Shown: positions 1-64,000 of the stretch, piece by piece | How the letters are laid out: each line of letters begins with the position of its first letter | Position numbering within the stretch: position 1 is the stretch's first letter | DNA from: an uncultured Chloroflexia bacterium | Lineage (GTDB): Bacteria; Chloroflexota; Limnocylindria; Limnocylindrales; CSP1-4 | Reading direction: 5' to 3' | DNA: 64,000 nucleotides | Assembly: GCA_963825995.1 (NCBI GenBank) | Contig: CAWGVH010000004.1 | Span: 115,242 to 179,241, forward strand | Program-made: the position numbers and the translations under genes | The notes under the pieces: model-generated | Told to the model about the DNA's origin: nothing | What the model saw: the letters and a program-made list of their open reading frames with translations, nothing else | The model's database searches: none

Positions 1-596
1 TCGGGGCCGACTACGGTCTCGTGCTAGCGCCCGGCTATTTCCGCAAGCTCATGACCGACGAGGTCCTCTACCGCTACTTCGCGTCGCTGGCGGACGACTC
101 GCCGCTGCCCATCCTTCTCTACAACGCTCCCGGCTTCAACGGCATCACGCTCTCACCCGAGCTCGTCGGCCGGCTCGCGCGACACGGCAACATCGTGGGG
201 CTCAAGGACAGCGCCTCATCGGGCATCGAGGCCTTCCTGCCGCTTCAGGCTCCCGACTTCGCGGTGCTGGCCGGCTCGGCAAACTTCCTCCTCGCCGCCA
301 TGCGCGGCGGCTCGCCGGGCGGGACGGTCTCGCTGGCGAACTCGTTCCCCGCCGTCGCCCTGCGCCTCTATGAGTACGGCCGCGCCGGCGACGATGCCGT
401 GGCCGCCGACGCCTACCAGGCATACGTGACGCGCGTGAACGCCGCCATCAGCGGCCGCTACGGAGTCCCAGGCGTGAAGGCCGCCATGGACCTCGCGGGC
501 TTCGTCGGAGGCTGGCCGCGCCGGCCGCTGCTGCCCCTCGACGAGAGCGCCCGGGCGGAGTTGCGCGCGATGCTGGAGACGGAGGGGCTGCTGTAG
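1..596 (+). CDS. DHDPS/N-acetylneuraminate-lyase family class I aldolase, 5' end cut by window edge
   Basis: ORF is open to position 1 (track ORF 21..596). LLYNAPGFNG...NIVGLKDSASS carries the G-x-K-D-S Schiff-base lysine context of the DapA/NanA family. The stop overlaps the next start (TAGTG at 594-598). Confidence 0.8.
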   Translation, partial: GADYGLVLAPGYFRKLMTDEVLYRYFASLADDSPLPILLYNAPGFNGITLSPELVGRLARHGNIVGLKDSASSGIEAFLPLQAPDFAVLAGSANFLLAAMRGGSPGGTVSLANSFPAVALRLYEYGRAGDDAVAADAYQAYVTRVNAAISGRYGVPGVKAAMDLAGFVGGWPRRPLLPLDESARAELRAMLETEGLL

Positions 597-1963
597 TGGG
601 TCAGGACATCCTGGCCATCGACGTCGGTACCTCCGGGCTCAAGCTGGGTCTGTATGCGCCCGACCTCGAGCTGCGCACGAGCGCCAGTCAGGAGTACGAG
701 CCAGAGCTGCGCGAGGGGGGCCAGGCCGATGTCCATCCCGAGACCTGGTGGATGGCCATCGCGTCGGCGTGTCACGAGGTCGGTCCAGCGCTCGCGGGAG
801 TGGGCGTGGTCTCGCTTTCGGTCACCACTCCGGGGCTGACGCCGATGGCCGCCGATGGCAGACCGCTGGGTCCAGCCATCCTCTTCCTCGATGGGCGCTC
901 GCACGAACAGGCGGCCGCCATCCGGGCTTCGTTCGGCGAAGAGCGTTTCCTCGCGGAGGCCTGCAACCTGCCGGTCTCGGGCGGCTCGTCGCTCGCGAGC
1001 ATCCTCTGGATCCGCGACCATCGACCGGACGTCTGGAAGCAGGCCGCGAAGTTCGGCCATACCAACACGTATGTGGCCATGCGCATGACCGGCAGGTGGG
1101 CCATCGACCCATCGACGACCTCGATCACCGGCCTCTACGCCACGACCCGCAACGACCTGACCTGGAACGCCGACGTGCTCGAGGCAGCCGGCCTCGAGCA
1201 CAGCCGCCTTCCACCCCTGATGCACTCCTTCGACCCCGTGGGCAAGATGTTGCCCGCGGTCGCCGATGAGCTGGGCGTGCCACGCGGCGCGGTGGTGCTC
1301 TGCGGTGGGAACGATGCCGCCCTGGCGGCGTGGTCGGGCGGGCTGTCCGAACCAGGTGACGCGAACATCATCAGCGGCACCTGCGACATCGCCAACGTGT
1401 GTACCGCTGAGCCGCTGGCATCCGCCGAGTTCAACGTCCGAGCCCATGTCCTGCCGGGCAGGTGGCTCACCTTCTTCGTGCTCAACACCGGAGGTGTTGC
1501 CTATGACTGGTTCCACCAGGCGATGTGCCGGGAGATGGACGCGGTCGAGTTCTACGGCGAGTACCTGCCCTCGACCCTGGAGGCCTTCCTGTCCGACCCC
1601 GACATCGAGGCCCGTGAACGGGCACTGCCAGACTACCTGCCTTACCTCGGTGGCAGCCGCTACTCGCTCGAACCACAGACGGCCTCGTACTCCGGCGTCA
1701 GCCTCCGGACGTCGCGCGAGGATCTGTTGCTCTCTATGATCCGCGGCAACCTGCGCTACCTGGGGACGCACTTCGCGCAGGTCTCGCGGCTCGTCCCGGT
1801 CAACCACGTGGTCGGCATCTCCGGTGGAGCGGCGCGCATCCGGGGCATGCTCGAGGCACGTGCGCGCTGGACGGGCGACTACGAATACCGCTTCCAGGAC
1901 CAGTCGTCGATGCTCGGGGCAGCCATGCTCGGGCGCATCTACCAGGACGGCGGCCTGGCGTGA
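596..1963 (+). CDS. FGGY-family carbohydrate kinase (xylulokinase-like)
   Basis: 455-aa ORF with a GTG start. N-terminal ILAIDVGTSGLKLGLY phosphate-1 motif and C-terminal VVGISGGAARIRGMLEA typical of the FGGY fold. Confidence 0.85.
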   Translation: MGQDILAIDVGTSGLKLGLYAPDLELRTSASQEYEPELREGGQADVHPETWWMAIASACHEVGPALAGVGVVSLSVTTPGLTPMAADGRPLGPAILFLDGRSHEQAAAIRASFGEERFLAEACNLPVSGGSSLASILWIRDHRPDVWKQAAKFGHTNTYVAMRMTGRWAIDPSTTSITGLYATTRNDLTWNADVLEAAGLEHSRLPPLMHSFDPVGKMLPAVADELGVPRGAVVLCGGNDAALAAWSGGLSEPGDANIISGTCDIANVCTAEPLASAEFNVRAHVLPGRWLTFFVLNTGGVAYDWFHQAMCREMDAVEFYGEYLPSTLEAFLSDPDIEARERALPDYLPYLGGSRYSLEPQTASYSGVSLRTSREDLLLSMIRGNLRYLGTHFAQVSRLVPVNHVVGISGGAARIRGMLEARARWTGDYEYRFQDQSSMLGAAMLGRIYQDGGLA

Positions 1964-1982
1964 CCAGGGGGAGGAGCGACCG

Positions 1983-2834
1983 ATGCCTGTAGCGTCGACC
2001 AAGGAACTGGTGACGGCCGCCATGGCGGGCGGCTACGCGATCCCGGCCATCAACATCGTCAACGACCTCACCCTCGAGGCCGTGCTGGCTGCGGCGGACG
2101 AGCTGCGCAGCCCGATGATCGTGCAGACGTCGGTCAAGACCGTGCGCTCCATCGGCCTCGAGGTCCTCAAGGGCATGTGGGACACGACGGCCGCCCGCGG
2201 CCGCGTGCCCGTCGCGCTCCACCTCGACCACTGCCCCGACCGTGAGGTCATCAGTGCCTGCCTGGCCGCGGGCTGGAGCTCGGTGCTCTTCGATGCCCAC
2301 GAGCTGTCGGTCGAGGAGAACGAGCGCCAGTGCATCGAGGTCGTGGCCGAAGCGCGCCGCCACGGCGCCCATGTCGAGGGCGAGATCGAGGGCATCCGCG
2401 GCGTGGAGGACGGCATCGGCTCCGACACGGAGGGGCCGGTCCAGACGCTGGAGGTGGCGGTCGGCTTCATCGAGCGCACCGGCGTGGACATCTTCGCACC
2501 GGCCATCGGCAACGCCCACGGCCTGTACAAGGCCCGTCCCACGCTCGACCACCAGCGCATCAGCGACCTCGTGGCGGCCACGGGCATCCCTATGGCCCTC
2601 CACGGCGGCACGGGGCTGTCGGCCGAGCAGTTCAGCGAACTCATCGCCCGCGGCTGTGCCAAGGTCAACGTGTCGACGGCGCTGAAGATGGCCTACATGG
2701 AGGCCAACCGCGAGTACCTCATGGCGAACCCTACGGCCGCCGACCCGCCCAGGCTCTTCGCCCACGTGCGCGAGGCCGTGATGCGCATGACGCGCGAGCA
2801 CATCCACATGTTCGGGGCGGAGGGTCGCGCGTGA
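1983..2834 (+). CDS. Class II ketose-bisphosphate aldolase (fructose/tagatose-bisphosphate aldolase family)
   Basis: Internal ATG at 1983 (MPVASTKELV) inside track ORF 1824..2834. YAIPAINIVN, VALHLDHCPD and ALHGGTG are zinc/phosphate-site motifs of the FbaA/GatY family. Confidence 0.85.
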   Translation: MPVASTKELVTAAMAGGYAIPAINIVNDLTLEAVLAAADELRSPMIVQTSVKTVRSIGLEVLKGMWDTTAARGRVPVALHLDHCPDREVISACLAAGWSSVLFDAHELSVEENERQCIEVVAEARRHGAHVEGEIEGIRGVEDGIGSDTEGPVQTLEVAVGFIERTGVDIFAPAIGNAHGLYKARPTLDHQRISDLVAATGIPMALHGGTGLSAEQFSELIARGCAKVNVSTALKMAYMEANREYLMANPTAADPPRLFAHVREAVMRMTREHIHMFGAEGRA

Positions 2835-3598
2835 GCGCGCTCATCTTCGACTGCGATGGCGTCCTGGCCGACACCGAGCGCCTTGGTCACCTGCCCGCCT
2901 TCAACCGCACCTTCCGCGAGTTCGGCCTGCCGGTGCAGTGGACGGAGGAGGCGTACGGCGTCGCGCTCGGCATCGGCGGTGGCAAGGAGCGCATGGCCGC
3001 GCTGCTCACGCCCGAGTTCGTTGCTGAGGTCGGCCTGCCGGCCGACTCCGAGGGCCAGGCGGCGGAGATGGCGAAATGGCACCGGCGCAAGACCGAGCTC
3101 TACGTCCAGCTGGTGCAGGCGGGCGAGTTGCCGCCCCGCCCCGGCATCCGGCGCATCGTGAACGAGGCGCGCAGCGAGGGCTGGCAGCTGGCCGTCTGTT
3201 CGACCTCCGCTGAAGCCTCGGTCCGGGCCATCCTCGAGCACGCGGTGGGCACCGAGGCTGCCGCCGACTTTCTCGTCCTCGCCGGCGACGTGGTGCCACG
3301 CAAGAAGCCGGCCCCGGACATCTACCGGATGGCGCTCGAGGGGCTCGGCATCGGGCCCGGCGAGGCTGTCGTCCTCGAGGACTCGCGCAACGGCCTGCTC
3401 GCGTCGGTCGGGGCCGGCCTGACCACGGTCGTGACCGTCAATGGCTACACGCGCGACGAGGTCTTCGATGAGGCAGCCCTGGTGGTGTCATCGCTGGGCG
3501 ACCCGGGCGCTGATCCCATCGAGATCCTGGCCAACCGCAGTCCGGCCCGACCGGTCGGGTACGTGAACCTGGCCGACGTGGCAGCCTGTCTCGGCTGA
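2831..3598 (+). CDS. HAD-IA family phosphatase (CbbY-like)
   Basis: GTG at 2831 overlaps the aldolase stop (GTGA). LIFDCDGVLADTE is the DxDG nucleophile motif. CSTSAE, KKPAPDIY and EDSRNG are HAD motifs II-IV. Confidence 0.8.
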   Translation: MSALIFDCDGVLADTERLGHLPAFNRTFREFGLPVQWTEEAYGVALGIGGGKERMAALLTPEFVAEVGLPADSEGQAAEMAKWHRRKTELYVQLVQAGELPPRPGIRRIVNEARSEGWQLAVCSTSAEASVRAILEHAVGTEAAADFLVLAGDVVPRKKPAPDIYRMALEGLGIGPGEAVVLEDSRNGLLASVGAGLTTVVTVNGYTRDEVFDEAALVVSSLGDPGADPIEILANRSPARPVGYVNLADVAACLG

Positions 3599-3616
3599 CC
3601 TGGGCCCGTCCCGTCG

Positions 3617-3952
3617 GGGGGCCCAGTGCCCAACGTCGGCGTGCCGTGCTATCAACTCGACGGCACGGTCGGTGCTGAGCATGACCAGGTCGTGCCGGCG
3701 GCAGAGATGGGCGAGGAGCGCGTCGATGGTGCCGACCGCGATGCTCGTGCAACGAGAGGTGTTCCGTAGCTCCGAGCTTATCTGCCAGCACTGTGGTGAG
3801 CCGCTCGGCGATGACCCCGACGAGGACCCGACCGGCGGGTCCGGCGGCTTGCCGATTTGCGGGGGTGCGACCGCAATCGCAAGATAGAGGCGGACCTCGG
3901 TGCCCTCGACGCACACCTCGACGAGAACGTTAGGCAGCCATGTCTCATCCAT
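3617..3952 (-). pseudogene. PIN-domain (VapC-like) toxin remnant
   Basis: ELRNTSRCTSIAVGTIDALLAHLCRRHDLVMLSTDRAVELIARHADVGHW aligns with the C-terminal half of the intact VapC at 27590..27994 (DLRNTCRRRGVQVGTIDALLAQLCIRHGLVMLSTDRDFEHMARHVDLHCW). The N-terminal half is not PIN-like. The ORF runs past the homologous stop into the antisense of the HAD gene. Confidence 0.45.
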
Positions 3953-4198
3953 CGTCCCCGTGGTCCAGTGCGGCGCTGATCCTGCTTGGGTCGTCGCTGC
4001 CGACGTCGGGTCTGGCTGATGTGCTGATGCTTATGCTCGCCGACGATGACCCCTGATGTGACCCCTCTGGATAGGGCGACAGGGAAGGCGAGAAATGGGC
4101 GCAGATGGCACGCACAGCCAAGTTGGCGGGTTCCGAGCCGACCGATCCCCGCGGCGGTGGGTCTACGGGGGCACGTTGGGGGCGAGATGGTCCGACGA

Positions 4199-4260
4199 GC
4201 CGACCGTCCTCTGCATTCGTAAACAGCAGGTCCTCGGTTCAAATCCGAGTGTCGGCTCCA
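4199..4260 (+). other. tRNA-like 3' fragment (T-arm, acceptor 3' strand, U73, encoded CCA); not a complete tRNA
   Basis: CTCGG-TTCAAAT-CCGAG T-arm (4233-4249), then TGTCGGC-T-CCA (4250-4260). A partially complementary GCCGACC lies at 4199-4205. No D-arm or canonical anticodon arm can be folded. Confidence 0.4.
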
Positions 4261-4294
4261 CTTCCTGAGCGGGCACGAATGGTCGTGCGGCCGA

Positions 4295-5017
4295 TCACGA
4301 CGCCCCCTGGAGTCGCTCTACCCACGACGGGTCCAGCCGCCGGAGTCTGGCCTTGGCCAGGTTCGCTCGCACGATCCAGCGGATGTCGGGGTCATCGGAG
4401 AGGGCCAGACGCTCGAAGACCGCTCGCCCCCGCGCCGGGGCGGCAACGATGGCGACGCTCCAGCCGTAGCCGAGAGCCTTGCGCAGGACGCGGACGTCGT
4501 CTGCCCGTCGCTCCGACTCCTTGGTCAGCGATGCCGTGATCCGCTCCAGGACGTCGAGCGCCGCGGCCGCGACCGGAGGCTCGCGCAGAAGGCGCGGCTC
4601 GCAGATCGCCGCGACCGCGGCGCGCCGCTCCAGCGGGCCCTCGTCTGCCCATGCCTCCACGATCGTCAGGAGCCGCTGGGTGTCGGCGTCCCCGAGGCGC
4701 TGGAGGGCCATGGCAACGGCCTCGCGCACGCGCCAGCGCCGATCGGAGGCCCGCTCATGGAGGGTGGCAACGGCGTCCGCGTCACCTTCGGCTGCGAGCC
4801 GCCCGAGCCCGACGATGCCGCACACAGCGAGGAACTCGTCCTCCCGCCCAGCCAGCTCCCAGACGCGCCTCTCGTCGCCCTCGTCGGCGACGGCGGCGAT
4901 CAGCTCCAGGTTCGCCCTCGGCCCGGGGAGGCCGGAGTGGTCAAGCAGATACGGCTCCCAGTCATGGAGCGCCCGGAGGGCCGCGCGGTGCTCATCGACC
5001 TTCGTCACAGACGCCAT
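4295..5017 (-). CDS. HEAT/armadillo-like repeat protein (DNA-alkylation-repair-like fold), function unknown
   Basis: ATG at 5017 (MASVTKVDEH) inside the chimeric 639-aa track ORF. Repeated helical units (RRWRVREAVAMALQRLGD, PLERRAAVAAICEP, DPDIRWIVRANLAKA) resemble HEAT repeats. Confidence 0.55.
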   Translation of the reverse strand: MASVTKVDEHRAALRALHDWEPYLLDHSGLPGPRANLELIAAVADEGDERRVWELAGREDEFLAVCGIVGLGRLAAEGDADAVATLHERASDRRWRVREAVAMALQRLGDADTQRLLTIVEAWADEGPLERRAAVAAICEPRLLREPPVAAAALDVLERITASLTKESERRADDVRVLRKALGYGWSVAIVAAPARGRAVFERLALSDDPDIRWIVRANLAKARLRRLDPSWVERLQGAS

Positions 5018-5129
5018 CCTGCCATCGACGAGGTCGACACGACCTGAGGCGCCCGAAACCGGTGCCAAGCGCGCTCGGGGACGGCCACCCCGCCTGGGAC
5101 GAGCCCCCTTGCATTCGCCGATAGGCTGT

Positions 5130-5157
5130 GTATACTGAACCGTATGGTGCAGTATAC
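5130..5157. promoter_or_regulatory. Inverted repeat GTATACTG-N12-CAGTATAC spanning the ArsR start codon (candidate autoregulatory operator)
   Basis: Perfect 8-bp arms at 5130-5137 and 5150-5157 in a locally AT-richer patch. ArsR/SmtB repressors typically bind imperfect inverted repeats at their own promoters. Confidence 0.45.
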
Positions 5158-5509
5158 GAGCGGCCGACTCGATGTCTCGTTCGCCGCACTCTCGGACGCC
5201 ACCCGACGGGGCGTGCTGGAGCAGCTCGGACGGGCCGACGCCTCGATCACGGACCTGGCCCGAACGTTCCACATGACCCTCACCGGCATGCGGAAACACG
5301 TCGGCGTCCTGGAGCAGGCCGAGCTCGTCACCACGCAGAAGGTCGGGCGCGTGCGGACCTGCCGGCTCGGCCCGCGCCGACTGGCGGAAGAGACGGCCTG
5401 GATCGAGCGCTACCGCCAGCTCTGGGACGCACGCTTCGACGCGCTGGACGAAGTGGTCGAGGCACTGAAACGGAAGGAGAAGGTCGATGGACGCACGCAG
5501 AGAGAGTGA
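5144..5509 (+). CDS. ArsR/SmtB-family transcriptional regulator
   Basis: 121 aa. FAALSDATRRGVLEQLGRADASITDLARTFHMTLTGMRKHVGVLEQAELV is a winged-HTH of ArsR type. Confidence 0.85.
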   Translation: MVQYTSGRLDVSFAALSDATRRGVLEQLGRADASITDLARTFHMTLTGMRKHVGVLEQAELVTTQKVGRVRTCRLGPRRLAEETAWIERYRQLWDARFDALDEVVEALKRKEKVDGRTQRE

Positions 5510-5996
5510 GGGTGCCCCCGTGAAGGACCGGACGACGGTGGAGCGGACGTCCGAGCGTGAGCTCGTCGTCAGGCGAACGTTCGACGGCCCGGCGCGCCTC
5601 GTGTTCGAGGCGTGGACCAAGCCCGAGCTGTTCAGGCAGTGGTGGGTGCCCAAGTCGATGGGGATGTCGCTGCTTTCCTGCGAGATGGATGTCCGTGTCG
5701 GGGGCAGGTACCGTCTGGAGTTCGCACACGGGGACGCACGGGCGGCGTTCTTCGGCACGTACCAGGAAGTCACACCACCCACGCGCCTCGTGTGGACCAA
5801 TGAGGAGAGCGACGAGGGTCCCGTCACGACGGTGACCTTCGCGGAACAGGGCGGCCAGACGGTGCTGGTCATGCACGAGCTCCATCCTTCGAAGGAAGCT
5901 CTCGACGCCGCCGGCACCGGGGCGGCGGATGCGATGGCAGAGACGTTCGAGCAACTGGACGCGCTTCTCGTCACCCTGGGCGCGAGCGGGGCGTGA
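5487..5996 (+). CDS. SRPBCC-superfamily protein (AHSA1/Aha1-like domain)
   Basis: RELVVRRTFDGPARLVFEAWTKPELFRQWWVP...VRVGGRYRLEF is typical of the AHSA1 family, which is commonly paired with ArsR. The alternative GTG start at 5521 has a better RBS. Confidence 0.8.
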   Translation: MDARRESEGAPVKDRTTVERTSERELVVRRTFDGPARLVFEAWTKPELFRQWWVPKSMGMSLLSCEMDVRVGGRYRLEFAHGDARAAFFGTYQEVTPPTRLVWTNEESDEGPVTTVTFAEQGGQTVLVMHELHPSKEALDAAGTGAADAMAETFEQLDALLVTLGASGA

Positions 5997-6250
5997 TGAC
6001 GTCGGATGGCCACGGGCGGCAGCGCAGCCGTCATGGGCGATCCGAGCCCGCCTGACACCCGGTTCACCGCCGACGCTGGTTCATCCCCTTGCGCGTGCTG
6101 CAACTCGCGCAGAGGACGCAGGGCCGCGCGGGCAGCGGTTCGCTGTCTTGCGGCCTCGGAGACAGGGCGAGCACGGGGCAGCAGGTTGGGCGTCCCGGCG
6201 AGCCGGGCCTGCACGATGCCGCGAAATCTCGCGACCGCCGCGGCGCGACG

Positions 6251-9200
6251 CTAGCCAGGGGCGGCCAGGAGGTCCCGGACGGCGACGAGCTCCGTCGTCT
6301 CGCCATCCTCTGTGAAGTCGTCGAAGACTCCCTGCAGCGCGGCGAGCCGGTCGGCTCGTCGTGCAGGGGACGACCCCACGTCCGTCTCGAACAGGCGTCT
6401 GGCGGCCCGCAGCTCGGACATCGAGGCACCCCAGCGGCGCGCTGCCTGGACAGCCTCTTCCCAGGCAGCCACAGCTTCGGCAGGCCGGCCAAGCAGGTTG
6501 AGCAGCTCACCGCGCACGACGTGCAAGTCGGGCAGGAAGGGGGCCCGCGTCAGGGCTTCCTCCACGGCTTGGAGTCCCTCCGCGGGACGCCCTGCCTGCC
6601 CACACGCTTCGGCCTGGGTCTGCAGCAGGAAGGGCCAGAAGATCGGTGGCGTCCGCAAGCCCCGATACTGCTCGAGCCCCTGTGACACCCAGTCCAGACC
6701 CTCCGGCCCGAGCCCAAGAGCCACGGCCGAAGCCCCCAGGACGACCGAACCCACCGCCTTCCAGATGTGGAGCTCGTGCTCCTCGGCGACATCGATGACA
6801 CGGACGGCCAGCTCGCGAGCCTTGGCTGGCTCACGCCGCCAGTGGTGGAGCAGCGCGGCGTGGAAGAGCGCGTAGCCCGTGGTCGACGGGTGTCCCAGCT
6901 GACCGGCAAGCTCGAGGGCCTGCGTGGAGTACCGCAGGGAGGTCACCAGGCGCCCCTGCCACCACGTCAGGAGGGACAGCGCGGTCAGCGTCGAGACGCG
7001 CGAGTCGGGACCCATGCGGATGTACGGCCGGTCGTACGGGTGCGTCTGCCACCAGTCGACCGCAGCCTCGAGCTCCGGGATGCCGTCCTCGATGCGGCCG
7101 CCGAAGGCAAGCCCCTGGCCGTACAGAAGGTGGCCATCCACACGGATCTGGGGGTCCCCTTCGACCTCGGCCAGGTCCAGGATCTGCCTCCCCAGCTGGC
7201 GGGAGCGGACGTGGTCGGCGCGGAAGACGTAGAGAGTGGCCAATCCACGCAAGACCGGATAGACCCGTGGCACGGGGGCGCCTTCGACGGAGGCCAGGAG
7301 CCGCTCGTAGGCAGCCTCCACCTCCTCGGTGTAGCCCTCCATGGCTGTCAGTGCGCGAGCCTGGTTGCTGCGCAGGGTGACTGCCAGCAGGTCACGGTCC
7401 GGCGAGCTGGAAGACTGATCCAGCACGTCCAGCACATCCTGGGCAAGATCCGTCAAGGCGCGGTACCAGCCACGGAGGTCGTACAGGGGCTCGAGGCCGA
7501 CCAGGAGCGCCTGCAGCCCGTCGAGGTTCGCCTCGGCCACATCGTGCTGCCAGGCGGTGCGGAGGTTCTCGAGCTCGATGGCCAGCCGCTGGAGCGCCAT
7601 CGAGCGGTCCGGCCCACGAGCCTCGGCTGCGATCCGCTCCGCCCACCGCTCGAAGTAGGCGGCGTGGGCCGAGCGAGCCAGGCGAGCCAGGCGGTCATCC
7701 CGCTCGAGGAGCTCGGTGGCGAACTCGCGCACCGATTCGAGCATCTCGAAGCGCGGCGCCTGGGCGTCGGTCGCGGTCTGGCGCAGCAGACTCTTGTCGG
7801 TCAGCGATAGCAGGTCCTCGACCGGATCGGCATCGGGCCCTCGGTCCGCCAGCCGGGCAGCCACCTCCTCGACCGCTTCGATCTCTGCTCCTCTGAAGCA
7901 GGCCATCATGACGAAGAGCTGCTGCTCCCCGGGAGACAGGAGCTGGTAGCTCCAGTCGATCGTGGAGCGCAGTGTCTGCTGGCGCTCGGGCAGGTCCCGT
8001 GCCCCGCTGCCGAGTGCACGCAAGCGGTTGTGGAGTCGGTCACGCAGCGCATCGAGCGAGAAGACGCGCAGTCGCGCCGCAGCCAGCTCGATGGCCAGGG
8101 GCAGACCCTCCAGGCGGCGACAGATCTCGGCCACCACGGCTGCGTTGTCGTCGGTGATGCGGAACTCAGGCCGTACGGCACGTGCACGGTCGACGAAGAG
8201 CAGCACCGCCTCGAAACGTTCGATCCCCTCGGACGAGGCCCTCGCAGAGCCAAGCGATGGAAACGCCAGCGGCAGGATGGTCAAGAGCTGCTCTTCGCGG
8301 ACGTGGAGCGGCTCGCGGCTGGTCACGAGCAGCTTCAGGCCGGGGCACCCCTGCAGCAGTCGCACCAGTGTCGGCGCCACACCGGTCACCTGCTCGACGG
8401 TGTCGAGGATGAGGAGCCGGGGTTGGCGACCGATGTGGGTCACGAGCTCGGCCAACTGAGCGTCTTCGCTGGCATCGGCGTACCCCAGCGTGCGACCGAT
8501 CTCCATGAGCACCGCGCTGGCATCCCGGGCCATGGCGAGGTCCACGAAGGCGACGCCAGTCGGGAAGGCAGCCTCGACGTCACGGGCCGCTCGCATGGCC
8601 AACCTCGTCTTGCCGATACCACCTGGTCCCGTGATCGTCAGCAGCCGCACGTCCGGGTCGACCAGTCGCCCGGCGAGCCAGGTCCGCTCCGACTCCCGGC
8701 CGAGGAATGCCGACGGTTCGGGCGGTAATGAGACCTGGCGCATGTCCACGGTGGTGAGGGGCAGAAAGGCGCCGGGCATGGCCGGGTGATCCACCTGGTA
8801 GACGTGCTCAGGGCGGGCCAGGTCCTTCAGGAGGTGTTCACCAAGGTCCTGCAGCGCGACACCCGCCGGAAGCTGGTCCATGACCAGGGCCGCAGTCGGC
8901 CCGGAGAGTAGGATCTGGCCACCGTGGCCGGCCGCCATGACGCGCGCGGCCCGGTTGACGGCCGGACCATGGAAGTCGTGGCCGTCTCCTGAGCCCTCCC
9001 CGACATGCAGGCCCATGCGTACGCGGAGCGGCCCGGTCTCACCCCAGTTCGCCGCCGCGAGTGCCATCTGGGCGGCGACACAGGCGACCACGCCATCGCG
9101 TGCTGTATCGAAGACGGCCATGAGCCCGTCTCCGGTCGTCTTGATGACCCGTCCGCGCGCACCCTCGACGGCATCGACGAGGAGGCGGTCGTGCTGTGCG

Positions 9201-9316
9201 AGGGAGTCACGCATGGCCTCCGGGTGTCTCTCCCACAGGCGAGTACTGCCCTCTACATCGGTGAAGAGGAAGGCGAGTGTACGGGTGATGGCAGGAGCCG
9301 ACGGGACGATGTTCAC
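6251..9316 (-). CDS. Class III adenylate/guanylate cyclase fused to a STAND P-loop NTPase and a C-terminal TPR-like array
   Basis: Cyclase motifs FLFTDVEGST, IKTTGDGLMAVF and GPAVNRAARV. Walker A ITGPGGIGKTRLA and Walker B LLILDTVE. About 600 aa of helical repeats follow. The GTG at 9316 overlaps the upstream stop (GTGA). The track ATG at 9367 is the alternative start. Confidence 0.85.
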   Translation of the reverse strand: MNIVPSAPAITRTLAFLFTDVEGSTRLWERHPEAMRDSLAQHDRLLVDAVEGARGRVIKTTGDGLMAVFDTARDGVVACVAAQMALAAANWGETGPLRVRMGLHVGEGSGDGHDFHGPAVNRAARVMAAGHGGQILLSGPTAALVMDQLPAGVALQDLGEHLLKDLARPEHVYQVDHPAMPGAFLPLTTVDMRQVSLPPEPSAFLGRESERTWLAGRLVDPDVRLLTITGPGGIGKTRLAMRAARDVEAAFPTGVAFVDLAMARDASAVLMEIGRTLGYADASEDAQLAELVTHIGRQPRLLILDTVEQVTGVAPTLVRLLQGCPGLKLLVTSREPLHVREEQLLTILPLAFPSLGSARASSEGIERFEAVLLFVDRARAVRPEFRITDDNAAVVAEICRRLEGLPLAIELAAARLRVFSLDALRDRLHNRLRALGSGARDLPERQQTLRSTIDWSYQLLSPGEQQLFVMMACFRGAEIEAVEEVAARLADRGPDADPVEDLLSLTDKSLLRQTATDAQAPRFEMLESVREFATELLERDDRLARLARSAHAAYFERWAERIAAEARGPDRSMALQRLAIELENLRTAWQHDVAEANLDGLQALLVGLEPLYDLRGWYRALTDLAQDVLDVLDQSSSSPDRDLLAVTLRSNQARALTAMEGYTEEVEAAYERLLASVEGAPVPRVYPVLRGLATLYVFRADHVRSRQLGRQILDLAEVEGDPQIRVDGHLLYGQGLAFGGRIEDGIPELEAAVDWWQTHPYDRPYIRMGPDSRVSTLTALSLLTWWQGRLVTSLRYSTQALELAGQLGHPSTTGYALFHAALLHHWRREPAKARELAVRVIDVAEEHELHIWKAVGSVVLGASAVALGLGPEGLDWVSQGLEQYRGLRTPPIFWPFLLQTQAEACGQAGRPAEGLQAVEEALTRAPFLPDLHVVRGELLNLLGRPAEAVAAWEEAVQAARRWGASMSELRAARRLFETDVGSSPARRADRLAALQGVFDDFTEDGETTELVAVRDLLAAPG

Positions 9317-10155
9317 GGCGACGGTCCGAGCGTGATCGTCGCTCCTTGACGAGCAGCCTGCGCCCACGTTGTCCTGGCAGCCTCTCGTGCCTCGAGCTCC
9401 AGGCGCTCGACAGCGGTGTCGTCATGTGCGGGATCGTGATGGAAGAGCGCCAGCCTGCGGGCACCCGTCATCTCCGCGAACGCGACCGCATCGACCACCG
9501 ACGAGTGACCCCAGCCCAGGTACGCGGGGTACTCGTCCGCAGCGTACTGCGCATCGTGGATCAGGAGATCCGCGTCACGCGCGATGGCGGCTCCGGATGT
9601 CCAGCGCGCCTGCGACGGGAAGGATGGTGAGAGCGCCGGCTCGTGGTCGGGCAGATAGGCCACGATCTGACCGTCCGTCTCGATGCGGTAGCCGACGGCC
9701 GTGTCGGGATGGATGATCGACGCTGCCGTGATCTTGAATTCGCCACGCGTGACCGGGTCCTCGCCCGCGTCACACAGGTGGAGCTCGCACGAGAGGTCCC
9801 TGATGCGGACCGGGAACAGCGGCGGCGACAGGTAGCGGCCCAGTCGATGGAGCAGCGACGTGGACGACGGAGGTGCCCAGATCGTGACGCGCAAGTCGGG
9901 TCGGAACAGGGGCGCGAAGAACCCAAGACCGAGGATGTGGTCGAGGTGGAGGTGCGAAAGGAAGATGTCGATCCTCTTGACCTCGCTCGAGACGTTGGTC
10001 CCCAGCCGGCGAATGCCCGTCCCCGCGTCCAGGACGATGAGGTGCGCGGGGTCCACTCCGGTGATAGCCACGCAGGACGTGTCGCCACCGTAGGTGATGG
10101 TCTCCGGACCGGGTGTCGCCAGGGAGCCGCGCGTCCCCCAGAAGGTGATCCTCAC
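9313..10155 (-). CDS. MBL-fold metallo-hydrolase (Lactamase_B_2-like; possible phosphodiesterase)
   Basis: GTG at 10155 (VRITFWGTRGSLATPG...YGGDTSCV). HLHLDH metal motif, and later HDAQY and WGHSS. GTGA overlaps at both ends. Confidence 0.8.
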   Translation of the reverse strand: MRITFWGTRGSLATPGPETITYGGDTSCVAITGVDPAHLIVLDAGTGIRRLGTNVSSEVKRIDIFLSHLHLDHILGLGFFAPLFRPDLRVTIWAPPSSTSLLHRLGRYLSPPLFPVRIRDLSCELHLCDAGEDPVTRGEFKITAASIIHPDTAVGYRIETDGQIVAYLPDHEPALSPSFPSQARWTSGAAIARDADLLIHDAQYAADEYPAYLGWGHSSVVDAVAFAEMTGARRLALFHHDPAHDDTAVERLELEAREAARTTWAQAARQGATITLGPSP

Positions 10156-10544
10156 GATCCGGCACTCTCCCAGAACATCGCGACTGCGCCGATGACTCGA
10201 TCGGGGGGCGCGATGATGGGAAAGGCGGTCACCTCGATCGATCGCTTCACGCCGTCGGCACCCACGATCTCGAACTGGCTGTGCGCCGGAGTCGATCGCC
10301 GGAGCGCCACGACGAGGGGAAGCTGATCCGCATCCAACCGTCGGCCCTGTGACGCGGGCACGAACGCGGTCGTCCACTCCTCGAAAGGCATGAGTTGGAT
10401 CTCGTCGAAATGACGCCCAAGCACTCGCTCGGCGGGTTCGTTGAAGTACACGAGTTCGCCGCTCGCGTCGACGACGAAGACGGGGATCGCCAACCGGCTC
10501 GCCAGGTGCCGGACGAGGATGAGCTCCACTGGATACTGGCCCAT
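10152..10544 (-). CDS. Stand-alone PAS-domain sensor protein
   Basis: ATG at 10544 (MGQYPVELILV). IPVFVVDASGELVYFNEPAERVLG...IEVTAFPI...VIGAVAMFWE matches the PAS-fold pattern. Confidence 0.7.
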   Translation of the reverse strand: MGQYPVELILVRHLASRLAIPVFVVDASGELVYFNEPAERVLGRHFDEIQLMPFEEWTTAFVPASQGRRLDADQLPLVVALRRSTPAHSQFEIVGADGVKRSIEVTAFPIIAPPDRVIGAVAMFWESAGS

Positions 10545-10788
10545 GCGCCGAAGGATGCGCCAGCGCTCCACTCGGCCGCAAGCCCTGAAGGATCCGCTGC
10601 CGCACGCGTCGGGTACCGTCGGGAACACCCAATGCGGCGGATGGAGCAAGCCTAGCCGCATTCACGAACTCCGACTCTTGAACCAAGTGCTACGCCTGTG
10701 GCGTCATGTCAGGTGAGCGGGAGGTCGGGAGCGATGCCGTCACCGGCGAGCGAGTAGCCCTAGCGATGGCCAGTGCCGCGCGTCGTGA

Positions 10789-11304
10789 TCAGGCGGCACC
10801 CGGTGATCGAACCCCCCTGCCGCGGTGGCCTCCCCGGTCGATCGGCCGTCGCAGACCAGAGCCGGGCGAGAGGTAGGTACGGAACCGGAGCGTGTGCAGA
10901 CCGAACAGGGTCCCGATGGCCACGCGACGGAACAGCTCGCCGCGCGGGACTGCCCAGCCGGCCTGGCGGGCAGTCGCGACCTCCGGATCGCGGAGCAGGA
11001 GGGCGCCTGCCGTTGCAGCAGCAGCGGCAGCGGTCGCCTCCGTCCAGAGAAGGACCGCCGGCCCGGGTTGGAGACGCGACGGCGCACCGCTCGCGATCAG
11101 GAGGAGATCCCGCATCAGCAGGCCGACGACCACGGCCTGGACGAGCAGGGCGCCGCGGCGCCCGAACCTGGCGATCGCGACCTGGGTCAGCGGGAACCCG
11201 GTGCCGCTGAGCACCAGGATGGCTGGACCAACGCGGCCGAGGGAGCCTTCGTCGGGCGACCGATCGTACGCGCGGCGGCTGATGAGTGCCCGGACCATGG
11301 TCAT
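10789..11304 (-). CDS. Hypothetical membrane protein
   Basis: ATG at 11304 (MTMVRALISRR). Hydrophobic segments and strong G/C third-position bias in this frame. No recognisable family. Confidence 0.4.
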   Translation of the reverse strand: MTMVRALISRRAYDRSPDEGSLGRVGPAILVLSGTGFPLTQVAIARFGRRGALLVQAVVVGLLMRDLLLIASGAPSRLQPGPAVLLWTEATAAAAAATAGALLLRDPEVATARQAGWAVPRGELFRRVAIGTLFGLHTLRFRTYLSPGSGLRRPIDRGGHRGRGVRSPGAA

Positions 11305-11473
11305 GGTGCGATCGACCCTCGACCCTGAGGCCACGGAGGCGTGGACTGACACCGGGCGGCGGCCACAGTGCACCACGATGGTCGCACAAGTACTCCGCGA
11401 TTTCTGACGGCGCGCTGACGCGATGGGGCACCGAGGCATCGCAGCCGTGCTGGCCGCCCGTGCTGGAAGCCGA

Positions 11474-11503
11474 TTGACGCCAGGAAGGCGAAGACGCTAG
11501 AGT
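11474..11503 (+). promoter_or_regulatory. Candidate sigma-70/sigA-type promoter (TTGACG-N18-TAGAGT)
   Basis: -35 TTGACG at 11474-11479 and -10 TAGAGT at 11498-11503, about 160 nt upstream of the SBP start. Confidence 0.35.
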
Positions 11504-11509
11504 CGCGGT

Positions 11510-11528
11510 AATGATACCGGGAATGATT
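11510..11528. promoter_or_regulatory. Imperfect 19-bp palindrome AATGATACCGGGAATGATT (candidate LacI-type operator)
   Basis: 14 of 19 positions are self-complementary. It lies immediately downstream of the putative -10, and the LacI gene at 18453 closes this operon. Confidence 0.3.
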
Positions 11529-11660
11529 GCGGTCCCGGCATCCGCGGCTTGTGTCAGCGCCGAGGTCTCTGGGAGGAAGGCCTATCGAGCAGCATCGACC
11601 GTCCCAACTCTGACCAGCCCTCAGCGGGCGGTCTCCACTTGCGAGAAAGGCGGCAACGCA

Positions 11661-12989
11661 TTGAACAAGTCTGTCAGGAGTCTCTTCGCCTCCTTGGCGA
11701 TCGGCGCCATCCTCGTCGGCAGCTCCGCTGTCGCGATGGCCGTGCCGGTCCTGGCCCAGGACTCCGGCGACCAGCAGGACCTCACCCTGTCGGTGATGGC
11801 CAGCCAGGACTGGATCAAGCCTGCTGAGCAGGAGCTTGCCAAGCAGTTCGAGGCTGAGACCGGCATCAAGGTCGACTACCAGATCATCCCTTCCGACCAA
11901 TACTTCAACGTCCTCAAGACCAAGCTCAACTCTGGCGAGGCGACCGACATCTTCGGCGGCCAGACCGGCAAGTCGGACCTGAAGCTCCAGTACGACGTCG
12001 AGAACAACGCGGTCGATCTCACGGCCGAGGAATGGACGAGCCGGATCGATCCTGCGGCCCTCGACATGTCCAGCCTTGATGGCAAGGTCTACGGTGCGGA
12101 GATCTGGGACATCGTCGCTTCCAACTACTTCGTCATGGTCTACAACAAGGACATCTTCGAGCAGCTCGGGATCAGCGTGCCGAAGGACTTCGAGGAGTTC
12201 AAGGCAGCCTGCACGACGATCATGGACGCCGGCATCACCCCGATCTACGAGCCGATCGCCGATGGCTGGCATCACGTCCTCTGGTTCCCCATGGTGGGCC
12301 CCGCCTTCGAAGAGGCAGAACCCGGCCTCGCGGACAAGCTCAATGCCAACGAGGCGACGTTCGCGGGCAACGTCAACATGACGACCGGGATGAGCCAGAT
12401 CGACGAGCTCTACCAGGCGGGCTGCTTCGGCGACAACGCCTTGTCGGACCTGTTTGCGGACACGAACAGCGCGCTGGCGAGCGGCGAGTACGCCATGTCG
12501 GTCTCACCGCTGTCGACGCCGGCCTCGATCGCGACCGACTTCCCCGAGGTCACGGCCGATACCTTCGGCTTCTTCCCCATCCCCACCTTCGGCAACCAGC
12601 TCCAGCCGGTGCACCCGGCCGGCCCGGCCAAGTTCGTGTACGCCAAGTCGCCGCATGTCGAGGAGGCGAAGCAGTTCCTGGCCTTCCTGATGGAGCCAGA
12701 GAACCTCCAGTACCTGCTCGACAACACGCCCCAGTTCGTCTCGCTGCCCTTCCCGGGCCTGGAGGCCAAGTGGGACGAGTCGCAGATGGAGTTCCTCGAC
12801 ACATACCCGGCCAAGACCATCGTCTACCAGGACGTCGTCAACTACCTCAATCCGCAGTGGATGGACCTGGGCAAGGACATGGTCGCCATGTTCACGGGCG
12901 GCATGACGCCCGAAGACGTGATGGCCAGCATCGACCAGCGGCGATCGGATCTCGCCATGACCGCCGGCGATCCCGCCTGGGCGCAGTGA
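11661..12989 (+). CDS. ABC transporter extracellular solute-binding protein (CUT1 sugar type)
   Basis: TTG at 11661 preceded by GAAAGG. Signal peptide LFASLAIGAILVGSSAVAMAVPVLAQ. SBP family 1-like body. Confidence 0.85.
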   Translation: MNKSVRSLFASLAIGAILVGSSAVAMAVPVLAQDSGDQQDLTLSVMASQDWIKPAEQELAKQFEAETGIKVDYQIIPSDQYFNVLKTKLNSGEATDIFGGQTGKSDLKLQYDVENNAVDLTAEEWTSRIDPAALDMSSLDGKVYGAEIWDIVASNYFVMVYNKDIFEQLGISVPKDFEEFKAACTTIMDAGITPIYEPIADGWHHVLWFPMVGPAFEEAEPGLADKLNANEATFAGNVNMTTGMSQIDELYQAGCFGDNALSDLFADTNSALASGEYAMSVSPLSTPASIATDFPEVTADTFGFFPIPTFGNQLQPVHPAGPAKFVYAKSPHVEEAKQFLAFLMEPENLQYLLDNTPQFVSLPFPGLEAKWDESQMEFLDTYPAKTIVYQDVVNYLNPQWMDLGKDMVAMFTGGMTPEDVMASIDQRRSDLAMTAGDPAWAQ

Positions 12990-13019
12990 TCGCCATCTGA
13001 GCGACTGCGACCTGCAAGA

Positions 13020-13052
13020 CTGCCGGAGGCGGGCATCCCCCGCTTCCGGCAG
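13020..13052 (+). promoter_or_regulatory. Intercistronic GC-rich stem-loop between SBP and permease genes
   Basis: CTGCCGGAGGCGGG / CCCGCTTCCGGCAG form a 14-bp stem (one mismatch) with a 5-nt loop. There is no U-tract. Confidence 0.5.
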
Positions 13053-13090
13053 GCTCAGGCTGACGTCACCATGCGGAGGAGACGGACCAG

Positions 13091-13963
13091 GTGAATGCGC
13101 GCGCGTACCCCACCTGGTTCGCGGCAGGGGCCCTGCTCCTCTACGGCGTCTTCACGCTTCTGCCGGGATTGCTCGGCATCGGCTACGCCTTCACCGACTG
13201 GAACAGCTACTCGACGGAGCTGCACTGGGTCGGCTTGGACAACTTCGCGACCATCCTCTCGTCGAGCGGGACCTACGTCCGCTTCATCATGAACACCGTC
13301 GTGTTCACGGTGGTGACGATCTTCCTCAAGACGGCCATCGCGCTCGGCCTTGCCATCCTGCTCACCCAGGGCATCCGGCGACTCGCGTACCTTTATCGAG
13401 CCCTCATCTACCTGCCGGCCGTCCTGCCCATCCTGGTCGTCAGCCTCATCTTCCGTTCAGTCCTTGACCCCGCCGAGGGGCTCCTCAACGAGACGCTGCG
13501 GGCCGTGGGCCTCGGCAGCCTGGCGCTGCACTGGCTGACGGACGTCTCGCTCGCGATGTGGAGCGTCATCGCCGTCGACGTCTGGCGGGGCGTCGGCTAC
13601 ATCATGGTCATCCTCATCGCTGGTCTGCAGGCCATCCCACGGGACTACTACGAAGCGGCCTCCATCGACGGCGCCTCCGGTCGACAGACCTTCAGGCACA
13701 TCACGCTGCCGCTCCTGATGCCGGTCCTGACCGTGACCACGGTGCTCAACCTCCTGTACGGCCTGAAGGTCTTCGACATCGTCTTCGTCCTGACCCGGGG
13801 CGGTCCGGGCCGCGCGACGGATACGGTCTTCACGGCCATCTTCGACGACTTCTCGAAGGGTCGCTACGGGATCGCCACGGCTCTGTCCACGTTGCTCTTC
13901 CTCGTGATGATCGTGCTCAGCTTCGCGACGATCCGCCTCATGCGACGGGAAGAGGCGCGCTGA
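13091..13963 (+). CDS. Sugar ABC transporter permease (MalF/UgpA-like)
   Basis: 290 aa with multiple TM segments and the EAA loop AIPRDYYEAASIDGASGRQTFRHITLP. Confidence 0.9.
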   Translation: MNARAYPTWFAAGALLLYGVFTLLPGLLGIGYAFTDWNSYSTELHWVGLDNFATILSSSGTYVRFIMNTVVFTVVTIFLKTAIALGLAILLTQGIRRLAYLYRALIYLPAVLPILVVSLIFRSVLDPAEGLLNETLRAVGLGSLALHWLTDVSLAMWSVIAVDVWRGVGYIMVILIAGLQAIPRDYYEAASIDGASGRQTFRHITLPLLMPVLTVTTVLNLLYGLKVFDIVFVLTRGGPGRATDTVFTAIFDDFSKGRYGIATALSTLLFLVMIVLSFATIRLMRREEAR

Positions 13964-13964
13964 C

Positions 13965-14789
13965 ATGTCCGCCCCCCTGACGGTCCGCGGCACGTTCAAC
14001 CACCTGACGGCGAGTGGAGTCGGGCTCATCGTCTTCGCACCCATCTACCTCGTGTTCGTCAACGCCCTCAAGACACGGGTCGAAGCGAGTTCCATGGACG
14101 TCGGCCTGCCGGCCGTGCCGCAGTGGCAGAACTTCGCGACCGTCATCGAGGAGGGCAAACTGTTCGGCGCCTTCGGCAACAGCGTCCTGTACTCGATCGG
14201 CGCGACCGCCCTCTGCGTCACGCTCTCGGCACTCGCGGCCTACGTGCTCGCCCGTCACCGCTCGCGCAGGCACCGGATCATCTACCTGCTGCTGATCATG
14301 GGCATCGCCATGCCCACCAACTTCGTCACCTTGATGCAGGTGATGCAATGGACGCAGCTCATCAACACGCAGCTCGGGATCATCCTCCTCTACGCCGCTA
14401 CGCAGATCCCCTTCAGTGTCTTCCTCATCTACGCCTTCATCGGGACTTTGCCTCGTGAGCTGGATGAAGCGGCGCTGATCGACGGCTGCACCCCGATCCG
14501 GGCCTTCTTCTGGGTCATCTTCCCGATGCTGACGCCGGTCGTTGTGACGCTCGCCGTGCTCAGCATCCTCAACATCTGGAACGAGTTCCTGATGCCGCTG
14601 TACTTCCTCAACAGCAGCTCGGCATGGCCGATGACGCTGGCCGTCTACAACTTCTTCGGCCAGTTCCAGTCGGACTGGAGCCTCGTCTCGGCCGACGTCG
14701 TGCTCACCATCCTGCCCGTCATCCTCGTCTACATCGTCGCGCAGCGCTGGATCCTGTCCGGCATGTCCGCCGGCGCCGTGAAGGGCTAG
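13965..14789 (+). CDS. Sugar ABC transporter permease (MalG/UgpE-like)
   Basis: 274 aa with the EAA loop LPRELDEAALIDGCTPIRAFFWVIFP. Confidence 0.9.
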   Translation: MSAPLTVRGTFNHLTASGVGLIVFAPIYLVFVNALKTRVEASSMDVGLPAVPQWQNFATVIEEGKLFGAFGNSVLYSIGATALCVTLSALAAYVLARHRSRRHRIIYLLLIMGIAMPTNFVTLMQVMQWTQLINTQLGIILLYAATQIPFSVFLIYAFIGTLPRELDEAALIDGCTPIRAFFWVIFPMLTPVVVTLAVLSILNIWNEFLMPLYFLNSSSAWPMTLAVYNFFGQFQSDWSLVSADVVLTILPVILVYIVAQRWILSGMSAGAVKG

Positions 14790-14796
14790 GGGGAAC

Positions 14797-15894
14797 ATGC
14801 GTACCCGTGACACGGAGCCGGGCTCGGTGAGCCCGGGCCTCTGGAAGAGCGATTGGGCGGCCTCGCGATCGCGTTACCTCGACTGGTGGGCCGGCCGCGG
14901 CCTCGTCATCAGCATGTGGGAGCACCTCGAGGTCGACGGCATCTGTCACGAGGAGGTCCCCGCACCGGCGCCCGCACGCGACCACGATCAGCGCTGGTTC
15001 GACCCGCAGTGGCGCGCGGCCGACATCCATCACCGGCTCGCGCGAAGCGATCTGCGGGCCGATATCCTGCCGGTCGCGAACACACAGCTTGGGCCCGGGT
15101 CGCTCGCCGCCGTGCTCGGGGCGCAGATCTCCGCTTCCCAGGACACCATCTGGATCCACGCCAAGGCGCCCGACGCGCCGGTCGTGCTCGACGAAGCGAA
15201 CCCCTGGCTTGGCCTCCATCTCGAGCTCGTGAGCGCCTGCCGGCGGCTCTCCGAGGGTCGCTACTTCGTCGGATGCCCCGACCTCGTCGAGGGTCTTGAC
15301 ACGCTCGCGGGACTGCGCGGCATGGTCCCCGTCCTGGAGCAGATGTACGACGACCCCGGGGGCCTCGAGCGCGATCTCCAGGCCGTCAACGACATCTGGT
15401 TCGACGTCTTCGAGCGCATCTACCAGACCATCAACGTGGACGGTGAGATGGCGTTCTGCTACTTCTCGCTCTGGGCGCCAGGCCGCATGGCCAAGCTGCA
15501 GAGCGACATCTCGGTGATGATCTCCCCGGACCACTACCGCAGGTTCGTGGTGCCGTTCATCCGGGAACAGTGCCAGCGGCTGGATCACTCGATGTATCAC
15601 CTCGACGGGGTGCCAGCCCTCCGTCACCTCGACGCTCTGCTGGAGATCGAAGAGCTCGACGCGGTCCAGTGGACGCCAGGCGTCGGGCAACCGCAGGGCG
15701 GCGACCCGTCCTGGTATGACCTCTATCGCCGGATCCGGGCCGCAGGCAAGTCGGTCATGCCCTCCTGGGTGGAAGTGGACGAGCTCGCTCCGCTCCTCGA
15801 CGCCGTGGGGCCTGGCGGCGTCAACGTCCTGATGCACGTCACGGTCCCACGCGACATCGATGAGGCGCTCGAGATCGCGGAGCGCTATCGATGA
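14797..15894 (+). CDS. Hypothetical protein, possibly URO-D (uroporphyrinogen decarboxylase)-like TIM barrel
   Basis: Clean 365-aa ORF with a GGGGGA RBS. The C-terminal YHLDGVPALRHLDALLEIEELDAVQWTPG resembles the URO-D/MtaA-family C-terminus. The assignment is weak. Confidence 0.45.
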   Translation: MRTRDTEPGSVSPGLWKSDWAASRSRYLDWWAGRGLVISMWEHLEVDGICHEEVPAPAPARDHDQRWFDPQWRAADIHHRLARSDLRADILPVANTQLGPGSLAAVLGAQISASQDTIWIHAKAPDAPVVLDEANPWLGLHLELVSACRRLSEGRYFVGCPDLVEGLDTLAGLRGMVPVLEQMYDDPGGLERDLQAVNDIWFDVFERIYQTINVDGEMAFCYFSLWAPGRMAKLQSDISVMISPDHYRRFVVPFIREQCQRLDHSMYHLDGVPALRHLDALLEIEELDAVQWTPGVGQPQGGDPSWYDLYRRIRAAGKSVMPSWVEVDELAPLLDAVGPGGVNVLMHVTVPRDIDEALEIAERYR

Positions 15895-15928
15895 GCAGCC
15901 ACGCACGGCGCCGCATGCAGGCCCCGCC

Positions 15929-18382
15929 ATGACCATCCTGTCTTACGAGACTGACGTCCACGGGCTCACGATGCGGCTGGATCGCGGCCTTCTCTCTGTC
16001 GTGCCCTGCACCCCCAGGACCCTCCGCATCCGCTACACGCTTGATCGGACCTTCAGCCACAAGCCGAGCCTGACCGTGACGGCGGACCGGGCCAGCGCCC
16101 CGGCCACGGAGTTCCGCGTCGACGAACAAGAGGACCGGCTGGTCATGGCGACCGATGCGGTGTCCGTGGAGATCGACCGCCGGACCGCGGCCTTCACGTA
16201 TCGCGACGCGGCTGGCATGTTGCTGACACGAGAGCCGGCGCGAGGGGGCAGGACGCTCGTGCCCATCGACGTGACCGTCTCAGACTTCGACGGGGCGACC
16301 ATCATCGAAAGCCACGAGAACGCAGACGGGCTACGCATCGACGCGCTCGACGTGCGGCAGGTCATCGACCGCCAGGCGTTCCACACCAAGCTCGAGTTCG
16401 AATGGGCGAACGACGAGGCTCTCTACGGCCTGGGCTCACACGAGGAGGGCATGTTCAACCTCCGCGGTCAGCATCAGTACCTCTACCAGCAGAACATGAA
16501 GGCCGTCGCGCCCGTGCTCGTCTCGTCGCGCGGCTATGGGATCTTCGTCGATTGCACGTCCCTGATGACCTTCCATGACGATGCCTTCGGTTCATACCTC
16601 TGGTCCGACGTCGACGAGGAGATGGACTACTACTTCATCGTCGGGCCCGCCTTCGACCAGATCGTCGCCGAGTTGCGTGAGCTCACGGGGCGCGCACCGA
16701 TGCTGCCGAGGTGGGCGTTCGGCTACATCCAGTCGCGTGAGCGCTACGAGAGCCAGGAGGAGCTCCTCGCCGTGGCCCGCGAGTACCGGGCGCGCAGGCT
16801 GCCGCTCGACTGTGTCGTGCTCGACTGGAAGTCCTGGAGCGGCGACCTGTGGGGCCAGAAGTCGCTCGATCCCGATCGTTTCCCTGACCCCGGCCGCCTC
16901 ACGGACGAGCTGCACGCGCTCGGGGTGCGGCTGATGGTCTCGATCTGGCCTGTCATGCGGCCGGGCGGAGAAGACTGGCGCGAGTTCTCTGAGGCCGGCC
17001 TGCTCCTCGGCAACGGGGCGACGTACGACGCCTTCGATGGGGATGCCCGCCATCTCTACTGGACCCAGGCGAACCGCGGCCTGTTCTCACACGGGATCGA
17101 CGCCTGGTGGTCGGATTGCACGGAGCCGTTCGAAGCCGACTGGGCGGGAGCCGTCAAACCAGAGCCCGAGGAGCGGATGCGGATCAACGGGGAAGAAGCC
17201 AGGCGATACCTCGATCCGGAGGTCACCAATGCGTACTCGCTCCTTCACTCGGAGGGCATGTACAGCGGGCAGCGCGCCACGCGATCAGACAAGCGTGTCC
17301 TCAACCTGACACGCTCGGCCTTTACGGGACAGCAGCGCTATGGGACGGTGACCTGGTCAGGCGACGTCTCGGCTACCTGGGACACGCTGCGTCGACAGAT
17401 CGCCGAGGGCCTCAACTTCTGTGCCACCGGCCTCCCCTACTGGACGACCGACGCTGGGGGGTTCTTCGTCGCCCGGCGTCCGGAGCTCTGGTTCTGGGCG
17501 GGCGACTACGACGCTGGTGTGCAGGACCTCGGATATCACGAGCTCTACGTTCGGTGGTTCCAATATGCAGCTTGGCTGCCCATGCTTCGTTCGCACGGTA
17601 CGGATACGCCGCGCGAGGTCTGGCGCTTCGGCGAGCCCGGCGAGCCGGCGTATGAGGCGATCGCGACAGCGCTCCGACTGCGTTACCGTCTGCTTCCCTA
17701 CATCTACTCCCTCGCCGGCTGGACGACCCAGCACGCGTACACGATGCTGCGGTCGCTGTTGTTCGACTTCGCGGACGACCCCGTTGTCCATGACGTGGCA
17801 GACCAGTTCATGTTCGGCCCCGCCTTCCTCATCTGTCCGGTCCATCAGCCGATGCGGTATGGACCGGACTCGACCCCGCTTGCCGACGTGCCTCAGACCC
17901 GCCCTCTCTACCTGCCCGCGGGCAACGATTGGCACGACTTCTGGACCGGCCAGCGCTTCCGCGGCGGCCGCTCCATCGATGCGGACGCACCCATGGAGCG
18001 GATCCCCGTGTTCGTGCGGGCGGGCTCCATCGTCCCGATGGGCCCGATCCGCCAGCATGCGGATGACGTCCCTGCTGCGCCGCTCGAGCTCCATGTCTAT
18101 GGCGGGCGCGACGGTGTGTTCCGCCTCTACGAGGACGAAGGCGACGGCTATGGATACGAGGATGGTGCGTTCGCGACGATCGACATCGCGTGGCACGACG
18201 CTGCGAGGCGGCTGACCGTCGGGGCACGCATGGGCGAGTTCCCCGGGATGGTGCGCGAGCGAGACCTTGTGCTGGTACTCCACACCGGCGTCGACGCGGC
18301 CGGCCATGGTCCCGGCTCCGAGCGGCCCGCCGCGACCGCGCACCTTCGCTACGCTGGCGAGGCGGTGTCGGTGCAGTGGTGA
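15929..18382 (+). CDS. Glycoside hydrolase family 31 (alpha-glucosidase/alpha-xylosidase)
   Basis: ATG at 15929 (MTILSYETDVHG). GIDAWWSDCTEPF, VTWSGDVSATWDTLRRQI and GLPYWTTDAGGF are GH31 catalytic-region motifs. Confidence 0.9.
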   Translation: MTILSYETDVHGLTMRLDRGLLSVVPCTPRTLRIRYTLDRTFSHKPSLTVTADRASAPATEFRVDEQEDRLVMATDAVSVEIDRRTAAFTYRDAAGMLLTREPARGGRTLVPIDVTVSDFDGATIIESHENADGLRIDALDVRQVIDRQAFHTKLEFEWANDEALYGLGSHEEGMFNLRGQHQYLYQQNMKAVAPVLVSSRGYGIFVDCTSLMTFHDDAFGSYLWSDVDEEMDYYFIVGPAFDQIVAELRELTGRAPMLPRWAFGYIQSRERYESQEELLAVAREYRARRLPLDCVVLDWKSWSGDLWGQKSLDPDRFPDPGRLTDELHALGVRLMVSIWPVMRPGGEDWREFSEAGLLLGNGATYDAFDGDARHLYWTQANRGLFSHGIDAWWSDCTEPFEADWAGAVKPEPEERMRINGEEARRYLDPEVTNAYSLLHSEGMYSGQRATRSDKRVLNLTRSAFTGQQRYGTVTWSGDVSATWDTLRRQIAEGLNFCATGLPYWTTDAGGFFVARRPELWFWAGDYDAGVQDLGYHELYVRWFQYAAWLPMLRSHGTDTPREVWRFGEPGEPAYEAIATALRLRYRLLPYIYSLAGWTTQHAYTMLRSLLFDFADDPVVHDVADQFMFGPAFLICPVHQPMRYGPDSTPLADVPQTRPLYLPAGNDWHDFWTGQRFRGGRSIDADAPMERIPVFVRAGSIVPMGPIRQHADDVPAAPLELHVYGGRDGVFRLYEDEGDGYGYEDGAFATIDIAWHDAARRLTVGARMGEFPGMVRERDLVLVLHTGVDAAGHGPGSERPAATAHLRYAGEAVSVQW

Positions 18383-18452
18383 CTCCGCTGCGAGGTCTGG
18401 ACACCCGGCGCGCTGTGGCCGCGGCCAGTCGTTGAGAGGAGAGTTCCCGAAA

Positions 18453-19529
18453 GTGCCGGCGCGGTCGAAGCTACGGAAGACGACGATCGTCGACATCGCC
18501 GCGGCCAGCGGTGTCTCCGTGGCCACGGTCTCACGGATCCTCAACGACAAGCCAGACGTCGCCGAGGAGACGCGCGAGCGGGTCCTGCGCGTGATGGACG
18601 AGATCGGGTTCGCACCGCAGAGCGCCTGGCGGCAGATCCGATCGGGCCGGACACGGCTGATCGCCATGCACGTCCCTCAGGAGTTCAACCCACCCGCCCA
18701 CCGGCTCATCATGGCGGCCGCGCTCGGCGTGGAGGACGCAGGCTACTCGATCAACATCATGACCAGGACGCTGACGGACGCGGAGCTCCTGGGCATCTTC
18801 CGGAGCCGGCAGGCGGACGGCATCATCCTCCTGGAGATCCTGACGGACGACCGCCGGGCGGAGCTCCTGCGGGATCACGGCTTCCCCTTCGTGATGATCG
18901 GGCGACGCGCGGACAATGCCGGCCTGAGCTTCGTCGACGTGGACATCGAGTACGGCATCGACGTCGCCATCGAGCAGCTCGTGGGGTCGGGCCACCGTCG
19001 CATCGGGTTCCTCACCCTCGATCCGGTCGCTCCGACGAGGACATACGGGTTCGCGACGTGGGCGCTGCAGGCCTATGAACGCGCCTGCGACCGGCTCGGC
19101 CTGGCCGTCCTGGCGCGGGTCGGTGGAGCGACGACGGAGGCGATGTCGCTCGTCGCCCAGCGGCTGTTCGAGGAGCATCCCGATGTCACAGCGATGGTGG
19201 CTCCGCAGGATCAGTCTGTGATCGGCGTGCTCAAGGCGGCTCAGGCGACCGGCAGGCGAATCCCCGATGATCTGTCGGTGATCGGCATGGTCAGTGAACT
19301 GATGAGCGAGATGGCGACGCCGCCGTTGACCACCATCAGCTTCCCGGCCGACGAGATGGGCACCGTCGCTGCAGGGATGCTCATCGACCGGATGGACCGC
19401 GGCCGGACGACACCGGAGCAGGTGCTCGTTCGCCCGGAGCTCACGGTCCGGGGCAGCACGGGGAGCTCGCGCGGCATGGGACGAGCCACTCGCCGTTCGG
19501 TCGGGACTCGTCAGGGCGACCGCAGCTAG
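18453..19529 (+). CDS. LacI-family transcriptional regulator
   Basis: GTG at 18453. TIVDIAAASGVSVATVSRILNDKPDV HTH, followed by a periplasmic-binding-fold effector domain. Confidence 0.85.
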   Translation: MPARSKLRKTTIVDIAAASGVSVATVSRILNDKPDVAEETRERVLRVMDEIGFAPQSAWRQIRSGRTRLIAMHVPQEFNPPAHRLIMAAALGVEDAGYSINIMTRTLTDAELLGIFRSRQADGIILLEILTDDRRAELLRDHGFPFVMIGRRADNAGLSFVDVDIEYGIDVAIEQLVGSGHRRIGFLTLDPVAPTRTYGFATWALQAYERACDRLGLAVLARVGGATTEAMSLVAQRLFEEHPDVTAMVAPQDQSVIGVLKAAQATGRRIPDDLSVIGMVSELMSEMATPPLTTISFPADEMGTVAAGMLIDRMDRGRTTPEQVLVRPELTVRGSTGSSRGMGRATRRSVGTRQGDRS

Positions 19530-19643
19530 TCGGTCGGTCGGCGTGCGGCCGGCCGTCCAGGTCCGGATCCACCGGTGCATCGGCTAGGGCGCAGGGGTCG
19601 CCACAGGAACGGCCGAGGTGCTTGACAGGCTCGCCTACACTTA

Positions 19644-19671
19644 TGGAACCGGTACCATGAGACCGGTTCCA
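19644..19671. promoter_or_regulatory. Perfect 10-bp inverted repeat TGGAACCGGT-N8-ACCGGTTCCA (candidate LacI operator pair); TTGACA at 19622-19627
   Basis: Arms at 19644-19653 and 19662-19671, 12 nt upstream of the LacI ATG at 19683. Each arm carries a CCGG-centred half-palindrome. Confidence 0.5.
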
Positions 19672-19682
19672 CGGGGTGCGAC

Positions 19683-20705
19683 ATGGCGAGGCACACCCTC
19701 CGGGACGTGGCGGATCAAGCGGGCGTGAGCAAGGCGACGGCCTCGCGCGTGCTCAACGGCAGCGCGCGCGTGGATCCGACGACACGCAGGCGCGTACTCG
19801 ACGCCATGGCGCGGTTGGAGTACACGCCCAGCGTCCTGGCTCGACGGCTCAGCCTCGGCCGGACCCTGACGATCAGTGTCGTCACGTCGTTCCTGACACG
19901 GCCGCAGGCGGCGGAACGGCTGCGCGGCGTCGAAGCGGTCCTCAGCGACAGCGAGTTCGATCTCGTGATCTATAACGTCGAGACGGTTGAGAAGCGCGAC
20001 CAGTACCTGAAGAGCCTCGCACTCGCGCAACGCTCGGATGGACTGCTCGTCATCTCGCTCCCGCCGCGCCCGGAGGACGTCGTCCGCCTGTCGTCCGCGG
20101 CGATCCCCGTCGTGGTCATCGACGCCCACGGCCCGGCGGTAGAGGCCTTGCCCCACGTGGTCGGCGACGACAGCACAGGCGGCGAACTCGCGACGAAGCA
20201 TCTGCTCGATCTCGGTCACCGTGACGTGGCCTTCCTGGGCGACCAATTCGAGAGCCCATTCGGGTTCACCTCCAGCCGACACCGATTCATGGGCTACGAG
20301 CGCGCGCTCGCGAGCAACGGCATCGCGCCGCGTACCGACATGGTCGCGCTCGGGGCCCACAGCCGTTACGAAGCACGCGAGTTGGCGGCACGAATGCTCG
20401 CGGCCGCCGAGCGTCCGACGGCCGTCTTCGCCGCCAGCGACACCCAGGCCCTGGGCGTCATCTCCGCGGCGCACGACGCGGGCATCCACGTCCCTGATGA
20501 CCTGTCGGTGATCGGCTACGACGACATCGAGATCGCCGACTACCTGGGGCTCACAACGGTCCGCCAGCACCTCTTCGAGTCCGGTCGTCTCGGCGCTGAG
20601 CTCCTGCTCTCGGAGATCCGTGCGCGCTCGGCGACGGCGCCCTCCATCGTCCTCGCTCCCGAGGTCGTGGTTCGCGCCACCACGACACCACCGAAGGAGG
20701 GCTGA
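19683..20705 (+). CDS. LacI-family transcriptional regulator
   Basis: TLRDVADQAGVSKATASRVLNGSARV HTH plus a sugar-binding domain. 340 aa. Confidence 0.9.
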   Translation: MARHTLRDVADQAGVSKATASRVLNGSARVDPTTRRRVLDAMARLEYTPSVLARRLSLGRTLTISVVTSFLTRPQAAERLRGVEAVLSDSEFDLVIYNVETVEKRDQYLKSLALAQRSDGLLVISLPPRPEDVVRLSSAAIPVVVIDAHGPAVEALPHVVGDDSTGGELATKHLLDLGHRDVAFLGDQFESPFGFTSSRHRFMGYERALASNGIAPRTDMVALGAHSRYEARELAARMLAAAERPTAVFAASDTQALGVISAAHDAGIHVPDDLSVIGYDDIEIADYLGLTTVRQHLFESGRLGAELLLSEIRARSATAPSIVLAPEVVVRATTTPPKEG

Positions 20706-20766
20706 GTTTGCGTTGACTGTCAGTGGCCCCTCTTCCCGGATCCGACAGCATGGAGGAGTTCACATC

Positions 20767-22107
20767 GTGTTCGACCACGGATTCCGACGAGTGCGTACCT
20801 TGGTGGCCGTGCTCGCTATCACGACGATCGCCGCCGGGGTCATCCCGATGCCGGTCGTGGCCCAAGACGAGACACCCAGCTGCGGGACCGAGCCGGTCGA
20901 GCTGCTGGCCTACTTCGAGACCGGCTTCCCTGTCGTCAAGGCGCTGGCCGACGAGTTCTCGAAGCAGTTCCCAAACGTCACGTGGAACATCCGCGAGGAC
21001 CAGTTCAGCAACCTCATCGCACAGACGCCGCGCCTGCTCACGAGTGACAACCCGCCCGACCTGATCCGGCTGCCTACGATGGTCGGCCTTGTCAAGGACG
21101 GCCTCCTCCTGAACCTGGAGCCCTACGTGGCAGCCTTCGGGTGGGACCAGTGGCCGGAGAGCCTGCTCATCCCGCATCGTGTCGCCGAGAGCGGCCGCCC
21201 TCGCGGGGAGGGTGACCTCTACGCTGGCGGCCTCAACTACTCCACGACCGGCGTCTTCTACAACAAGGAGCAGGCGGCGCAGATCGGCATGACCGAGCCG
21301 CCTGCCACGCTCGAGGAGTTCGAGGGTCTGCTCGCGGCGGCCAAGGACGCTGGCCTGCAGCCGATCATGCAGTGGAACGCTGCGGCGAGCGGCGGCGGCC
21401 TCGCCTTTCCGCTCCAGAACATCATGACGTCGCTCGGTCCCGTGACCCCCATCAACGAGTGGATCTACCAGAAGGAAGGGGCCACCATCGACACGCCGAC
21501 GAACGTCGAGGCCGCTCAGCACCTCCAGGAGTGGATCGAGGCGGGCTACTTCCCCGAGGACGTGAACGCCATCGAGTACACGGATTCGAACGCCCGGTTT
21601 GCCGGCGGCGAAGGCGTCTTCACGTTCAATGGCGACTGGCAGAACGCCCAGTACGACACGGATGCGCCCGGAAACATCGGCTTCTTCCTCTTCCCGCCGG
21701 CCGAGGCTGGCGGTGGGCGTGCCTCCATGTCGTCACCGCTGACGTACGGCATCGCGGCGACCGCGAAGCACGCCGACTGTGCTGCATCCTTCCTGAACTG
21801 GGTCGCCACCGACCCGACGGCTCGCCAGATCAACGTGGACGTCGGCGGCTCCAGCCCCGGCGGCCCGTCGGACCTGGCCATGCCACAGGTCGCTGAGGGC
21901 TCGGTCACCAACGAGACGCTGGCGGCCTCGCAGGTCGTGGCGGCGGAGAATGGGCTCATGGACTTCATCGCCAACGCGACCGGTGACATCTTCACCGGTC
22001 CCGGAGGATGGACACCCGAGCTCCAGAACCTCGTCGGTGGTCAGCAGACCCCGGAGGGCTTGCTCCAGACGCTGCAGGCCTCCTACGAAGAGGACCTCGC
22101 CCAGTGA
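20767..22107 (+). CDS. ABC transporter extracellular solute-binding protein (CUT1 sugar type)
   Basis: GTG at 20767 with a GGAGG RBS. Signal peptide RTLVAVLAITTIAAGVIPMPVVAQ. SBP family 1-like. Confidence 0.85.
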   Translation: MFDHGFRRVRTLVAVLAITTIAAGVIPMPVVAQDETPSCGTEPVELLAYFETGFPVVKALADEFSKQFPNVTWNIREDQFSNLIAQTPRLLTSDNPPDLIRLPTMVGLVKDGLLLNLEPYVAAFGWDQWPESLLIPHRVAESGRPRGEGDLYAGGLNYSTTGVFYNKEQAAQIGMTEPPATLEEFEGLLAAAKDAGLQPIMQWNAAASGGGLAFPLQNIMTSLGPVTPINEWIYQKEGATIDTPTNVEAAQHLQEWIEAGYFPEDVNAIEYTDSNARFAGGEGVFTFNGDWQNAQYDTDAPGNIGFFLFPPAEAGGGRASMSSPLTYGIAATAKHADCAASFLNWVATDPTARQINVDVGGSSPGGPSDLAMPQVAEGSVTNETLAASQVVAAENGLMDFIANATGDIFTGPGGWTPELQNLVGGQQTPEGLLQTLQASYEEDLAQ

Positions 22108-22128
22108 CCATCCCCGCCGGTCGGCGGC

Positions 22129-23085
22129 ATGAAGGCTGACGAGGCCTTCGCGCTCCCTGCCCGGCGGGCCGACACGGTCGCGTCGGTGACGCTGCGGACC
22201 TCGCGCTGGCGCGGGGTCCGCAGCAGTCGCTGGGCGGGTTGGCTCTTCGTCCTGCCCGCCCTCATCGTCTATGCCGCATTCGTGCTGCTGCCACTCGTGC
22301 TGACGGTCCAGTACTCGACGCTGCGCTGGAACGGCATCGGCGAGGCCACATTCATCGGCATCGACAACTACGTGAAGACTCTGACGGACCCAGACCTCGT
22401 CGGGGTCATCGCCAACGCCTTCAAGCTCATCGTCTTCTTCAGCGGAGTGCCCGTCGTCCTGGGCCTTCTCGTCGCCTCGCTCATCCGTCGCGTCGCCACG
22501 GGAGCGCTCGGCACGGCGTCACGGACGGTGCTCTTCCTGCCCCAGGTCATCCCGCTGATCGCCGCGGGCATCATGTGGACCTGGCTGCTCGCGAAGAACG
22601 GCCTCGTCAACCAGGTCCTGTCCGCCGTCGGCCTCGGAGGACTGACGCGCACCTGGCTTGCGGACTTCGGCCTGGCTCTCCCCGCGGTCGGCATCATCGG
22701 CGCCTGGGTACTCCTGGGCCTCTGCACGATCCTCCTGCTGACGGGCATGAGCAAGATCGACCAGGCCCTGTATGAATCGGCCCGCATCGACGGCGCCAGC
22801 GCCTGGCAGGAGTTCCGCTCCATCACGGTGCCGTCGCTGCGCTACGAGATCGGCGTCTGCATCACCATCACGGTCATCGCCTCCCTGTCAGCGTTCGACA
22901 TCGTCTACATCTCCACGCTTGGTGGCCCCGGCACCGCGACGACAGTCCCCGGCCTCGAGATCTACCGCCTCGCCTTCTATGCGCGCCAGGTGGGCCTGGC
23001 CTCCGCGCTCGCCGTCATCCTCGTCGTGCTCGTCCTCGTCGCGGTCCTGCCCATCCAACGACTCACGCGCGAAGAGCCGGCATGA
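22129..23085 (+). CDS. Sugar ABC transporter permease
   Basis: EAA loop KIDQALYESARIDGASAWQEFRSITVP and multiple TM helices. The exact start is uncertain. Confidence 0.85.
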   Translation: MKADEAFALPARRADTVASVTLRTSRWRGVRSSRWAGWLFVLPALIVYAAFVLLPLVLTVQYSTLRWNGIGEATFIGIDNYVKTLTDPDLVGVIANAFKLIVFFSGVPVVLGLLVASLIRRVATGALGTASRTVLFLPQVIPLIAAGIMWTWLLAKNGLVNQVLSAVGLGGLTRTWLADFGLALPAVGIIGAWVLLGLCTILLLTGMSKIDQALYESARIDGASAWQEFRSITVPSLRYEIGVCITITVIASLSAFDIVYISTLGGPGTATTVPGLEIYRLAFYARQVGLASALAVILVVLVLVAVLPIQRLTREEPA

Positions 23086-23906
23086 TCGTCAGCCGTACCG
23101 AGGCGTGGACGGGCAGGCTCCTGCTCATCGTCCTCATGCTCGTGACGATCGTGCCCTTCGTGAGCCTCTTCACCACGGCCATCCACCCTTCCGGAGCGGT
23201 GCCCCTGGGCATCGCCTGGCCGCCCGAGCCGCAGTGGGGCAACTTCCTCGAGGCCTTCGATCAGGCGCACATGAGTGCCCTGCTGTTCTCGAGCGTGCTC
23301 ATCGTGCTGGGCGTCGTGCCGGTGGCGGTCGTCTTCGCGACGATGGCCGGCTTCGCCATCGGCCATCTCCGTATCCCTGGGTCGCGACCGCTCTTCCTCC
23401 TCTTCCTGCTCGGACTGACGCTACCGCTCGCCGGCATCATCATCCCGCTCTACTACGTGATGCGCGAGCTGGGTCTCTACGACACCAAGCTCGCCATCAT
23501 CCTGCCGCTCATCGGGCTGTACATGCCGTTCGGCGTCTTCTGGATGCGCGCTCACTTCCTGGGCATGCCGCAGGAGCTCTCCGAGGCGGCCCGGGTAGAT
23601 GGCGCGTCCACGCTCGACCTCTTCTGGCGCATCCACGTGCCGCTCGCGAAGCCCGCCGTCGCATCGCTCGCGATCCTCTTCGCGGTCTGGACGTGGAACC
23701 AGTTCCTGCTCGCGCTCGTGCTCGTGGAGAACCCCACCGAGCGTACGATGGCGGGTGCGCTGGGCGCCTTCCAGGGGCAGTACGCCACCGACATCCCGCT
23801 GCTGGCGGCCGGCTCGCTGGTCATCCTCACGCCGACGCTCATCGTCTTCCTCATCTTCCAGCGCCAGTTCGTGGCGGCCCTGCTGCAGGGATCGCTGAAG
23901 GGCTGA
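23082..23906 (+). CDS. Sugar ABC transporter permease
   Basis: ATGA overlap with the upstream permease. EAA loop MPQELSEAARVDGASTLDLFWRIHVP. Confidence 0.9.
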   Translation: MIVSRTEAWTGRLLLIVLMLVTIVPFVSLFTTAIHPSGAVPLGIAWPPEPQWGNFLEAFDQAHMSALLFSSVLIVLGVVPVAVVFATMAGFAIGHLRIPGSRPLFLLFLLGLTLPLAGIIIPLYYVMRELGLYDTKLAIILPLIGLYMPFGVFWMRAHFLGMPQELSEAARVDGASTLDLFWRIHVPLAKPAVASLAILFAVWTWNQFLLALVLVENPTERTMAGALGAFQGQYATDIPLLAAGSLVILTPTLIVFLIFQRQFVAALLQGSLKG

Positions 23907-23917
23907 GGAGGCATGCC

Positions 23918-25109
23918 GTGATTCGTGACCTGGGCGCGAGGGGCAGCATCGAGGGCCAGGCCGACGACGGCTTCGGTCCGATGGTGGACGCGTTCGTGGC
24001 CAACTTCCGGGAGCACGGCGAAGTCGGTGCGGCCGTGACTGTGTACGCGCAGGGTCGCACCGTCGTCGACCTCTGGGGTGGCCTTGCCGATCCACGTACG
24101 GGACGAGCCTGGACGGCCACGACGCCGGCCGTCGTGTTCTCCTGCACCAAGGGCGTCCTCGCGATCTGCGCGTATCTCCTCAAGCAGGACGGCCGGCTGG
24201 ACCTCGACGCTCCGGTCGCGCGGTACTGGCCCGAGTTCGGCCAGCAGGGCAAAGACCAGATGCCCGTCAGATGGCTGCTCACCCACCGGGCCGGCCTCTC
24301 AGCACTCGACTGCTCATTCAGTCGTGACGGAAGTCCTGGCCTGGGATCCGGTCATCGCCGCCATCGAGGCCCAGGCCCCGCTCTGGACTCCTGGCACCGC
24401 CTACGCGTATCACCCCATCACGTTCGGTTGGCTCATCGGTGAGGTCATCCGGCGCATCAGCGGTGGATCTGTCGGAGTGTTCGTGCGCCGACGACTCGCT
24501 GAGCCGCTCCGGCTGCGCCTCTGGATCGGCCTTCCCCCCGCTGAACGGGACGGCGTCGCCTGGCTGCTCGCGCCCTTGCCCGACACGGACCCCGAGGCAG
24601 GCCGGGCGAACGCCGACGCGCTCGAGGACCCGGTAGTCGAACGTGGCCTCACGATGGGCGGCGCGTTCGCCTTCCCCGCGGACGGCGACCATGTGAGCTT
24701 CAACGACCCCGACATCCAGGCGGCCGAGATCCCCGGCGCCAACGGCATCGCCGACGCACGCTCACTGGCGCGGCTGTACGCTGCCTGCGTCTCGCCCATC
24801 GATGGACCTCGGTTGATGCCACCCGCATCAGTGGAGGACGCACTCGTCGAGCGCTCGAGCGGGCGACAGCGCTTCGGTGGACCCGACCGCGGGGAGCGCT
24901 GGGGTACCGGCTTCGCCATCGCGTCCCCGCCACACGCTCCCTTGCTCGGGCCAAGGAGCTTCGGCCACGGCGGCGCTGGCGGAGAGCTCGCATTCGCGGA
25001 TGATGAGCATGGCGTCGGGTTTGCCTACATCAACAACCAGATGGGCGGCATTCCCGACGACCGGGCTCGCCTGCTCGTCGAGGCCGTGAAGGGCTGCCTT
25101 CGTGTCTGA
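23918..25109 (+). pseudogene. Serine hydrolase / beta-lactamase-related esterase, reading frame broken near 24320
   Basis: GTG at 23918 with a GAGGAGG RBS. The S-x-x-K motif (FSCTKG) and LLTHRAGLSALD lie in one frame. EVLAWDPVIAAIEAQAPLWTPGTAYAYH...SFGHGGAGG continues in the +1 frame. Confidence 0.75.
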
Positions 25110-25141
25110 AGACACCGTCTGACCATCAGGGAGGGATACCC

Positions 25142-26587
25142 TTGCGCCTGGCGCCGCAGTTGCTCACGTACCCCGATTCACTCGGGGGAGACCTGGCCTC
25201 CATCCGCGCACTTCTCCATGGTCCGCTCGCGGGGCTGTTCGGGGGGATCCATGTCCTCCCGCCGTTCCCTTCGTCGGGCGATCGGGGGTTCGCCCCGGTG
25301 ACGTATCGAGAGATCGAGCCGCGCTTCGGAAGCTGGGACGACGTCCGCGGTCTGGCGGTGGGTCACGACGTACTCCTCGACCTGATGGTCAATCACATCT
25401 CTCGCCAGAGCGACGAGTTCCGCGACTTCCAGCAGCACGGCCGACGTTCCCGGTGGGCGGACCTGTTCATCACGCTCGACAAGGTGTGGCCGGACGGTCG
25501 GGCGCCTTCCGCCGATGTGGCCCGCATCTTCCTGCGCAAGCCTGACCACCCATTCTCGAGCATCGCCATCGCCGAGACCGGGGAGCAGGAGACCGTCTGG
25601 ACCTCGTTCGGGACATCCGACTGGTCGGAGCAGGTCGACCTCGACCTCAACGCGCCCGTGACCCGCCGACTCATCACGGACTGGCTGACGTTCTTCGCAG
25701 CGCAGGGCGTCCGCATCGTCCGCCTCGATGCGGTCGGCTACGTGGTCAAGAAGGCCGGCACCAGTTGCTTCATGGTCGAGCCCGAGATCTGGGAGGTCCT
25801 CGACTGGCTCATGGGCATCGCTGACAGGCTCGGGCTGACGGTGCTGCCGGAGGTCCACGACGTGTACGCCACTCACGAGAAGCTCGCCTCGCATGGCTAC
25901 TGGACGTATGACTTCGTCCTGCCCGGGCTCGTGCTCCACGCCTTCGAGACCGGTGATGTGCAGCGACTCGCCGACCATCTCGACCGATCCCCCGAGCGGC
26001 AGTTCACGACCCTCGATTGCCACGATGGCATCCCGGTCCGTCCTGACCTCGACGGGATCCTCGCTCCGGCGGACATGGCGCGCCTGGCTGACCTCGTCCT
26101 CGCGCGCGGCGGCAACGTCAACCGTATCCTCTCGGACTCCCAACCCAACGGCGTGGACGTCCACCAGCTCAACTGCACGTACTACTCGGCGCTGGGCGAG
26201 GATGATGACCGCTACGTGGCAGCCCGGGCCATCCAGCTCTTCGCGAAAGGGATCCCGCAGCTCTACTACGTGGGATTGCTGGCGGGTGCGAACGACCACG
26301 AGGCCGTCCAGCGGACCGGCGAGGGACGCGCCATCAACCGCCACGACTACACGATCGCGGAGCTCGAGTCGGCCCTGGAGCGCCCCGTGGTCCATCGCAT
26401 CCTCGGGCTCGTCCGGCTGCGGGCCACGAATGCCGCGTTCGCTGGTCACCTCACGGTCGAGACGCCAGATGCCTCGTCACTCCGGCTGGTCTGGTCGAGC
26501 GGCGAGGATGTCTGCGCGCTTGACGTTGACTTGACCGACGGCACGATCCGCGTTACGAGCGAAGATCGGGCCACAGCACCTTTGTAG
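25142..26587 (+). CDS. GH13_18 sucrose-phosphorylase-family glycoside phosphorylase
   Basis: TTG start. GGIHVLPPFPSSGDRGFAPVTY, DLMVNHIS, IVRLDAVGYV (nucleophile Asp) and LPEVHD (acid/base Glu). Confidence 0.85.
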   Translation: MRLAPQLLTYPDSLGGDLASIRALLHGPLAGLFGGIHVLPPFPSSGDRGFAPVTYREIEPRFGSWDDVRGLAVGHDVLLDLMVNHISRQSDEFRDFQQHGRRSRWADLFITLDKVWPDGRAPSADVARIFLRKPDHPFSSIAIAETGEQETVWTSFGTSDWSEQVDLDLNAPVTRRLITDWLTFFAAQGVRIVRLDAVGYVVKKAGTSCFMVEPEIWEVLDWLMGIADRLGLTVLPEVHDVYATHEKLASHGYWTYDFVLPGLVLHAFETGDVQRLADHLDRSPERQFTTLDCHDGIPVRPDLDGILAPADMARLADLVLARGGNVNRILSDSQPNGVDVHQLNCTYYSALGEDDDRYVAARAIQLFAKGIPQLYYVGLLAGANDHEAVQRTGEGRAINRHDYTIAELESALERPVVHRILGLVRLRATNAAFAGHLTVETPDASSLRLVWSSGEDVCALDVDLTDGTIRVTSEDRATAPL

Positions 26588-26692
26588 CTCCCAGCCTGCG
26601 AGCGATCGACCGGTGTAGCGCAGGCGCGCCGGCTCACCTGTCGCGCCTTCTGGCCGGCGGTCCCCCGCGGCGATAGATTCCCCCTGTGGGAC

Positions 26693-27484
26693 TTGGATGC
26701 GAAGAGGATCCTCTATGCCCCGCTGAAGGCCTTCCTGGAAGGCCAGGGCTACGAGGTGAAGTCCGAGGTGCGCGGTTGCGACGTCGTCGCCAAGCGTGCT
26801 GGAGAGCCGCCGCTGATCGTCGAGATGAAGACGAGTTTCACGCTGCACCTGGTCCTCCAGGGCATCGATCGGCTGGCGCTCTCGGATCACGTCTACCTGG
26901 CCGTTGGCGTGGCCAGCCGGCCAGCGCCGAACTCGCTCTGGCGACGCGAGCGCCGGGGCATCCTCAAGCTCTGCCGTCGCCTCGGCCTGGGCCTGCTGGC
27001 CGTTCACGAGGCGACCGGGGGCGACCTGCCGCTGGTCGAACCGCTGCTCGATCCGCTGCCCTATCGGCCGCGGCCGGACAGGAAGCGCCGGGGCCTGTTG
27101 CTGAAGGAGTTCGCCCATCGCGTCGGCGACCCCAACTCCGGTGGCGTGACCAGGCGGCCCATCGTCACCGTCTACCGCCAGGAGGCGCTGCGCTGCGCGG
27201 CACATCTGGGACAGAACGGAGCGACGAAGGCTGCCGAGGTGGCGCGCGCCACGGCCGTCCTCCAAGCCGCCAGGATCTTGCAGGACGACGTCTATGGCTG
27301 GTTCCAGCGGGTCGAGCGCGGGATCTATGTGCTCTCACCGAAAGGCGAAGCGGAGCTGGCGACCTTCGCCGATAGGTTCGGGAACCCGGGCAGGGCGGCG
27401 GCATCCGCCGACATCGAGGAGCGTCCCATCGGACGGGTAGGCGGCAGGCCGGCAGCCAGGGGGGATGACGCAGGCCCGACCTGA
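26693..27484 (+). CDS. DUF2161-like protein (predicted PD-(D/E)xK nuclease fold plus C-terminal winged helix)
   Basis: LYAPLKAFLEGQGYEVKSEVRGCDVVAKRAGEPPLIVEMKTSF has a D...E-x-K arrangement. The C-terminal GWFQRVERGIYVLSPKGEAEL is wHTH-like. Confidence 0.55.
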   Translation: MDAKRILYAPLKAFLEGQGYEVKSEVRGCDVVAKRAGEPPLIVEMKTSFTLHLVLQGIDRLALSDHVYLAVGVASRPAPNSLWRRERRGILKLCRRLGLGLLAVHEATGGDLPLVEPLLDPLPYRPRPDRKRRGLLLKEFAHRVGDPNSGGVTRRPIVTVYRQEALRCAAHLGQNGATKAAEVARATAVLQAARILQDDVYGWFQRVERGIYVLSPKGEAELATFADRFGNPGRAAASADIEERPIGRVGGRPAARGDDAGPT

Positions 27485-27589
27485 CAACTGATCGGGAGCC
27501 TGCCGCACATAACAGACATCCAGCCGACCGCAGGTGCCACTGGCGATCCTGTCTCGCTGGCGCCACCTGGCCGGCCGAGCAGGCAGCAC

Positions 27590-27994
27590 TCAGGGCGACC
27601 AACAGTGCAGGTCGACGTGCCGCGCCATGTGCTCGAAGTCGCGATCGGTCGAGAGCATGACGAGGCCGTGCCGGATACATAGCTGGGCGAGGAGCGCATC
27701 GATCGTCCCGACCTGGACGCCGCGGCGGCGGCACGTGTTGCGGAGATCGGCGGCCTCAACGTGGTCAGCACGGTCGGGCACGAGCAGTGGTAGCGATGCG
27801 AAGCGGTCGACGATCGCCTCGCGCGCCGCGGGTCCACGAAAGCCCTGCAGCAACTCCTGGAGCACCAGCCCTGTCGTGTAGAGCGATTCACCATCCAGAA
27901 GGGCCTCTCGTAGCCGCCTCACGGACGGCTCGTCGACGCTCACATCACGGCGGAGGGCCATCGACCAGACGCTCGTGTCGACGAAGAGGTTCAC
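27590..27994 (-). CDS. vapC: Type II toxin VapC (PIN-domain ribonuclease)
   Basis: MNLFVDTSVW...TGLVLQELLQG...VGTIDALLAQLC...MLSTDRDF carries the PIN acidic residues. It directly abuts the antitoxin stop. Confidence 0.85.
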   Translation of the reverse strand: MNLFVDTSVWSMALRRDVSVDEPSVRRLREALLDGESLYTTGLVLQELLQGFRGPAAREAIVDRFASLPLLVPDRADHVEAADLRNTCRRRGVQVGTIDALLAQLCIRHGLVMLSTDRDFEHMARHVDLHCWSP

Positions 27995-28192
27995 TCAGCG
28001 CATGCGCTCGGCTTTGTGGTCGAAGTCCGGATCCCAATCGAGGGCCCCAAAGAGTTCCACCAAGCGTTTCTGCTCGTGGCGGGCGACATATTCGCGCAGC
28101 GCTCGCGTGACCGCGGCCGTCTTGGTGCGCTCACCGCTCGCCTTGACGGCGCGCTCAAGCAGCCGGGGGTCGATCTCCAAGTTCGTGGCCAT
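27995..28192 (-). CDS. vapB: Type II antitoxin, VapB-like
   Basis: ATG at 28192 (MATNLEIDPRLLERAVKASGERTKTAAVTRALREYV), 65 aa, immediately upstream of vapC. The inverted repeat TGTGCGGA/TCCGCACA (28192-28221) spans the start. Confidence 0.75.
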   Translation of the reverse strand: MATNLEIDPRLLERAVKASGERTKTAAVTRALREYVARHEQKRLVELFGALDWDPDFDHKAERMR

Positions 28193-28269
28193 GTGCGGAT
28201 GTTCGCACAATCGTCCGCACAACGCCAGTCGTCGTCGCGCCCCGCTCGATCCATGGCCATGATCGCTAC

Positions 28270-28722
28270 TCAGGCGTCCGGCGGGATGACACCCTTGCGC
28301 AGCATGAAGCAGCCGTAGAAGCGCCGTTCGCCGGTCTGGATGACGGCATAGGCGGTCCGTGCCAGATCGTAGAAGGCGAAGCGCTCGATGGGCATCAGGG
28401 GGCGGGGCCGACCCTCGGCGCGGTCGACCTCGACCTGGACCTCGGCCTGGACGGACGGGATGTCGTCTGGCGTGTCACCCACCTGCATGCGTCCCGCGAA
28501 GTCATCCACGAAGGTGTCCAGGGGCAGGACCGACAGGATGGCCTGCACGGCCTCCGCAGCGGTCAGGTTCTCCATGCGCAGGAGGGTGCCCGTGACCGTG
28601 GCCCTGGCAATGGCATCGGCGGGGAAGTTCGTGTCCGACACGATGAGCATGTCCCCGTGGCCCATGGCCCGCAGACAGCCGAGCACCTCTGCATTCAGCC
28701 GATGGTCGATCCCCTTGAGCAT
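28270..28722 (-). CDS. RbsD/FucU-family sugar mutarotase
   Basis: ATG at 28722 with a GGGGAGGA RBS. MLKGIDHRLNAEVLGCLRAMGHGDMLIVSDTNFP is the FucU/RbsD signature region. Confidence 0.85.
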   Translation of the reverse strand: MLKGIDHRLNAEVLGCLRAMGHGDMLIVSDTNFPADAIARATVTGTLLRMENLTAAEAVQAILSVLPLDTFVDDFAGRMQVGDTPDDIPSVQAEVQVEVDRAEGRPRPLMPIERFAFYDLARTAYAVIQTGERRFYGCFMLRKGVIPPDA

Positions 28723-28964
28723 GTCGTCCTCCCCTTGATGGTGTCTCACTCGCCCATGCCTTCTGATAGGTCGATGGTGCCACGAGCAACGGCCGCCGTC
28801 CGGCCGATCAGGAAGTCGGACGCGTCCATTCGGAGTCCTCGATACGGCGGTGGAATTGGCAAGACTCGGCACCTTGACAGCATTACTCTTGCGTGACCAT
28901 GCTGCCTGTCATCCAGCATCAGGGCTGGGATGGGCGGTGTCTTTGCCACGGAGGAGGAACGGTC

Positions 28965-30659
28965 ATGAAGGTCGAGCTCTACGAGGCGACGATGCGAACG
29001 GGGGGGCCCCGGCGGAGGCTGCTGCCGCGGGCGGCAGCCATCGGCGCAGCGGCGGCGCTGCTGATCGGCGTCCTGCCGGCCTACGCCCAGGACGCCCAAG
29101 CGATCTCGCCGGAGGAGGCCGCGCTGCGCGCTGAGATCCTGCAGATCCCGGGTGTTGGCATGGGCAGCCCGACCGACGCCGACTGGCAGAAAGTCGGCGA
29201 GATGACCCTTGGCCCCACCAAGGCCAACATCGCCGAGGGCGAGTGCTCCGGCGTCAATCTGAAGTTCATCGGCCTCAACAACCAGAACCTGCACAACTTC
29301 CTCTTCCGCGGCTTCCTCAAGCCGTGGGAGGACTACACCGGGGCCAGCATCGAGTGGCAGGACCTGGCGCAGGCTGACTACAACGGCTACATCCAGCAGG
29401 CCAAGGCGACCGGCACGGTCGACTGGGACATCATGGAGATGGGCGCCCCCTTCGAGGGTGACTGGGCCGGCGGCGGCCAGCTCGATCCCATGCCCGACTG
29501 GGTGGCCACGCAGATCGACATGGCCGACTACGTGGACTACCTCAAGCCGCCCATCGGCACCTGGAACGGCGACACGTACCGTATCTCCATCGATGGTGAC
29601 ACCCATACCCTGGCATACCGCACCGACTACTACGACAACGCGGACTTCGCGGCGGCGTGGGCCGATTCCGAGTTCAACACCGACGGGATCGAGTGGGCTC
29701 CGCCGAAGACCTGGGAGCAGGTCAACGCGCAATCGAAGTTCCTGGCCGGCAAGACGGATCCACTCACCGGTCTCGACGCCTACGGCATCGTCGACCCCCT
29801 GAAGTACCTGTGGGGTGGCTTCGGCTTCTACTTCTTGGCCGACCGCGCTGCGCCCTACGTCAAGGTCCCAGGCAACCCGGCGTGGCTGTTCGATCCCGAG
29901 ACGATGAAGCCACTCGTCAACAACGAGGGCTGGGTGCAGGCCATCCAGGACGTCATCGACCTGATCAACACGCCTGACGCCTACCCGCCTGACCAGATCA
30001 ACTCCGACCCCAACGCCACCGCTTTCCAGCAGTTCCTCGCCGGCACCGGCTCGCAGGTCATGTGGTGGGGCGACGTGGGCTCGAACGCCCGCACGTCCGA
30101 CACTTCCGTCGTCGGCGACGTAGTCGGCTTCGACATCAACCCAGGCACCACCCGCTACTACGACTGGCAGGCCGGAGCCTGGGTGGAGCAAGCCAACGAA
30201 TCGCCCATGAACGCCTACATCGGCTGGGGCATCTACGTCACCAAGAACGCGGCGCAGGACGAGCTGAAGCGCAAGTGCGCTTGGTCGGCCGCCGCGCATC
30301 TGGGCGGCAAGGACCTCTCGCTCTGGACGTCAGCCTATCCGTCAGGCTTCCAGCCCTATCGGAACTCGCACTTCAACTACGACGAGTGGGTGGCCGCCGG
30401 TTACGACCAGGCCTTCATCGAGGACTACCTCTCGTCGAACGCCGACAGCTACAACCACCCGAACGCGGCCAACGAGCCGCGCATCCCGGGCATCTTCCAG
30501 TACTACTCACGAGCGGAGGACGAGCTCGTCAAGGGCCTCGGCTCCGGCGCCAGCGCGCAGGACATCGCCGATGCCATCGCCGCCGGCTGGGAGGAGATCA
30601 CCGACCAGATCGGCCGCGATAGCCAGATCGAGCTCTATAAGGCCTCTCTGGGCCTGTAG
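28965..30659 (+). CDS. ABC transporter extracellular solute-binding protein (large, CUT1 type) with a twin-arginine-like signal
   Basis: ATG at 28965 with a GGAGGAGG RBS. GPRRRLLPRAAAIGAAAALLIGVLPAYAQ. Confidence 0.85.
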   Translation: MKVELYEATMRTGGPRRRLLPRAAAIGAAAALLIGVLPAYAQDAQAISPEEAALRAEILQIPGVGMGSPTDADWQKVGEMTLGPTKANIAEGECSGVNLKFIGLNNQNLHNFLFRGFLKPWEDYTGASIEWQDLAQADYNGYIQQAKATGTVDWDIMEMGAPFEGDWAGGGQLDPMPDWVATQIDMADYVDYLKPPIGTWNGDTYRISIDGDTHTLAYRTDYYDNADFAAAWADSEFNTDGIEWAPPKTWEQVNAQSKFLAGKTDPLTGLDAYGIVDPLKYLWGGFGFYFLADRAAPYVKVPGNPAWLFDPETMKPLVNNEGWVQAIQDVIDLINTPDAYPPDQINSDPNATAFQQFLAGTGSQVMWWGDVGSNARTSDTSVVGDVVGFDINPGTTRYYDWQAGAWVEQANESPMNAYIGWGIYVTKNAAQDELKRKCAWSAAAHLGGKDLSLWTSAYPSGFQPYRNSHFNYDEWVAAGYDQAFIEDYLSSNADSYNHPNAANEPRIPGIFQYYSRAEDELVKGLGSGASAQDIADAIAAGWEEITDQIGRDSQIELYKASLGL

Positions 30660-30668
30660 ATGAACGGG

Positions 30669-30734
30669 GGGGCGTGGCGTACGACCGCGCCCCTTCGACC
30701 ACCCACCCTGGGGTGCGTGCCAGCCGCGCACCCC
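30669..30734 (+). promoter_or_regulatory. Two intercistronic GC-rich stem-loops downstream of the SBP gene
   Basis: GGGGCGTGG/CCGCGCCCC at 30669-30693 and GGGGTGCG/CGCACCCC at 30710-30734. Confidence 0.45.
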
Positions 30735-30787
30735 ATCCGATTCCATGGGCGGGCCGAGGGGCCCCCCGACACGCACGGGACGCAGGA

Positions 30788-31892
30788 TTGAGCGGCGCCA
30801 ACCTCATTCACATCGTTCAGCCGGACGACATCACCCACTCGCGCAAGCGGATCGGCCGCATCCTGATCCGAGGCTCCTTCGCGCTCCTGCTCGTCGTCCT
30901 CGCCCTGCAGGTGCTCGATGTCCTGGGCATCATCGACATCGGCTTGCGGAACTGGCAGCCGACGTTGCTCGCCTGGATCGCCTGGTGCGTCTGCCTTTGT
31001 GTCGGCCAGGTGCTCATCCGCGGCGAGCAGGGCAAGCGCATCCTCTTCGTCCTGCCGGCCGCCCTCTTCGTGGTCTCGCTGACCATCATCCCGCTGCTGC
31101 TCGGGATCGCCATCGCCTTCTCTGACTGGAACCTCTCGTCGCCGACAGGCCCCAAGTTCGCCGGCCTGAGCAACATCGAGCGGATGCTGAGCGATCCGTT
31201 CTACTGGAACGCGCTCACCAACATGCTGTGGTACCTGCTGGGGGTGCTCGTCGAGTACGTCATCGCCTTCGGGCTGGCGCTGCTGCTGAGCATGCAGATC
31301 CGCGCTCGGCGCTTCTTCCGTGTGGCCTTCCTGTTGCCGCTCATGCTCTCGCCCGTGGCGGTGTCGTGGATGATCGGCAAGTCCATGCTGGAGTTCCGGT
31401 TCGGACCTGTGGCGCAGATCGCGCGCGCGCTCGGATGGAGCGACCCGGCGTTCTTCGCCAGCCCCGAGCTGGCGCGCGTCACGATGTCGGTGCTGGACGC
31501 CTGGATCTTCATCCCCTTCATGATGATCATGCTGCTTGGCAGGCCTGCAGGCCTTGCCGACCGAGGTCATCGAGGCCGCCCGCGTGGATGGCGCCTCCGC
31601 CTGGCAGACGCTGCGCAAGGTCATCTTCCCCTTGATGCTGCCGGTGTCGCTGACCGCCATCATCGTGCGCATCATCTTCAAGCTGAAGCTGGCCGACATC
31701 GTCATCAACATCACGGCCGGCGGCCCGGGTGGCGCCACGGACACGGTCACGAGCTTCATCTACCGCGAGTACCGCGACCGCTCCAACGTGGGCTACGGGA
31801 CGCTCCTGGCGATGTTCTATCTCATCGTCATCGTCATCGGCCTGACCGGGCTGATGCGTGGGCTTAGTCGCTGGATGAGGCCCTACTCGTGA
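30788..31892 (+). pseudogene. Sugar ABC transporter permease, reading frame broken near 31535
   Basis: ...DAWIFIPFMMIMLL lies in one frame. (L)AGLQALPTEVIEAARVDGASAWQTLRKVIFP (the EAA loop) continues in the +1 frame (track ORF 31536..31892). The TTG start at 30788 is tentative. Confidence 0.7.
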
Positions 31893-32833
31893 CGGCCGCG
31901 CAGGGGACTGCCAAGGGCCCGGCAGCGATCTTCCACGATGGCGAATCGGACCTCGCCTACAAGGCCAAGTGGTACACGAGCCGGGTGGTCATCTACGGGC
32001 TGCTCATCGGCTGGACCATCGTCTGCATCTTCCCCATCTACTGGACAATCACCACCAGCTTCAAGATGGCGCCGGACGTGATGCAGAGCCACCTCATCCC
32101 GTTCGTCGACTTCCAGCCGGCCTGGCTGGGCTGGCGCTCACTGGGCCTGTCGCCCGAGACCATCGGCGCCGCTAGCACCGTTCGCGACCAGTTCCTGACG
32201 CGCTTCGAGAACTCGGCCATCGTGTCCCTGTCGGCCTCAGGGTTGGCCGTCTTCCTCGGCACGCTCACCGGCTACGGCCTGTCGCGCTTCGGCTACCAGT
32301 TCGGCTATATGAAGAACTCCGACATCGGCTTCTTCTTCATCAGCCAGCTCATCCTGCCGCCGGTGGTCCTGGCGCTGCCCTTCCTCGTGCTCTACAAGGA
32401 GTTCGGGCTGCTGGACACCCACATCGGGCTCATCATGCTGTACGCGCTGACGGTACTGCCCATCGTCGTCTGGATCATGCGCGACCAGTTCATGACCATC
32501 CCGACGGAGCTGGACGAGGCCGCTATGGTCGACGGCAAGGGCGTCTGGGGCGCCTTCTTCAGCATCATCGTGCCCATCGCGCTGCCGGGCATGGTGGCGG
32601 CGTTCGTGCTGTCGCTCGTGCTCACGTGGAACGAGTACTTCTTCGCGGCGCTGCTGACGTCCACGCAGACCATCACCCTGCCCGTCATGGTCGCGAGCCA
32701 GACGGGCAGCCAGGGCATCTCCTGGTGGAGCATGGCGGCTATCTCGTTCGCGGCCATCCTGCCCCTCATCATCGTGGGCGTCCTGCTCGAACGCTTCATC
32801 GTGCGGGGCATGTCGGCCGGGGCCATCAAGTAG
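31889..32833 (+). CDS. Sugar ABC transporter permease
   Basis: GTGA overlap with the upstream gene. EAA loop IPTELDEAAMVDGKGVWGAFFSIIVP. Confidence 0.9.
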   Translation: MTAAQGTAKGPAAIFHDGESDLAYKAKWYTSRVVIYGLLIGWTIVCIFPIYWTITTSFKMAPDVMQSHLIPFVDFQPAWLGWRSLGLSPETIGAASTVRDQFLTRFENSAIVSLSASGLAVFLGTLTGYGLSRFGYQFGYMKNSDIGFFFISQLILPPVVLALPFLVLYKEFGLLDTHIGLIMLYALTVLPIVVWIMRDQFMTIPTELDEAAMVDGKGVWGAFFSIIVPIALPGMVAAFVLSLVLTWNEYFFAALLTSTQTITLPVMVASQTGSQGISWWSMAAISFAAILPLIIVGVLLERFIVRGMSAGAIK

Positions 32834-32893
32834 CGCTCAGCGCCCCGTGCCGCGGGCCGGGCGCGGCCGCGGCCCGGACCCCGAAGTGGAACG

Positions 32894-33439
32894 TCACTCC
32901 ATGTTCGTGTGGCGAGCCCGCATCGTCTCCGCTGTCTCACTGAGGGCCTCGCGCAACTCCAGGACGAGGACCTCGAAGACCAGGAACATGGCCCCCTCGA
33001 AGAGCGAGCCCATGGGCAGGACGGAGGTGCCACCGATGTCCCGGGCCATGGTCTGGGCCGGGATGACCAGGAGGTCATCGGCCATCTTCGCCGTCTCGCC
33101 CTCGGGTTCGGCGGTCACGACCAGCACTCGCGCCCCTGCCGAGCGCGCCACGCCGCAGAGTGCCGAGGCCGTGGGGAGCGCGCCGGGCCCGGCGGCGCAG
33201 AGGAACAGGTCACCCGGGCCCAGCGGGAAGGCCGTCATGTCGCCCTGCATGCAGACGTCGAGGCCCAGATGGTGGAGCCGCATCGCCAGCGCGCGCATCA
33301 TCAGCCCCTCGCGGCCGCAGCCGAAGAGCATGATGCGCCGCGAGTCGGCGATGGCACGTGCGGCCGCCTGCAGCTCTGCATCCTCCATCCGGGACGCGAC
33401 GTCCGCCAGCTCGGCGGCTGCCTCCTGGATCGTGCTCAC
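32894..33439 (-). CDS. SIS-domain protein, 6-phospho-3-hexuloisomerase (PHI/HxlB)-like
   Basis: RIMLFGCGREGLMMRALAMRLHHLG...LFLCAAGPGALPTASALCGVARSAGARVLVVT. The GTG start overlaps the kinase stop (GTGA). Confidence 0.8.
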   Translation of the reverse strand: MSTIQEAAAELADVASRMEDAELQAAARAIADSRRIMLFGCGREGLMMRALAMRLHHLGLDVCMQGDMTAFPLGPGDLFLCAAGPGALPTASALCGVARSAGARVLVVTAEPEGETAKMADDLLVIPAQTMARDIGGTSVLPMGSLFEGAMFLVFEVLVLELREALSETAETMRARHTNME

Positions 33440-34959
33440 GGCGTCTCTCCCAGTATTACCTGCTCCCCGGGTGGACGGTCCTCCCCGAGTCCGTGGCTGA
33501 TGTCCCTGGTCTGCTCATAGAGCGCCTTCCATAGCGGGTACTGCCGATCGTAGGCGGGCACCGGCGCCGGCCTCACGGTGCGCTCGACCGGGTTCCACTC
33601 CCCGATCTGGCCAGGGGTGGCCGCACCCACGGCGATGGCCGCCAGGAAGGCATCCCCGTAGCTCGCGCCGACCGTTCGCTGGCGCACGAGCTGCGGCACC
33701 TGCCCGCAAGTCCGAGGTGGCCTGCAGCCAGGGCGCGTTCTTCGTCCCGCCGCCGACGGCGTAGACCGCGCGCGGGTCGGCACCCGCCTGGCGATAGGTC
33801 TCCAGGACGTGGGCCGTGCCCGCCGCGATGCCTTCCAGGACAGCTCGGAACAGGTCGCCACGCGTGTGCGTCAGGTCGAGGCCGAAGAAAGCGCCCCGGG
33901 CCTGCGGGTCGTGGATGGGTGTCCGCTCGCCGGAGAAGTGGGGCAGGCAGAGCAGGCCCTTGGCGCCCTTCGGGCTGGCCTGCGCCTCCGCCACAAGCGC
34001 TCCGAAGTCGGCGTCCCGGGCCAGCTGGTCGCGGAACCAACGCGTCAGCGTGCCGGAGGTCGCGAGGCCCGCCATCGAGGCATGCGTCCCGGGGACGAGC
34101 CAGGGCGCATACCAGAGTCGGGGATCGCGGACCGGCCGGTCGGTGACCTGGATGATGAAGACCGTCGAGCCGTACATGAGCATCATCTCGCCCGGGGCCT
34201 GGACCCCGACGCTGACCGCCTCGGCGACCGCGTCGACGGTGCCCACGGTGACGGGCGTGCCCTCGGCCATTCCCGTCTCGGCGGCGGCGGCCGCGGTGAC
34301 GTGGCCGGCGATCTCGGCCGACCAGCAGCAGCCGCGGCAGGCGGCTCCAGGGGCACGATGTCGGGAGCCAGCTCGGCGGACCAGTCCAGCCGGTTCACGT
34401 CGTAGAGCGGCGAGAAGTTGGCGGCCGTGTAGTGGTCGATGACGTACTCCCCGGTCAGCTTCCAGACCAGGTAGCTGGTGGAGGTCAGGACCTTGGCAGT
34501 GCGCGCGTACAGGTCCGGAAGCGTCTCCTTGAGCCACAGGATCTTGGGACCGGCCGACTGCGAGGTCAGGGCGTTGCCGCAGGCCTCCATGATGGCTTCC
34601 TCGCCGACCCGTTCGTTGAGAGCGGCGATCTGGGCCCTGGCGCGAGTGTCGACCCCGTAGAGGACGGCGTTCATGAGGGGCTCGCCGCGGGCGTCCACGG
34701 GCAGCATGCAGGGGCCGATGGCGCTCGTGGCCACGGCGTCGATGGCCCGCGGGTCCAGGCCGGTGACCGCCAGGAGCTCGCGCGTGATGGCCACGAGGTC
34801 GCCCCACCAGTCCTCGCGGGGCCGGTGCTCTGCCCAGCCGGGCTGCGGCACGAGCATCTGGTGCGGCCGCGTGGCCGTGGCGACGACGTTGCCCTCAGCA
34901 TCGGCGATGACGCCCTTCGACTCGAAGGTCCCGATGTCGATGCCGAGGGTGTGGCTCAT
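33436..34959 (-). pseudogene. FGGY-family carbohydrate kinase, at least two frame breaks (~34335 and ~33710)
   Basis: MSHTLGIDIGTFESKGV...APDIVPLE lies in frame 1. SAEIAGHVT...GGGTKNAPWLQATSDL lies in frame 2. CGQVPQLVRQRTVGASYGDAFLAAIAVG lies in frame 3. Confidence 0.8.
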
Positions 34960-36043
34960 GGCGCCCGGACGAGGTCCAGGTCTGGTCCGATGCGGTCGAG
35001 TGCGGCGTCGAGGAGGCGCACCAGGTTCGCGATGTCCTCCGGGTCGACGACCTCCAACGCGGAATGCGAGTAGCGCACGGGCACGCCGACGTCCAGGCAG
35101 GCCACGCCCTGCGGACCCGTGAACTGGATGTAGCTGAGGTCCGTCAGCAGGCCGGTGTGCGCCGAGCGCTGCAAGCGGAGGCCCCGGTCCGCCGCGGCGG
35201 CGTCCATGAGCCGGACGAGCGCCGGGATGTGGGATGACGCCGTTGAGGGTGCCGCGTCCGTGGAACGAGAACATCGAGATGGCCGGACCAGCGCCCAGCT
35301 CGACGTCACCACGATCGGCGACCTCCGGCGTGTCGCAGGCGAGGAGCGTGTCGATGGAGATGCGCGATGTCCGGGCCCAGCGCCGTTGCCGCCGGCAGGA
35401 CCCCGCGCAAGTTGTGCTCCTCCTGGACCGACCAGACCAGGTGCAGCGTCGGCCCGGGCTTGCCCGACCGTGCTTCCGCCAGGGCGAGCAGCGCCGCGCA
35501 ACCCGCTCGGTCGTCGACCGACGTGCCGGCCATGCGGCCACCGGCCAGGTCGAGGGCACGGGGCTGGTAGACGACGGGCGTGCCGATGCGGACTCCAGCC
35601 GTCTCCGGCCTCCTCCTTCGAGGCGAAGCCGGCGTCCACGGCCAGCTTCTGGCGTAGGGCACGACCTGGTACTTCTCGTCCGGCGTGGTGGCGTGGTGGC
35701 TCTTGTTGGAGATGACGCCGGGCAGGTCGCCGTCCTCCGTGCAGAGCAGCACGGCCTGGGCCGGAAGTGCGCGTTCGGGGACGCCGCCCTGACGCTCCAG
35801 CCGGATGAGCCCTGAGGGCTCGATCTTGCGAACGATGAAGCCCAGCTGATCCATATGGGCGAAGATCATGACCGACGGCAGGGCCGGATCGCCCGGCAGC
35901 GTGGTGGAGAGGTTGCCCAGCCGGTCCGAGCGGTGGGCGAGCCCCAGGCGGTCGAGGTGCGCCGCGATGGCGTGGGCCACGCGCGCCTCGTATCCCGCCA
36001 GGCCGGGGATGAGCATCAGCTCCCGGAGCAGCTCACGGGTCAT
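34956..36043 (-). pseudogene. M42-family metallopeptidase (FrvX/SgcX-like), four frame breaks
   Basis: MIFAHMDQLGFIV and TSVDDRAGCAAL motifs. The continuation is spread over three frames, with junctions at ~35652, ~35608, ~35362 and ~35226. ATGA overlaps at both ends. Confidence 0.8.
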
Positions 36044-36853
36044 GCCCCACCCCGCGTCGCGCGCACGCGGTCCATGAAGTCCGTGGCGCGGTCCGGATCG
36101 ACCGGGGACCAGGTGTCGCCGCCGTACTTGAGGGCCGAGCCCACGATGACCCCATCGGCCACGGCCAGGACATCGGCCACGGTGTCGTGCTTGACCCCCG
36201 TGTTGGCCAGCACAGGCGTCGTCGGGCAGCACGCGCTTGACCGCCTCCAGGTCGCTCATGGCAGCGGGCTCGCCGGTGATGGCACCTGAGACGAGTACGG
36301 CGTCCGGGATCGAGGAGACGACCGCCGATCGAGCTCTGTCAGGCAGGCTGCGACGGTCGAGCGAATTGGCGAATTCCGCCGAGACGTTGTACAGCTTCAC
36401 GACCTCCCCTGCCCCGAGACGGCGGCCATAGCGCAGCGCCGCTCCGGCGTCCGGGTTCCAGGGGCCCATGTCGGAGGCGTACGTGCCGGTGAAGATCTCG
36501 CGCACGAAGCGCGCCCCGGTGACCGCGGCGAGGGCCATCGTCGAGCGTGGGTCCCACAGCACGTTCACGCCGAAGGGCACCGTGATCTCGTCCCGCAGTC
36601 GCCCGACGACGTAAGCCATCGTGGCCGTAGCAGCCACGTCTACCTGCAGCTCGTAGGGCCGGTCGTGCTCGTTCCCGAACATGACCGCATCGAAGCCCGC
36701 CGCCTGGAGGGCCCGGAGGTCGGTGCGGGCGTCGGTGATGATGCCCTCCACCCCGCGATCCGCGTCGTACAGCGGCGTGCCCGGCGTGGCGCCGACGTGC
36801 ACCATGGCGATGATGGGCTTGACGGCCCCGAACAGGTCGCTGTATCGCGTCAT
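36040..36853 (-). pseudogene. BtpA/SgcQ-family TIM-barrel protein, frame break near 36215
   Basis: KPIIAMVHVGATPGTPLYD...GFDAVMFGNEHDRPY lies in one frame up to VLPDD. PVLANTGVKHDTVADVLAVADGVIVGSALKYGG continues in another frame. Confidence 0.75.
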
Positions 36854-36910
36854 GGACCTTCCCCCAGTGGGTGTTTCGCGGTGCTGATGGACGCGCCTAT
36901 CGTACGGTCC

Positions 36911-37867
36911 TCAGCCGGCCGCGCGCACCTCGTCGACGATGGCGTGGCAGCGGGCCGGGTCAGGGAACGAGGACTGCGTCCCCGGGCGCAGCACCGACTC
37001 GGCCGCGATGGCACATCCCAGCCGCACGGCATCGACCTCGTCCCAGCCTGAGGCGAGCCCGAAGGCGAAAGCGCCGACGAAGGCATCACCCGCCCCGGTC
37101 GTGTCCACGGCCTCCACGCGCGGGGCCGGGATGACGCGCAGGTCACCGCCCTCGCCGACGAGCGCAGCGCCCCGCTCGCCGAGGGTCACGAGCAGCCGCG
37201 CGGCCAGACCCTCGGCGACCCGTGCCAGCGCAGCGGGATCCGACACGTCAGGCGGCAGGCCCGCGGCCCGCGCGATGATGGCGAACTCCGTCTCGTTGGG
37301 GACGATCCAGTCGCTGACGGCGGCCAGGTCCGGGTCGATGGCGGCCCCGGGTGCTGGGTTCAGGATCGTCGTCGCCCCGCGCTCGCGCGCCGCCCTGAAG
37401 GCGGCGGTGGTGACGGCCTGCCCGATCTCGAACTGCGCGATGACAGCCTCGACGTGCTCCTGGGCCAGCACCGCCGCGGCGGCCTGTTCGGGCAGGAGGC
37501 CGTCGTTGGCACCGGGCACGACGATGATGCGATTGCTGCCGTCGGGCTCGACCCAGATGGGCGCCACACCACTCGAACCGGGGAAACGAAGGACGTGCTC
37601 GGTATCGATGCCGTAGCGGGCGAAGTTCGCCAGGGTCTGCTCGCCGTAGCTGTCCTCGCCGACCCCGTTCACCATGGCCACCCGGGCGCCCATGAGGCGC
37701 GCCATGACCGCCTGGTTGGCGCCCTTGCCGCCAAAGCCCTGCGCGAAGCGGTCGCCGATGACGGTCTCACCCCGCTCCGGCATGCGGGCGGCGTAGGCGA
37801 TCTGGTCGATCATCGTGCTGCCCACCACGGTCAACCAGGGACCGGACCCACCCGTCTGCGTACCCAT
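36911..37867 (-). CDS. rbsK: Ribokinase (PfkB family)
   Basis: VVGSTMIDQIAY...GFGGKGANQAV...VDTTGAGDAFVGAFA are ribokinase signature motifs. Confidence 0.85.
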   Translation of the reverse strand: MGTQTGGSGPWLTVVGSTMIDQIAYAARMPERGETVIGDRFAQGFGGKGANQAVMARLMGARVAMVNGVGEDSYGEQTLANFARYGIDTEHVLRFPGSSGVAPIWVEPDGSNRIIVVPGANDGLLPEQAAAAVLAQEHVEAVIAQFEIGQAVTTAAFRAARERGATTILNPAPGAAIDPDLAAVSDWIVPNETEFAIIARAAGLPPDVSDPAALARVAEGLAARLLVTLGERGAALVGEGGDLRVIPAPRVEAVDTTGAGDAFVGAFAFGLASGWDEVDAVRLGCAIAAESVLRPGTQSSFPDPARCHAIVDEVRAAG

Positions 37868-37878
37868 CCGTTACTCCT

Positions 37879-37906
37879 CTGACTATGGTCAGTGACCATG
37901 GTATCA
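37879..37906. promoter_or_regulatory. Repeated/palindromic motif CTGACTATGGTCAG-TGACCATGGTAT upstream of the Phd-VapC pair (candidate antitoxin operator)
   Basis: A near-palindrome (12/14) plus a related second copy in a locally lower-GC 46-nt divergent intergenic region. Confidence 0.4.
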
Positions 37907-37913
37907 TTCGCGT

Positions 37914-38150
37914 GTGGACACGATCGCGGTCTCGAAGTTCAAGGCTACCTGCCTGGAGCGGTTGGAGCGAGTGCGCCAGACCGGCCGTCCGTTGCTCGTG
38001 ACCAAACGTGGCGTGCCCATTGCCCAGATCCTGCCGCCACCTGCTCCGCAACCCCCTCGAAGTGGGTTCGGCGTCATGGCCGGTACGGTGACAGAGGTCG
38101 GGGACATCGTCGCCCCGATCGATGAGATCGACTGGGAGGCCCTGCGCTGA
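37914..38150 (+). CDS. Type II antitoxin, Phd/YefM family
   Basis: GTG start. IAVSKFKATCLERLERVRQTGRPLLVTKRGVPIAQILP is typical of Phd/YefM. Confidence 0.8.
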   Translation: MDTIAVSKFKATCLERLERVRQTGRPLLVTKRGVPIAQILPPPAPQPPRSGFGVMAGTVTEVGDIVAPIDEIDWEALR

Positions 38151-38179
38151 CGGCTGAGCGTCCCGATCCGCCGTACCTC

Positions 38180-38560
38180 TTGGACACGCACGTGTGGCTC
38201 TGGCACGTGGGCGGCTCGGACCGGCTGTCGCCCGGCCTGCGGACAGCGATCGATGCCGCGGTCGGACGACTCTGGTACTCGCCTATCTCCGTCTGGGAGA
38301 TCGGCATGCTTCACACTCGCGGCAGGATCAGGCTCGAGGGCGGTCCGCGCGCCTGGCTGGAGACGGCCCTGGCGCGGTTCCCGCTCGAAGAAGCCACGCT
38401 GACCCGCGAGGTCGCTCTTCGGAGCACCGAGTTGGACCTGGGCCATCGGGACCCGGCTGACCATATGTTGGCCGCGACCGCCCTGGCGCACGGCCTCACG
38501 CTTGTCACCCTCGATGCGCGACTGACAGGCGCGGACTGGCTGCCGACGCTGTCGGACTAG
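38180..38560 (+). CDS. vapC: PIN-domain toxin (VapC family)
   Basis: (YL)LDTHVWLW...SPISVWEIGML...DPADHMLAATALAHGLTLVTLD. The TTG start at 38180 is tentative, because the frame stays open upstream to 38126. Confidence 0.8.
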   Translation: MDTHVWLWHVGGSDRLSPGLRTAIDAAVGRLWYSPISVWEIGMLHTRGRIRLEGGPRAWLETALARFPLEEATLTREVALRSTELDLGHRDPADHMLAATALAHGLTLVTLDARLTGADWLPTLSD

Positions 38561-38585
38561 ATGCAGACCGCGACTGCGGCGCGGA

Positions 38586-39524
38586 CTACCGACCGGCTTC
38601 CAGCCCTTGCGCCTCGTTGATCAGGCGTTCTACGTCGGCCGGGCCCAGGGCATCGCGCTCGTCCTCCGGCGTGCCCACGTGCAGGGCGGCGGCCGCGTTG
38701 GCGTAGCGCAGCACGTCAGCGAGGGGTGCGGCGGCCGCGAGGCGAGCGCCGAGCGCACCGACGAAGACGTCGCCGGCGGCATGGGTCTCCACCCGCGGCA
38801 CAGGGTGTGCCGCGTAAGTCACGGTCTCGGGGCCAGAGGCGGCCGCGACGCCGGCTCCACCCGCGGTGACGACCACGGCCGGAGCCAGCGCGAGCAGTGC
38901 GCGGGCGGCCGCCGAGGCGCTCTCGAGGTCGTCGACCGGGCCGCCGCCCAGCATCTCCGCCTCGACGGCGTTGACCACGAGCACATCGACCAGCCCGGCG
39001 AGGCTCCCCAGTGGGCGGGCCGGGGCCGCGTTCAGGACGACGGTGGCCCCGGCAAGCCGGGCGAGGCGCGCGGCAGCCGCGTTGGCTGGCTCAGCGATCT
39101 CGTTCTGGAGCAGGAGAACGCGACTGCCTGCGATGATCGCGCTGCTCTGGGCGATCTGCTCGTCATCGAGCTGGAGGTTGGCACCGGATACGACGATGGC
39201 GGCGTAGTCGCCGCTGCCCTCCTGGATGGCCACGCTCATGCCCGAGCCCTGCGCCACCATCCGAACGCTCGCCAGGTCGACTCCCGAGTCCTCGAGGCTT
39301 TGGCGCAGCCGCGCACCGAACTCGTCGTCACCGAGACAGCCGACCATCCGCACCGTCGCGCCGTGGCGAGCGGCGGCCACCGCCTGGTTGGCACCCTTGC
39401 CGCCCTGCTTCCACCACCAGGCGTCACCGATGAGCGTCTCGCCGGTGCGCGGCAGGTAGGGCGCCCGCACCATGATGTCGAAGTGCAGGCTGCCGACGAC
39501 GCAGACGCGCGGGTGTTCGGCCAC
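38586..39524 (-). CDS. PfkB-family sugar kinase (ribokinase-like)
   Basis: GTG at 39524. VCVVGSLHFDIMV, KQGGKGANQAVAAA and THAAGDVFVGAL. Confidence 0.8.
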   Translation of the reverse strand: MAEHPRVCVVGSLHFDIMVRAPYLPRTGETLIGDAWWWKQGGKGANQAVAAARHGATVRMVGCLGDDEFGARLRQSLEDSGVDLASVRMVAQGSGMSVAIQEGSGDYAAIVVSGANLQLDDEQIAQSSAIIAGSRVLLLQNEIAEPANAAAARLARLAGATVVLNAAPARPLGSLAGLVDVLVVNAVEAEMLGGGPVDDLESASAAARALLALAPAVVVTAGGAGVAAASGPETVTYAAHPVPRVETHAAGDVFVGALGARLAAAAPLADVLRYANAAAALHVGTPEDERDALGPADVERLINEAQGLEAGR

Positions 39525-39552
39525 GGTCAGGTCGATCGCGAGCGAGCCGCGC

Positions 39553-40542
39553 TCACCAGTTCCGGGCGAAGATGGTCGCCTGGACGAGGCGGTGGGCGGC
39601 CACGGCGTCGTGCTGTTGGAGCGCCGCGTCAAGCTCTGCCTCCGGCAGGCGGTCGAGGACGTCGAACATGGCCTCGATGGTGACGACGTTCGCCGCACAC
39701 TCGGCGACCGGATCGATGGCCGCCACGTCGGGGAAGGTGTCGAAGTACATGGCGCCGGCGAAGCTGTCCCGGCGCAGCTGGCGAAGCAGCTCGATGGTCT
39801 GGACGGTGTGTACAGAGCCGACCATCAGGCCGTCGTCACGGTGGCCGTAGCCATCGTTCATGTGGAGGCCCAGCATGCGGCTGCGGCGGCCCACCAGCGC
39901 CGCCGCCATGGCCGGGCTCGTGTCCGCCTCCAGGACGTGCCCGAAGTCGAGCGTGACGCCCAGGTTGGGCGCGCCGGCCTCGGCGATGGCCAGCAGCGTG
40001 GCCGAGACGTTGGGGAGGATCATGATGCTGCGCGGCTCGCTGGGCTTGTATTCGATCGAGACCGGGAAGTCAGGGGCGTGCTCGGCCACCTGGCGGATGC
40101 CCTCCACCTCCCAGTCCCACAGTCGCGCGTAGTCGACCTGGAACGGGTGGTCGAAGCCGTCCTGGCCGGGCCAGATGGTGAGCATCCGTCCACCGGCCTC
40201 ACGTGTCTCGTCGATGCCGCGGCGGCTCAGGTCGATGGCGCGCTGGCGGACCACCGGGTCGGCGTTCGTGAAGGCGCCCGAGCGGAAGGCAGGGTCGCCG
40301 CCGTAGCGCATGGCAAAGCCGTTGAGCACGAGACCACGGTCGGCGATGCGGGTGCGCAGCCGGGAGGCCTCGATACCCGTCGTCTGCTGCGGATAGTTGA
40401 TGTCCACGGCGGACAGGCCGGGGACCGTCGCGGCACGGTCGATCAAGTCGAGCGTCGTGGGCCGATCGGTGCGGCCGGGCCAGGCCAGCTCCGGTCGGGT
40501 CGCGAAGGAGTTGAGTCGTGCGGCGTACAGGTAGCGGGCCAT
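39553..40542 (-). CDS. Sugar-phosphate isomerase/epimerase (xylose-isomerase-like TIM barrel)
   Basis: ATG at 40542 (MARYLYAARLNSF). The pattern of conserved E/H/D (TIWPGQDG, SIEYKPSEP, TLDFGHV, LHMNDG) is typical of the AP_endonuc_2 fold. Confidence 0.7.
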   Translation of the reverse strand: MARYLYAARLNSFATRPELAWPGRTDRPTTLDLIDRAATVPGLSAVDINYPQQTTGIEASRLRTRIADRGLVLNGFAMRYGGDPAFRSGAFTNADPVVRQRAIDLSRRGIDETREAGGRMLTIWPGQDGFDHPFQVDYARLWDWEVEGIRQVAEHAPDFPVSIEYKPSEPRSIMILPNVSATLLAIAEAGAPNLGVTLDFGHVLEADTSPAMAAALVGRRSRMLGLHMNDGYGHRDDGLMVGSVHTVQTIELLRQLRRDSFAGAMYFDTFPDVAAIDPVAECAANVVTIEAMFDVLDRLPEAELDAALQQHDAVAAHRLVQATIFARNW

Positions 40543-40639
40543 GGCGTGAAGCCTACCGGACGCGTGCTGATGCAGCGAGCAGAGCCTGCCGGATCGGCCG
40601 GGCACCGGGCGCTTCCGGCACGCATGGCGGGCTCATGGA

Positions 40640-42290
40640 TCACGCGCCCATGTAGAGGCGCCGGGCGATCTGGTCCTCCAGCGAGAGCCAGCGGCGGCCC
40701 GCCTCGTCACTCGCGCGGTGGCCCATGGCGGCATCGCGCAGTGACGCGAGCCGCTCGAGGGGAAGCAGCTGGTGGGCGTCGATCTCCTCGGCGATGCGCA
40801 CGAACTCTTCAGCGGCCTCGACGCCCCCCAGCAAGGGTGCCGCGTCCTCGGCTATGAATCGCCCCCAGGTCAGCGTCGGATCCCAGGAGAAGCGTGCGAA
40901 GGCGAGATACGAGAGCTCTACCGTGGCGTGGTACGGCGAGGGCTCGCCCCACACCGTGAGGCCCTCCATACCGCGGTCGGCGCACAGTCGCGCCATGTCG
41001 CTGAAGACGCGAGCATTGAGAGCGTACCGCTCGCTCCGCTCGTCGCCATTCCACTGGCAGGCAAACTGACAGCGCAGCACGTTGGGCTGCGTGGGTAGGC
41101 TTGCCATGTAATCACGGGTCAGCTCGCGCTGGATGCGGCCCCAGTACGTCCGATTGGTGGTGTGCTGATAGATGCCGCCCCTGGGCAGGCGACGCTGGGC
41201 CTCGTGGGCCACCGGGTCCAGCAGGTTGTCCCACTGGATCTCGCTGTACAGCCAGAGGTCGGGCTTGATGGCCGTTGCGGTCTGGTAGAGCCGCGGGAAG
41301 CTGTCCGCCATGTCCGTGTGGGACCAGGAGTCGCCGTGATCGTCGATGCGCCGGGAGGATTCCGCCTCGTTGGCGCGCCGGGCTACGCAGCGGTCGCAGC
41401 CACACACTCCGTAGTCGCCGGCCTCGATGTTGATGCCGCCCAGCTCGAAGGTCTCGGTGAGCCAGGCCACGCCCTCCTCCATCCAGGCCATCGTCTCGGG
41501 GGCCGAGGGGCAGGCAGAGAGCGTGTAGTCCGACTTGGGGAAGTTGAGGGGGAAGGCCAGGTCGGAGATCTGGAATCCGACACCCTTCTCGAGCGTGGCC
41601 GCGTGTTGCGGATGGGCCTTCAGCCAGGTAGCCAGGTTGAAGCGGTGGTCCCCCTCCCAGTAGCAGCCGCCATAGGAGCCGATGGCGATGCCCGGCAGGA
41701 TGCGCACGCCGCGCTCAGTGGCATAGCGGCACAGCTCCTGGGCAGCCTCGATGCCACCGTGCGGATCGCGCAGGAAGCCGTAGATGACGATGGCCGCGAT
41801 GCGATGCCTCGAGCAGAAGTCCACGCAGCGCTGGTAGTCCCGCAGGAAGCCGCCCGGTGGCTTGCCATAGGGATTGAAGACGCCGATCTCCTGCTGGCCC
41901 ACCTGGGAGAGCTCCCAGTTCGTCGAGTGGTCCCAGGTCCAGAAGGTGCGATACGCCAGGCCCGGCGCCTGTGAGATGACGCCTTGAGAGATGGCGATTC
42001 GACCGGGATGCGTGCCGCCGCGAGCGATCAGCTCTTCAGCGCCGTAGATGACGCCGGAGAAGGGGCCGCCCACGATGGCTGATCCGCTGCGGCTCAGCCT
42101 CGATTCGGAAGGCGCCTTCAGGAAGGGATGGATCGTCCATGAGCGTGACAGCAGCTGCACCCGCTCCGGCCCCGCCGTCCAGCCAGCCGATGCCGGGGAA
42201 TGACTCCCGCAGGCGCCGTGCCGCGTGTCGGTGACGATCGCCGCCCTCCAGCGAGATCGCTCCCTCAAGCGTGATCCACTCAGCTGTCAT
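40640..42290 (-). pseudogene. Unknown ~550-aa protein (possibly a glycoside-hydrolase-like TIM barrel with a Cys cluster), frame break near 42078
   Basis: The N-terminus MTAEWITLEGAISLEG...AFRIEAEPQRI lies in track ORF 42036..42290. AIVGGPFSGVIYGAEELI... continues in track ORF 40640..42268. It contains WTWDHSTNW and GINIEAGDYGVCGCDRCVARR. Confidence 0.6.
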
Positions 42291-42326
42291 GTGTGCCCTC
42301 CCCGCAAGACCTGCGCGCTCCGTCAG

Positions 42327-42827
42327 CTACGCGTCCCGCTCCCAATACCAGTAGTCGGTCCGGAACTCGTCGTACTCCCGCCTGGCCGTCATGCGCTCCA
42401 CCTCGATGACGATGACCCTGGTGTCGTGAAGCAGGTTCTCCCCATGCTGATAGTCGGGCTCACCGAAGTACTGCATGAACACCTTGAAGGTCCGGATCAG
42501 CTCCTCGGGCTCGGTGACCACTCTCGCCTTCCCGTAGGCGATGACGCTCTCCCAGGGCCCGTGGCACTTCAAGGACTTGTCGAGGTCGCGCCGGTCCCCG
42601 TAGAACCTGGTGATGACGTAGGAGACGTTGGGGTTCTGGGCGATGGTGTCCAGCTTCCGACCGGTGGTGGCGCAGTGGAAGAAGAACCGGCCGTCCTGGT
42701 AGGCGTGGTTCACAGGGACCGCGTAGGGCTCACCGTCGAGTGCCATGCACAGGACGCCCTGGAAGGTGCCAGCGATCATGCCTTCGCACTCCGCGTTGTT
42801 CCTGACGGGGTGGTACTGCTGCTTCAT
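42327..42827 (-). CDS. Pyridoxamine-5'-phosphate-oxidase-like FMN-binding protein
   Basis: GVLCMALDGEPYAVPVNHAYQDGRFFFHCATTGRKLDTI resembles the split-barrel flavoprotein family. Confidence 0.7.
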   Translation of the reverse strand: MKQQYHPVRNNAECEGMIAGTFQGVLCMALDGEPYAVPVNHAYQDGRFFFHCATTGRKLDTIAQNPNVSYVITRFYGDRRDLDKSLKCHGPWESVIAYGKARVVTEPEELIRTFKVFMQYFGEPDYQHGENLLHDTRVIVIEVERMTARREYDEFRTDYWYWERDA

Positions 42828-42833
42828 CGCTGC

Positions 42834-43196
42834 CTAGTCGAGGGGATGACCCAGCACGGTGTAGTAGGCGAGATTGGGCTGCCGGACATCCATGCGGCCG
42901 ATCTGGCAGACGATCGGCGCGCTGGACTCCAGCTTCAGGGCGTACTGGCCGAAGGGGATCTGGAAGCCGCCGATGGGCTCGTTGGTGCGGATGCAGCGCA
43001 CCCTCCGGGCGCCCACGACGAGCGGCTCGAGGACCTCTGGCTCGCGGTCCTCGAAGTAGACCGTGACGACGACCCTGGCGTCGGTCTCGCCGGGGTTGAG
43101 CATGATGAGCGACTCGTGGCCCTGCGGCGGATCGCCCGCTGGCGGGATGTCGCCGTCCGGGAAGAACCAGGTCCGTGAGCCCTGCCTGCCGGCCAT
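42834..43196 (-). CDS. ASRT (Anabaena sensory rhodopsin transducer)-family protein
   Basis: ATG at 43196. WFFPDGDIPPAGDPP..HESLIMLNPGETDARVVVTVYFEDREP...ARRVRCIRTNEPI...SSAPIVCQIGRMDVRQ matches my recollection of the ASRT/TM1070 family pattern. Confidence 0.6.
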   Translation of the reverse strand: MAGRQGSRTWFFPDGDIPPAGDPPQGHESLIMLNPGETDARVVVTVYFEDREPEVLEPLVVGARRVRCIRTNEPIGGFQIPFGQYALKLESSAPIVCQIGRMDVRQPNLAYYTVLGHPLD

Positions 43197-43200
43197 CGCG

Positions 43201-43947
43201 CTAGCCCTGCTTCGAGAGGATGGTGCGCATGCGCTCGAGGACGAGGTCCGCACCGAACTGCCCGTACTCCTTCGTGGCGTCCTTGGCGGTCGCGAGATAC
43301 CACTTCTCTGTCGACAGGTGATCCATGTCCACGCTCTCGGGACAGAGCGCCATCATCAGCGAGGTCTCGCCCTTGGCCGCGTGGTCGAAGTCGTACTGGC
43401 TGATGATCTCGGCATCCATCAAGGGGTGGCCGGAGATCCAGTTGAAGGGGTTCGCGCCGCGCTCATGGTCGGCGTAGTAGCTCGACATCTCGTTGCTGCC
43501 CCACCAGCCTTCGCCGCGCTCCTTCTCGAGGAACTCGAAGATGGCCAGGCGGGCACCCGTCCGGAAGGCCAGGTCCGTGGGCATGCCCTGCATGAAGTTC
43601 TCGGACTGGTGGTGGATGAAGAAGTGGATGTTGCGGAAGCCGATACGCAGCAGGCTGCGGAAGAGGTCCTTGGTGAAGGGGATGAGGTGTTCACCATCGA
43701 CCTGCACGCTGCCCTTGCCCTCCGGGGGCTCGACCGCGTAGCTGGCCGGGCCCCACCAGAAGGTCGGCATCAGGACCATGTCCATCTCCGACTCCAGCCG
43801 CTCGGCCGTCTTGACCACGACCAGCGTGTCCATGCCGACGGACATGTGCTCGCCGTGATACTCGAGCGGCCCGACCGGCAGGACGACGGGCCAGTCATCG
43901 TCGATGGCCTTGCGGATGTGGTGCGGCAGCATCAGTTCGTAACGCAT
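43201..43947 (-). CDS. Creatininase-family amidohydrolase
   Basis: VVLPVGPLEYHGEHMSVGMDTLV...FIHHQSEN is the creatininase-fold metal-site context. Confidence 0.75.
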   Translation of the reverse strand: MRYELMLPHHIRKAIDDDWPVVLPVGPLEYHGEHMSVGMDTLVVVKTAERLESEMDMVLMPTFWWGPASYAVEPPEGKGSVQVDGEHLIPFTKDLFRSLLRIGFRNIHFFIHHQSENFMQGMPTDLAFRTGARLAIFEFLEKERGEGWWGSNEMSSYYADHERGANPFNWISGHPLMDAEIISQYDFDHAAKGETSLMMALCPESVDMDHLSTEKWYLATAKDATKEYGQFGADLVLERMRTILSKQG

Positions 43948-44028
43948 GACGATCTCCCCTCCGTATGCAGCCTCGGCGTCACCGGGCGGGCGAGTCGGCG
44001 CGCGCGGCTGGCTCCCCCTTCCCTGCGG

Positions 44029-45204
44029 CTACCGATCGAGCTCGATGATCTCCATGTGCGTGCCGCTGCTGAGCCACTCGGCAGGCCCGCTCTCCTTGAC
44101 GAGCATGCCGTCTTCCCAGCGCAGCCCGAAGTCGTCGTCGTAGAAGAAGGTGTCCGCCTGGAACGTCATGTCCGGCTCGATGACGTACTCGCTGATCGAC
44201 TCCATCCAGGGCTGCTCGACCTCCATCAGCCCGAGGCCCGTGCAGGGCCCGTACAAGTAGTGCTGCCACTTGCCCTGGGCCTTGACATACTCCTCATAGC
44301 GGATGGCGACCTCCTTGGCCACCACACCCGCACGCACCCAATCGCGGGTCCGGTGGTGCATGTCAAGGCCGAACTCGATGAGCGAGCGCTGTCGGTCGGT
44401 CATCCTGCCCAGGCACAGCGGACGGCCCACTGACGGCGAATAGCCGTCGACGCGGCCACCGACGTTGATCTGGATGATGTCGTTCTGCTCGAACCGCCGG
44501 TGGGTGCCGCGGGAGATGCCGTTGGAGGTCTTCTTGCCGCCGAACGAGTAGACCGTGTGGGCCTCGCACTCGGCGCCATTGCGGTAGAGCACGTCGATGG
44601 CGATGCCGGCCAGCTCCAGCTCGGTCATGCCCGGCTTGACAGCCTCCAGCATGGCCTCCAGGGCCAGCTCGCCGAGCCGGAAGCCCTCGCGCAGGCAGGC
44701 CAGCTCGGCCGGCGACTTCACGGCCCGGAGCTTGGTCGTGATGAAGTCGGCGTTCACGATCTCAGCTTCTGGGAAGGACGCCCGCAGGCCCTCGTACATG
44801 GCCATGTTGGTGCACAGGTAGCCGGCCACGCCGACGCGCTTGACATCGGTCACGCCGATGGATTCACAGACCTGGGCGTAGGTATGCCCGGCGATGCTCG
44901 GGTAGACCGGGTCGGCGGTCTCCCGGTACTCCTTCATGAGGTGGATGTTGTCGATGACGCTGCGGCCCTTGGCGAACTCCTCGGACTCCATGCCCACCAT
45001 GAGGGCCGACTTCCCGGAGGGCGCGATGGCCACGCCGCCCATCTCGAAGAGCGGCCAGTAGGCCGAGAAGTAGCGCACGTTAGAGGCGTCCGAGTCGGTG
45101 CCGTTGGCCACCAGCACGTCCAGACCTGCCTCTGCCACCAGCCCGGCAGCCTTCTGCCGGCGCTCTGCGTACTCCTCGACTGGGATCATCGGTCTGTCGC
45201 TCAC
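44029..45204 (-). CDS. M24-family metallopeptidase (Xaa-Pro aminopeptidase/creatinase-like)
   Basis: Creatinase_N-like N-terminal domain (GLDVLVANGTDSDASNVRYFS), followed by a pita-bread domain (VKPGMTELELAG...QINVGGRVDGYSPSVGRP...FYDDDFGLRWEDGMLV). Confidence 0.8.
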   Translation of the reverse strand: MSDRPMIPVEEYAERRQKAAGLVAEAGLDVLVANGTDSDASNVRYFSAYWPLFEMGGVAIAPSGKSALMVGMESEEFAKGRSVIDNIHLMKEYRETADPVYPSIAGHTYAQVCESIGVTDVKRVGVAGYLCTNMAMYEGLRASFPEAEIVNADFITTKLRAVKSPAELACLREGFRLGELALEAMLEAVKPGMTELELAGIAIDVLYRNGAECEAHTVYSFGGKKTSNGISRGTHRRFEQNDIIQINVGGRVDGYSPSVGRPLCLGRMTDRQRSLIEFGLDMHHRTRDWVRAGVVAKEVAIRYEEYVKAQGKWQHYLYGPCTGLGLMEVEQPWMESISEYVIEPDMTFQADTFFYDDDFGLRWEDGMLVKESGPAEWLSSGTHMEIIELDR

Positions 45205-45524
45205 GTCTCCCCCTCATTGGTCTCAGTGGCAACGGCAATGCGACACATGGCGATCGATCTGCTCGCCTCTCCCTGGCTGCTGCCGTCCGAGGGCCGTCGA
45301 GGAGATCGGGGCTCGCGGGAGAGGGTCTTCAGCCAATGCTAGCGCTCCGCGATGCGTCTGATCGGCCAGTCGCAGGCACGATCCGAAGTCTTCGTCGAAC
45401 ACGCTGAGGGGGACCGCGTCGACGTCCGCGAACCCGGCCTGCGCGCCCCGGGGATGGGGCATCATCGACTTGGGACGCGGGCGCACGGCCGCGTTCCGGC
45501 ACGTGGCGAACGGGGAGGGAGACG

Positions 45525-45833
45525 ATGGCGCGCGTGGCGTGGACCGCGAGACTGCGGCCGGACTGCATCGATGCGTATCTAGAGGCGCACGCGGCGGTCT
45601 GGCCGGACGCGCTCGCCGCGATCTCGGCAGCTGGCATCCGCGACTACTCGATCTGGCTGTTCGAGGACCGTGTCTTCGCGCAGTACGAGTGCGACGACCC
45701 GCAGGAGGCGCTGCGTATCGAGGGTGCCGCTGAGGCGACCGTCCGCTGGCGCGCCCACATGCGCGAGTACTTCATGCCCGAGGTCGCCACCGAGGGCGTC
45801 GTCTGGCTGTCGGAGATCTTCCGGCTGGATTGA
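45525..45833 (+). CDS. rhaM: L-rhamnose mutarotase family protein
   Basis: 102 aa. RLRPDCIDAYLEAHAAVWPDALAAISAAGIRDYSIWLFEDRVFAQYEC is typical of RhaM/DUF718. Confidence 0.8.
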   Translation: MARVAWTARLRPDCIDAYLEAHAAVWPDALAAISAAGIRDYSIWLFEDRVFAQYECDDPQEALRIEGAAEATVRWRAHMREYFMPEVATEGVVWLSEIFRLD

Positions 45834-45882
45834 CCGGCGGGACGTTGGCTGCCCGACACCAGTGATGCCGAATACTGGGCGC

Positions 45883-46743
45883 ATGCGCGTCACACCGCAG
45901 CCGCCCACGTTCCGACGCGCCGTGCTTGGACTGCGGGTCATGCATCCGCTGCCGAGCGCACTGAACACGGCGCTCGTGGTTGCGCTCGCGATCGTGGCCG
46001 GTGCCTCACTCCTCGAGGCCGGGCTGCTGGGGCTTGCGATGCTCGGCTTCCAGGCCTCTATCGGTGCCCTCAATGACGTGGTCGATGCCGACCGCGACCG
46101 AATCGCCAAGCCCACGAAGCCGATCCCGGCCGGAGTGATCGACAGGCGCGGAGCGACCATCGTCGCGGTGGCCGGCGCGGCCGTGGGTCTCGCCATCTCT
46201 GCCGGCTTCAGCCTCCCGGTGCTCATCCTGGGTGCGGCCGGCTATGGCTGCGGGCTGGCATATGACCTCGTCATGCGGCGTTGGGGCCGGGGCTGGATCT
46301 GCTTCGCCGGCGCGTTCCCGCTATTGCTGGCGTGGACCTGGATGGCGGCAGCTGGCTCCCTGCCTCCCGGATGGCCCCTGCTGCTGCCGCTGGCGGGCCT
46401 CGCGGGCCCGACCATCCACCTTGCCAACAGCCTCGTGGACCTGGACGCCGACGAACGGGCGGGGGTGACCAGCCTGGCCACGTCGCTTGGAGAGGACCGT
46501 GCGCCGCTCGTGCTGACGATCCTGACTGCCAGCATCTATGTCCTTGCCTGGGTCATCCTGACCTGGCTCGCCAACCCGCCGATGGCAGCGCTGGCAGCCG
46601 CCACGGCTGCGACGCTGTGCGCCGGGCTGGGGGTCAGCCTCTCGTGGCGATCAGCCACGAGGGCCCGGGAGCAAGGTTGGCTGCTCCAGGCAACCGGGCT
46701 CGCGCTGCTGGCAGTGGCGTGGGTGGCCGCCGCAGACGCGTAG
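45883..46743 (+). CDS. UbiA-family prenyltransferase
   Basis: ATG at 45883. NDVVDADRD Asp-rich motif, a second LVDLDADERAG motif, and about 8 TM helices. Confidence 0.8.
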   Translation: MRVTPQPPTFRRAVLGLRVMHPLPSALNTALVVALAIVAGASLLEAGLLGLAMLGFQASIGALNDVVDADRDRIAKPTKPIPAGVIDRRGATIVAVAGAAVGLAISAGFSLPVLILGAAGYGCGLAYDLVMRRWGRGWICFAGAFPLLLAWTWMAAAGSLPPGWPLLLPLAGLAGPTIHLANSLVDLDADERAGVTSLATSLGEDRAPLVLTILTASIYVLAWVILTWLANPPMAALAAATAATLCAGLGVSLSWRSATRAREQGWLLQATGLALLAVAWVAAADA

Positions 46744-46759
46744 CCTGAGCGGGGCAGCC

Positions 46760-47530
46760 TCAGCGAGCCGTCCAGCCGCCGTCGACCATGAGCGTCGTAC
46801 CCGTCACGAGTGCAGCGGCGGGCGAGGCCAGGTACACGACCGCGCCGGCCACGTCGACGGGCTCACCGATCCGATGCAGCCCGGCGATGCGCTCCACGAC
46901 GTCGGCCGCGAAGGCTGGGTCTGACAGGGCCGGCTCCGTCCCAGGCGTGCGGATGAAGGTGGGCGCCACGGCGTTGACGTTGATGCCGTGCTGGCCCCAT
47001 TCCACTGCCAGGCACTTGGTCAGGTGCGAGACAGCCGCCTTGGAGGCGCAGTAGATGGCTTCCCCGGGCAGTGCGATGAAGCCCGCCTGCGAGCTCAGGT
47101 TGACGATCCTGCCCGAGCCCTGGCGGATCATCACGCGACCGACCGCCTGGCTGGTGAAGAAGAGGCCCTTGACGTTGGTGTCAAAGGTCAGGTCGTAGTC
47201 GGCCTCGTTCACTTCGTCAGCCGGATTCTCCGGCCCCAGGCCGGCATTGTTGACGAGGATGTCGATGCGACCCATGGTCTCGACCACGGCGTCCACCGCG
47301 GCCGTTATCTGGCCGATATCCAATACATCCATAGCCACCCGCATGGAGCGCCGCCCCATGGCCTCGATCTGCATCGCGAGGTCCGCTGCGTCAGTGGCGT
47401 TGCGCAGGCCCAGGGCCACTTCAGCGCCTGCATCGGCGAGGGCGAGGGCGATGGCGCGACCCAGCCCGCGCGCCGCGCCCGTGACCAGTGCGGTCTTGCC
47501 CTGCAGGCTGAAGTCCGGGTACTCAGTCAT
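46760..47530 (-). CDS. SDR-family oxidoreductase (KduD/gluconate-5-dehydrogenase-like)
   Basis: TGAARGLG cofactor motif, NNAG, and the YCASKAA catalytic YxxxK. Confidence 0.9.
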   Translation of the reverse strand: MTEYPDFSLQGKTALVTGAARGLGRAIALALADAGAEVALGLRNATDAADLAMQIEAMGRRSMRVAMDVLDIGQITAAVDAVVETMGRIDILVNNAGLGPENPADEVNEADYDLTFDTNVKGLFFTSQAVGRVMIRQGSGRIVNLSSQAGFIALPGEAIYCASKAAVSHLTKCLAVEWGQHGINVNAVAPTFIRTPGTEPALSDPAFAADVVERIAGLHRIGEPVDVAGAVVYLASPAAALVTGTTLMVDGGWTAR

Positions 47531-47609
47531 GGCGACTCCTACGAGTGTGTGGCCTTCCAGGTTTCGCGGTGGCGTCGGTGCGGGATGTGACGCTGCGACC
47601 TCACTGTGA

Positions 47610-48365
47610 TCAGCTGCGTGGTCGGGGCCTGCCCGTGATGAGCTCCTCCACTTCCTGGATGCTCGTCTGGGCGCGGTCCATGTCCCCGACCTTCAGTCCA
47701 AGCCGCAGCACCACGATGCGGTCGACGACCTGGAACACGTGGTGGATGTTGTGACTGATGAGCACGCTCGAATGACCGGCCTCCTTGGCTTCACGGATGA
47801 AGCGCATGACGCCATCCGCCTCCTCCACCCCGAGGTTGTTGGTGGGCTCGTCCATCACGATGAGGTCGGCCTCGAAGAACATGGCCCGCGCGATGGCGAT
47901 GGCCTGCCGCTCACCGCCGGAGAGGCTGGCGATCGGCGTCCGGGAGTCGATCGCCTTTGTGATGCCGACGCGGTTCATGAGCTCGCGCGTGGTGCGCTCG
48001 ACGTATGCACGATCGATGCTCCGGAAGGGTCCCAGGGACCGGGTGGGCTCTCGGCCCAGGAAGAGGTTCCGGCCGATGGACATCTGCTCCACGAGTGCGG
48101 AGTCCTGGTAGATGGTCTCGATGCCCGCGTCGATCGCGTCGCGAGTGCTCCTGAAGCGGACCGCGGAGCCCATGAACCTGATCTCGCCGGCGCTGGGGCT
48201 GACGGCCCCCGAGAGGATCTTGATGAGCGTGGACTTGCCCGCGCCGTTGTCGCCCAGCAGCCCCACGACCTCCGCCGGTCCCACGCTGAAGTCCACGCCC
48301 CCGAGCGCCGTGACGGGCCCGTAGTGCTTCTCGATCCCGAGCATCTCGACGAGGGGCGCGGCCAT
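47610..48365 (-). CDS. Sugar ABC transporter ATP-binding protein (single NBD, CUT2 type)
   Basis: ATG at 48365. Walker A GDNGAGKST, signature LSGGERQ, Walker B LIVMDEPT. Confidence 0.9.
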   Translation of the reverse strand: MAAPLVEMLGIEKHYGPVTALGGVDFSVGPAEVVGLLGDNGAGKSTLIKILSGAVSPSAGEIRFMGSAVRFRSTRDAIDAGIETIYQDSALVEQMSIGRNLFLGREPTRSLGPFRSIDRAYVERTTRELMNRVGITKAIDSRTPIASLSGGERQAIAIARAMFFEADLIVMDEPTNNLGVEEADGVMRFIREAKEAGHSSVLISHNIHHVFQVVDRIVVLRLGLKVGDMDRAQTSIQEVEELITGRPRPRS

Positions 48366-48367
48366 GG

Positions 48368-49366
48368 CTAGAGTCCCACTCGGCCGCGGCGCTCCGCAAG
48401 CGCCTGCAGGATCACGGCGACCAGGATGACGAGCCCGACGAACATGTTGTAGGCAAGACCCGGGACCCCGATGACGATGATGCCGTTGCGGATGGAGCGC
48501 AGGAGGATGACGCCGATGACGGTCCCGATGATGGTGCCCCGGCCGCCGTACAGCGAGGTCCCGCCGACCACGCACATGGCGATGACCTCGAGCTCGTAGC
48601 CTGTCCCGGAGATGGCGTAGGCGGAGCCGATACGCGTCGAGCTGATGATGCCCGCGAAGCCGGCGAGGAGCGCGCTGAGGATGAAGAGGCCGATCTTCAC
48701 GTTCGCCGTGTTCACGCCACGGGCGATGGCCGAGCGCTCGTTGCCGCCGGTGGCGGTGATCCAGTTGCCGCGCGGCGAGCGGTTGAGGAGGAAGTAGGTC
48801 AGCACGGCGAGCACGACGAACCAGAAGAGGCCTGCGTAGACCGTCAGCGACCCGATGTCGCCGGACCCGACCAGCAACGTCTTGAGGACCGAGTCGCCTG
48901 TCAGGGTGTCCTCGGGGAAGCCCTCCGAGATGTAGAGGCCGAAGCCGCGCACGGTGAGCGCAACGCCGAGGGTGACGAGGAACGAGGTGATGCCTACCTT
49001 CGCGACGAGGATGCCGTTGGCGAGGCCGATGAGCATCGAGACGCCGAGCGCGATGAGCATGGCCAGCTCGGGCGCCACCTTGGCGTCGTTCACGAGCATG
49101 AACATGATCAGCGCCGCGAACCCGAAGACACTGCCGACCGAGAGGTCGAAGACTCCGGCCGTGAGCAGGAGCGTCATCCCGAGGGCCACGATCCCGAACT
49201 CCGGGATGAACGCGAACATGTTGCCGAGGTTGGCGAACGACAGGAAGGACGGGTCGACCAGCCCCAGGACGATCCAGGCGCCCAGCAGCAGCACGATGGG
49301 GATGATCTCGGGCCGGGCGATGACCTGCCTCCGCAGTCGGGCGCCCGTGGTCATGGTGCTGGTCAT
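48368..49366 (-). CDS. Sugar ABC transporter permease (RbsC/BPD_transp_2 type)
   Basis: ATG at 49366. GMTLLLTAGVFDLSVGS and many TM helices. Confidence 0.85.
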   Translation of the reverse strand: MTSTMTTGARLRRQVIARPEIIPIVLLLGAWIVLGLVDPSFLSFANLGNMFAFIPEFGIVALGMTLLLTAGVFDLSVGSVFGFAALIMFMLVNDAKVAPELAMLIALGVSMLIGLANGILVAKVGITSFLVTLGVALTVRGFGLYISEGFPEDTLTGDSVLKTLLVGSGDIGSLTVYAGLFWFVVLAVLTYFLLNRSPRGNWITATGGNERSAIARGVNTANVKIGLFILSALLAGFAGIISSTRIGSAYAISGTGYELEVIAMCVVGGTSLYGGRGTIIGTVIGVILLRSIRNGIIVIGVPGLAYNMFVGLVILVAVILQALAERRGRVGL

Positions 49367-49475
49367 CTCGGCACGCGGGAGACGCGAACCACCCGGCCCT
49401 GGCGCGAAGCCTGGGGCCGGGTGGCGATGGCACGCTCGATCTGTAGCGTCACGCAAGCGCCACGATCGACATGCG

Positions 49476-50426
49476 TCACTGGGTCAGCGCGATGTACTTG
49501 TCGGCCGTCGAGGCGTCGTACAGGGTCTGCGTGGGGATGTCGTAGCCGATCGTGAGACCGGTCGCGGCCTTGTTGAGCAGGACGATCGAGTCGTAGCCCG
49601 CGGCGTCTGGATAGGCCCAGATGGCCGCGTTCACGTAGCCTTCCTTGACCTCGTTGGCGGTCTCGTTGGTGCTGCCCCAGCCCGTGACCGGGATCGAGCC
49701 CTTCTCGATGCCTGCGGCGTCGAAGGCCGGCTTGATATTCGTCATGACGAGGTCGCCGAGGCCGATGATGGCGCTCACCTCTTCCTGATGAGAAGTGAGG
49801 TAGTCGGTCATGTTCGACAGCGACTGCGCCGGGTCGTAGCCGGCATCGAAGACCTCGTACGTGATGCCGAGGGGATCGAAGATGCTGCTGATGCCCTCGG
49901 TCGCAAGGACCTGGTAGGCCGCGCCGGGGACCTCGACCGGCATCCAGACGAAGTCACCTTCCTGGACGAAGCCGTTGTCCACGAGGAACGACGCCCACGT
50001 CGTCCCGAGGGTGAAGAGGTTCGCGCCCACGTAGGCGAGCCGGCCCGATGTCACATCGTCCGTGTCGAGATAGACGACCGGGATGCCGGCGTCCAGCGCT
50101 GCCTGGGTCTCCTCGACGAACGCGCCCGTCTCGGGGCTGGAGACAGCGATACCGTCCGCGCCCGCGGCGATGGCGGCGTTGAAGGATTCCTTCTGGGCGG
50201 CGATGTCGTTCTGGGCGAAGGAGACATTCACCTTCACGCCCAGGTCGACACCCGCCTGTACTGCAGCGTCATTGACGATGACCCAGTAGGGATCGGACGC
50301 CGCGCCGTGCGTGACGACGTAGAACGTGAGGTCCTTCGACTCGTCCTGTGCTGTCGCTGCCATGGGCACACTGGCCAGCACCGCCACCGACGCCAGGGCG
50401 ACCAGGACTCGTAGCGCTCTCTTCAT
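49476..50426 (-). CDS. Monosaccharide ABC transporter periplasmic binding protein (RbsB-like)
   Basis: ATG at 50426. Signal peptide MKRALRVLVALASVAVLASVPMAATAQ and a Peripla_BP-like body. Confidence 0.85.
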   Translation of the reverse strand: MKRALRVLVALASVAVLASVPMAATAQDESKDLTFYVVTHGAASDPYWVIVNDAAVQAGVDLGVKVNVSFAQNDIAAQKESFNAAIAAGADGIAVSSPETGAFVEETQAALDAGIPVVYLDTDDVTSGRLAYVGANLFTLGTTWASFLVDNGFVQEGDFVWMPVEVPGAAYQVLATEGISSIFDPLGITYEVFDAGYDPAQSLSNMTDYLTSHQEEVSAIIGLGDLVMTNIKPAFDAAGIEKGSIPVTGWGSTNETANEVKEGYVNAAIWAYPDAAGYDSIVLLNKAATGLTIGYDIPTQTLYDASTADKYIALTQ

Positions 50427-50704
50427 GCCTCTCCCTCCGCACGGTGCACGTGCGCTGCGATGGGCGAGTCGTTTCGCTCGGCCCGCCCCGACCGCCTCCT
50501 CGACACCCCCGTCGCGGAGGTCAGCGAGCACCGTATGCCCTCTCGTCAGGCGAGTCAAGGCTGGTGGTCGCGTGCGCGGAGGACGAACGGCATGGGCCGC
50601 TCGGTGCCGAGCGGGCACCAGCGAACGGCGCGTAGCATCGGACATGTCGCCGGCACGGTGGCCGCCGAGACGCGCGCCGGTCGAGGGACCACGGACAGGA
50701 GCCG

Positions 50705-51758
50705 ATGAGCATGGTCACGTTGACGTCTGTCGAGCGTTGCCGGGTGGTCCTGGCCGGAGGAGTCCCCGACCGGGTGCCCGTCTGTCTCCTGAACTTCATG
50801 CCGGCGGCAGCCCTGGCGAGCATGTCCCTCCGGGAGTACTGCACCGACGGCCGCGCCATGGCCGAAGCGCACATCAGCGCCTGGGAGCGGTACGGCCACG
50901 ACATGATCGACCTCGAGAATGGCGTCGCGGCGCTCGCGGGTGCCGTCGGATGCCACGTGGGCTTCGAGACGGAGACCTCGCCGCCGTGGGTCCTGGCGCC
51001 GGCGCTGGCAGCGGATCGAGGATGTTGACCAGCTGCGGCCCATCGACCCGAGCAGTGACGGGATGCTCCCGGAGCTGCTGAAGGCCACGCGCCTGATCGT
51101 CGAAACGCTGGGCGAACGCGCCTTCCTGCTGGCGGAGGCGGACCAGGGCCCCTTCAGCCTGGCCACGCAGATCGTGGGCATCGAAGGGCTGCTCATGGCG
51201 CTCACGGACCCGGACAAGGCGGGTTTCGTGCGACGCCTCCTCGAGTACGCCACGGAGCAGGTCGTCACCTATGCTCGCGCCCTCATCGCAGCGGGCGCCC
51301 ACATGACGGGCATGGGCGACTCCATCGCCGGTCCCGACGTCTGCTCGCCGGCCATGTATCGGCAGTTCGCCTGGCCGTACGAGCGCCGGGTCGTGGAGAC
51401 CCTGGCCTCCGAGGGCACGATGATCGGCCTGCACATCTGTGGCGACGCCACGCCCATCATCGGCGACATGGTCGGCACGGGCTCATCGCTGCTCGCGGTG
51501 GACTACAAGGTCGACCTGGCCGCTGCCAAGGCAGCGGCGCGCGGCGTGACCACGCTGATCGGCACCGTCGACCCGAGCGGAGTCCTGGCCCGCGGCACCC
51601 CGGATGACGTGCGAGCCGCGGCCCGCGCGGACCTGGCCGTCCTGGCGGCCGGCGGCGGCTTCATCCTGGCGCCCGGCTGCGCCCTCCCCTATGACACCCC
51701 GGACGAGAATATCCGGGCGTTGGTCGAGACTGCGCACGTCGACGGACGATACGACTGA
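50705..51758 (+). pseudogene. URO-D (uroporphyrinogen decarboxylase/MtaA-like) family protein, frame break near 51005
   Basis: The N-terminus VPDRVPVCLLNFMPAAA...DLENGVAALAGAVGC lies in track ORF 50705..51028. RIEDVDQLRPIDP...GLHICGDATPIIGDMV...APGCALPYDTP continues in the +1 frame (track ORF 50919..51758). Confidence 0.7.
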
Positions 51759-51830
51759 GCACTGCCTCGGCCCCGGGAGCCCGGGAGCGCTGGCGGATAC
51801 CCGACCGGCGCGCACGAGGCGTCTGGCGTG

Positions 51831-52743
51831 TCAGCCCGTCGGTCCACCCGTCATGCGCCAACGATGGGCGAGGGCGGCGCCGATGATGCCCGCGTCGCGT
51901 CCGAGCTCCGCCCACAGGATCGGCGGCGGCGCTGGGCGCACCAGCCGCGCGGCAAAGGCCGACTCGAGCGCCACGCGCCACGCGCCGCGCGCCGTGGCGA
52001 CACCACCCCCGACGACGACCGCCCCCGGGTCGAGCAGGCACGCCAGCGTGGCGAGACCCTCGCCCAGCGCCTGTCCGGCCGACCGGACGATGAAGGCAGC
52101 ATCCCGGTCGCCGTTCGAGGCAAGCCGGAAGACATCGGCCGCCCCCGCGGCCTGCTGGCCGGTCAGAGCCTCGTACCGCTCACGGATCCCTTCGCCCGAG
52201 GCATAGCGCTCCAACGGCAGCGACGAAGCGTCGTCGACTCGCCGCGACACCTCGAGCTCGCCCAGGGCGATGGCCTCCCCGCGAGCTCCGTGACGGGCGC
52301 GGCCATCCTCCACGAGCGCGTACGACAGTCCGGTACCCACGATCACGAAGACGAAGCTGGGGAGGCCCTGCGACACGCCCTGTGCGCCTTCGCCCAGAGC
52401 CGCGCAGCGGACGTCGGATTCGACCGTCACCGGTGCAAGTTCGGCGAGCATCTCGGCCGGTTGCCTGGTCCACGAGAGGACCTCATGGCTGGTGAGATGC
52501 CCCTCTCGGTCCACGTATTCCGGGAATCCCGCGCCGATGCCGTCGACCGTCAACCCTCCAGCAAGCGGCCTCCGCCATCAGCGATCGGGCGAGCCCCATG
52601 GTGACCATGAGCCCCGGGTCGCGGGCGCCGTCGACCAGCGTCGAGCGCGCCCTTACGGCCAGCGGTCGACCCGATGCTGAAACGAGCCCACCGGCCACCT
52701 TCGTGCCACCCACGTCCAGGCCGAGCGTGACGGTCCGGCTCAT
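51831..52743 (-). pseudogene. ROK-family kinase/regulator, frame break near 52555-52575
   Basis: MSRTVTLGLDVGGTKVAGGLV lies in track ORF 52483..53289. LTVDGIGAGFPEYV...VIVGTGLSYALV...VVGGGVA lies in track ORF 51831..52553. Confidence 0.7.
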
Positions 52744-53007
52744 GCCATGGAGTTCCTCGCCCCCCGCGACCACGGTCAGTCCCTCCGGCGACGGCGCACT
52801 CTCGACCCCACGCGGCACCGAGCCGCGGCGCCGGGTAAGCGTGTCATCTCGAGTCCGCGCCCGCAACGCTCCACGGCATCGTCGGGCCCGTACAGCAGGG
52901 TCGCGCCTATGGACACCATTGTGGGCGCAGCGTAGCGTTGCCGGACCGGTCGTCCGAGCGGGGCCTTCGCCGCCCGCGACGACCGCGATGGGGGAAGGAG
53001 GGTCATC

Positions 53008-53418
53008 GTGAACCGATCCACCATCAGCCTCCGGACCACGCTCGCCCTGCTCGCGGCGCTCGTGTTCGGGTCGGGCATCGGCACGTTCATGGCGGCCGCG
53101 GCGCCTCAGAGCGGGCCCAGCTCGACCACCCTGGCGGCCGTGCCCACCGGCGAGAGCCTGGAGGCGGAGCTCACGGCCATCGACCTCACGAGGCACACGA
53201 CGAGACTCGTCGATGGTATCCCTGGTACCCGCGGGAGCGTCAGCGTGTCCTGCCCGGAGGGGATCGTCATCGGCGGTGGCTTCAGCCACGTGAGCAGCGG
53301 CCTGCGTGTCACTGAATCACGGCCGGACGGGATCCACTCCTGGCAGGTCTCGTGGACGCAGACCTCCACGGATGACACGGCGATCTACGCGTACGCGGTG
53401 TGCATGACGACGGTCTGA
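53008..53418 (+). CDS. Secreted hypothetical protein
   Basis: GTG start with a GGAAGGAGGG RBS. Signal peptide TLALLAALVFGSGIGTFMAAAAP. Two Cys residues. No family recognised. Confidence 0.6.
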   Translation: MNRSTISLRTTLALLAALVFGSGIGTFMAAAAPQSGPSSTTLAAVPTGESLEAELTAIDLTRHTTRLVDGIPGTRGSVSVSCPEGIVIGGGFSHVSSGLRVTESRPDGIHSWQVSWTQTSTDDTAIYAYAVCMTTV

Positions 53419-53810
53419 TCATCGGCATCGGCGTCCTGCCGTGCCGGCCAGCTCCAGCATGCGCTGCGCCCCGGCCGGATCCACCTCGCGAGGGAACCAT
53501 CGAGACTTCGCCTTGCTCGCTATCGCGACAGGTGCGATGCCGCTGTAACCGGAAGGCTCCGCCCTGTGAGGCGTCGCCATGCACTGGTGTCGGAGCATGG
53601 ACGGACCACACGCCCGCGCGGAGCTACCGCAATTGACCGTCATCGACGCCAGTCTCGCGTTCCTCGTGGCAACGGTCCTATCGGCGGTCGGCGTGGCCCT
53701 CGTGAGCGGCCCGCCGGAGGATCGCGAGGAGCTGGACCGGCAGCTCCGATGGCGGCGATGGCGATAGCCTCACGACCGTCCTTGGCGACCGCTCACCGGA
53801 GACCTGCCAC

Positions 53811-56244
53811 TTGACGATCCAGGCGGTGCTGTTGGTCGGAGCGATCGAGGGCCTAGATGCCACGCTCCGCGAGCTGGCGGCTGCCGGGATCGTCATCTCC
53901 GGGATTCGGCGTCATGGGACGCGCGCCGTGGAGCGGGCCGTCGAGGCGCTCTGGAGGCATGACGGCATCCGCGCCAGCGAGGTCCTCGTCGTCGATGCCT
54001 GCGAGCGCTGCCTGGGGCCCCCACGGTCCCGCAGGATCTCCATGGCAGACGCGCGGACCACGCTTCACGCCCTGCGCCAGGGCAGGGCTCGTGCTCCGCT
54101 ACCGGATATCCCTGAGCCATCCGCATGGACGATCGAGGTCAACGGCGCCGACCCTGCGCTCGAGCAGATGCGGGACAGCTGGCTGGCCATGATCGATGGC
54201 GTCATCGGGACGCTGGGCAGTCCGCTGGCTGCCTGGGCACCGGCACGTCGCGAGGTCCTCGTGGCCGGCGTGTTCGTGGACAGCGGGCCGCACAGTGATC
54301 TGCTCCGGGCCCCGGACTGGACGCGACTGGACGGAGACCTCGTCCCCGAGGCCGGGCTGCGCCGTGTCCTCGACCTGCGCACCGGCCTGCTGCACCACGA
54401 GGGCCGCAGCACAGCCGGACGATTTCCGCGCGGTTACCTTGAGCAGCCGTGCCCGCCCCGGTCTGGGCGCGTTACGTGCCGAAGGCGCTGGGGCCCGAGC
54501 ACCACGGGGTGTCGTCCTTGCCCCCGACCACGCCCGCGGTCGGGGGTGGGTGGCACGCGATGGCACGCGCGCAGGAAGGCGCGCTGAGGCGTACATCGTT
54601 ACCGGCACGCCTGGCGGTGTCGCCGTGGCTGCCAGCCAGTCGGCGCACGGTCGCGCGCAAGCTCATCGGCTGGAGCGGTTCGCCGCCTACGTGTCGCACC
54701 CGGACCGAACGCCGAGTCTCGACGCGGCGCGGGAGTACCTCGCGCGTGGAGAGCAGCTCGGGTTCGACGGGCTGCTGCACGGGCAGCGCCGGGCCTGGGC
54801 GCGACGCTGGGAGGAGATGGGCATCCGCATCGACGGCGATGACCACCTCCAGCGCGCTGTGAACTTTGCCCTGTTCCACCTCGACAGCTCGATCGCCACG
54901 ACCCGTCAGGCACCCCTTGGCCCGCGAGGTCTCTCGGGACCTGCATACAAGGGCCACGTCTTTTGGGACTCGGAGATCTTCGTCCTGCCCTTCTTCGCCG
55001 CCACCAGACCGGCCGCGGCGCGAGCCATGCTGGCCTACCGCGTGGCGCGGCTCCCCGCCGCCCGAGAAGCCGCGCGGGAGGCAGGCTTCCGTGGCGCATG
55101 GTTCCCTTGGGAGTCGGCCGCCGACGGGCGCGACGTGACGCCGCCGTGGGTCCCGGGCCCGACCGAGCTTCCCATCCGGGTGTGGACCGGGGAACGGGAG
55201 CTGCACGTCGTCGCGGATATCGCCTGGGCAGCCATGGAGTACGTGGCGTGGAGTGGGGACGCTGCCTTCGCGAGCCGCGACGGCCGACGGCTGCTCATCG
55301 AGACGGCTCGCTTCTGGGCGTCGCGTCTCGAACAGGATCCTGACGGCAGCGTCCACCTGCGGGGCATCATCGGACCGGACGAATACCACGAGCTCGTCGA
55401 CGATAACGCCTACACGAACGTGATGGTCCGCTGGAACCTCCGCGCAGCGGCGGCAGTCGCGGCGGCCAAGCGGCCGCGGAGCCGGGCGGACGCGCAGGCA
55501 GAGAGACGGGCCTCCGACGAGCCGTCAGCCGAGGAGGTCGACGACTGGCTGCACATCGCGGGGCGCATCGTCGACGGCTACGATCCCGGGACCCGCATCT
55601 ACGAGCAGTTCGCCGGGTTCCATGGGCTGGAACCGATCCGCATCGCGGAGATGCTAACCCGGCCCGCCTGGGCTGATGCCCTGCTCGGCCGCGAGCGGGT
55701 CGCGCGGGCCCAGGTCGTGAAGCAGGCGGACGTGCTGCTGCTGCATCACCTCGTCCCCGGCGAGACGGCTGAGGGCTCGCTTCAGGCGAACCTGGACTAC
55801 TACGAGCCACGCACGGCGCACGGAAGTTCGCTGTCGCCGGCCACGCATGCGGCCCTCCTGGCACGTGCGGGCCGGTACGAGCGGGCGCTCGATGCCCTGC
55901 ACATGGCCGCCTTCATCGACCTGGACGACCGCACCGGGACCGCCTCGCAGGGCCTCCATATCCAAACCATGGGTGGACTCTGGCAAGCCCTGGTGATGGG
56001 CTTCGCTGGCGTTCGCCCGGCCGGCGATCGGCTCGCCATCGACCCCCACCTGCCGCCGGCATGGCGCCTCCTGGATGTCCCGGTTCGCTTCCGCGGGTGC
56101 CTCGTCCGGGTCAGCATCGTGCCCGGGTCGATGACCATCCGCAGCAGCGCCCCGGTCGAGGTCGCCGTGCCCGGGAACCCGTCACTGACCGTCACCAGCC
56201 GCGGCATGGAGCTGCGCGAGCGGGACGGGCACTGGTCCACCTGA
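53811..56244 (+). pseudogene. Glycoside hydrolase family 65 phosphorylase (kojibiose/trehalose/maltose phosphorylase-like), frame break near 54420
   Basis: The N-terminal domain lies in track ORF 53811..54587. FRAVTLSSRARPG...GHVFWDSEIFVLPFF...GPDEYHELVDDNAYTNVM lies in track ORF 54196..56244. The start codon is tentative. Confidence 0.75.
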
Positions 56245-56250
56245 CCGGCG

Positions 56251-57078
56251 TCAGGCGGTCTCGAGCAGCTCGGCCAGGTCGTGGACCACGAGCGAAGCCC
56301 CAGCGGCCCTGAGCTCCCCAGCGAAGCCGGCCCGGTCGATGGCCAGGACGAAGGCAAACCCGCCACGGACCCCGGCCTGCACTCCGGCCAGGGCATCCTC
56401 GACGATGGCGACCCGCCCCGGGGCCTCTCCCAGCCGTCGGGCGGCCTCAAGGAAGATGGCCGGGTCCGGCTTGCCGGGCAGCTGCAGACGGCGAGCGTCC
56501 AGGCCATCCACCTTCACGCCGAACCGCCCCAGGACGCCAGCCGCCCGGAGGACGTGTGTGGCGTTCTCGCTCGCCGAGATGACGGCCACGCGACGCCCCG
56601 TGGCAAGCAGGCGGTCCACGAACTCGACCGTGCTGGCGACCGGTTCGACGCCCTCCCTGGCGGCGAGCTTCAGGAACACCCCATTCTTGAGCAGACCCAG
56701 GCCGCTGACAGTCTCGTATCCAGGCGCATCGCCTGGCTCGCCCTCCGGCAGCCAAAGATCACGGGAGGCCAGGAAGTCGCGGATGCCCGCCTCGCGTGGC
56801 TTTCCGTCCACGAAGCGTCGGTAGTCGTCCTCATCGAAGGGGCGGTAGCGACCGAGGCCGGCAGCCGAGCCGGCAGCATCACCGTCGTCCAGGCTGGCCC
56901 GCCGTTCGAGGTACGTGTCCAGGGTCTGCTTCCAGGCGTCCCGGTGGATGGTGGCCGTGTCCGTGATGACACCATCCATGTCGAAGACGACCGCCGCCAG
57001 CCGCGAGAGCGGGAAGGCAGCGCCGATGCCACTGGCACCGCTGACGGGATCGCCGCGATGGTCGCTGATAGGGGGCAT
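56251..57078 (-). CDS. Beta-phosphoglucomutase-family HAD hydrolase
   Basis: ATG at 57078. VVFDMDGVITDT nucleophile motif, ISASEN, GKPDPAIF, EDALAGVQAG. Convergent with the GH65 gene. Confidence 0.8.
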   Translation of the reverse strand: MPPISDHRGDPVSGASGIGAAFPLSRLAAVVFDMDGVITDTATIHRDAWKQTLDTYLERRASLDDGDAAGSAAGLGRYRPFDEDDYRRFVDGKPREAGIRDFLASRDLWLPEGEPGDAPGYETVSGLGLLKNGVFLKLAAREGVEPVASTVEFVDRLLATGRRVAVISASENATHVLRAAGVLGRFGVKVDGLDARRLQLPGKPDPAIFLEAARRLGEAPGRVAIVEDALAGVQAGVRGGFAFVLAIDRAGFAGELRAAGASLVVHDLAELLETA

Positions 57079-57274
57079 GGGCGGCCGAGCATCGGCTTTC
57101 GCATGACGGTCGTCAACGGCCCGGAGGCCCCCAGTGGGCGGTTGCAAGGAGGTTGGCATGCCCTCTGACGTCTCCTGTGATGCCGGATCGGGCCTGCCCT
57201 GGGGGACGATGCCGGGGAGCCCGGCGGCCGCCCGTCCCCCGGAAGCTCACAGCCGATGTCGGAGGAGCGATCAC

Positions 57275-58459
57275 ATGAACGGCAGCAACAATGGCCGCGA
57301 GGCGACGCCAGCTCGCCAGATGATGCCCGAGGTGGCGGATGGCGAGAGTCTGCGCATCGCCGTCGTGTCGCCGCCCATGCTGCCCATCCCGCCCGTCAGC
57401 TACGCCGGTACGGAGCGAGTGGTGGCGGCCCTGGTCGACGAGCTGCACATGCGTGGCCATCAGGTCACACTCTTCGCTCCGGCCGATTCAGTGACGCAGG
57501 TCGAGCTGGTACCGACCGTGGAGCAGAGCCTCTGGTCGCGTCAGTACCGTGGTGATCTCGGCTCCTACATGAACCTGACCTTGGCCAAGGTCTGGGAGCG
57601 GCGCGCAGGCTTCGACATCATCCACAGCCACGTGGAGACGCTCGGCTTCCTGTTCGCTCGGCTCTGCCCGACACCCGTGGTCACCACGCTTCACGGTCGG
57701 CTGGACCACTCCGGCATGCCCGAGCTCCTCGAGGAGTTCCGCGACATCCCGCTGGTGGCCATCAGCGAGAGCCAACGGCGCTGGTCGCCGCAGGCCAACT
57801 GGGTCGCCACGATCCACCACGGATTGCCGCTCGACCGGCTGCCCTTCCTCGAGGGCCACGGTTCATACCTCGCCTTCGTTGGACGGGTGACACCTGAGAA
57901 GGGCGTCGCCGAGGCCATCGAGCTGGCGCGCCGGACCAACATCCCTCTGCGCATGGCCGCCAAGGTCTACGACCTTCTCGAGCGCGAGTACTTCGCCGAG
58001 GTCGTCCAGCCCGCCATCGACGAGGGCATCGTCACCTTCCTTGGCGAATTGGGGCCACCCGAGCGGGATGCCCTCTACGCGGGAGCCATGGCCACCGTCA
58101 TGCTGGGCGCCTGGCCCGAGCCCTTCGGACTGGTGGCCATCGAGTCGATGGCCACAGGGACGCCCGTCATCGCCCGCCGCGCCGGCGGCCCCACGGAGAC
58201 GATCGAGCACCACGTAACGGGCTTCCTGGTTGACGACCTGACGGAGGCGGAGCTGGCCGTCCGGCGGGTGGGGGAGCTCTCGCGCGCCGGAGTGCGACGA
58301 CACGTCATCGACCGCTTCCTGCCAGGGCGCATGGTCGACGCGTACGAGGCCGTCTACCGCCGGCTCGTCGAGGCCGGCTCCATGACGGAACGCCGATCGG
58401 GAGCCGCGATCCGAGCGCTCCCCGTCTCTACCCTGGCATCGGTCGGCGGCCGGGCCTGA
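57275..58459 (+). CDS. Glycosyltransferase family 4 (GT-B)
   Basis: ATG at 57275 with a GGAGGAG RBS. RIAVVSPPMLPIPPVSYAGTERVV and EPFGLVAIESMATGTPVIA (E-x7-E). Confidence 0.85.
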   Translation: MNGSNNGREATPARQMMPEVADGESLRIAVVSPPMLPIPPVSYAGTERVVAALVDELHMRGHQVTLFAPADSVTQVELVPTVEQSLWSRQYRGDLGSYMNLTLAKVWERRAGFDIIHSHVETLGFLFARLCPTPVVTTLHGRLDHSGMPELLEEFRDIPLVAISESQRRWSPQANWVATIHHGLPLDRLPFLEGHGSYLAFVGRVTPEKGVAEAIELARRTNIPLRMAAKVYDLLEREYFAEVVQPAIDEGIVTFLGELGPPERDALYAGAMATVMLGAWPEPFGLVAIESMATGTPVIARRAGGPTETIEHHVTGFLVDDLTEAELAVRRVGELSRAGVRRHVIDRFLPGRMVDAYEAVYRRLVEAGSMTERRSGAAIRALPVSTLASVGGRA

Positions 58460-58476
58460 GGACGGGGTCGGCAGTC

Positions 58477-58827
58477 GTGCGTCTCTGGAAGGACTATGGC
58501 CTCAGCCTCGTGCTGGCCGCGCTCTTCACGGCCAGTTGGGCCCTCCAGACGTGGACCGGATGGCAGGAATACATCTCTCAGCAACACCAGGATGGGCGAG
58601 TGGCGGAGGTCTTCGGTCCGAACGGCTATGTCTGGCCGTGGGCCCAGGCGACGTTCGAGAACTGGCAATCGGAGTTCTTGCAGGTGTTCGTCTTCATCGT
58701 GCTGACCTCCTTCCTGGTCCACCGGGGGAGCCACGAGTCACCGGACACCGACTACGAGACGGAGGCGGCCCTGCGACGCATCGAAGCCCGGCTCCGAGCG
58801 CTGGATGAGAGGTTGGCCGAGCGGTGA
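58477..58827 (+). CDS. Small membrane protein (DUF6766-like, by recollection)
   Basis: GTG start. Two TM segments and NWQSEFLQVFVFIVLTSFLVHRGSHES. Confidence 0.5.
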   Translation: MRLWKDYGLSLVLAALFTASWALQTWTGWQEYISQQHQDGRVAEVFGPNGYVWPWAQATFENWQSEFLQVFVFIVLTSFLVHRGSHESPDTDYETEAALRRIEARLRALDERLAER

Positions 58828-58973
58828 GCGAACTCGAGATCCGCGCCGCCGATGTTCGGGACGAGCACGCGCACGACGCTGACCCGGTGGCGCACGGCCT
58901 CTACCTGGCCGCTGTCGTGGGCGGCGCATCGCTGCTCATGCTGGCCCTGCTCGCCCTGTTCCAGGCCGCCTGA
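58824..58973 (+). CDS. 49-aa single-TM protein, translationally coupled
   Basis: GTG at 58824 overlaps the upstream stop (GTGA). VSELEIRAADVRDEHAHDADPVAHGLYLAAVVGGASLLMLALLALFQAA. Too short to appear in the ORF track. Confidence 0.45.
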   Translation: MSELEIRAADVRDEHAHDADPVAHGLYLAAVVGGASLLMLALLALFQAA

Positions 58974-59102
58974 CGAAACGCCGGGGGCCGCTCAGCTCCG
59001 CGGATGCCATCCGAGGCCGGTGGACCCTCGGGTCTGGGGCAGGCTTCCGCGCGCCTGCCATACTCGCGACCGCCATGTCCACTCGGCGCTCGGCAGGGAG
59101 GG

Positions 59103-59724
59103 ATGTCTCGATTGAGCGAACCCGCGATCGTGCGCTTGTTCCACTTCCAGCCCGTACGTCCGGCGTTCGATGCCTCCCTGCGCGATTCGGTGCTCCCCGA
59201 CCTGCGGGCGCTGCCGGGCGTGATGCGGGTCTGGGCTGGCCGCCAGGGTCCGGGAGAGGTCGGCACGCGGTTGATCGTGTCCGTGTGGTCGTCGCGAGTG
59301 GCGATGAAGTCCGCCCTGGGCGACGATCCCGAGGATACGAGGTTCCATCCAGAGCACCTCGAAGACACCGTTGACCGGCGCCTCGAGGTGCTGTCACTGG
59401 TGGTCATGGAGGCGAACCCCGCCCCCCTCGCCACCGGCATCCTACGTGTGACCCGCGGCAGCCTGCTGGGTGGCGACATGACCGGGTACGCCAAGCTCGT
59501 CGTCGACGAGGTGACAGCCTGGCGTACCGGCGGCACCGGTCCCCGGGCGGTCGATCCTGGCGTCCGACGACGGGCAGGAGGTCGTCATGATGTCGGCGTG
59601 GCCAGACTGGGCCGCCATCGAGTCCGCCACCGGGGCCTCCGTGGAGGATCCGTTGCGCGTGAAGCGGGATCGGCTGAGCGGGTTCCAGGTTCGTCACTAC
59701 GAGCTCGTCGACGACCGCGCCTGA
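59103..59724 (+). pseudogene. Tandem ABM/dimeric alpha-beta-barrel-like protein, frame break near 59545
   Basis: IVRLFHFQPVRPAF...IVSVWSSRVAMKSALG and GILRVTRGSLLGGDM...TGGTGP lie in one frame. SILASDDGQEVVMMSAWPDWAAIESATG...RHYELVDDRA* lies in the +1 frame. Confidence 0.55.
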
Positions 59725-59767
59725 GGGACGCGCCTGAGGGACGCGCCTGACGGACGCGTCTGAGACA
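59716..59767. repeat. 13-bp tandem repeat x4 (CGCGCCTGAGGGA consensus)
   Basis: Units at 59716, 59729, 59742 and 59755. The first two are identical, the third has 1 mismatch and the fourth has 3. Confidence 0.8.
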
Positions 59768-60083
59768 TGGGCGTGCGTGATGCTGTGACCCCGCGGGCAC
59801 ATCTGCGGGCTGCGGGCCTTTTCACACACCTGCAAGGCCCGGCCGCCGTTCCGTAGTCAGGAGCACTGGCCGTGGGCCCCAGAGTGTGGCCAACTCCCGC
59901 GGATGTCGCGGCACCGATGGCCAGTTCGTCTGCGGGAGCCCTAGACGTGCCAAACGGCTCCGCACCGCCGGGCCGCGACGGCACGGGCAGGCTGCCACCT
60001 GCGAGGGTGACGGTCCGGCCAGTGGACGACCCGAGCTCCACCCCTTGGGCTCGTCCACGCCAACCTGAGAGGAGACCAGACCG

Positions 60084-60455
60084 ATGGCGACCACCAACCG
60101 ATCGACCCCAGTCGCGACCGACGGTGCGGACGACGCCGCCAGGCGACTCATCGACACCGTCGTGGACGTGTCCGCGGGGGCTGGTCAGCGTCTCGCAGAC
60201 GCTGCCGGCGGCGCTGGAGGTATGGTCGGCGACGCCGACCGGATGCTGCGCGAAAGCTCGGACCAGACCCTCGGAGTCATCGGGGCGCTTTCACTGGGGT
60301 TCGCCGGGGGCCTGCTGGTGTCTGGCTCCAACCGGCTCCTCATCGGTGCCGCGCTGACCCCGGCGGTACTCGTGGCCGCTGCCGCTTGGGATCGCCTCGC
60401 GCGCGAAACGCGCCCCACGCGCGAAACGCGCCCCACGCGGAGGCGGGCAGGCTGA
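60084..60455 (+). CDS. Hypothetical membrane protein
   Basis: ATG with a GAGGAG RBS. Two predicted TM segments (VIGALSLGFAGGLLV, LLIGAALTPAVLVAAAAW). The C-terminal ETRPTRETRPTR is encoded by an 18-bp duplication. Confidence 0.6.
   Translation: MATTNRSTPVATDGADDAARRLIDTVVDVSAGAGQRLADAAGGAGGMVGDADRMLRESSDQTLGVIGALSLGFAGGLLVSGSNRLLIGAALTPAVLVAAAAWDRLARETRPTRETRPTRRRAG
60401..60436. repeat. Perfect 18-bp tandem duplication GCGCGAAACGCGCCCCAC x2 (coding)
   Basis: 60401-60418 equals 60419-60436. Confidence 0.85.
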
Positions 60456-60465
60456 AAGCACTCTT

Positions 60466-60516
60466 CAGCGGCATCGCGCTCTCCAGCGGCATCGCACTCT
60501 CCAGCGGCATCGCTCC
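60466..60516. repeat. 18-bp tandem repeat CAGCGGCATCGCGCTCTC x ~2.8 (intergenic)
   Basis: Units at 60466 and 60484 (1 mismatch), plus a partial unit at 60502. Confidence 0.8.
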
Positions 60517-60548
60517 CGTGGATCGGAGCCGCCCCTCCCGGGAACAAT

Positions 60549-60588
60549 GGGACGCCCGGGCTCCCCGGGCTCATTGCCCGGGCGTCCC
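60549..60588. terminator. Perfect 13-bp inverted repeat between convergent genes (candidate bidirectional terminator)
   Basis: GGGACGCCCGGGC (60549-60561) and GCCCGGGCGTCCC (60576-60588) with a 14-nt loop. There is no clear U-tract. Confidence 0.5.
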
Positions 60589-60621
60589 CCGCTCTGCCAC
60601 CCGGAACGCGCCGCGGCGTCG

Positions 60622-61032
60622 TCAGGCTGCCGGCCACACCGTTTGGCTGACCCCTGCGGGAGACTCCGCCGAAACGATGGGTGGCCGGTCGTCACTGCCG
60701 GGTGCCTCCACCGCGGGATCGGTGGGCTCCAGCTCGGGTCCGGGCACCTCCGTCCCAGGAACCTCGACCTCCGGCCAGCGAGGCTCGTCCTCCGGCCCTG
60801 GCGGCTCGATGCGCGGCCCGGTCACGGTCACCTGCGTCCCCGACCCGGGCACCTCCGTCGCGGTCATGTCCATCCCCGGCCCGGGTGGCTCGATCATGCC
60901 TTCGTCGGCGGCACGGTCGAGCTCCAGCTCGCGCAGGCCGATCTCGGTCATCGGCTCATCGGGGTCATCGATGGGGATCAAGTGGGCGTCCTCGAGCGGT
61001 CGCCCTTCCGGCGTCAGCCGCAGGTGACTCAT
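60622..61032 (-). CDS. Acidic, proline-rich hypothetical protein
   Basis: ATG with a GGAAGGAG RBS. Low-complexity P/E/G-rich sequence (EPPGPGMDM..., PRIEPPGPEDEPRWPEVEVPGTEVPGPELEP). Confidence 0.55.
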   Translation of the reverse strand: MSHLRLTPEGRPLEDAHLIPIDDPDEPMTEIGLRELELDRAADEGMIEPPGPGMDMTATEVPGSGTQVTVTGPRIEPPGPEDEPRWPEVEVPGTEVPGPELEPTDPAVEAPGSDDRPPIVSAESPAGVSQTVWPAA

Positions 61033-61190
61033 AGCTTCGCTCCTTCCAGTGGTGCTTCCCCCGGACGGCTGACCCCCGCCGCTGGGGAGGGAGTGACCCA
61101 GCCGGCGGGGGCACCTGGTGTGCGAGTCGTCGAAGCGATCGGGAGGGGCCCGTGGCGCGGTGGCCGCCAGGTCGGGTCCAGTTGCATGGA

Positions 61191-61706
61191 TCAGCTCCTG
61201 AACGGGGCGTCCTGGGCGGCGGCGCCCATCGCTCGGGGGCCGTCGCGGCGCGGCACGGAGTCGGCCGGGTCCCGGGCGGGCCGATCCGCATCATCCGGCG
61301 CCCAGAAGTAGGCCATGAGCACCGACGTGTCCTCGGCACGCATGGACCAGGACGCGCCAGGCGCCAGGATGGCTGTCGTGCCTGAGCTGAGCCACGTGGC
61401 GTCATCGGCCCCGCGTGCGAGCGAACCCGCACCCTGGATCATGCTGAGGGTCAGGTAGCCATCGTTCCGCTCCGCGCCGATCTCACGCCCGGCCGCCACG
61501 ACGCTGACCAGCACGCGCACGCGCCCATCGTCATGGACGGTCTCCGAGTTGCGGCCGTCGGTCGCAAAGGCCGGCTCCGCGATCAGTCGCGCCGCGAGAT
61601 CCCCGACGTCGAAGCCGCGGAAGGCCACGTGGAGGTCCCGCGGCGGCCGCTGGTCAGAGCCGTGCGTCCGCGTCGTGGACGAGAGCTGCGAATCGTGTGC
61701 ATCCAT
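61191..61706 (-). CDS. Hypothetical protein, possibly cupin-fold
   Basis: 171-aa ORF with coding-like G/C third-position bias. A beta-rich central region (RVRVLVSVVAAGREIG...YLTLSMIQGAGSL...TAILAPGASWSMRAE). The assignment is weak. Confidence 0.45.
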   Translation of the reverse strand: MDAHDSQLSSTTRTHGSDQRPPRDLHVAFRGFDVGDLAARLIAEPAFATDGRNSETVHDDGRVRVLVSVVAAGREIGAERNDGYLTLSMIQGAGSLARGADDATWLSSGTTAILAPGASWSMRAEDTSVLMAYFWAPDDADRPARDPADSVPRRDGPRAMGAAAQDAPFRS

Positions 61707-61945
61707 ATCGTCCTACTCCGTAGGGGTGGCTTCGCGACCATCGATCACGTCGGAACCACGATGCGAAGCGTGGCAGCGGCCTGGTGTCAAACGCCCTGCG
61801 GGGAGACGCCACGGCTTGCATCCACGTGGAGGTTTCGCGGGGGGAGACGGTCCCCGGCGCGCGGTCATGCGGCGCCCCCGGGACCGTACCGACACCACTG
61901 GACGCTCGCCGCCCCAGGATGGACCGGCACGAGCGCCCACGCGGT

Positions 61946-62944
61946 CTAGATCCAGGAGCGTGACCTGGCGAAGACAAGGAACAGGATGCCGAAGAGGATC
62001 ATGGCGCCGGCCACCAGGTAGAAGTTCTGCGCCGTGTCGAAGAACTCGATCTGGAAGTTCATGCCCATGACCCCGGCCAGGACGACGGCCGGGAGGAAGA
62101 CAGCGGAAACGACGGTCAGCGCCTTCATCACGTCGTTGGCACGCTGGGCCGCACGACCCATCTGGATGTCATACGTGCCGAGCAGCGCGTCGCGGAGCCC
62201 GTCCACGGTTCGGGAGGCGGTCTCGAGACGCTCGGTGAGCCCCGGCCAAGGCTGGCCGATGCCGTCGTCGTTCGCCAGCTCGGGTCGCGCCATGGCAGCC
62301 ACGGCGTCGCGATGCGGGGCCAGTGTGCGGCGCACGAAGCTGATGCGCCTCCGGACCAGGACCAGCTCGTCGAGGAATGTGCCCCCTGCGTCGCCGCTGA
62401 GGGCCATCTGGTCCAGGTGGTCGATCTGCCGCTCGATATGCTCGGCGACCTCGTGGAAACCGGTGATGACCTCGTCCACGAGGCTCGAAAGAAGGCCGGC
62501 GGCCTGCAGGGCACCGACCGAAGACTCGCCGGAAAGACTCTCGACGAAACGCTCCAAGGCAGCCACAGGGCCACGGTGCGTGGTGACGACGACGCCCGGG
62601 CTCGCCAGAAGGTCGATCTCGCGCCGCACCACACCGAGGTCCTCGCCAGCGGTGCCGTCGGCCAGAGCGGCGCCGTCGGCCAGCTCCAGCGATTCGAGGG
62701 TGAGGTGGATGCGCTCGGTCCGATGGAAGAGACGTGCGCGTCCGGCATCTCCCTCCACGCGTCCGCGCTCGGCTGCTGTCAGGCCGAGAGGCACACCTGT
62801 GGCATCCAAGGCGCCGGGCACATCCAGGTCGACGTCCACCCAGAGCAGGCGACGGTCGCTCTTGCGAGTGCCTTCCACGGCCTCCAGGTCGATGACGCGG
62901 TCGTGGCCATCGGCATCGAAGAGCCGAGCCTGGACCCCATCCAT
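61946..62944 (-). CDS. corA: CorA-family magnesium/cobalt transporter
   Basis: ATG at 62944. The C-terminal VLAGVMGMNF (GMN motif) is followed by a second TM helix. 332 aa. Confidence 0.85.
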   Translation of the reverse strand: MDGVQARLFDADGHDRVIDLEAVEGTRKSDRRLLWVDVDLDVPGALDATGVPLGLTAAERGRVEGDAGRARLFHRTERIHLTLESLELADGAALADGTAGEDLGVVRREIDLLASPGVVVTTHRGPVAALERFVESLSGESSVGALQAAGLLSSLVDEVITGFHEVAEHIERQIDHLDQMALSGDAGGTFLDELVLVRRRISFVRRTLAPHRDAVAAMARPELANDDGIGQPWPGLTERLETASRTVDGLRDALLGTYDIQMGRAAQRANDVMKALTVVSAVFLPAVVLAGVMGMNFQIEFFDTAQNFYLVAGAMILFGILFLVFARSRSWI

Positions 62945-63299
62945 CACGATGCGGCCCCCGCGCTCGAGCGGCTCGGCGAGTGGCCTGCATCCTCCATGTG
63001 CCGATGGTGGTGGACGCACCGTTGCGGCGATATCGCAACGAGCGCGCCGACCATCACGTCCACGCGACATGGGCACGTCCACGACGCCGGCGGCCCTGAG
63101 GGCCGCCGGCCAGCGGCGCACTTGACCGGCCAGGCAAGCCCTGGCGTGGAGCGGGCTTTGCACGCTCCTGTAACGGGATGCCACGCGGCCGCAGTCATCG
63201 TGTCGCCCCGGCTATCCGACAGTCTCCGGCAGCGGCCCGCACCCAGCGAGCCACCAGTCCCGATGGGCCGAAGGGCCGTTCGGGCGGAGGGAACAGACC

Positions 63300-63581
63300 A
63301 TGAGCATCATCGCGTGGCTCGTGCTCGGTGCGATCGCCGGGTATCTCGCTGGCTTCATCGTCAAGGGCGATGAAGGCCTGGGCATCCTTGGCCACATCCT
63401 GCTCGGGATCGTTGGCGCGCTGGTCGGTGGCTTTCTGGCCGGCGTCTTCTTCGACGTCGACCCAGTCGATGGGGCACTCGACGTGAGTTCCATCGTGGTC
63501 GCCACGATCGGCGCCGTCATCACGGTCCTCATCGTCGGTACCCTGGCACGCGGTTCCCGCACGGGCCGTGGCGCGATCTGA
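63300..63581 (+). CDS. GlsB/YeaQ/YmgE-family stress-response membrane protein
   Basis: MSIIAWLVLGAIAGYLAGFIVKGDEGLGILGHILLGIVGALVGGFLAG is the transglycosylase-associated family pattern. Confidence 0.85.
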   Translation: MSIIAWLVLGAIAGYLAGFIVKGDEGLGILGHILLGIVGALVGGFLAGVFFDVDPVDGALDVSSIVVATIGAVITVLIVGTLARGSRTGRGAI

Positions 63582-63620
63582 CGACGCCATCCGAACGGCC
63601 CGTGCCCGGCTCACGACGGC

Positions 63621-63650
63621 GAGCACCCGCCCCCGTGAGGGAGGGTGCTC
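63621..63650 (+). terminator. Stem-loop downstream of the GlsB-family gene
   Basis: GAGCACCC / GGGTGCTC form an 8-bp stem with a 14-nt loop. Confidence 0.35.
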
Positions 63651-63801
63651 GACGTGTATCGCCGGCATCGGCTCTCGAGCCGATGGGCGTCTGCAAGGCC
63701 CCTGATAGGGGGCCGATGGCCCGTAGAGACGGCCTGAAAGTGGCCGCCGATTACGGTGGGTTGGCGCTCGCATCCGCGAGCTGGAGTAAGGAGAGCGACA
63801 C

Positions 63802-64000
63802 ATGGACGAGGTCAAGCAGGGCTACCGCGAGGTCGAGAACAAGACCAAGGAGGCTTGGCGCCAGGCAGACGGCGACGAGTCGATCGCGGACAAGGTGGGC
63901 AACGTCGGCGACGATGTTCGAGACGGTGTGGGCAACCTCGCTGACGACGTCCGTCGCGGAGTAGAAGGCGTGGACGACGACGTCAAGGACACGGTCGACC
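63802..64000 (+). CDS. Hypothetical acidic repeat protein (stress-protein-like), 3' end cut by window edge
   Basis: ATG at 63802 with an AAGGAG RBS. MDEVKQGYREVENKTKEAWRQADGDESIADKVGNVGDDVRDGVGNLADDVRRGVEGVDDDVKDTVD has a repeated D-D-V-x-D-x-V pattern. The ORF is open to the window end. Confidence 0.55.
   Translation, partial: MDEVKQGYREVENKTKEAWRQADGDESIADKVGNVGDDVRDGVGNLADDVRRGVEGVDDDVKDTVD

Follow-up and report, generated by a model that had tools for sequence, protein, structure and literature searches.

Gene arrangement of the locus

The stretch of DNA analysed here, 64 kb in length and referred to below as the window, carries three consecutive genes on its minus strand. The first encodes a stand-alone PAS sensor protein of 130 amino acids (10152..10544), and the second a 280-residue MBL-fold metallo-phosphodiesterase of ELAC/RNase Z-like type (9313..10155) that is a candidate cyclic-nucleotide phosphodiesterase (PDE). 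The product of the third gene (6251..9316; 1021 aa) consists of a predicted class III adenylyl cyclase, an NB-ARC STAND ATPase and a TPR-like presumed sensor. Nucleotides 10152-10155 are common to the TGA stop codon of the PAS gene and the GTG start codon of the MBL gene (GGATCGTGAGGATC), and nucleotides 9313-9316 to the MBL stop codon and the GTG start codon of the cyclase gene (CGCCGTGAACATC), both joins being GTGA overlaps on the minus strand.

A preliminary description of this DNA had recognized the three genes and both overlaps, and these, together with every motif that it named, were borne out by our reading of the sequence. Profile searches agreed with its domain calls (Guanylate_cyc, NB-ARC, Lactamase_B_2, PAS and PAS_4 in Pfam). 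Start/stop overlaps of 4 nt are frequent in high-GC operons and by themselves not unusual; here they suggest that the three genes are co-transcribed. Neither a promoter nor a terminator was identified at the three-gene locus. The flanking genes are ordinary, encoding a sugar ABC transporter, an ArsR/AHSA1 pair, and HEAT and HAD proteins. A search of the 64-kb window with our own HMM revealed no cNMP-binding gene, consistent with the earlier remark that no such effector gene is visible nearby.

The PAS protein and the MBL hydrolase

The first two genes form an old two-gene unit that is conserved in many phyla. We compared 46 loci from species representatives whose MBL protein shows at least 45% identity; in 44 of them the gene immediately upstream of the MBL gene encodes a PAS protein. 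At 28 of these 44 loci, again in many phyla, the end of the PAS gene and the start of the MBL gene share 4 nt; the remaining 16 junctions extend from an overlap of 10 nt to a gap of 89 nt, 13 of them measuring 19 nt or less. The GTGA overlap of the PAS and MBL genes appears to represent an ancient, conserved translational coupling. All-vs-all clustering of neighbouring genes revealed no further conserved neighbours of the pair, and no conserved phn genes.

As previously described, the first gene encodes a lone PAS domain, for which both Pfam PAS and PAS_4 exceed their cut-offs. Its AF2 model (pLDDT 90.9) shows a canonical PAS fold with an N-terminal helix, and the best Foldseek matches are LOV, NifL and DosP-type PAS domains. 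The LOV Cys motif is absent (alignment A2). The conserved pairing points to a dedicated partner of the MBL enzyme, with which the PAS protein would interact.

The MBL protein matches Lactamase_B_2 (PF12706, E 2.6e-20) in Pfam. Its metal ligands are intact, and residues H68, H70, D72, H73, H149, D170, H217, H239 and H240 are invariant in alignment A1. The metal-binding motif S-H-L-H-L-D-H (aa 67-73; 9937..9957, minus strand), read in the sequence, fits the signature [T/S]HxHxDH that defines the atypical class-II cNMP phosphodiesterases Mycobacterium tuberculosis Rv1339, Corynebacterium glutamicum CpdA and Bacillus subtilis YhfI (Thomson et al. 2022, PMC9293780). With these enzymes the window protein also shares the PF12706 fold, a length of ~250-280 aa and the absence of the RNase Z arm. 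The preliminary description had likened it, on the basis of HLHLDH, to class II PDEs; the motif and the candidate activity stand, but the protein is not a typical class II PDE, as PF02112 gave no match at E ≤ 0.01 in Pfam.

In Foldseek searches with an AF2 model (pLDDT 85), the MBL protein was about equidistant from RNase Z (1y44, E 2.8e-14) and YhfI (6kns, E 2.1e-13, TM ~0.76 on target), the latter being among the best matches although only ~21-22% identical in the alignment. The sequence score is slightly better for RNase Z. The structural comparison with PDEs, RNase Z and PhnP that had been proposed earlier brings the protein as near to RNase Z as to any PDE. It reaches no curated family threshold in NCBIfam, and misses those for RNase Z (TIGR02651; 73.9 bits, cut-off 293) and PhnP by a wide margin. 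The equivalog model for cyclic-nucleotide PDEs (cyc_nuc_deg_phdiest) is matched full-length, though below its cut-off, by each of the 19 family members tested, and the window protein, at 56.5 bits against a cut-off of 400, differs in this from Rv1339, CpdA and YhfI. It differs from them also in having an obligate and, as its overlap indicates, translationally coupled PAS partner gene. To our knowledge no such partner has been reported for enzymes of this type, and none was found in our literature searches.

RNase Z (ELAC1), a tRNA 3′ endonuclease with the same metal-ligand motifs, is the best sequence and fold match of the MBL protein (1y44, 2cbn), and JGI labels relatives of the MBL protein ‘phosphoribosyl 1,2-cyclic phosphodiesterase’. 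The enzyme could on these grounds be a PAS-regulated nuclease or a non-cNMP phosphodiesterase (RNase Z/BN, or acting on PRcP like PhnP, on c-di-GMP or on 2′,3′-cNMP) with no role in cAMP turnover. We consider this improbable given the distance from the curated RNase Z and PhnP thresholds and the lack of conserved phn genes. Furthermore, segment 151-220 of B. subtilis RNase Z, which contains the exosite, is represented in the MBL protein by ~30 instead of ~70 residues, and the flexible tRNA-binding arm appears to have been lost. Relatives at ~40% identity include MBL-REC, MBL-REC-GAF and MBL-REC-cNMP_binding-GGDEF fusions, and PAS, REC, GAF or cNMP-binding domains typically regulate second-messenger enzymes, not tRNA processing, although the GGDEF fusion would equally fit a c-di-GMP hydrolase.

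In domain architecture, an MBL-fold domain under a small-molecule sensor domain recalls the Dictyostelium class IIb enzymes GbpA and GbpB, cNMP-activated PDEs in which an MBL catalytic domain is joined to two cNMP-binding domains (PMC11988041). A cNMP-binding domain is similarly fused to the MBL domain in bacterial relatives of the window protein, whereas the window has its sensor on a separate polypeptide, the PAS protein.

A class III cyclase lies within 10 kb of 13 of 52 PAS-MBL loci, and within 5.5 kb in 12 of these 13. The binomial p-value for this clustering is 0.005, or 0.02 with related loci collapsed, the loci being not fully independent, and a Fisher test against loci without PAS gave p = 0.05; these statistics are modest. 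The domain layouts of these cyclases are unrelated to one another (STAND-TPR, DZR-AAA16-TPR, AAA16-GerE-cyclase, GAF-cyclase and SBP-linked). One locus (L025) has cNMP_binding, PAS and MBL all on one strand, another (L085) carries a cyclase-STAND gene and two cNMP_binding genes, and in P0379 a cyclase domain is fused to a PAS domain of the same family as that of the window. The S-HxHxDH motif, the sub-threshold NCBIfam match, the signalling fusions and the cyclase and cNMP-binding genes that cluster at distances up to ~5 kb make a cyclic-nucleotide phosphodiesterase a plausible prediction for the MBL protein, and lend indirect support to the idea that it acts as an eraser of cNMP. The PAS-MBL unit is probably a regulated cyclic-nucleotide-degrading enzyme.

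The cyclase-NB-ARC-TPR protein

The N-terminal part of the third gene product matches Guanylate_cyc over aa 14-164 (8825..9277, minus strand; E 4.6e-13, 49.6 bits, Pfam cut-off 21.9). It contains FTDVEG at 18-23 (D20), IKTTGDG at 58-64 (K59, D63) and VNRAARV at 120-126 (N121, R125), as well as HDFHG at 113-117 (D114), which was missing from the preliminary description. None of the six catalytic residues is missing, and in alignment A3 none varies among 14 homologs reaching down to 48% identity, which upholds the earlier assignment of this domain as an apparently complete class III cyclase. From the Lys59/Asp114 pair, the substrate is predicted to be ATP and the product cAMP. Among PDB structures, the nearest is that of Ma1120 from Mycobacterium avium (4wp9, E 1.3e-17), an active adenylyl cyclase which has the same catalytic residues but, unlike the window protein, stands alone without STAND and TPR modules.

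The P-loop NTPase core that follows (aa 204-335; 8312..8707, minus strand) belongs to an NB-ARC domain, matched in Pfam over aa 214-335 with 32.2 bits against a cut-off of 23.5. Its Walker A (GPGGIGKT, aa 230-237; 8606-8629) and Walker B (LLILDTVE, aa 301-308; 8393-8416) sequences were found as expected, and G230-T237 and D305 are invariant in alignment A3. Residues 336-560 make up the rest of the STAND module; homologs carry a weak HTH_77 match. The C-terminal helical-repeat region, presumed to be the sensor (aa ~560-1021; 6254..7639, minus strand), had been taken as about 600 aa of TPR-like repeats; a repeat region is indeed present, but it spans ~460 aa, and its TPR_12, TPR_2 and TPR_16 matches (aa 776-959) each fall below the gathering score. 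This region is strongly conserved among homologs, with an invariant TPPxFW at aa 889-894.

The mycobacterial proteins Rv0386, Rv1358 and Rv2488c combine a class III cyclase, an NB-ARC ATPase, TPR and a LuxR HTH. The window protein resembles them in the order of its modules, from an N-terminal cyclase through a STAND ATPase to helical repeats, but a GerE/LuxR HTH is absent from it, as noted previously, and also from its best 120 homologs, and the output would thus be the nucleotide only. Pfam detected no DNA-binding domain in the window protein. Full-length homologs (~1020 aa) number in the thousands, and the finding of at least two members (L083 and the closer cyclase paralog L091, on another contig) in one metagenome assembly (sample ERZ25039527) suggests that there are several paralogs per genome.

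An effector joined to a STAND ATPase and a repeat sensor is also the layout of Avs/NLR switches, and an immune-like function had been raised for this locus. If the locus were an antiphage system of NLR/Avs-like or Pycsar-like type, a phage cue sensed by the STAND module would trigger cyclic-nucleotide synthesis, and the MBL protein would reset the system or protect the cell. PADLOC returned a weak PycC match on the cyclase domain (27.6 bits), and the phage enzyme Apyc1 has the MBL fold as well (Foldseek E 1.6e-8). The STAND, MBL and PAS proteins, however, match no PADLOC model, the Lys/Asp pair predicts ATP and not CTP or UTP, and no cNMP-activated killing effector lies nearby. Moreover, phage homologs of the MBL protein are essentially lacking (two weak matches), and the cyclase belongs to a very large family with probable paralogs. 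Neither PADLOC nor the ordinary neighbouring genes support a defence role, and we regard one as very remote.

Origin of the three-gene arrangement

A cyclase-STAND gene directly follows the MBL gene only in the window and in two relatives that are 91-94% identical (L087 and L088). In these relatives TAG closes the MBL gene, and 153-154 nt separate it from the GTG of the cyclase gene further downstream; in the window, ~152 nt are missing and the TAG has become TCG. Because the spacer is present in both relatives, the second GTGA overlap is a recent, window-specific junction made by a deletion of ~152 nt. Another relative with an MBL protein 91% identical (L081) has the same spacer and breakpoint, with RHH/PIN toxin-antitoxin genes replacing the cyclase, and one at 86% (L084) has LtrA downstream. 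The nearest cyclase homologs beyond this group, four at 60-64% identity, occur in unrelated contexts, with PAS-MBL absent within 8 kb. The cyclase-STAND gene belongs to a common set of paralogs and represents a variable addition to PAS-MBL in a narrow lineage. Of the three-gene neighbourhood, only the PAS-MBL pair is conserved. The self-contained writer-eraser operon that had been proposed holds as a recent arrangement in the window genome, but not as a conserved system, since the three genes largely do not co-occur in related genomes.

The explanation that we favour, which has in our judgement an even chance of being correct, is a locus of two ages, in which an ancient PAS-MBL cNMP phosphodiesterase module was joined by a recently captured cyclase-NB-ARC-TPR gene. 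In the older unit, the stand-alone PAS sensor, coupled in translation to an ELAC-like phosphodiesterase without the RNase Z arm, would bind the enzyme at ~1:1 and switch it in response to a ligand or redox cue. The enzyme would hydrolyse a cyclic nucleotide second messenger, in the window genome most probably 3′,5′-cAMP. In the newer unit, the predicted maker of cAMP, a ligand on the TPR region may trigger nucleotide-dependent STAND oligomerization, by which the cyclase would presumably be activated since cyclase domains function as dimers. The cyclase gene would have landed downstream of PAS-MBL in the narrow lineage, and the deletion in the window genome would have placed it in the PAS-MBL transcript. 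The enzymes for synthesis and degradation of the messenger would then be expressed together, with a separate sensor controlling each, and the cyclase and the MBL enzyme may be functionally coupled.

The two units might instead be functionally unrelated and juxtaposed by a chance insertion and a neutral deletion, with the MBL enzyme perhaps acting on another substrate. This would suit the different genes found after the MBL gene in L081 and L084, the four cyclase homologs without PAS-MBL, the L091 paralog on another contig and the 38 of 52 PAS-MBL loci that lack cyclase and cNMP-binding genes alike within 10 kb. We nevertheless judge fortuitous juxtaposition to be rather unlikely: cyclases of varied architecture recur ~5 kb from PAS-MBL in different phyla, the MBL clade has cNMP-binding domains fused or adjacent, and the cyclase that follows PAS-MBL is the single one in the whole 64 kb of the window.

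The three genes and the age of their arrangement

The three genes lie on the minus strand of the window and encode a PAS protein of 130 amino acids (10152-10544; Pfam PAS and PAS_4), an MBL-fold hydrolase of 280 amino acids (9313-10155; Pfam Lactamase_B_2) and a cyclase-STAND protein of 1021 amino acids (6251-9316; Pfam Guanylate_cyc and NB-ARC). The reading frames show GTGA at 10152-10155 and 9313-9316, where the stop codon of each upstream gene overlaps the GTG start of the next, as the preliminary description had it. Every motif quoted in that description was located in the three proteins, and Pfam searches agree with its domain naming for all three genes. A scan for promoters and terminators returned no minus-strand signals, which carries no information for a genome of this high-GC, actinobacterial type (the GC content of the window is ~68%). 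Upstream of the PAS gene there is a putative hydrophobic, Ala-rich ORF (10789-11439, minus strand) without a Pfam match.

In the cyclase-STAND protein, Guanylate_cyc (PF00211) matches residues 14-164 at 49.6 bits (cut-off 21.9) and NB-ARC matches residues 214-335 at 32.2 bits (cut-off 23.5). AAA_16 and AAA_22 also match, and the Walker A (GPGGIGKT, 230-237) and Walker B (LLILD, 301-305) motifs are present. The protein has all six canonical class III residues, namely D20 and D63 for metal, K59 and D114 for substrate, and N121 and R125 for the transition state. Across 14 homologs with identities down to 48%, none of these residues varies, in keeping with the earlier claim that the cyclase domain is catalytically complete; Walker A G230-T237 and the Walker B Asp305 are likewise unchanged. 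In class III cyclases a Lys/Asp pair predicts ATP as the substrate, and the K59/D114 pair therefore predicts ATP for this protein. Ma1120 (4wp9, E 1.3e-17), an active adenylyl cyclase, is the nearest solved structure.

The C-terminal part is a repeat region as had been described, but its length is nearer 460 than ~600 amino acids. The TPR_12, TPR_2 and TPR_16 matches at residues 776-959 are all sub-threshold, and the TPR_12 and TPR_MalT matches are stronger in relatives. A T-P-P-x-F-W motif (window 6641-6658, residues 889-894) is invariant in homologs down to 48% identity, as are many further positions of the repeat region, and this pattern suggests that the presumed C-terminal sensor domain has a conserved ligand or partner.

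A database search with the cyclase-STAND protein returned 7998 matches, the best 120 of which are all full-length (~1020-1050 amino acids) and of the same architecture; JGI names such homologs 'predicted ATPase/class 3 adenylate cyclase'. It is similar to the proteins of the mycobacterial Rv0386 group. Rv0386-type cyclases are defined by a LuxR HTH, whereas the window protein has no GerE/LuxR match even at E<=1, nor have any of its 120 best homologs, so that the earlier remark on this domain stands. The protein is thus nothing unusual within its family, which is very large in soil metagenomes and of which we know no characterised full-length member.

The preliminary description had suggested that the locus may be a self-contained writer-eraser operon. 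The three-gene arrangement is present in the window, but as a conserved system it does not hold: it is young and genome-specific, and only the PAS and MBL genes are conserved. Co-occurrence of the three genes in related genomes is largely absent, as the cyclase-STAND gene follows the MBL gene only in the window and in L087 and L088 (cyclases 94% and 91% identical to that of the window; L numbers denote loci from other genomes or contigs, and coordinates given with them are those within the locus). In L087 and L088 a TAG codon closes the MBL gene, and 153-154 nt separate it from the cyclase GTG. Compared with these loci the window has TCG in place of TAG and lacks ~152 nt, and the second GTGA overlap (9313-9316) therefore results from a recent deletion. 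The same spacer is kept in L081 (MBL 91% identical) up to ~10 nt before the cyclase start, and in L084 (MBL 86% identical) an LtrA gene lies downstream. No PAS-MBL pair occurs within 8 kb of four cyclase homologs of 60-64% identity, and the assembly that contains L083 (sample ERZ25039527) has, in addition, a closer cyclase paralog on another contig, L091. The three-gene operon is a young, lineage-specific arrangement and no new kind of system. On this reading, one copy of a very common type of STAND-gated adenylyl cyclase has joined an ancient module, the presumed PAS-gated MBL phosphodiesterase. In L081 the place of the cyclase-STAND gene of the window, L087 and L088 is taken by a toxin-antitoxin run (RHH/PIN, PemK, VapB/PIN; L081:10838-13252).

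An immune-like function, which had been proposed beside signalling, is unlikely for the three-gene locus. PADLOC gave a weak PycC match on the cyclase domain (27.6 bits) and no match for the MBL or PAS proteins, and a phage collection yielded two weak MBL matches; neither search lends support to a part in defence or anti-defence. No antiphage effector was found near the three genes in the window, where the flanking genes are ordinary and encode a sugar ABC transporter, a HEAT-repeat protein, a HAD hydrolase and an AHSA1 protein next to an ArsR-type HTH regulator. The ArsR-type HTH_20 regulator gene overlaps the AHSA1/SRPBCC gene (5144-5996, plus strand) and is convergent to the cyclase gene; this ordinary pair is unrelated to the three-gene finding.

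The PAS-MBL pair

The PAS gene directly upstream of the MBL gene makes a pair that is more interesting than the three-gene operon. An MBL alignment was scanned against one genome per GTDB species, which gave 584 confirmed loci, and the best 80 were kept. Of these 80, 46 have an MBL protein at least 45% identical to that of the window, and 44 of the 46 carry a PAS homolog immediately upstream on the same strand. The 44 loci span Chloroflexota, Actinomycetota, Rokubacteria/Methylomirabilota, Beta-proteobacteria, Verrucomicrobiota, Bacteroidota, Acidobacteriota, Binatia and others. In 28 of them the PAS and MBL genes share exactly 4 nt at the stop/start junction; the remaining 16 junctions vary between a 10-nt overlap and an 89-nt gap (13 at <=19 nt). 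Because the 4-nt overlap is conserved across phyla, it argues for stoichiometric production of the two proteins and for a physical complex between them. All-versus-all clustering of 5609 flanking ORFs revealed no other conserved neighbour; besides PAS, all that it returned were shadow ORFs and generic genes for ABC or response-regulator proteins, and the response regulators inspected are of the ordinary OmpR type or consist of a single REC domain. Close homologs of the MBL number more than 8000, an exact look-up of the window MBL sequence found no record, and no description of the PAS-MBL pair was found in the searchable literature.

The PAS protein matches PAS at 30.5 bits (cut-off 22.6) and PAS_4 at 29.2 bits (cut-off 23.1), and its AF2 model (pLDDT 90.9) shows an N-terminal helix in addition to a canonical PAS fold. 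Foldseek matches are generic, include LOV, NifL FAD-PAS and DosP heme-PAS domains, and point to no particular cofactor. A LOV photosensor, which is among these matches, would carry the flavin-adduct Cys of the GXNCRFLQ motif. The PAS alignment (A2) has no conserved Cys there, and the corresponding region reads YFNEPAERVLG. At 50% clustering the PAS family comprises ~1500 representatives, nearly all of them stand-alone proteins of ~130 amino acids or tandem two-PAS proteins; the top representatives are of the tandem kind (270-300 amino acids).

Two PAS copies precede the MBL gene in some loci (L002:9108-9962; L010:681-1490; L046:9144-9986), and MBL homologs are themselves paired, on the same strand and ~0.3-0.7 kb apart, in a Candidatus Acidoferrales MAG (L071:817-2912) and a Verrucomicrobiota MAG (L075:5158-7632). 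One PAS-family protein of 409 amino acids, P0386, was considered as a PAS-MBL fusion but is put down to a frameshift or an assembly error, because sequence that looks out of frame stands where the conserved FWGTRGS, HDxQY and GWGHS motifs should be.

Identity of the MBL enzyme

The MBL protein matches PF12706 (E 2.6e-20) and carries an S67-HLHLDH motif; the metal ligands H68, H70, D72, H73, H149, D170, H217, H239 and H240 are invariant. Its AF2 model is confident (pLDDT 85), and the top of the Foldseek ranking is shared by RNase Z (1y44, E 2.8e-14) and Bacillus subtilis YhfI (6kns, 2.1e-13), with PhnP-family proteins and Apyc1 at lower ranks. Sequence-profile comparison likewise points to RNase Z and YhfI together. 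All 19 MBL family members compared match both RNase Z models and the NCBIfam 'cyclic nucleotide-degrading phosphodiesterase', none of them near the curated cut-offs. For NF041851 the window protein misses the equivalog cut-off (56.5 bits against 400), and the lowest E-value across the 19 members is 1e-16.

Ribonuclease Z, the closest match in structure, is separated from the window protein by more than its score for TIGR02651 (73.9 bits, cut-off 293). MBL residues 160-190, only ~30 in number, face RNase Z residues 151-220, the segment with the flexible tRNA-binding arm (exosite). For PhnP, which appears lower in the Foldseek ranking, the TIGR03307 cut-off is missed (27.6 bits against 272) and the clustering of flanking ORFs gave no conserved phn neighbours.

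The suggestion that the MBL protein is a class II phosphodiesterase (PDE) fared differently in its two parts. The typical PDEase_II profile (PF02112) is absent from its Pfam matches at E<=0.01, but the PF12706 fold and the S-HxHxDH motif of the atypical group are present. The atypical class II PDEs (Rv1339, YhfI and CpdA) are PF12706 proteins with a [T/S]HxHxDH motif and RNase Z-like ancestry (Thomson et al. 2022, PMC9293780). The window MBL protein fits this published motif definition and, for YhfI, the fold, but its clade is a distinct one, marked by the PAS partner. By motif and fold it is a candidate member of the Rv1339 group.

Fusions, neighbouring cyclases and a candidate substrate

The more distant loci among the best 80 (n = 34, ~40% MBL identity) are without PAS, and about 20 of these 34 encode a longer protein that begins with the MBL domain. 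A Pfam scan of eight such fusions gave MBL-REC, MBL-REC-GAF or MBL-REC-cNMP_binding-GGDEF. The scanned ORFs (L050, L052, L058, L059, L063, L072, L078 and L079) begin at the MBL match, and the fusions come from Rokubacteria, Nitrospirales, Chloroflexi, Proteobacteria and one halobacterial MAG. To our knowledge, an MBL output domain of response regulators has not been described. A precedent for joining an MBL to a cNMP-binding domain, as in these relatives, is offered by Dictyostelium GbpA and GbpB, cNMP-activated PDEs that combine an MBL domain with cNMP-binding domains (PMC11988041).

Cyclase and cNMP-binding genes near the loci were identified with HMMs built for this analysis. A class III cyclase lies <=10 kb from PAS-MBL in 13 of 52 loci, and <=5.5 kb in 12 of those 13; the statistics (binomial p 0.005, or 0.02 with related loci collapsed; Fisher test against loci without PAS, p=0.05) are modest. 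Some of the loci are related to one another, and part of the flanks are cut short. The background is low: the 64-kb window holds no second cyclase, and three cyclase-centred loci (~54 kb in total) gave only a weak DUF2652 match besides the focal gene. The neighbouring cyclases have unrelated architectures: STAND-TPR in L012, L041, L083 and L085, DZR-cyclase-AAA16-TPR in L005, AAA16-GerE-cyclase in L009, GAF-cyclase in L011, and a ~480-amino-acid cyclase paired with an SBP_bac_1 gene in L081, L083, L084 and L087. Two cNMP_binding genes are present in L085. A plasmid collection contained only stand-alone MBLs (36-38% identity), on rhizobial megaplasmids; one of them has a cyclase 3 kb away, which is uninformative because rhizobia are rich in cyclases. 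Together, the fusions and the neighbourhood data favour a cyclic nucleotide as the putative substrate of the PAS-linked MBL clade.

The degradation of cAMP and cGMP in bacteria is poorly mapped. Recognition of the MBL-type atypical class II enzymes dates only from 2022 (PMC9293780), and no regulated member of the group was found in the searchable literature. PAS-MBL is a plausible family of sensor-regulated cNMP phosphodiesterases. An MBL with a PAS partner in many phyla, and with relatives fused to REC, GAF and cNMP-binding domains, would be a testable candidate for signal-controlled erasure of second messengers. The broader proposal, that the pair is an unrecognised and widespread sensor-gated cyclic-nucleotide phosphodiesterase family and a major missing bacterial cAMP/cGMP 'eraser', just wired in the window to a STAND-gated adenylyl cyclase, is one that we put forward tentatively and regard as somewhat improbable. 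The window locus would be a natural pairing in which to ask whether the STAND cyclase and the MBL enzyme share one nucleotide.

Some further gene arrangements were noted. A Dehalococcoidia MAG carries cNMP_binding (142 amino acids), PAS and MBL genes in a row on one strand (L025:9145-10843). The PAS-family protein P0379 (L092:546-1475, 309 amino acids) joins a class III cyclase domain, with Val in place of the transition-state Asn, to a C-terminal PAS domain of the window PAS family; no MBL gene follows in the 208 nt downstream on this single 1.7-kb contig. In the closest relatives of the window locus, a divergent Pyr_redox_2/Pyr_redox_dim flavoprotein gene (~470 amino acids) adjoins PAS-MBL, and an SBP_bac_1 solute-binding protein gene is paired nearby with a gene for a class III cyclase of ~480-497 amino acids (L081:6636-9442; L084:5290-9442; L087:4607-8631; L083:7935-13720). 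The N-terminal 300 amino acids of this cyclase have no Pfam match, and it may be a binding-protein-coupled cyclase.

Follow-up and report, generated by a model that had tools for sequence, protein, structure and literature searches.

A conserved gene set for the probable breakdown of a small nitrogen-bearing sugar compound in soil and wetland bacteria

Soil and wetland bacteria share a conserved, undescribed gene set that probably cuts a small nitrogen-bearing sugar compound, employing a sugar-cleaving enzyme outside the classified families and a pair of enzymes that cut amides. We analysed it in a window of 64,000 nucleotides from an uncultured Chloroflexia bacterium. On balance, and with modest confidence, we read the core of the locus as a system for the uptake and breakdown of one small N-acyl or amidino glycoside, the sugar of which enters pentose-phosphate metabolism; its sugar would carry an N-acyl or amidino group or else be linked to an amino acid or a cyclic amidine. 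In agreement with the initial annotation, which did not recognise a described operon, no curated family or searched literature assigns a pathway to the gene set. No pathway matched in literature searches, which covered few subscription journals, for the family combination, for BtpA with M42 and FGGY, for mycosporine catabolism, for IolN or for an oxidative amino-sugar route.

Seven minus-strand genes, all of them real, make up the portion of the locus originally delimited (Table 1). Their family calls were upheld by Pfam matches above the curated cut-offs (Peptidase_M24 with Creatinase_N, Creatininase, ASRT, Pyridox_ox_2, AP_endonuc_2 and PfkB), and six of the seven coordinates coincide with clean open reading frames, the exception being 40640-42290, whose 1651 nt do not read through. 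In gene order the gaps measure 81, 4, 6, 36, 97 and 28 nt, in keeping with the 4-6 nt first reported from the creatininase to the PNPOx gene. The proposed end of the cluster at 38586 was refuted, the gene run extending to about 28270: beyond 38586 lie an inserted PIN-toxin gene, a second ribokinase-like gene, the BtpA/SgcQ, M42, FGGY and SIS genes and, to about 28.3 kb, a CUT1 ABC system and RbsD/FucU. On the right flank, rhaM and ubiA do occupy the plus strand, whereas the SDR gene (46760-47530) and the CUT2 ABC genes are encoded on the minus strand. Past 45.9 kb on this flank, the UbiA, UROD-like and ROK genes have no orthologue at 40% or above in 80 loci and so were not counted among the cluster parts. 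A promoter and terminator scan of the locus gave output at chance level and was uninformative. RNA runs contributed small shares, and their contigs stem from relatives, mostly at <95% identity; assembled contigs cannot show a transcript or its expression.

Table 1. Features of the locus within the window
Feature	Position	Strand	Basis or remark
M24-fold enzyme, 391 aa, non-canonical active site	44029..45204	-	Pfam, alignment
Creatininase-family metallo-amidohydrolase, 248 aa, distinct subfamily	43201..43947	-	Pfam, conserved residues
ASRT/ASRAH beta-sandwich, 120 aa, predicted to bind sugar	42834..43196	-	Pfam
PNPOx/NimA-like split-barrel flavin-binding protein, 166 aa	42327..42827	-	Pfam
Glycoside-hydrolase-like barrel protein, about 549 aa	40640..42290	-	Orthologue fold
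Xylose-isomerase-type aldose-ketose isomerase, 329 aa	39553..40542	-	Pfam AP_endonuc_2, nearest structure 3KTC
Ribokinase-like PfkB kinase, 312 aa	38586..39524	-	Pfam
Second ribokinase-like PfkB	36911..37867	-	275 bits vs 299.65 cut-off
BtpA/SgcQ, M42/SgcX-like, FGGY kinase, HxlB-like SIS isomerase	32894..36853	-	Several frame breaks
CUT1 ABC transporter: large solute-binding protein and two permeases	28893..32833	+	
RbsD/FucU mutarotase	28270..28872	-	ORF bounds; coding part about 150 aa
RhaM-type mutarotase	45525..45833	+	Orthologues beside barrel gene

The interrupted gene encodes the barrel protein. An intact 546-aa orthologue matches one frame over residues 1-68 and another over residues 69-546, placing the break at about 42077. 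Contigs from three independent public runs are without one base at this position and other assemblies break elsewhere, which rules out a real frameshift or pseudogene; the break is therefore an assembly error, and the true product has about 549 aa. A one-base error was also demonstrated at 36220, in the BtpA-to-SIS region.

Initially listed as an unknown protein of ~550 aa, this product is indeed unclassified, but its predicted glycoside-hydrolase-like fold had been missed. The AF2 model of the intact orthologue (pLDDT 94.5) predicts a GH20b/GH67N-like N-terminal domain, zincin-like as in GH20 and GH84, followed by a (beta/alpha)8 barrel and a helical C-domain, an arrangement shared with GH84, GH20, GH138, GH67, GH115 and DUF4838 (GH163, GH185). 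The first five are the best structural matches (Z 17-20.5), at 7-16% identity and with no family clearly best. Conserved residues comprise D117, E286, D289, E446 and Cys257/293/295/298 (orthologue numbering). As in the same families, conserved carboxylates follow strand 4: the fourth strand (282-286), numbered from the model and not from a residue-level superposition, leads into E286-x-x-D289. The adjacent Asp-Glu or Asp-Asp catalytic pair that ends strand 4 in GH20 and GH84 is, however, absent, and the E-x-x-D and four-Cys sites set the protein apart. No Pfam or NCBIfam profile matches the barrel domain and PDB profile matches are confined to the N-domain; the GH20b profile scores 25.4 bits against a cut-off of 26.1, and weak matches to PF16126 (DUF4838), 8e-7 at best, came from 8 of 45 relatives but not from the close orthologue. 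Because the four-Cys site is conserved but the GH20/84 catalytic pair is absent, the model places the protein in what appears to be an unclassified, GH20/GH84/DUF4838-type glycoside-hydrolase-like family. A shared predicted fold does not by itself establish hydrolase activity. GH185 is a precedent for a member that is cytoplasmic and relies on other catalytic residues (PMC10570127). A second barrel family, itself without a Pfam match, carries this Cys site too (hhalign 96%, E 2.4e-9, plus a bridging protein).

Within the genus, M24 and barrel genes occur together in 18 genomes, M24 alone in one, the barrel alone in six and neither in 23, these being kin genomes and not independent counts. On account of this co-occurrence chance adjacency is unlikely, and the genes are co-conserved, as the reading in the initial annotation requires, with 18 of the 19 M24 carriers holding a barrel gene. 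The isomerase is accompanied by the barrel in 20 of 21 cases, and 17 of the 18 M24-barrel pairs lie on one contig within about 15 kb. The notion of a fixed seven-gene operon found no support: the exact order was seen in this window only, and of 17 linked genus genomes 14 carry the M24-creatininase-ASRT cassette on the other strand. The locus is a joining of this cassette, the barrel gene and an isomerase/kinase module, not one fixed unit.

Such an arrangement might also result from a mosaic sugar island, in which at least three independent modules (from among the M24 cassette, the barrel gene, the pentose isomerase/kinase pair and BtpA-FGGY) serve different substrates, their clustering being due only to the accumulation and joint movement of catabolic genes in this lineage. 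The inversion of the cassette is compatible with this rather unlikely reading, as are the 20 of 74 barrel loci without any tested partner gene nearby, the sigma-factor-like pair or toxin gene that interrupts the run in some genomes, and the finding of each sugar module alone in rhizobia, Labrenzia or Thermus. It is countered by the single M24 carrier without a barrel among the 19 in the genus, and by the pairing of the cassette with a distant barrel cousin in other phyla: the cassette adjoins the second barrel family in 8 of 36 M24 loci and two creatininase-anchored loci, including PVC-like contigs, and one second-family locus holds a ribulokinase and a ribokinase above cut-offs. In Alphaproteobacteria, moreover, the barrel recurs in company with creatininase, RbsD and the same solute-binding protein.

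More widely, 700 barrel homologues were found, 65-90% identical between two phyla. In the barrel tree, a quick version with a midpoint root from which no direction of transfer is drawn, creatininase neighbours are spread over several separate clades, while M24, ASRT and PNPOx stand next to this barrel family in one Chloroflexota clade only; the PNPOx/NimA-like gene likewise adjoins the barrel gene only in Chloroflexota loci. The cluster is patchy, since the M24 query found no counterpart in 200 genomes sampled across the class, and a plasmid collection gave no match for the barrel orthologue or the creatininase. In Alphaproteobacteria the barrel has as its neighbours a deacylase, a dehydrogenase, a lactonase and a dehydratase of the Ser/Thr type, and a 48% homologue was found with Gfo, a lactonase and a DSD1-type PLP enzyme. 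Compared with known dehydrogenases, the Gfo neighbour gave weak matches only. Of 43 proteobacterial loci spanning at least 15 kb, amidohydrolase genes are neighbours in 31 and Ser/Thr-type dehydratase genes in 26. The recurrence of amidohydrolases and PLP ammonia-lyases as neighbours suggests a sugar conjugate that contains nitrogen and sustains that part of the original proposal of N- or amide-linked sugar conjugate catabolism; its Amadori option is disfavoured by the single SIS domain and the PfkB score.

Creatininase and creatinase form the pair that degrades creatinine, and the same two folds stand side by side here. The creatininase-family protein (PF02633, 105.6 bits against a cut-off of 31.3) conserves E29, H31, D40, H112/H113, E116, H189 and E194 in at least 97% of 120 homologues; its binuclear metal ligands are intact, the Glu122 equivalent being perhaps Q114 or E116. 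Its partner is less orthodox. Aligned to 1PV9 and 3Q6D, the M24 protein has N(D)247, S258, T322, D351 and E364 at the prolidase D/D/H/E/E positions (His at 322 in 22 of 32 homologues), and so does not match the five metal ligands of the Xaa-Pro peptidases (M24B). An invariant I230 replaces the prolidase PHG His, a position we take to be that of the catalytic His of creatinase and EutD, and that His was not found in the M24 protein; C321, E328, E330 and H235 are invariant among homologues, and the model is equidistant from prolidase, creatinase and EutD. Judged by these residues, the protein fits neither the peptidases nor creatinase, and, its active site matching no known catalytic set, it may not be a hydrolase; its description as creatinase/prolidase-like had overlooked the absence of a canonical active site. 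In contrast to the creatinine pair, both proteins fall far below equivalog level and are embedded in sugar genes with no sarcosine oxidase nearby. Ectoine catabolism offers a further parallel, since its M24-fold hydrolase, AstE/AspA deacylase and Thr-dehydratase-like enzyme each have a counterpart in the surroundings of the barrel family. The cut-offs for DoeA/EutD (50.5/575, M24 protein), DoeB/EutE (278.9/402.7) and EutB (217/413) are nevertheless all missed, M24 and DoeB were not seen in one locus, and sugar transporters and kinases replace doeC/doeD.

The intact metal ligands favour our main reading. For the creatininase fold the initial annotation named hydrolysis of cyclic amides and formamides but passed over C-C cleavage, of which such enzymes are also capable (IolN). 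The locus might then involve no amide chemistry: the creatininase-fold enzyme would be a C-C hydrolase in the manner of IolN, opening the ring of an oxidised cyclitol or of a keto-sugar, the M24-fold enzyme a DddP-like lyase and the substrate a cyclitol glycoside or aminocyclitol. IolN of the Thermotoga myo-inositol pathway is a creatininase fold in sugar catabolism and the second NCBIfam match of our protein, but at 44.6 against a cut-off of 245 it stands below the creatininase profile (TIGR04448, 82.9/235; MftE is also missed, 34.7/172). Gfo, zinc dehydrogenase and AP_endonuc_2 genes flank the cassette in three loci; in another locus the barrel comes after an IolE-like gene that was identified by eye, and the M24 protein is without peptidase and creatinase residues. 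Yet the Chloroflexota clusters have no dehydrogenase, and the alternative neighbours (DoeB-like deacylase, CE4 deacetylase, PLP ammonia-lyases) imply an N-acyl or amino group. We consider this cyclitol route improbable.

Nearest in structure to the isomerase is 3KTC (E 1e-52), presumably the D-apiose isomerase ApsI. The class I xylose isomerase motifs W-x-G, E-x-K, D-x-x-H and a downstream Asp are all present, although the XylA and RhaI equivalog cut-offs are missed (68.7/447, 49.3/531). An FGGY gene lies near the isomerase but, unlike in the D-apiose pathway, no transketolase was seen beside it. The first PfkB scores 240 against 299.65 for RbsK (TIGR02152) and has a conserved His in its GAGD-proximal motif, unlike ribokinase; the second keeps DTTGAGD and lies next to the first in two relatives. 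In 13-14 loci the CUT1 transporter is conserved together with the barrel gene, and RhaM orthologues (62-77%) adjoin the barrel gene in five Chloroflexota loci. Ligand-bound relatives of the solute-binding proteins are too distant (best E 2.5e-6 and 2e-13), and this approach to the substrate was dropped. Adjacent BtpA/SgcQ and M42 genes recall E. coli sgcXBCQAER, here with ABC transport and kinases in place of the PTS and with no epimerase SgcE seen; that operon is induced on nitrogen-containing substrates (PMC13343008). The ASRT protein (PF07100) keeps the His of the H..C ligand signature, its Cys being Ile. A solo ASRT without rhodopsin, beside sugar isomerase, kinase and ABC genes, has been published (De Souza et al. 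2009, PMC2739507), and the window's solo ASRT likewise sits among sugar genes; the neighbourhoods described in its text include no M24, creatininase or barrel of this kind.

An M42 and an M24 fold, two PfkB kinases and a SIS gene in one cluster might suggest salvage of Amadori products or glycated amino acids, in which peptidases trim glycated peptides, PfkB phosphorylates the ketosamine and SIS deglycates it. We regard this as very improbable, and FrlBD-type catabolism was rejected: the SIS protein, of 181 aa, has one domain, with HxlB as its closest relative, and is not a two-domain deglycase, and on the fructoselysine kinase profile the PfkB reaches 46, the cut-off being 247, as against 240 on the ribokinase profile. 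Such a route, moreover, needs no glycoside hydrolase, and the M24 protein is no canonical peptidase.

Returning to the nitrogen-substituted glycoside, we infer each reaction, and the substrate, from genes, folds, conserved residues and co-occurrence. The CUT1 system would import the glycoside, and the cytoplasmic barrel would cleave its glycosidic bond; the likely catalytic acids are E286 and D289, which follow strand 4, and the four Cys would bind a structural metal. The creatininase-fold and M24-fold enzymes would then hydrolyse two C-N bonds in turn, an amide or lactam followed by an amidine or second amide, in the order of creatininase and creatinase but on a different substrate. The sugar thus released, probably a pentose, would become an intermediate of pentose-phosphate metabolism through mutarotases, the xylose-isomerase-type enzyme, the FGGY and ribokinase-like kinases and the SIS isomerase, with ASRT possibly binding a sugar intermediate. 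In Alphaproteobacteria a dehydrogenase, a lactonase, a DoeB-like deacylase and a PLP ammonia-lyase would often replace the steps from C-N hydrolysis onward. It is possible, if doubtful, that Chloroflexota, Alphaproteobacteria and PVC bacteria share an undescribed pathway for degrading some common N-modified sugar, such as a pentosylated cyclic amidine or a microbial-glycan sugar that bears an acetamidino or amino-acyl group. Speculative candidates for the specific substrate were t6A, glycosylated mycosporines, streptothricin, creatine riboside, hamamelose and apiose.

For now the cluster is one among many unassigned sugar-catabolic clusters. It nonetheless ties a candidate new glycoside hydrolase family, as modelled, and an M24-fold enzyme that fits no known catalytic type to named partner enzymes, and its cultured carriers (Kaistia, Devosia, Bauldia litoralis and Flavimaricola marinus) make a direct substrate search possible. 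The identity of that substrate, if found, could illuminate the orphan families ASRT, BtpA/SgcQ and SgcX-like M42.

The cluster is probably a locus for the catabolism of sugar conjugates, to which neither curated models nor the searchable literature assign a pathway. The window sits on contig C4 of a 2.67-Mb assembly with 70% GC, and its nearest homologues come from Chloroflexota genome bins, which suggests a member of the Chloroflexota as host. The initial annotation delimited clean ORFs in six of its seven minus-strand genes, and its family names were all confirmed with Pfam. The 4-6 nt spacing that it had described from the creatininase gene to the PNPOx gene also holds, the gaps in gene order being 81, 4, 6, 36, 97 and 28 nt. 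Its unknown gene of about 550 codons, here termed the barrel gene, is real but is 1651 nt long, with a switch of frame at about 42077. Contigs of three public runs, one of them 504 nt long and otherwise differing in one letter, lack one base exactly at this break, which is therefore an assembly error.

With the barrel gene as anchor and an orthologue threshold of at least 40% identity, 80 genome loci yielded orthologues of the isomerase, PfkB kinase and creatininase-family protein (15 each), CUT1 binding protein (13), RbsD and PNPOx (12 each), SIS protein (10), and M24 and ASRT proteins (8 each). Among proteobacterial barrel loci there are additional neighbours: 27 each of DoeB-like deacylase, Thr/Ser dehydratase and Gfo dehydrogenase, and 17 of lactonase. 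In a genus survey of 48 other genomes, whose kinship causes P-values on co-occurrence to overstate, the M24 and barrel genes occurred together in 18, the M24 gene alone in one, the barrel gene alone in six and neither in 23; the corresponding counts for isomerase and barrel gene were 20, 1, 4 and 23. The M24-barrel pairs shared a contig, within about 15 kb, in 17 of 18 cases. What had been proposed as a seven-gene operon is conserved as a cluster, but its order is a local arrangement, the same-strand configuration recurring in only three of the 17 linked pairs.

Several further genes were seen around these loci (see table). An ECF-sigma-factor-like gene with a 500-aa partner directly follows the barrel gene, by eye, in four relatives (L001, L005, L007 and L036), inserted at one common place in all. 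Upstream of the cluster in the Chloroflexota loci L001, L004, L005 and L007 lies a gene resembling TRZ/ATZ-type deaminases, together with a separate CUT1 transporter, neither of which was found in the window's genome. URO-D/MtaA-like genes, about 27-28% identical to the window copy, recur beside the M24 cassette (M24-creatininase-ASRT) or the barrel gene, a possible hint that the substrate carries an O- or N-methyl group.

Other observations limit the case for linkage. No tested partner lay near the barrel gene in 20 of 74 loci, and in the barrel tree M24, ASRT and PNPOx accompany it in one Chloroflexota clade only. Modules (transporter-RbsD-ribokinase, isomerase-ABC-ribokinase and BtpA-FGGY) were found alone in rhizobia, Labrenzia or Thermus. 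That the locus is a mosaic island of independent modules is unlikely, given the co-occurrence among kin genomes. One stand-alone module, in Rhizobium etli p42c (RHE_RS23365-23340), comprises a large solute-binding protein, permeases, LacI, RbsD and ribokinase; its type is present on many rhizobial plasmids, in a host tractable for a ligand search. Binding-protein structures named no ligand.

The barrel protein has 700 homologues, 65-90% identical between Chloroflexota and Alphaproteobacteria, plus a tail of distant relatives. An intact orthologue, modelled with AlphaFold at pLDDT 94.5, has a (beta/alpha)8 barrel set between an alpha/beta domain at the N-terminus and a helical one at the C-terminus. 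Structural matches were GH84, GH20, GH138, GH67 and GH115 (Z 17-20.5; 7-16% identity), none clearly best; sequence matches were confined to the N-domain, and DUF4838 matched weakly in eight of 45 relatives. Near and far members alike keep D117, W122, R171, H174, Y203, E286, D289 and E446, together with four cysteines (257, 293, 295 and 298). Strand 4 ends in E-x-x-D, whereas GH20 and GH84 have an adjacent pair. The modelled protein therefore looks like a glycoside hydrolase of the same structural clan, but belongs to no named family. GH185 offers a precedent, with a cytoplasmic member and differing catalytic residues (PMC10570127); inspection by eye revealed no evident signal peptide in the barrel protein. 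We infer a glycosidase activity.

Across 120 homologues the metal ligands of the creatininase-family protein are retained, but its scores fall far under the cut-offs of the creatininase, IolN and MftE models. IolN-like C-C hydrolysis of a cyclitol is improbable given the IolN score. The M24 protein model shows no preference among prolidases, creatinase and EutD, at 16-22% identity. Most peptidase metal ligands are changed or gone, Ile occupies the position of the PHG His, and C321, E328, E330, D351 and E364 are invariant residues of its own; it represents an uncharacterised M24 subfamily.

An independent check used the M24 gene as anchor in metagenomes. Among 36 loci, creatininase followed directly in 20 and ASRT in 10, and the window's barrel family was present in only six. 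In eight others there is a different Pfam-less protein, usually about 590 aa long, though one copy has 874 aa and another is partial; its nearest atlas clusters belong mainly to Planctomycetota, Lentisphaerota and Verrucomicrobiota. The alignment of this family to that of the barrel spans the Cys site (probability 96%), and the 874-aa protein gives a score with either profile. M24, creatininase and this second family also occur in two creatininase-anchored loci, and one PVC-like locus carries ribulokinase and ribokinase, both above cut-off. The second family is a distant homologue of the barrel protein and a second candidate glycoside hydrolase family. Since the alignment and the bridging protein join the two families, both are remote branches of a single barrel superfamily, each paired, in different phyla, with the M24-creatininase cassette; no other observation points as strongly to functional coupling.

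Coordinates of features in the window and in homologous loci (L numbers)
Feature	Location	Strand	Remark
Barrel gene	window 40640-42290	-	
PIN/VapC-like toxin gene	window 38180-38560	+	between two PfkB genes that adjoin in L007, L013
Second PIN-like gene	window 27590-27994		
Further frame breaks	window 30674-36853		ABC permease, BtpA, M42, FGGY genes; break at 36220 a one-base error per independent contig
URO-D/MtaA-like genes	window 50705-51758; L007:8713; L102:2801; L147:6397		
GH65 trehalose/maltose hydrolase-phosphorylase-like gene	window 54196-57159		HAD phosphatase neighbour (by eye); unrelated to cluster
Second barrel family	L119:3337-5100; L120:5005-6846; L106, L107, L109, L113, L126, L144, L145		PVC-like contigs

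The isomerase carries the motifs of class I xylose isomerases (nearest PDB entry 3KTC), both PfkB proteins are ribokinase-like but below the ribokinase cut-off, and ASRT has a published association with adjoining sugar isomerase, kinase and ABC genes (PMC2739507). The most economical reading, which we favour by a little, is that a small N-substituted glycoside would be imported, the barrel enzyme would cleave it, the creatininase-fold and M24-fold enzymes would hydrolyse two C-N bonds, and the sugar, probably five-carbon, would be routed via mutarotase, isomerase and kinases. Salvage of an Amadori compound, among the substrates initially suggested, is highly improbable beside the glycoside-hydrolase-like barrel. 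Family chemistry suggests that the alternative alphaproteobacterial gene set may instead work through an N-acyl amino-aldonate, which would be formed by oxidation, then deacylated and finally deaminated in a PLP-dependent step. Of the proteins of the locus, the barrel protein is a candidate for a new glycoside hydrolase family and the M24 enzyme is atypical.
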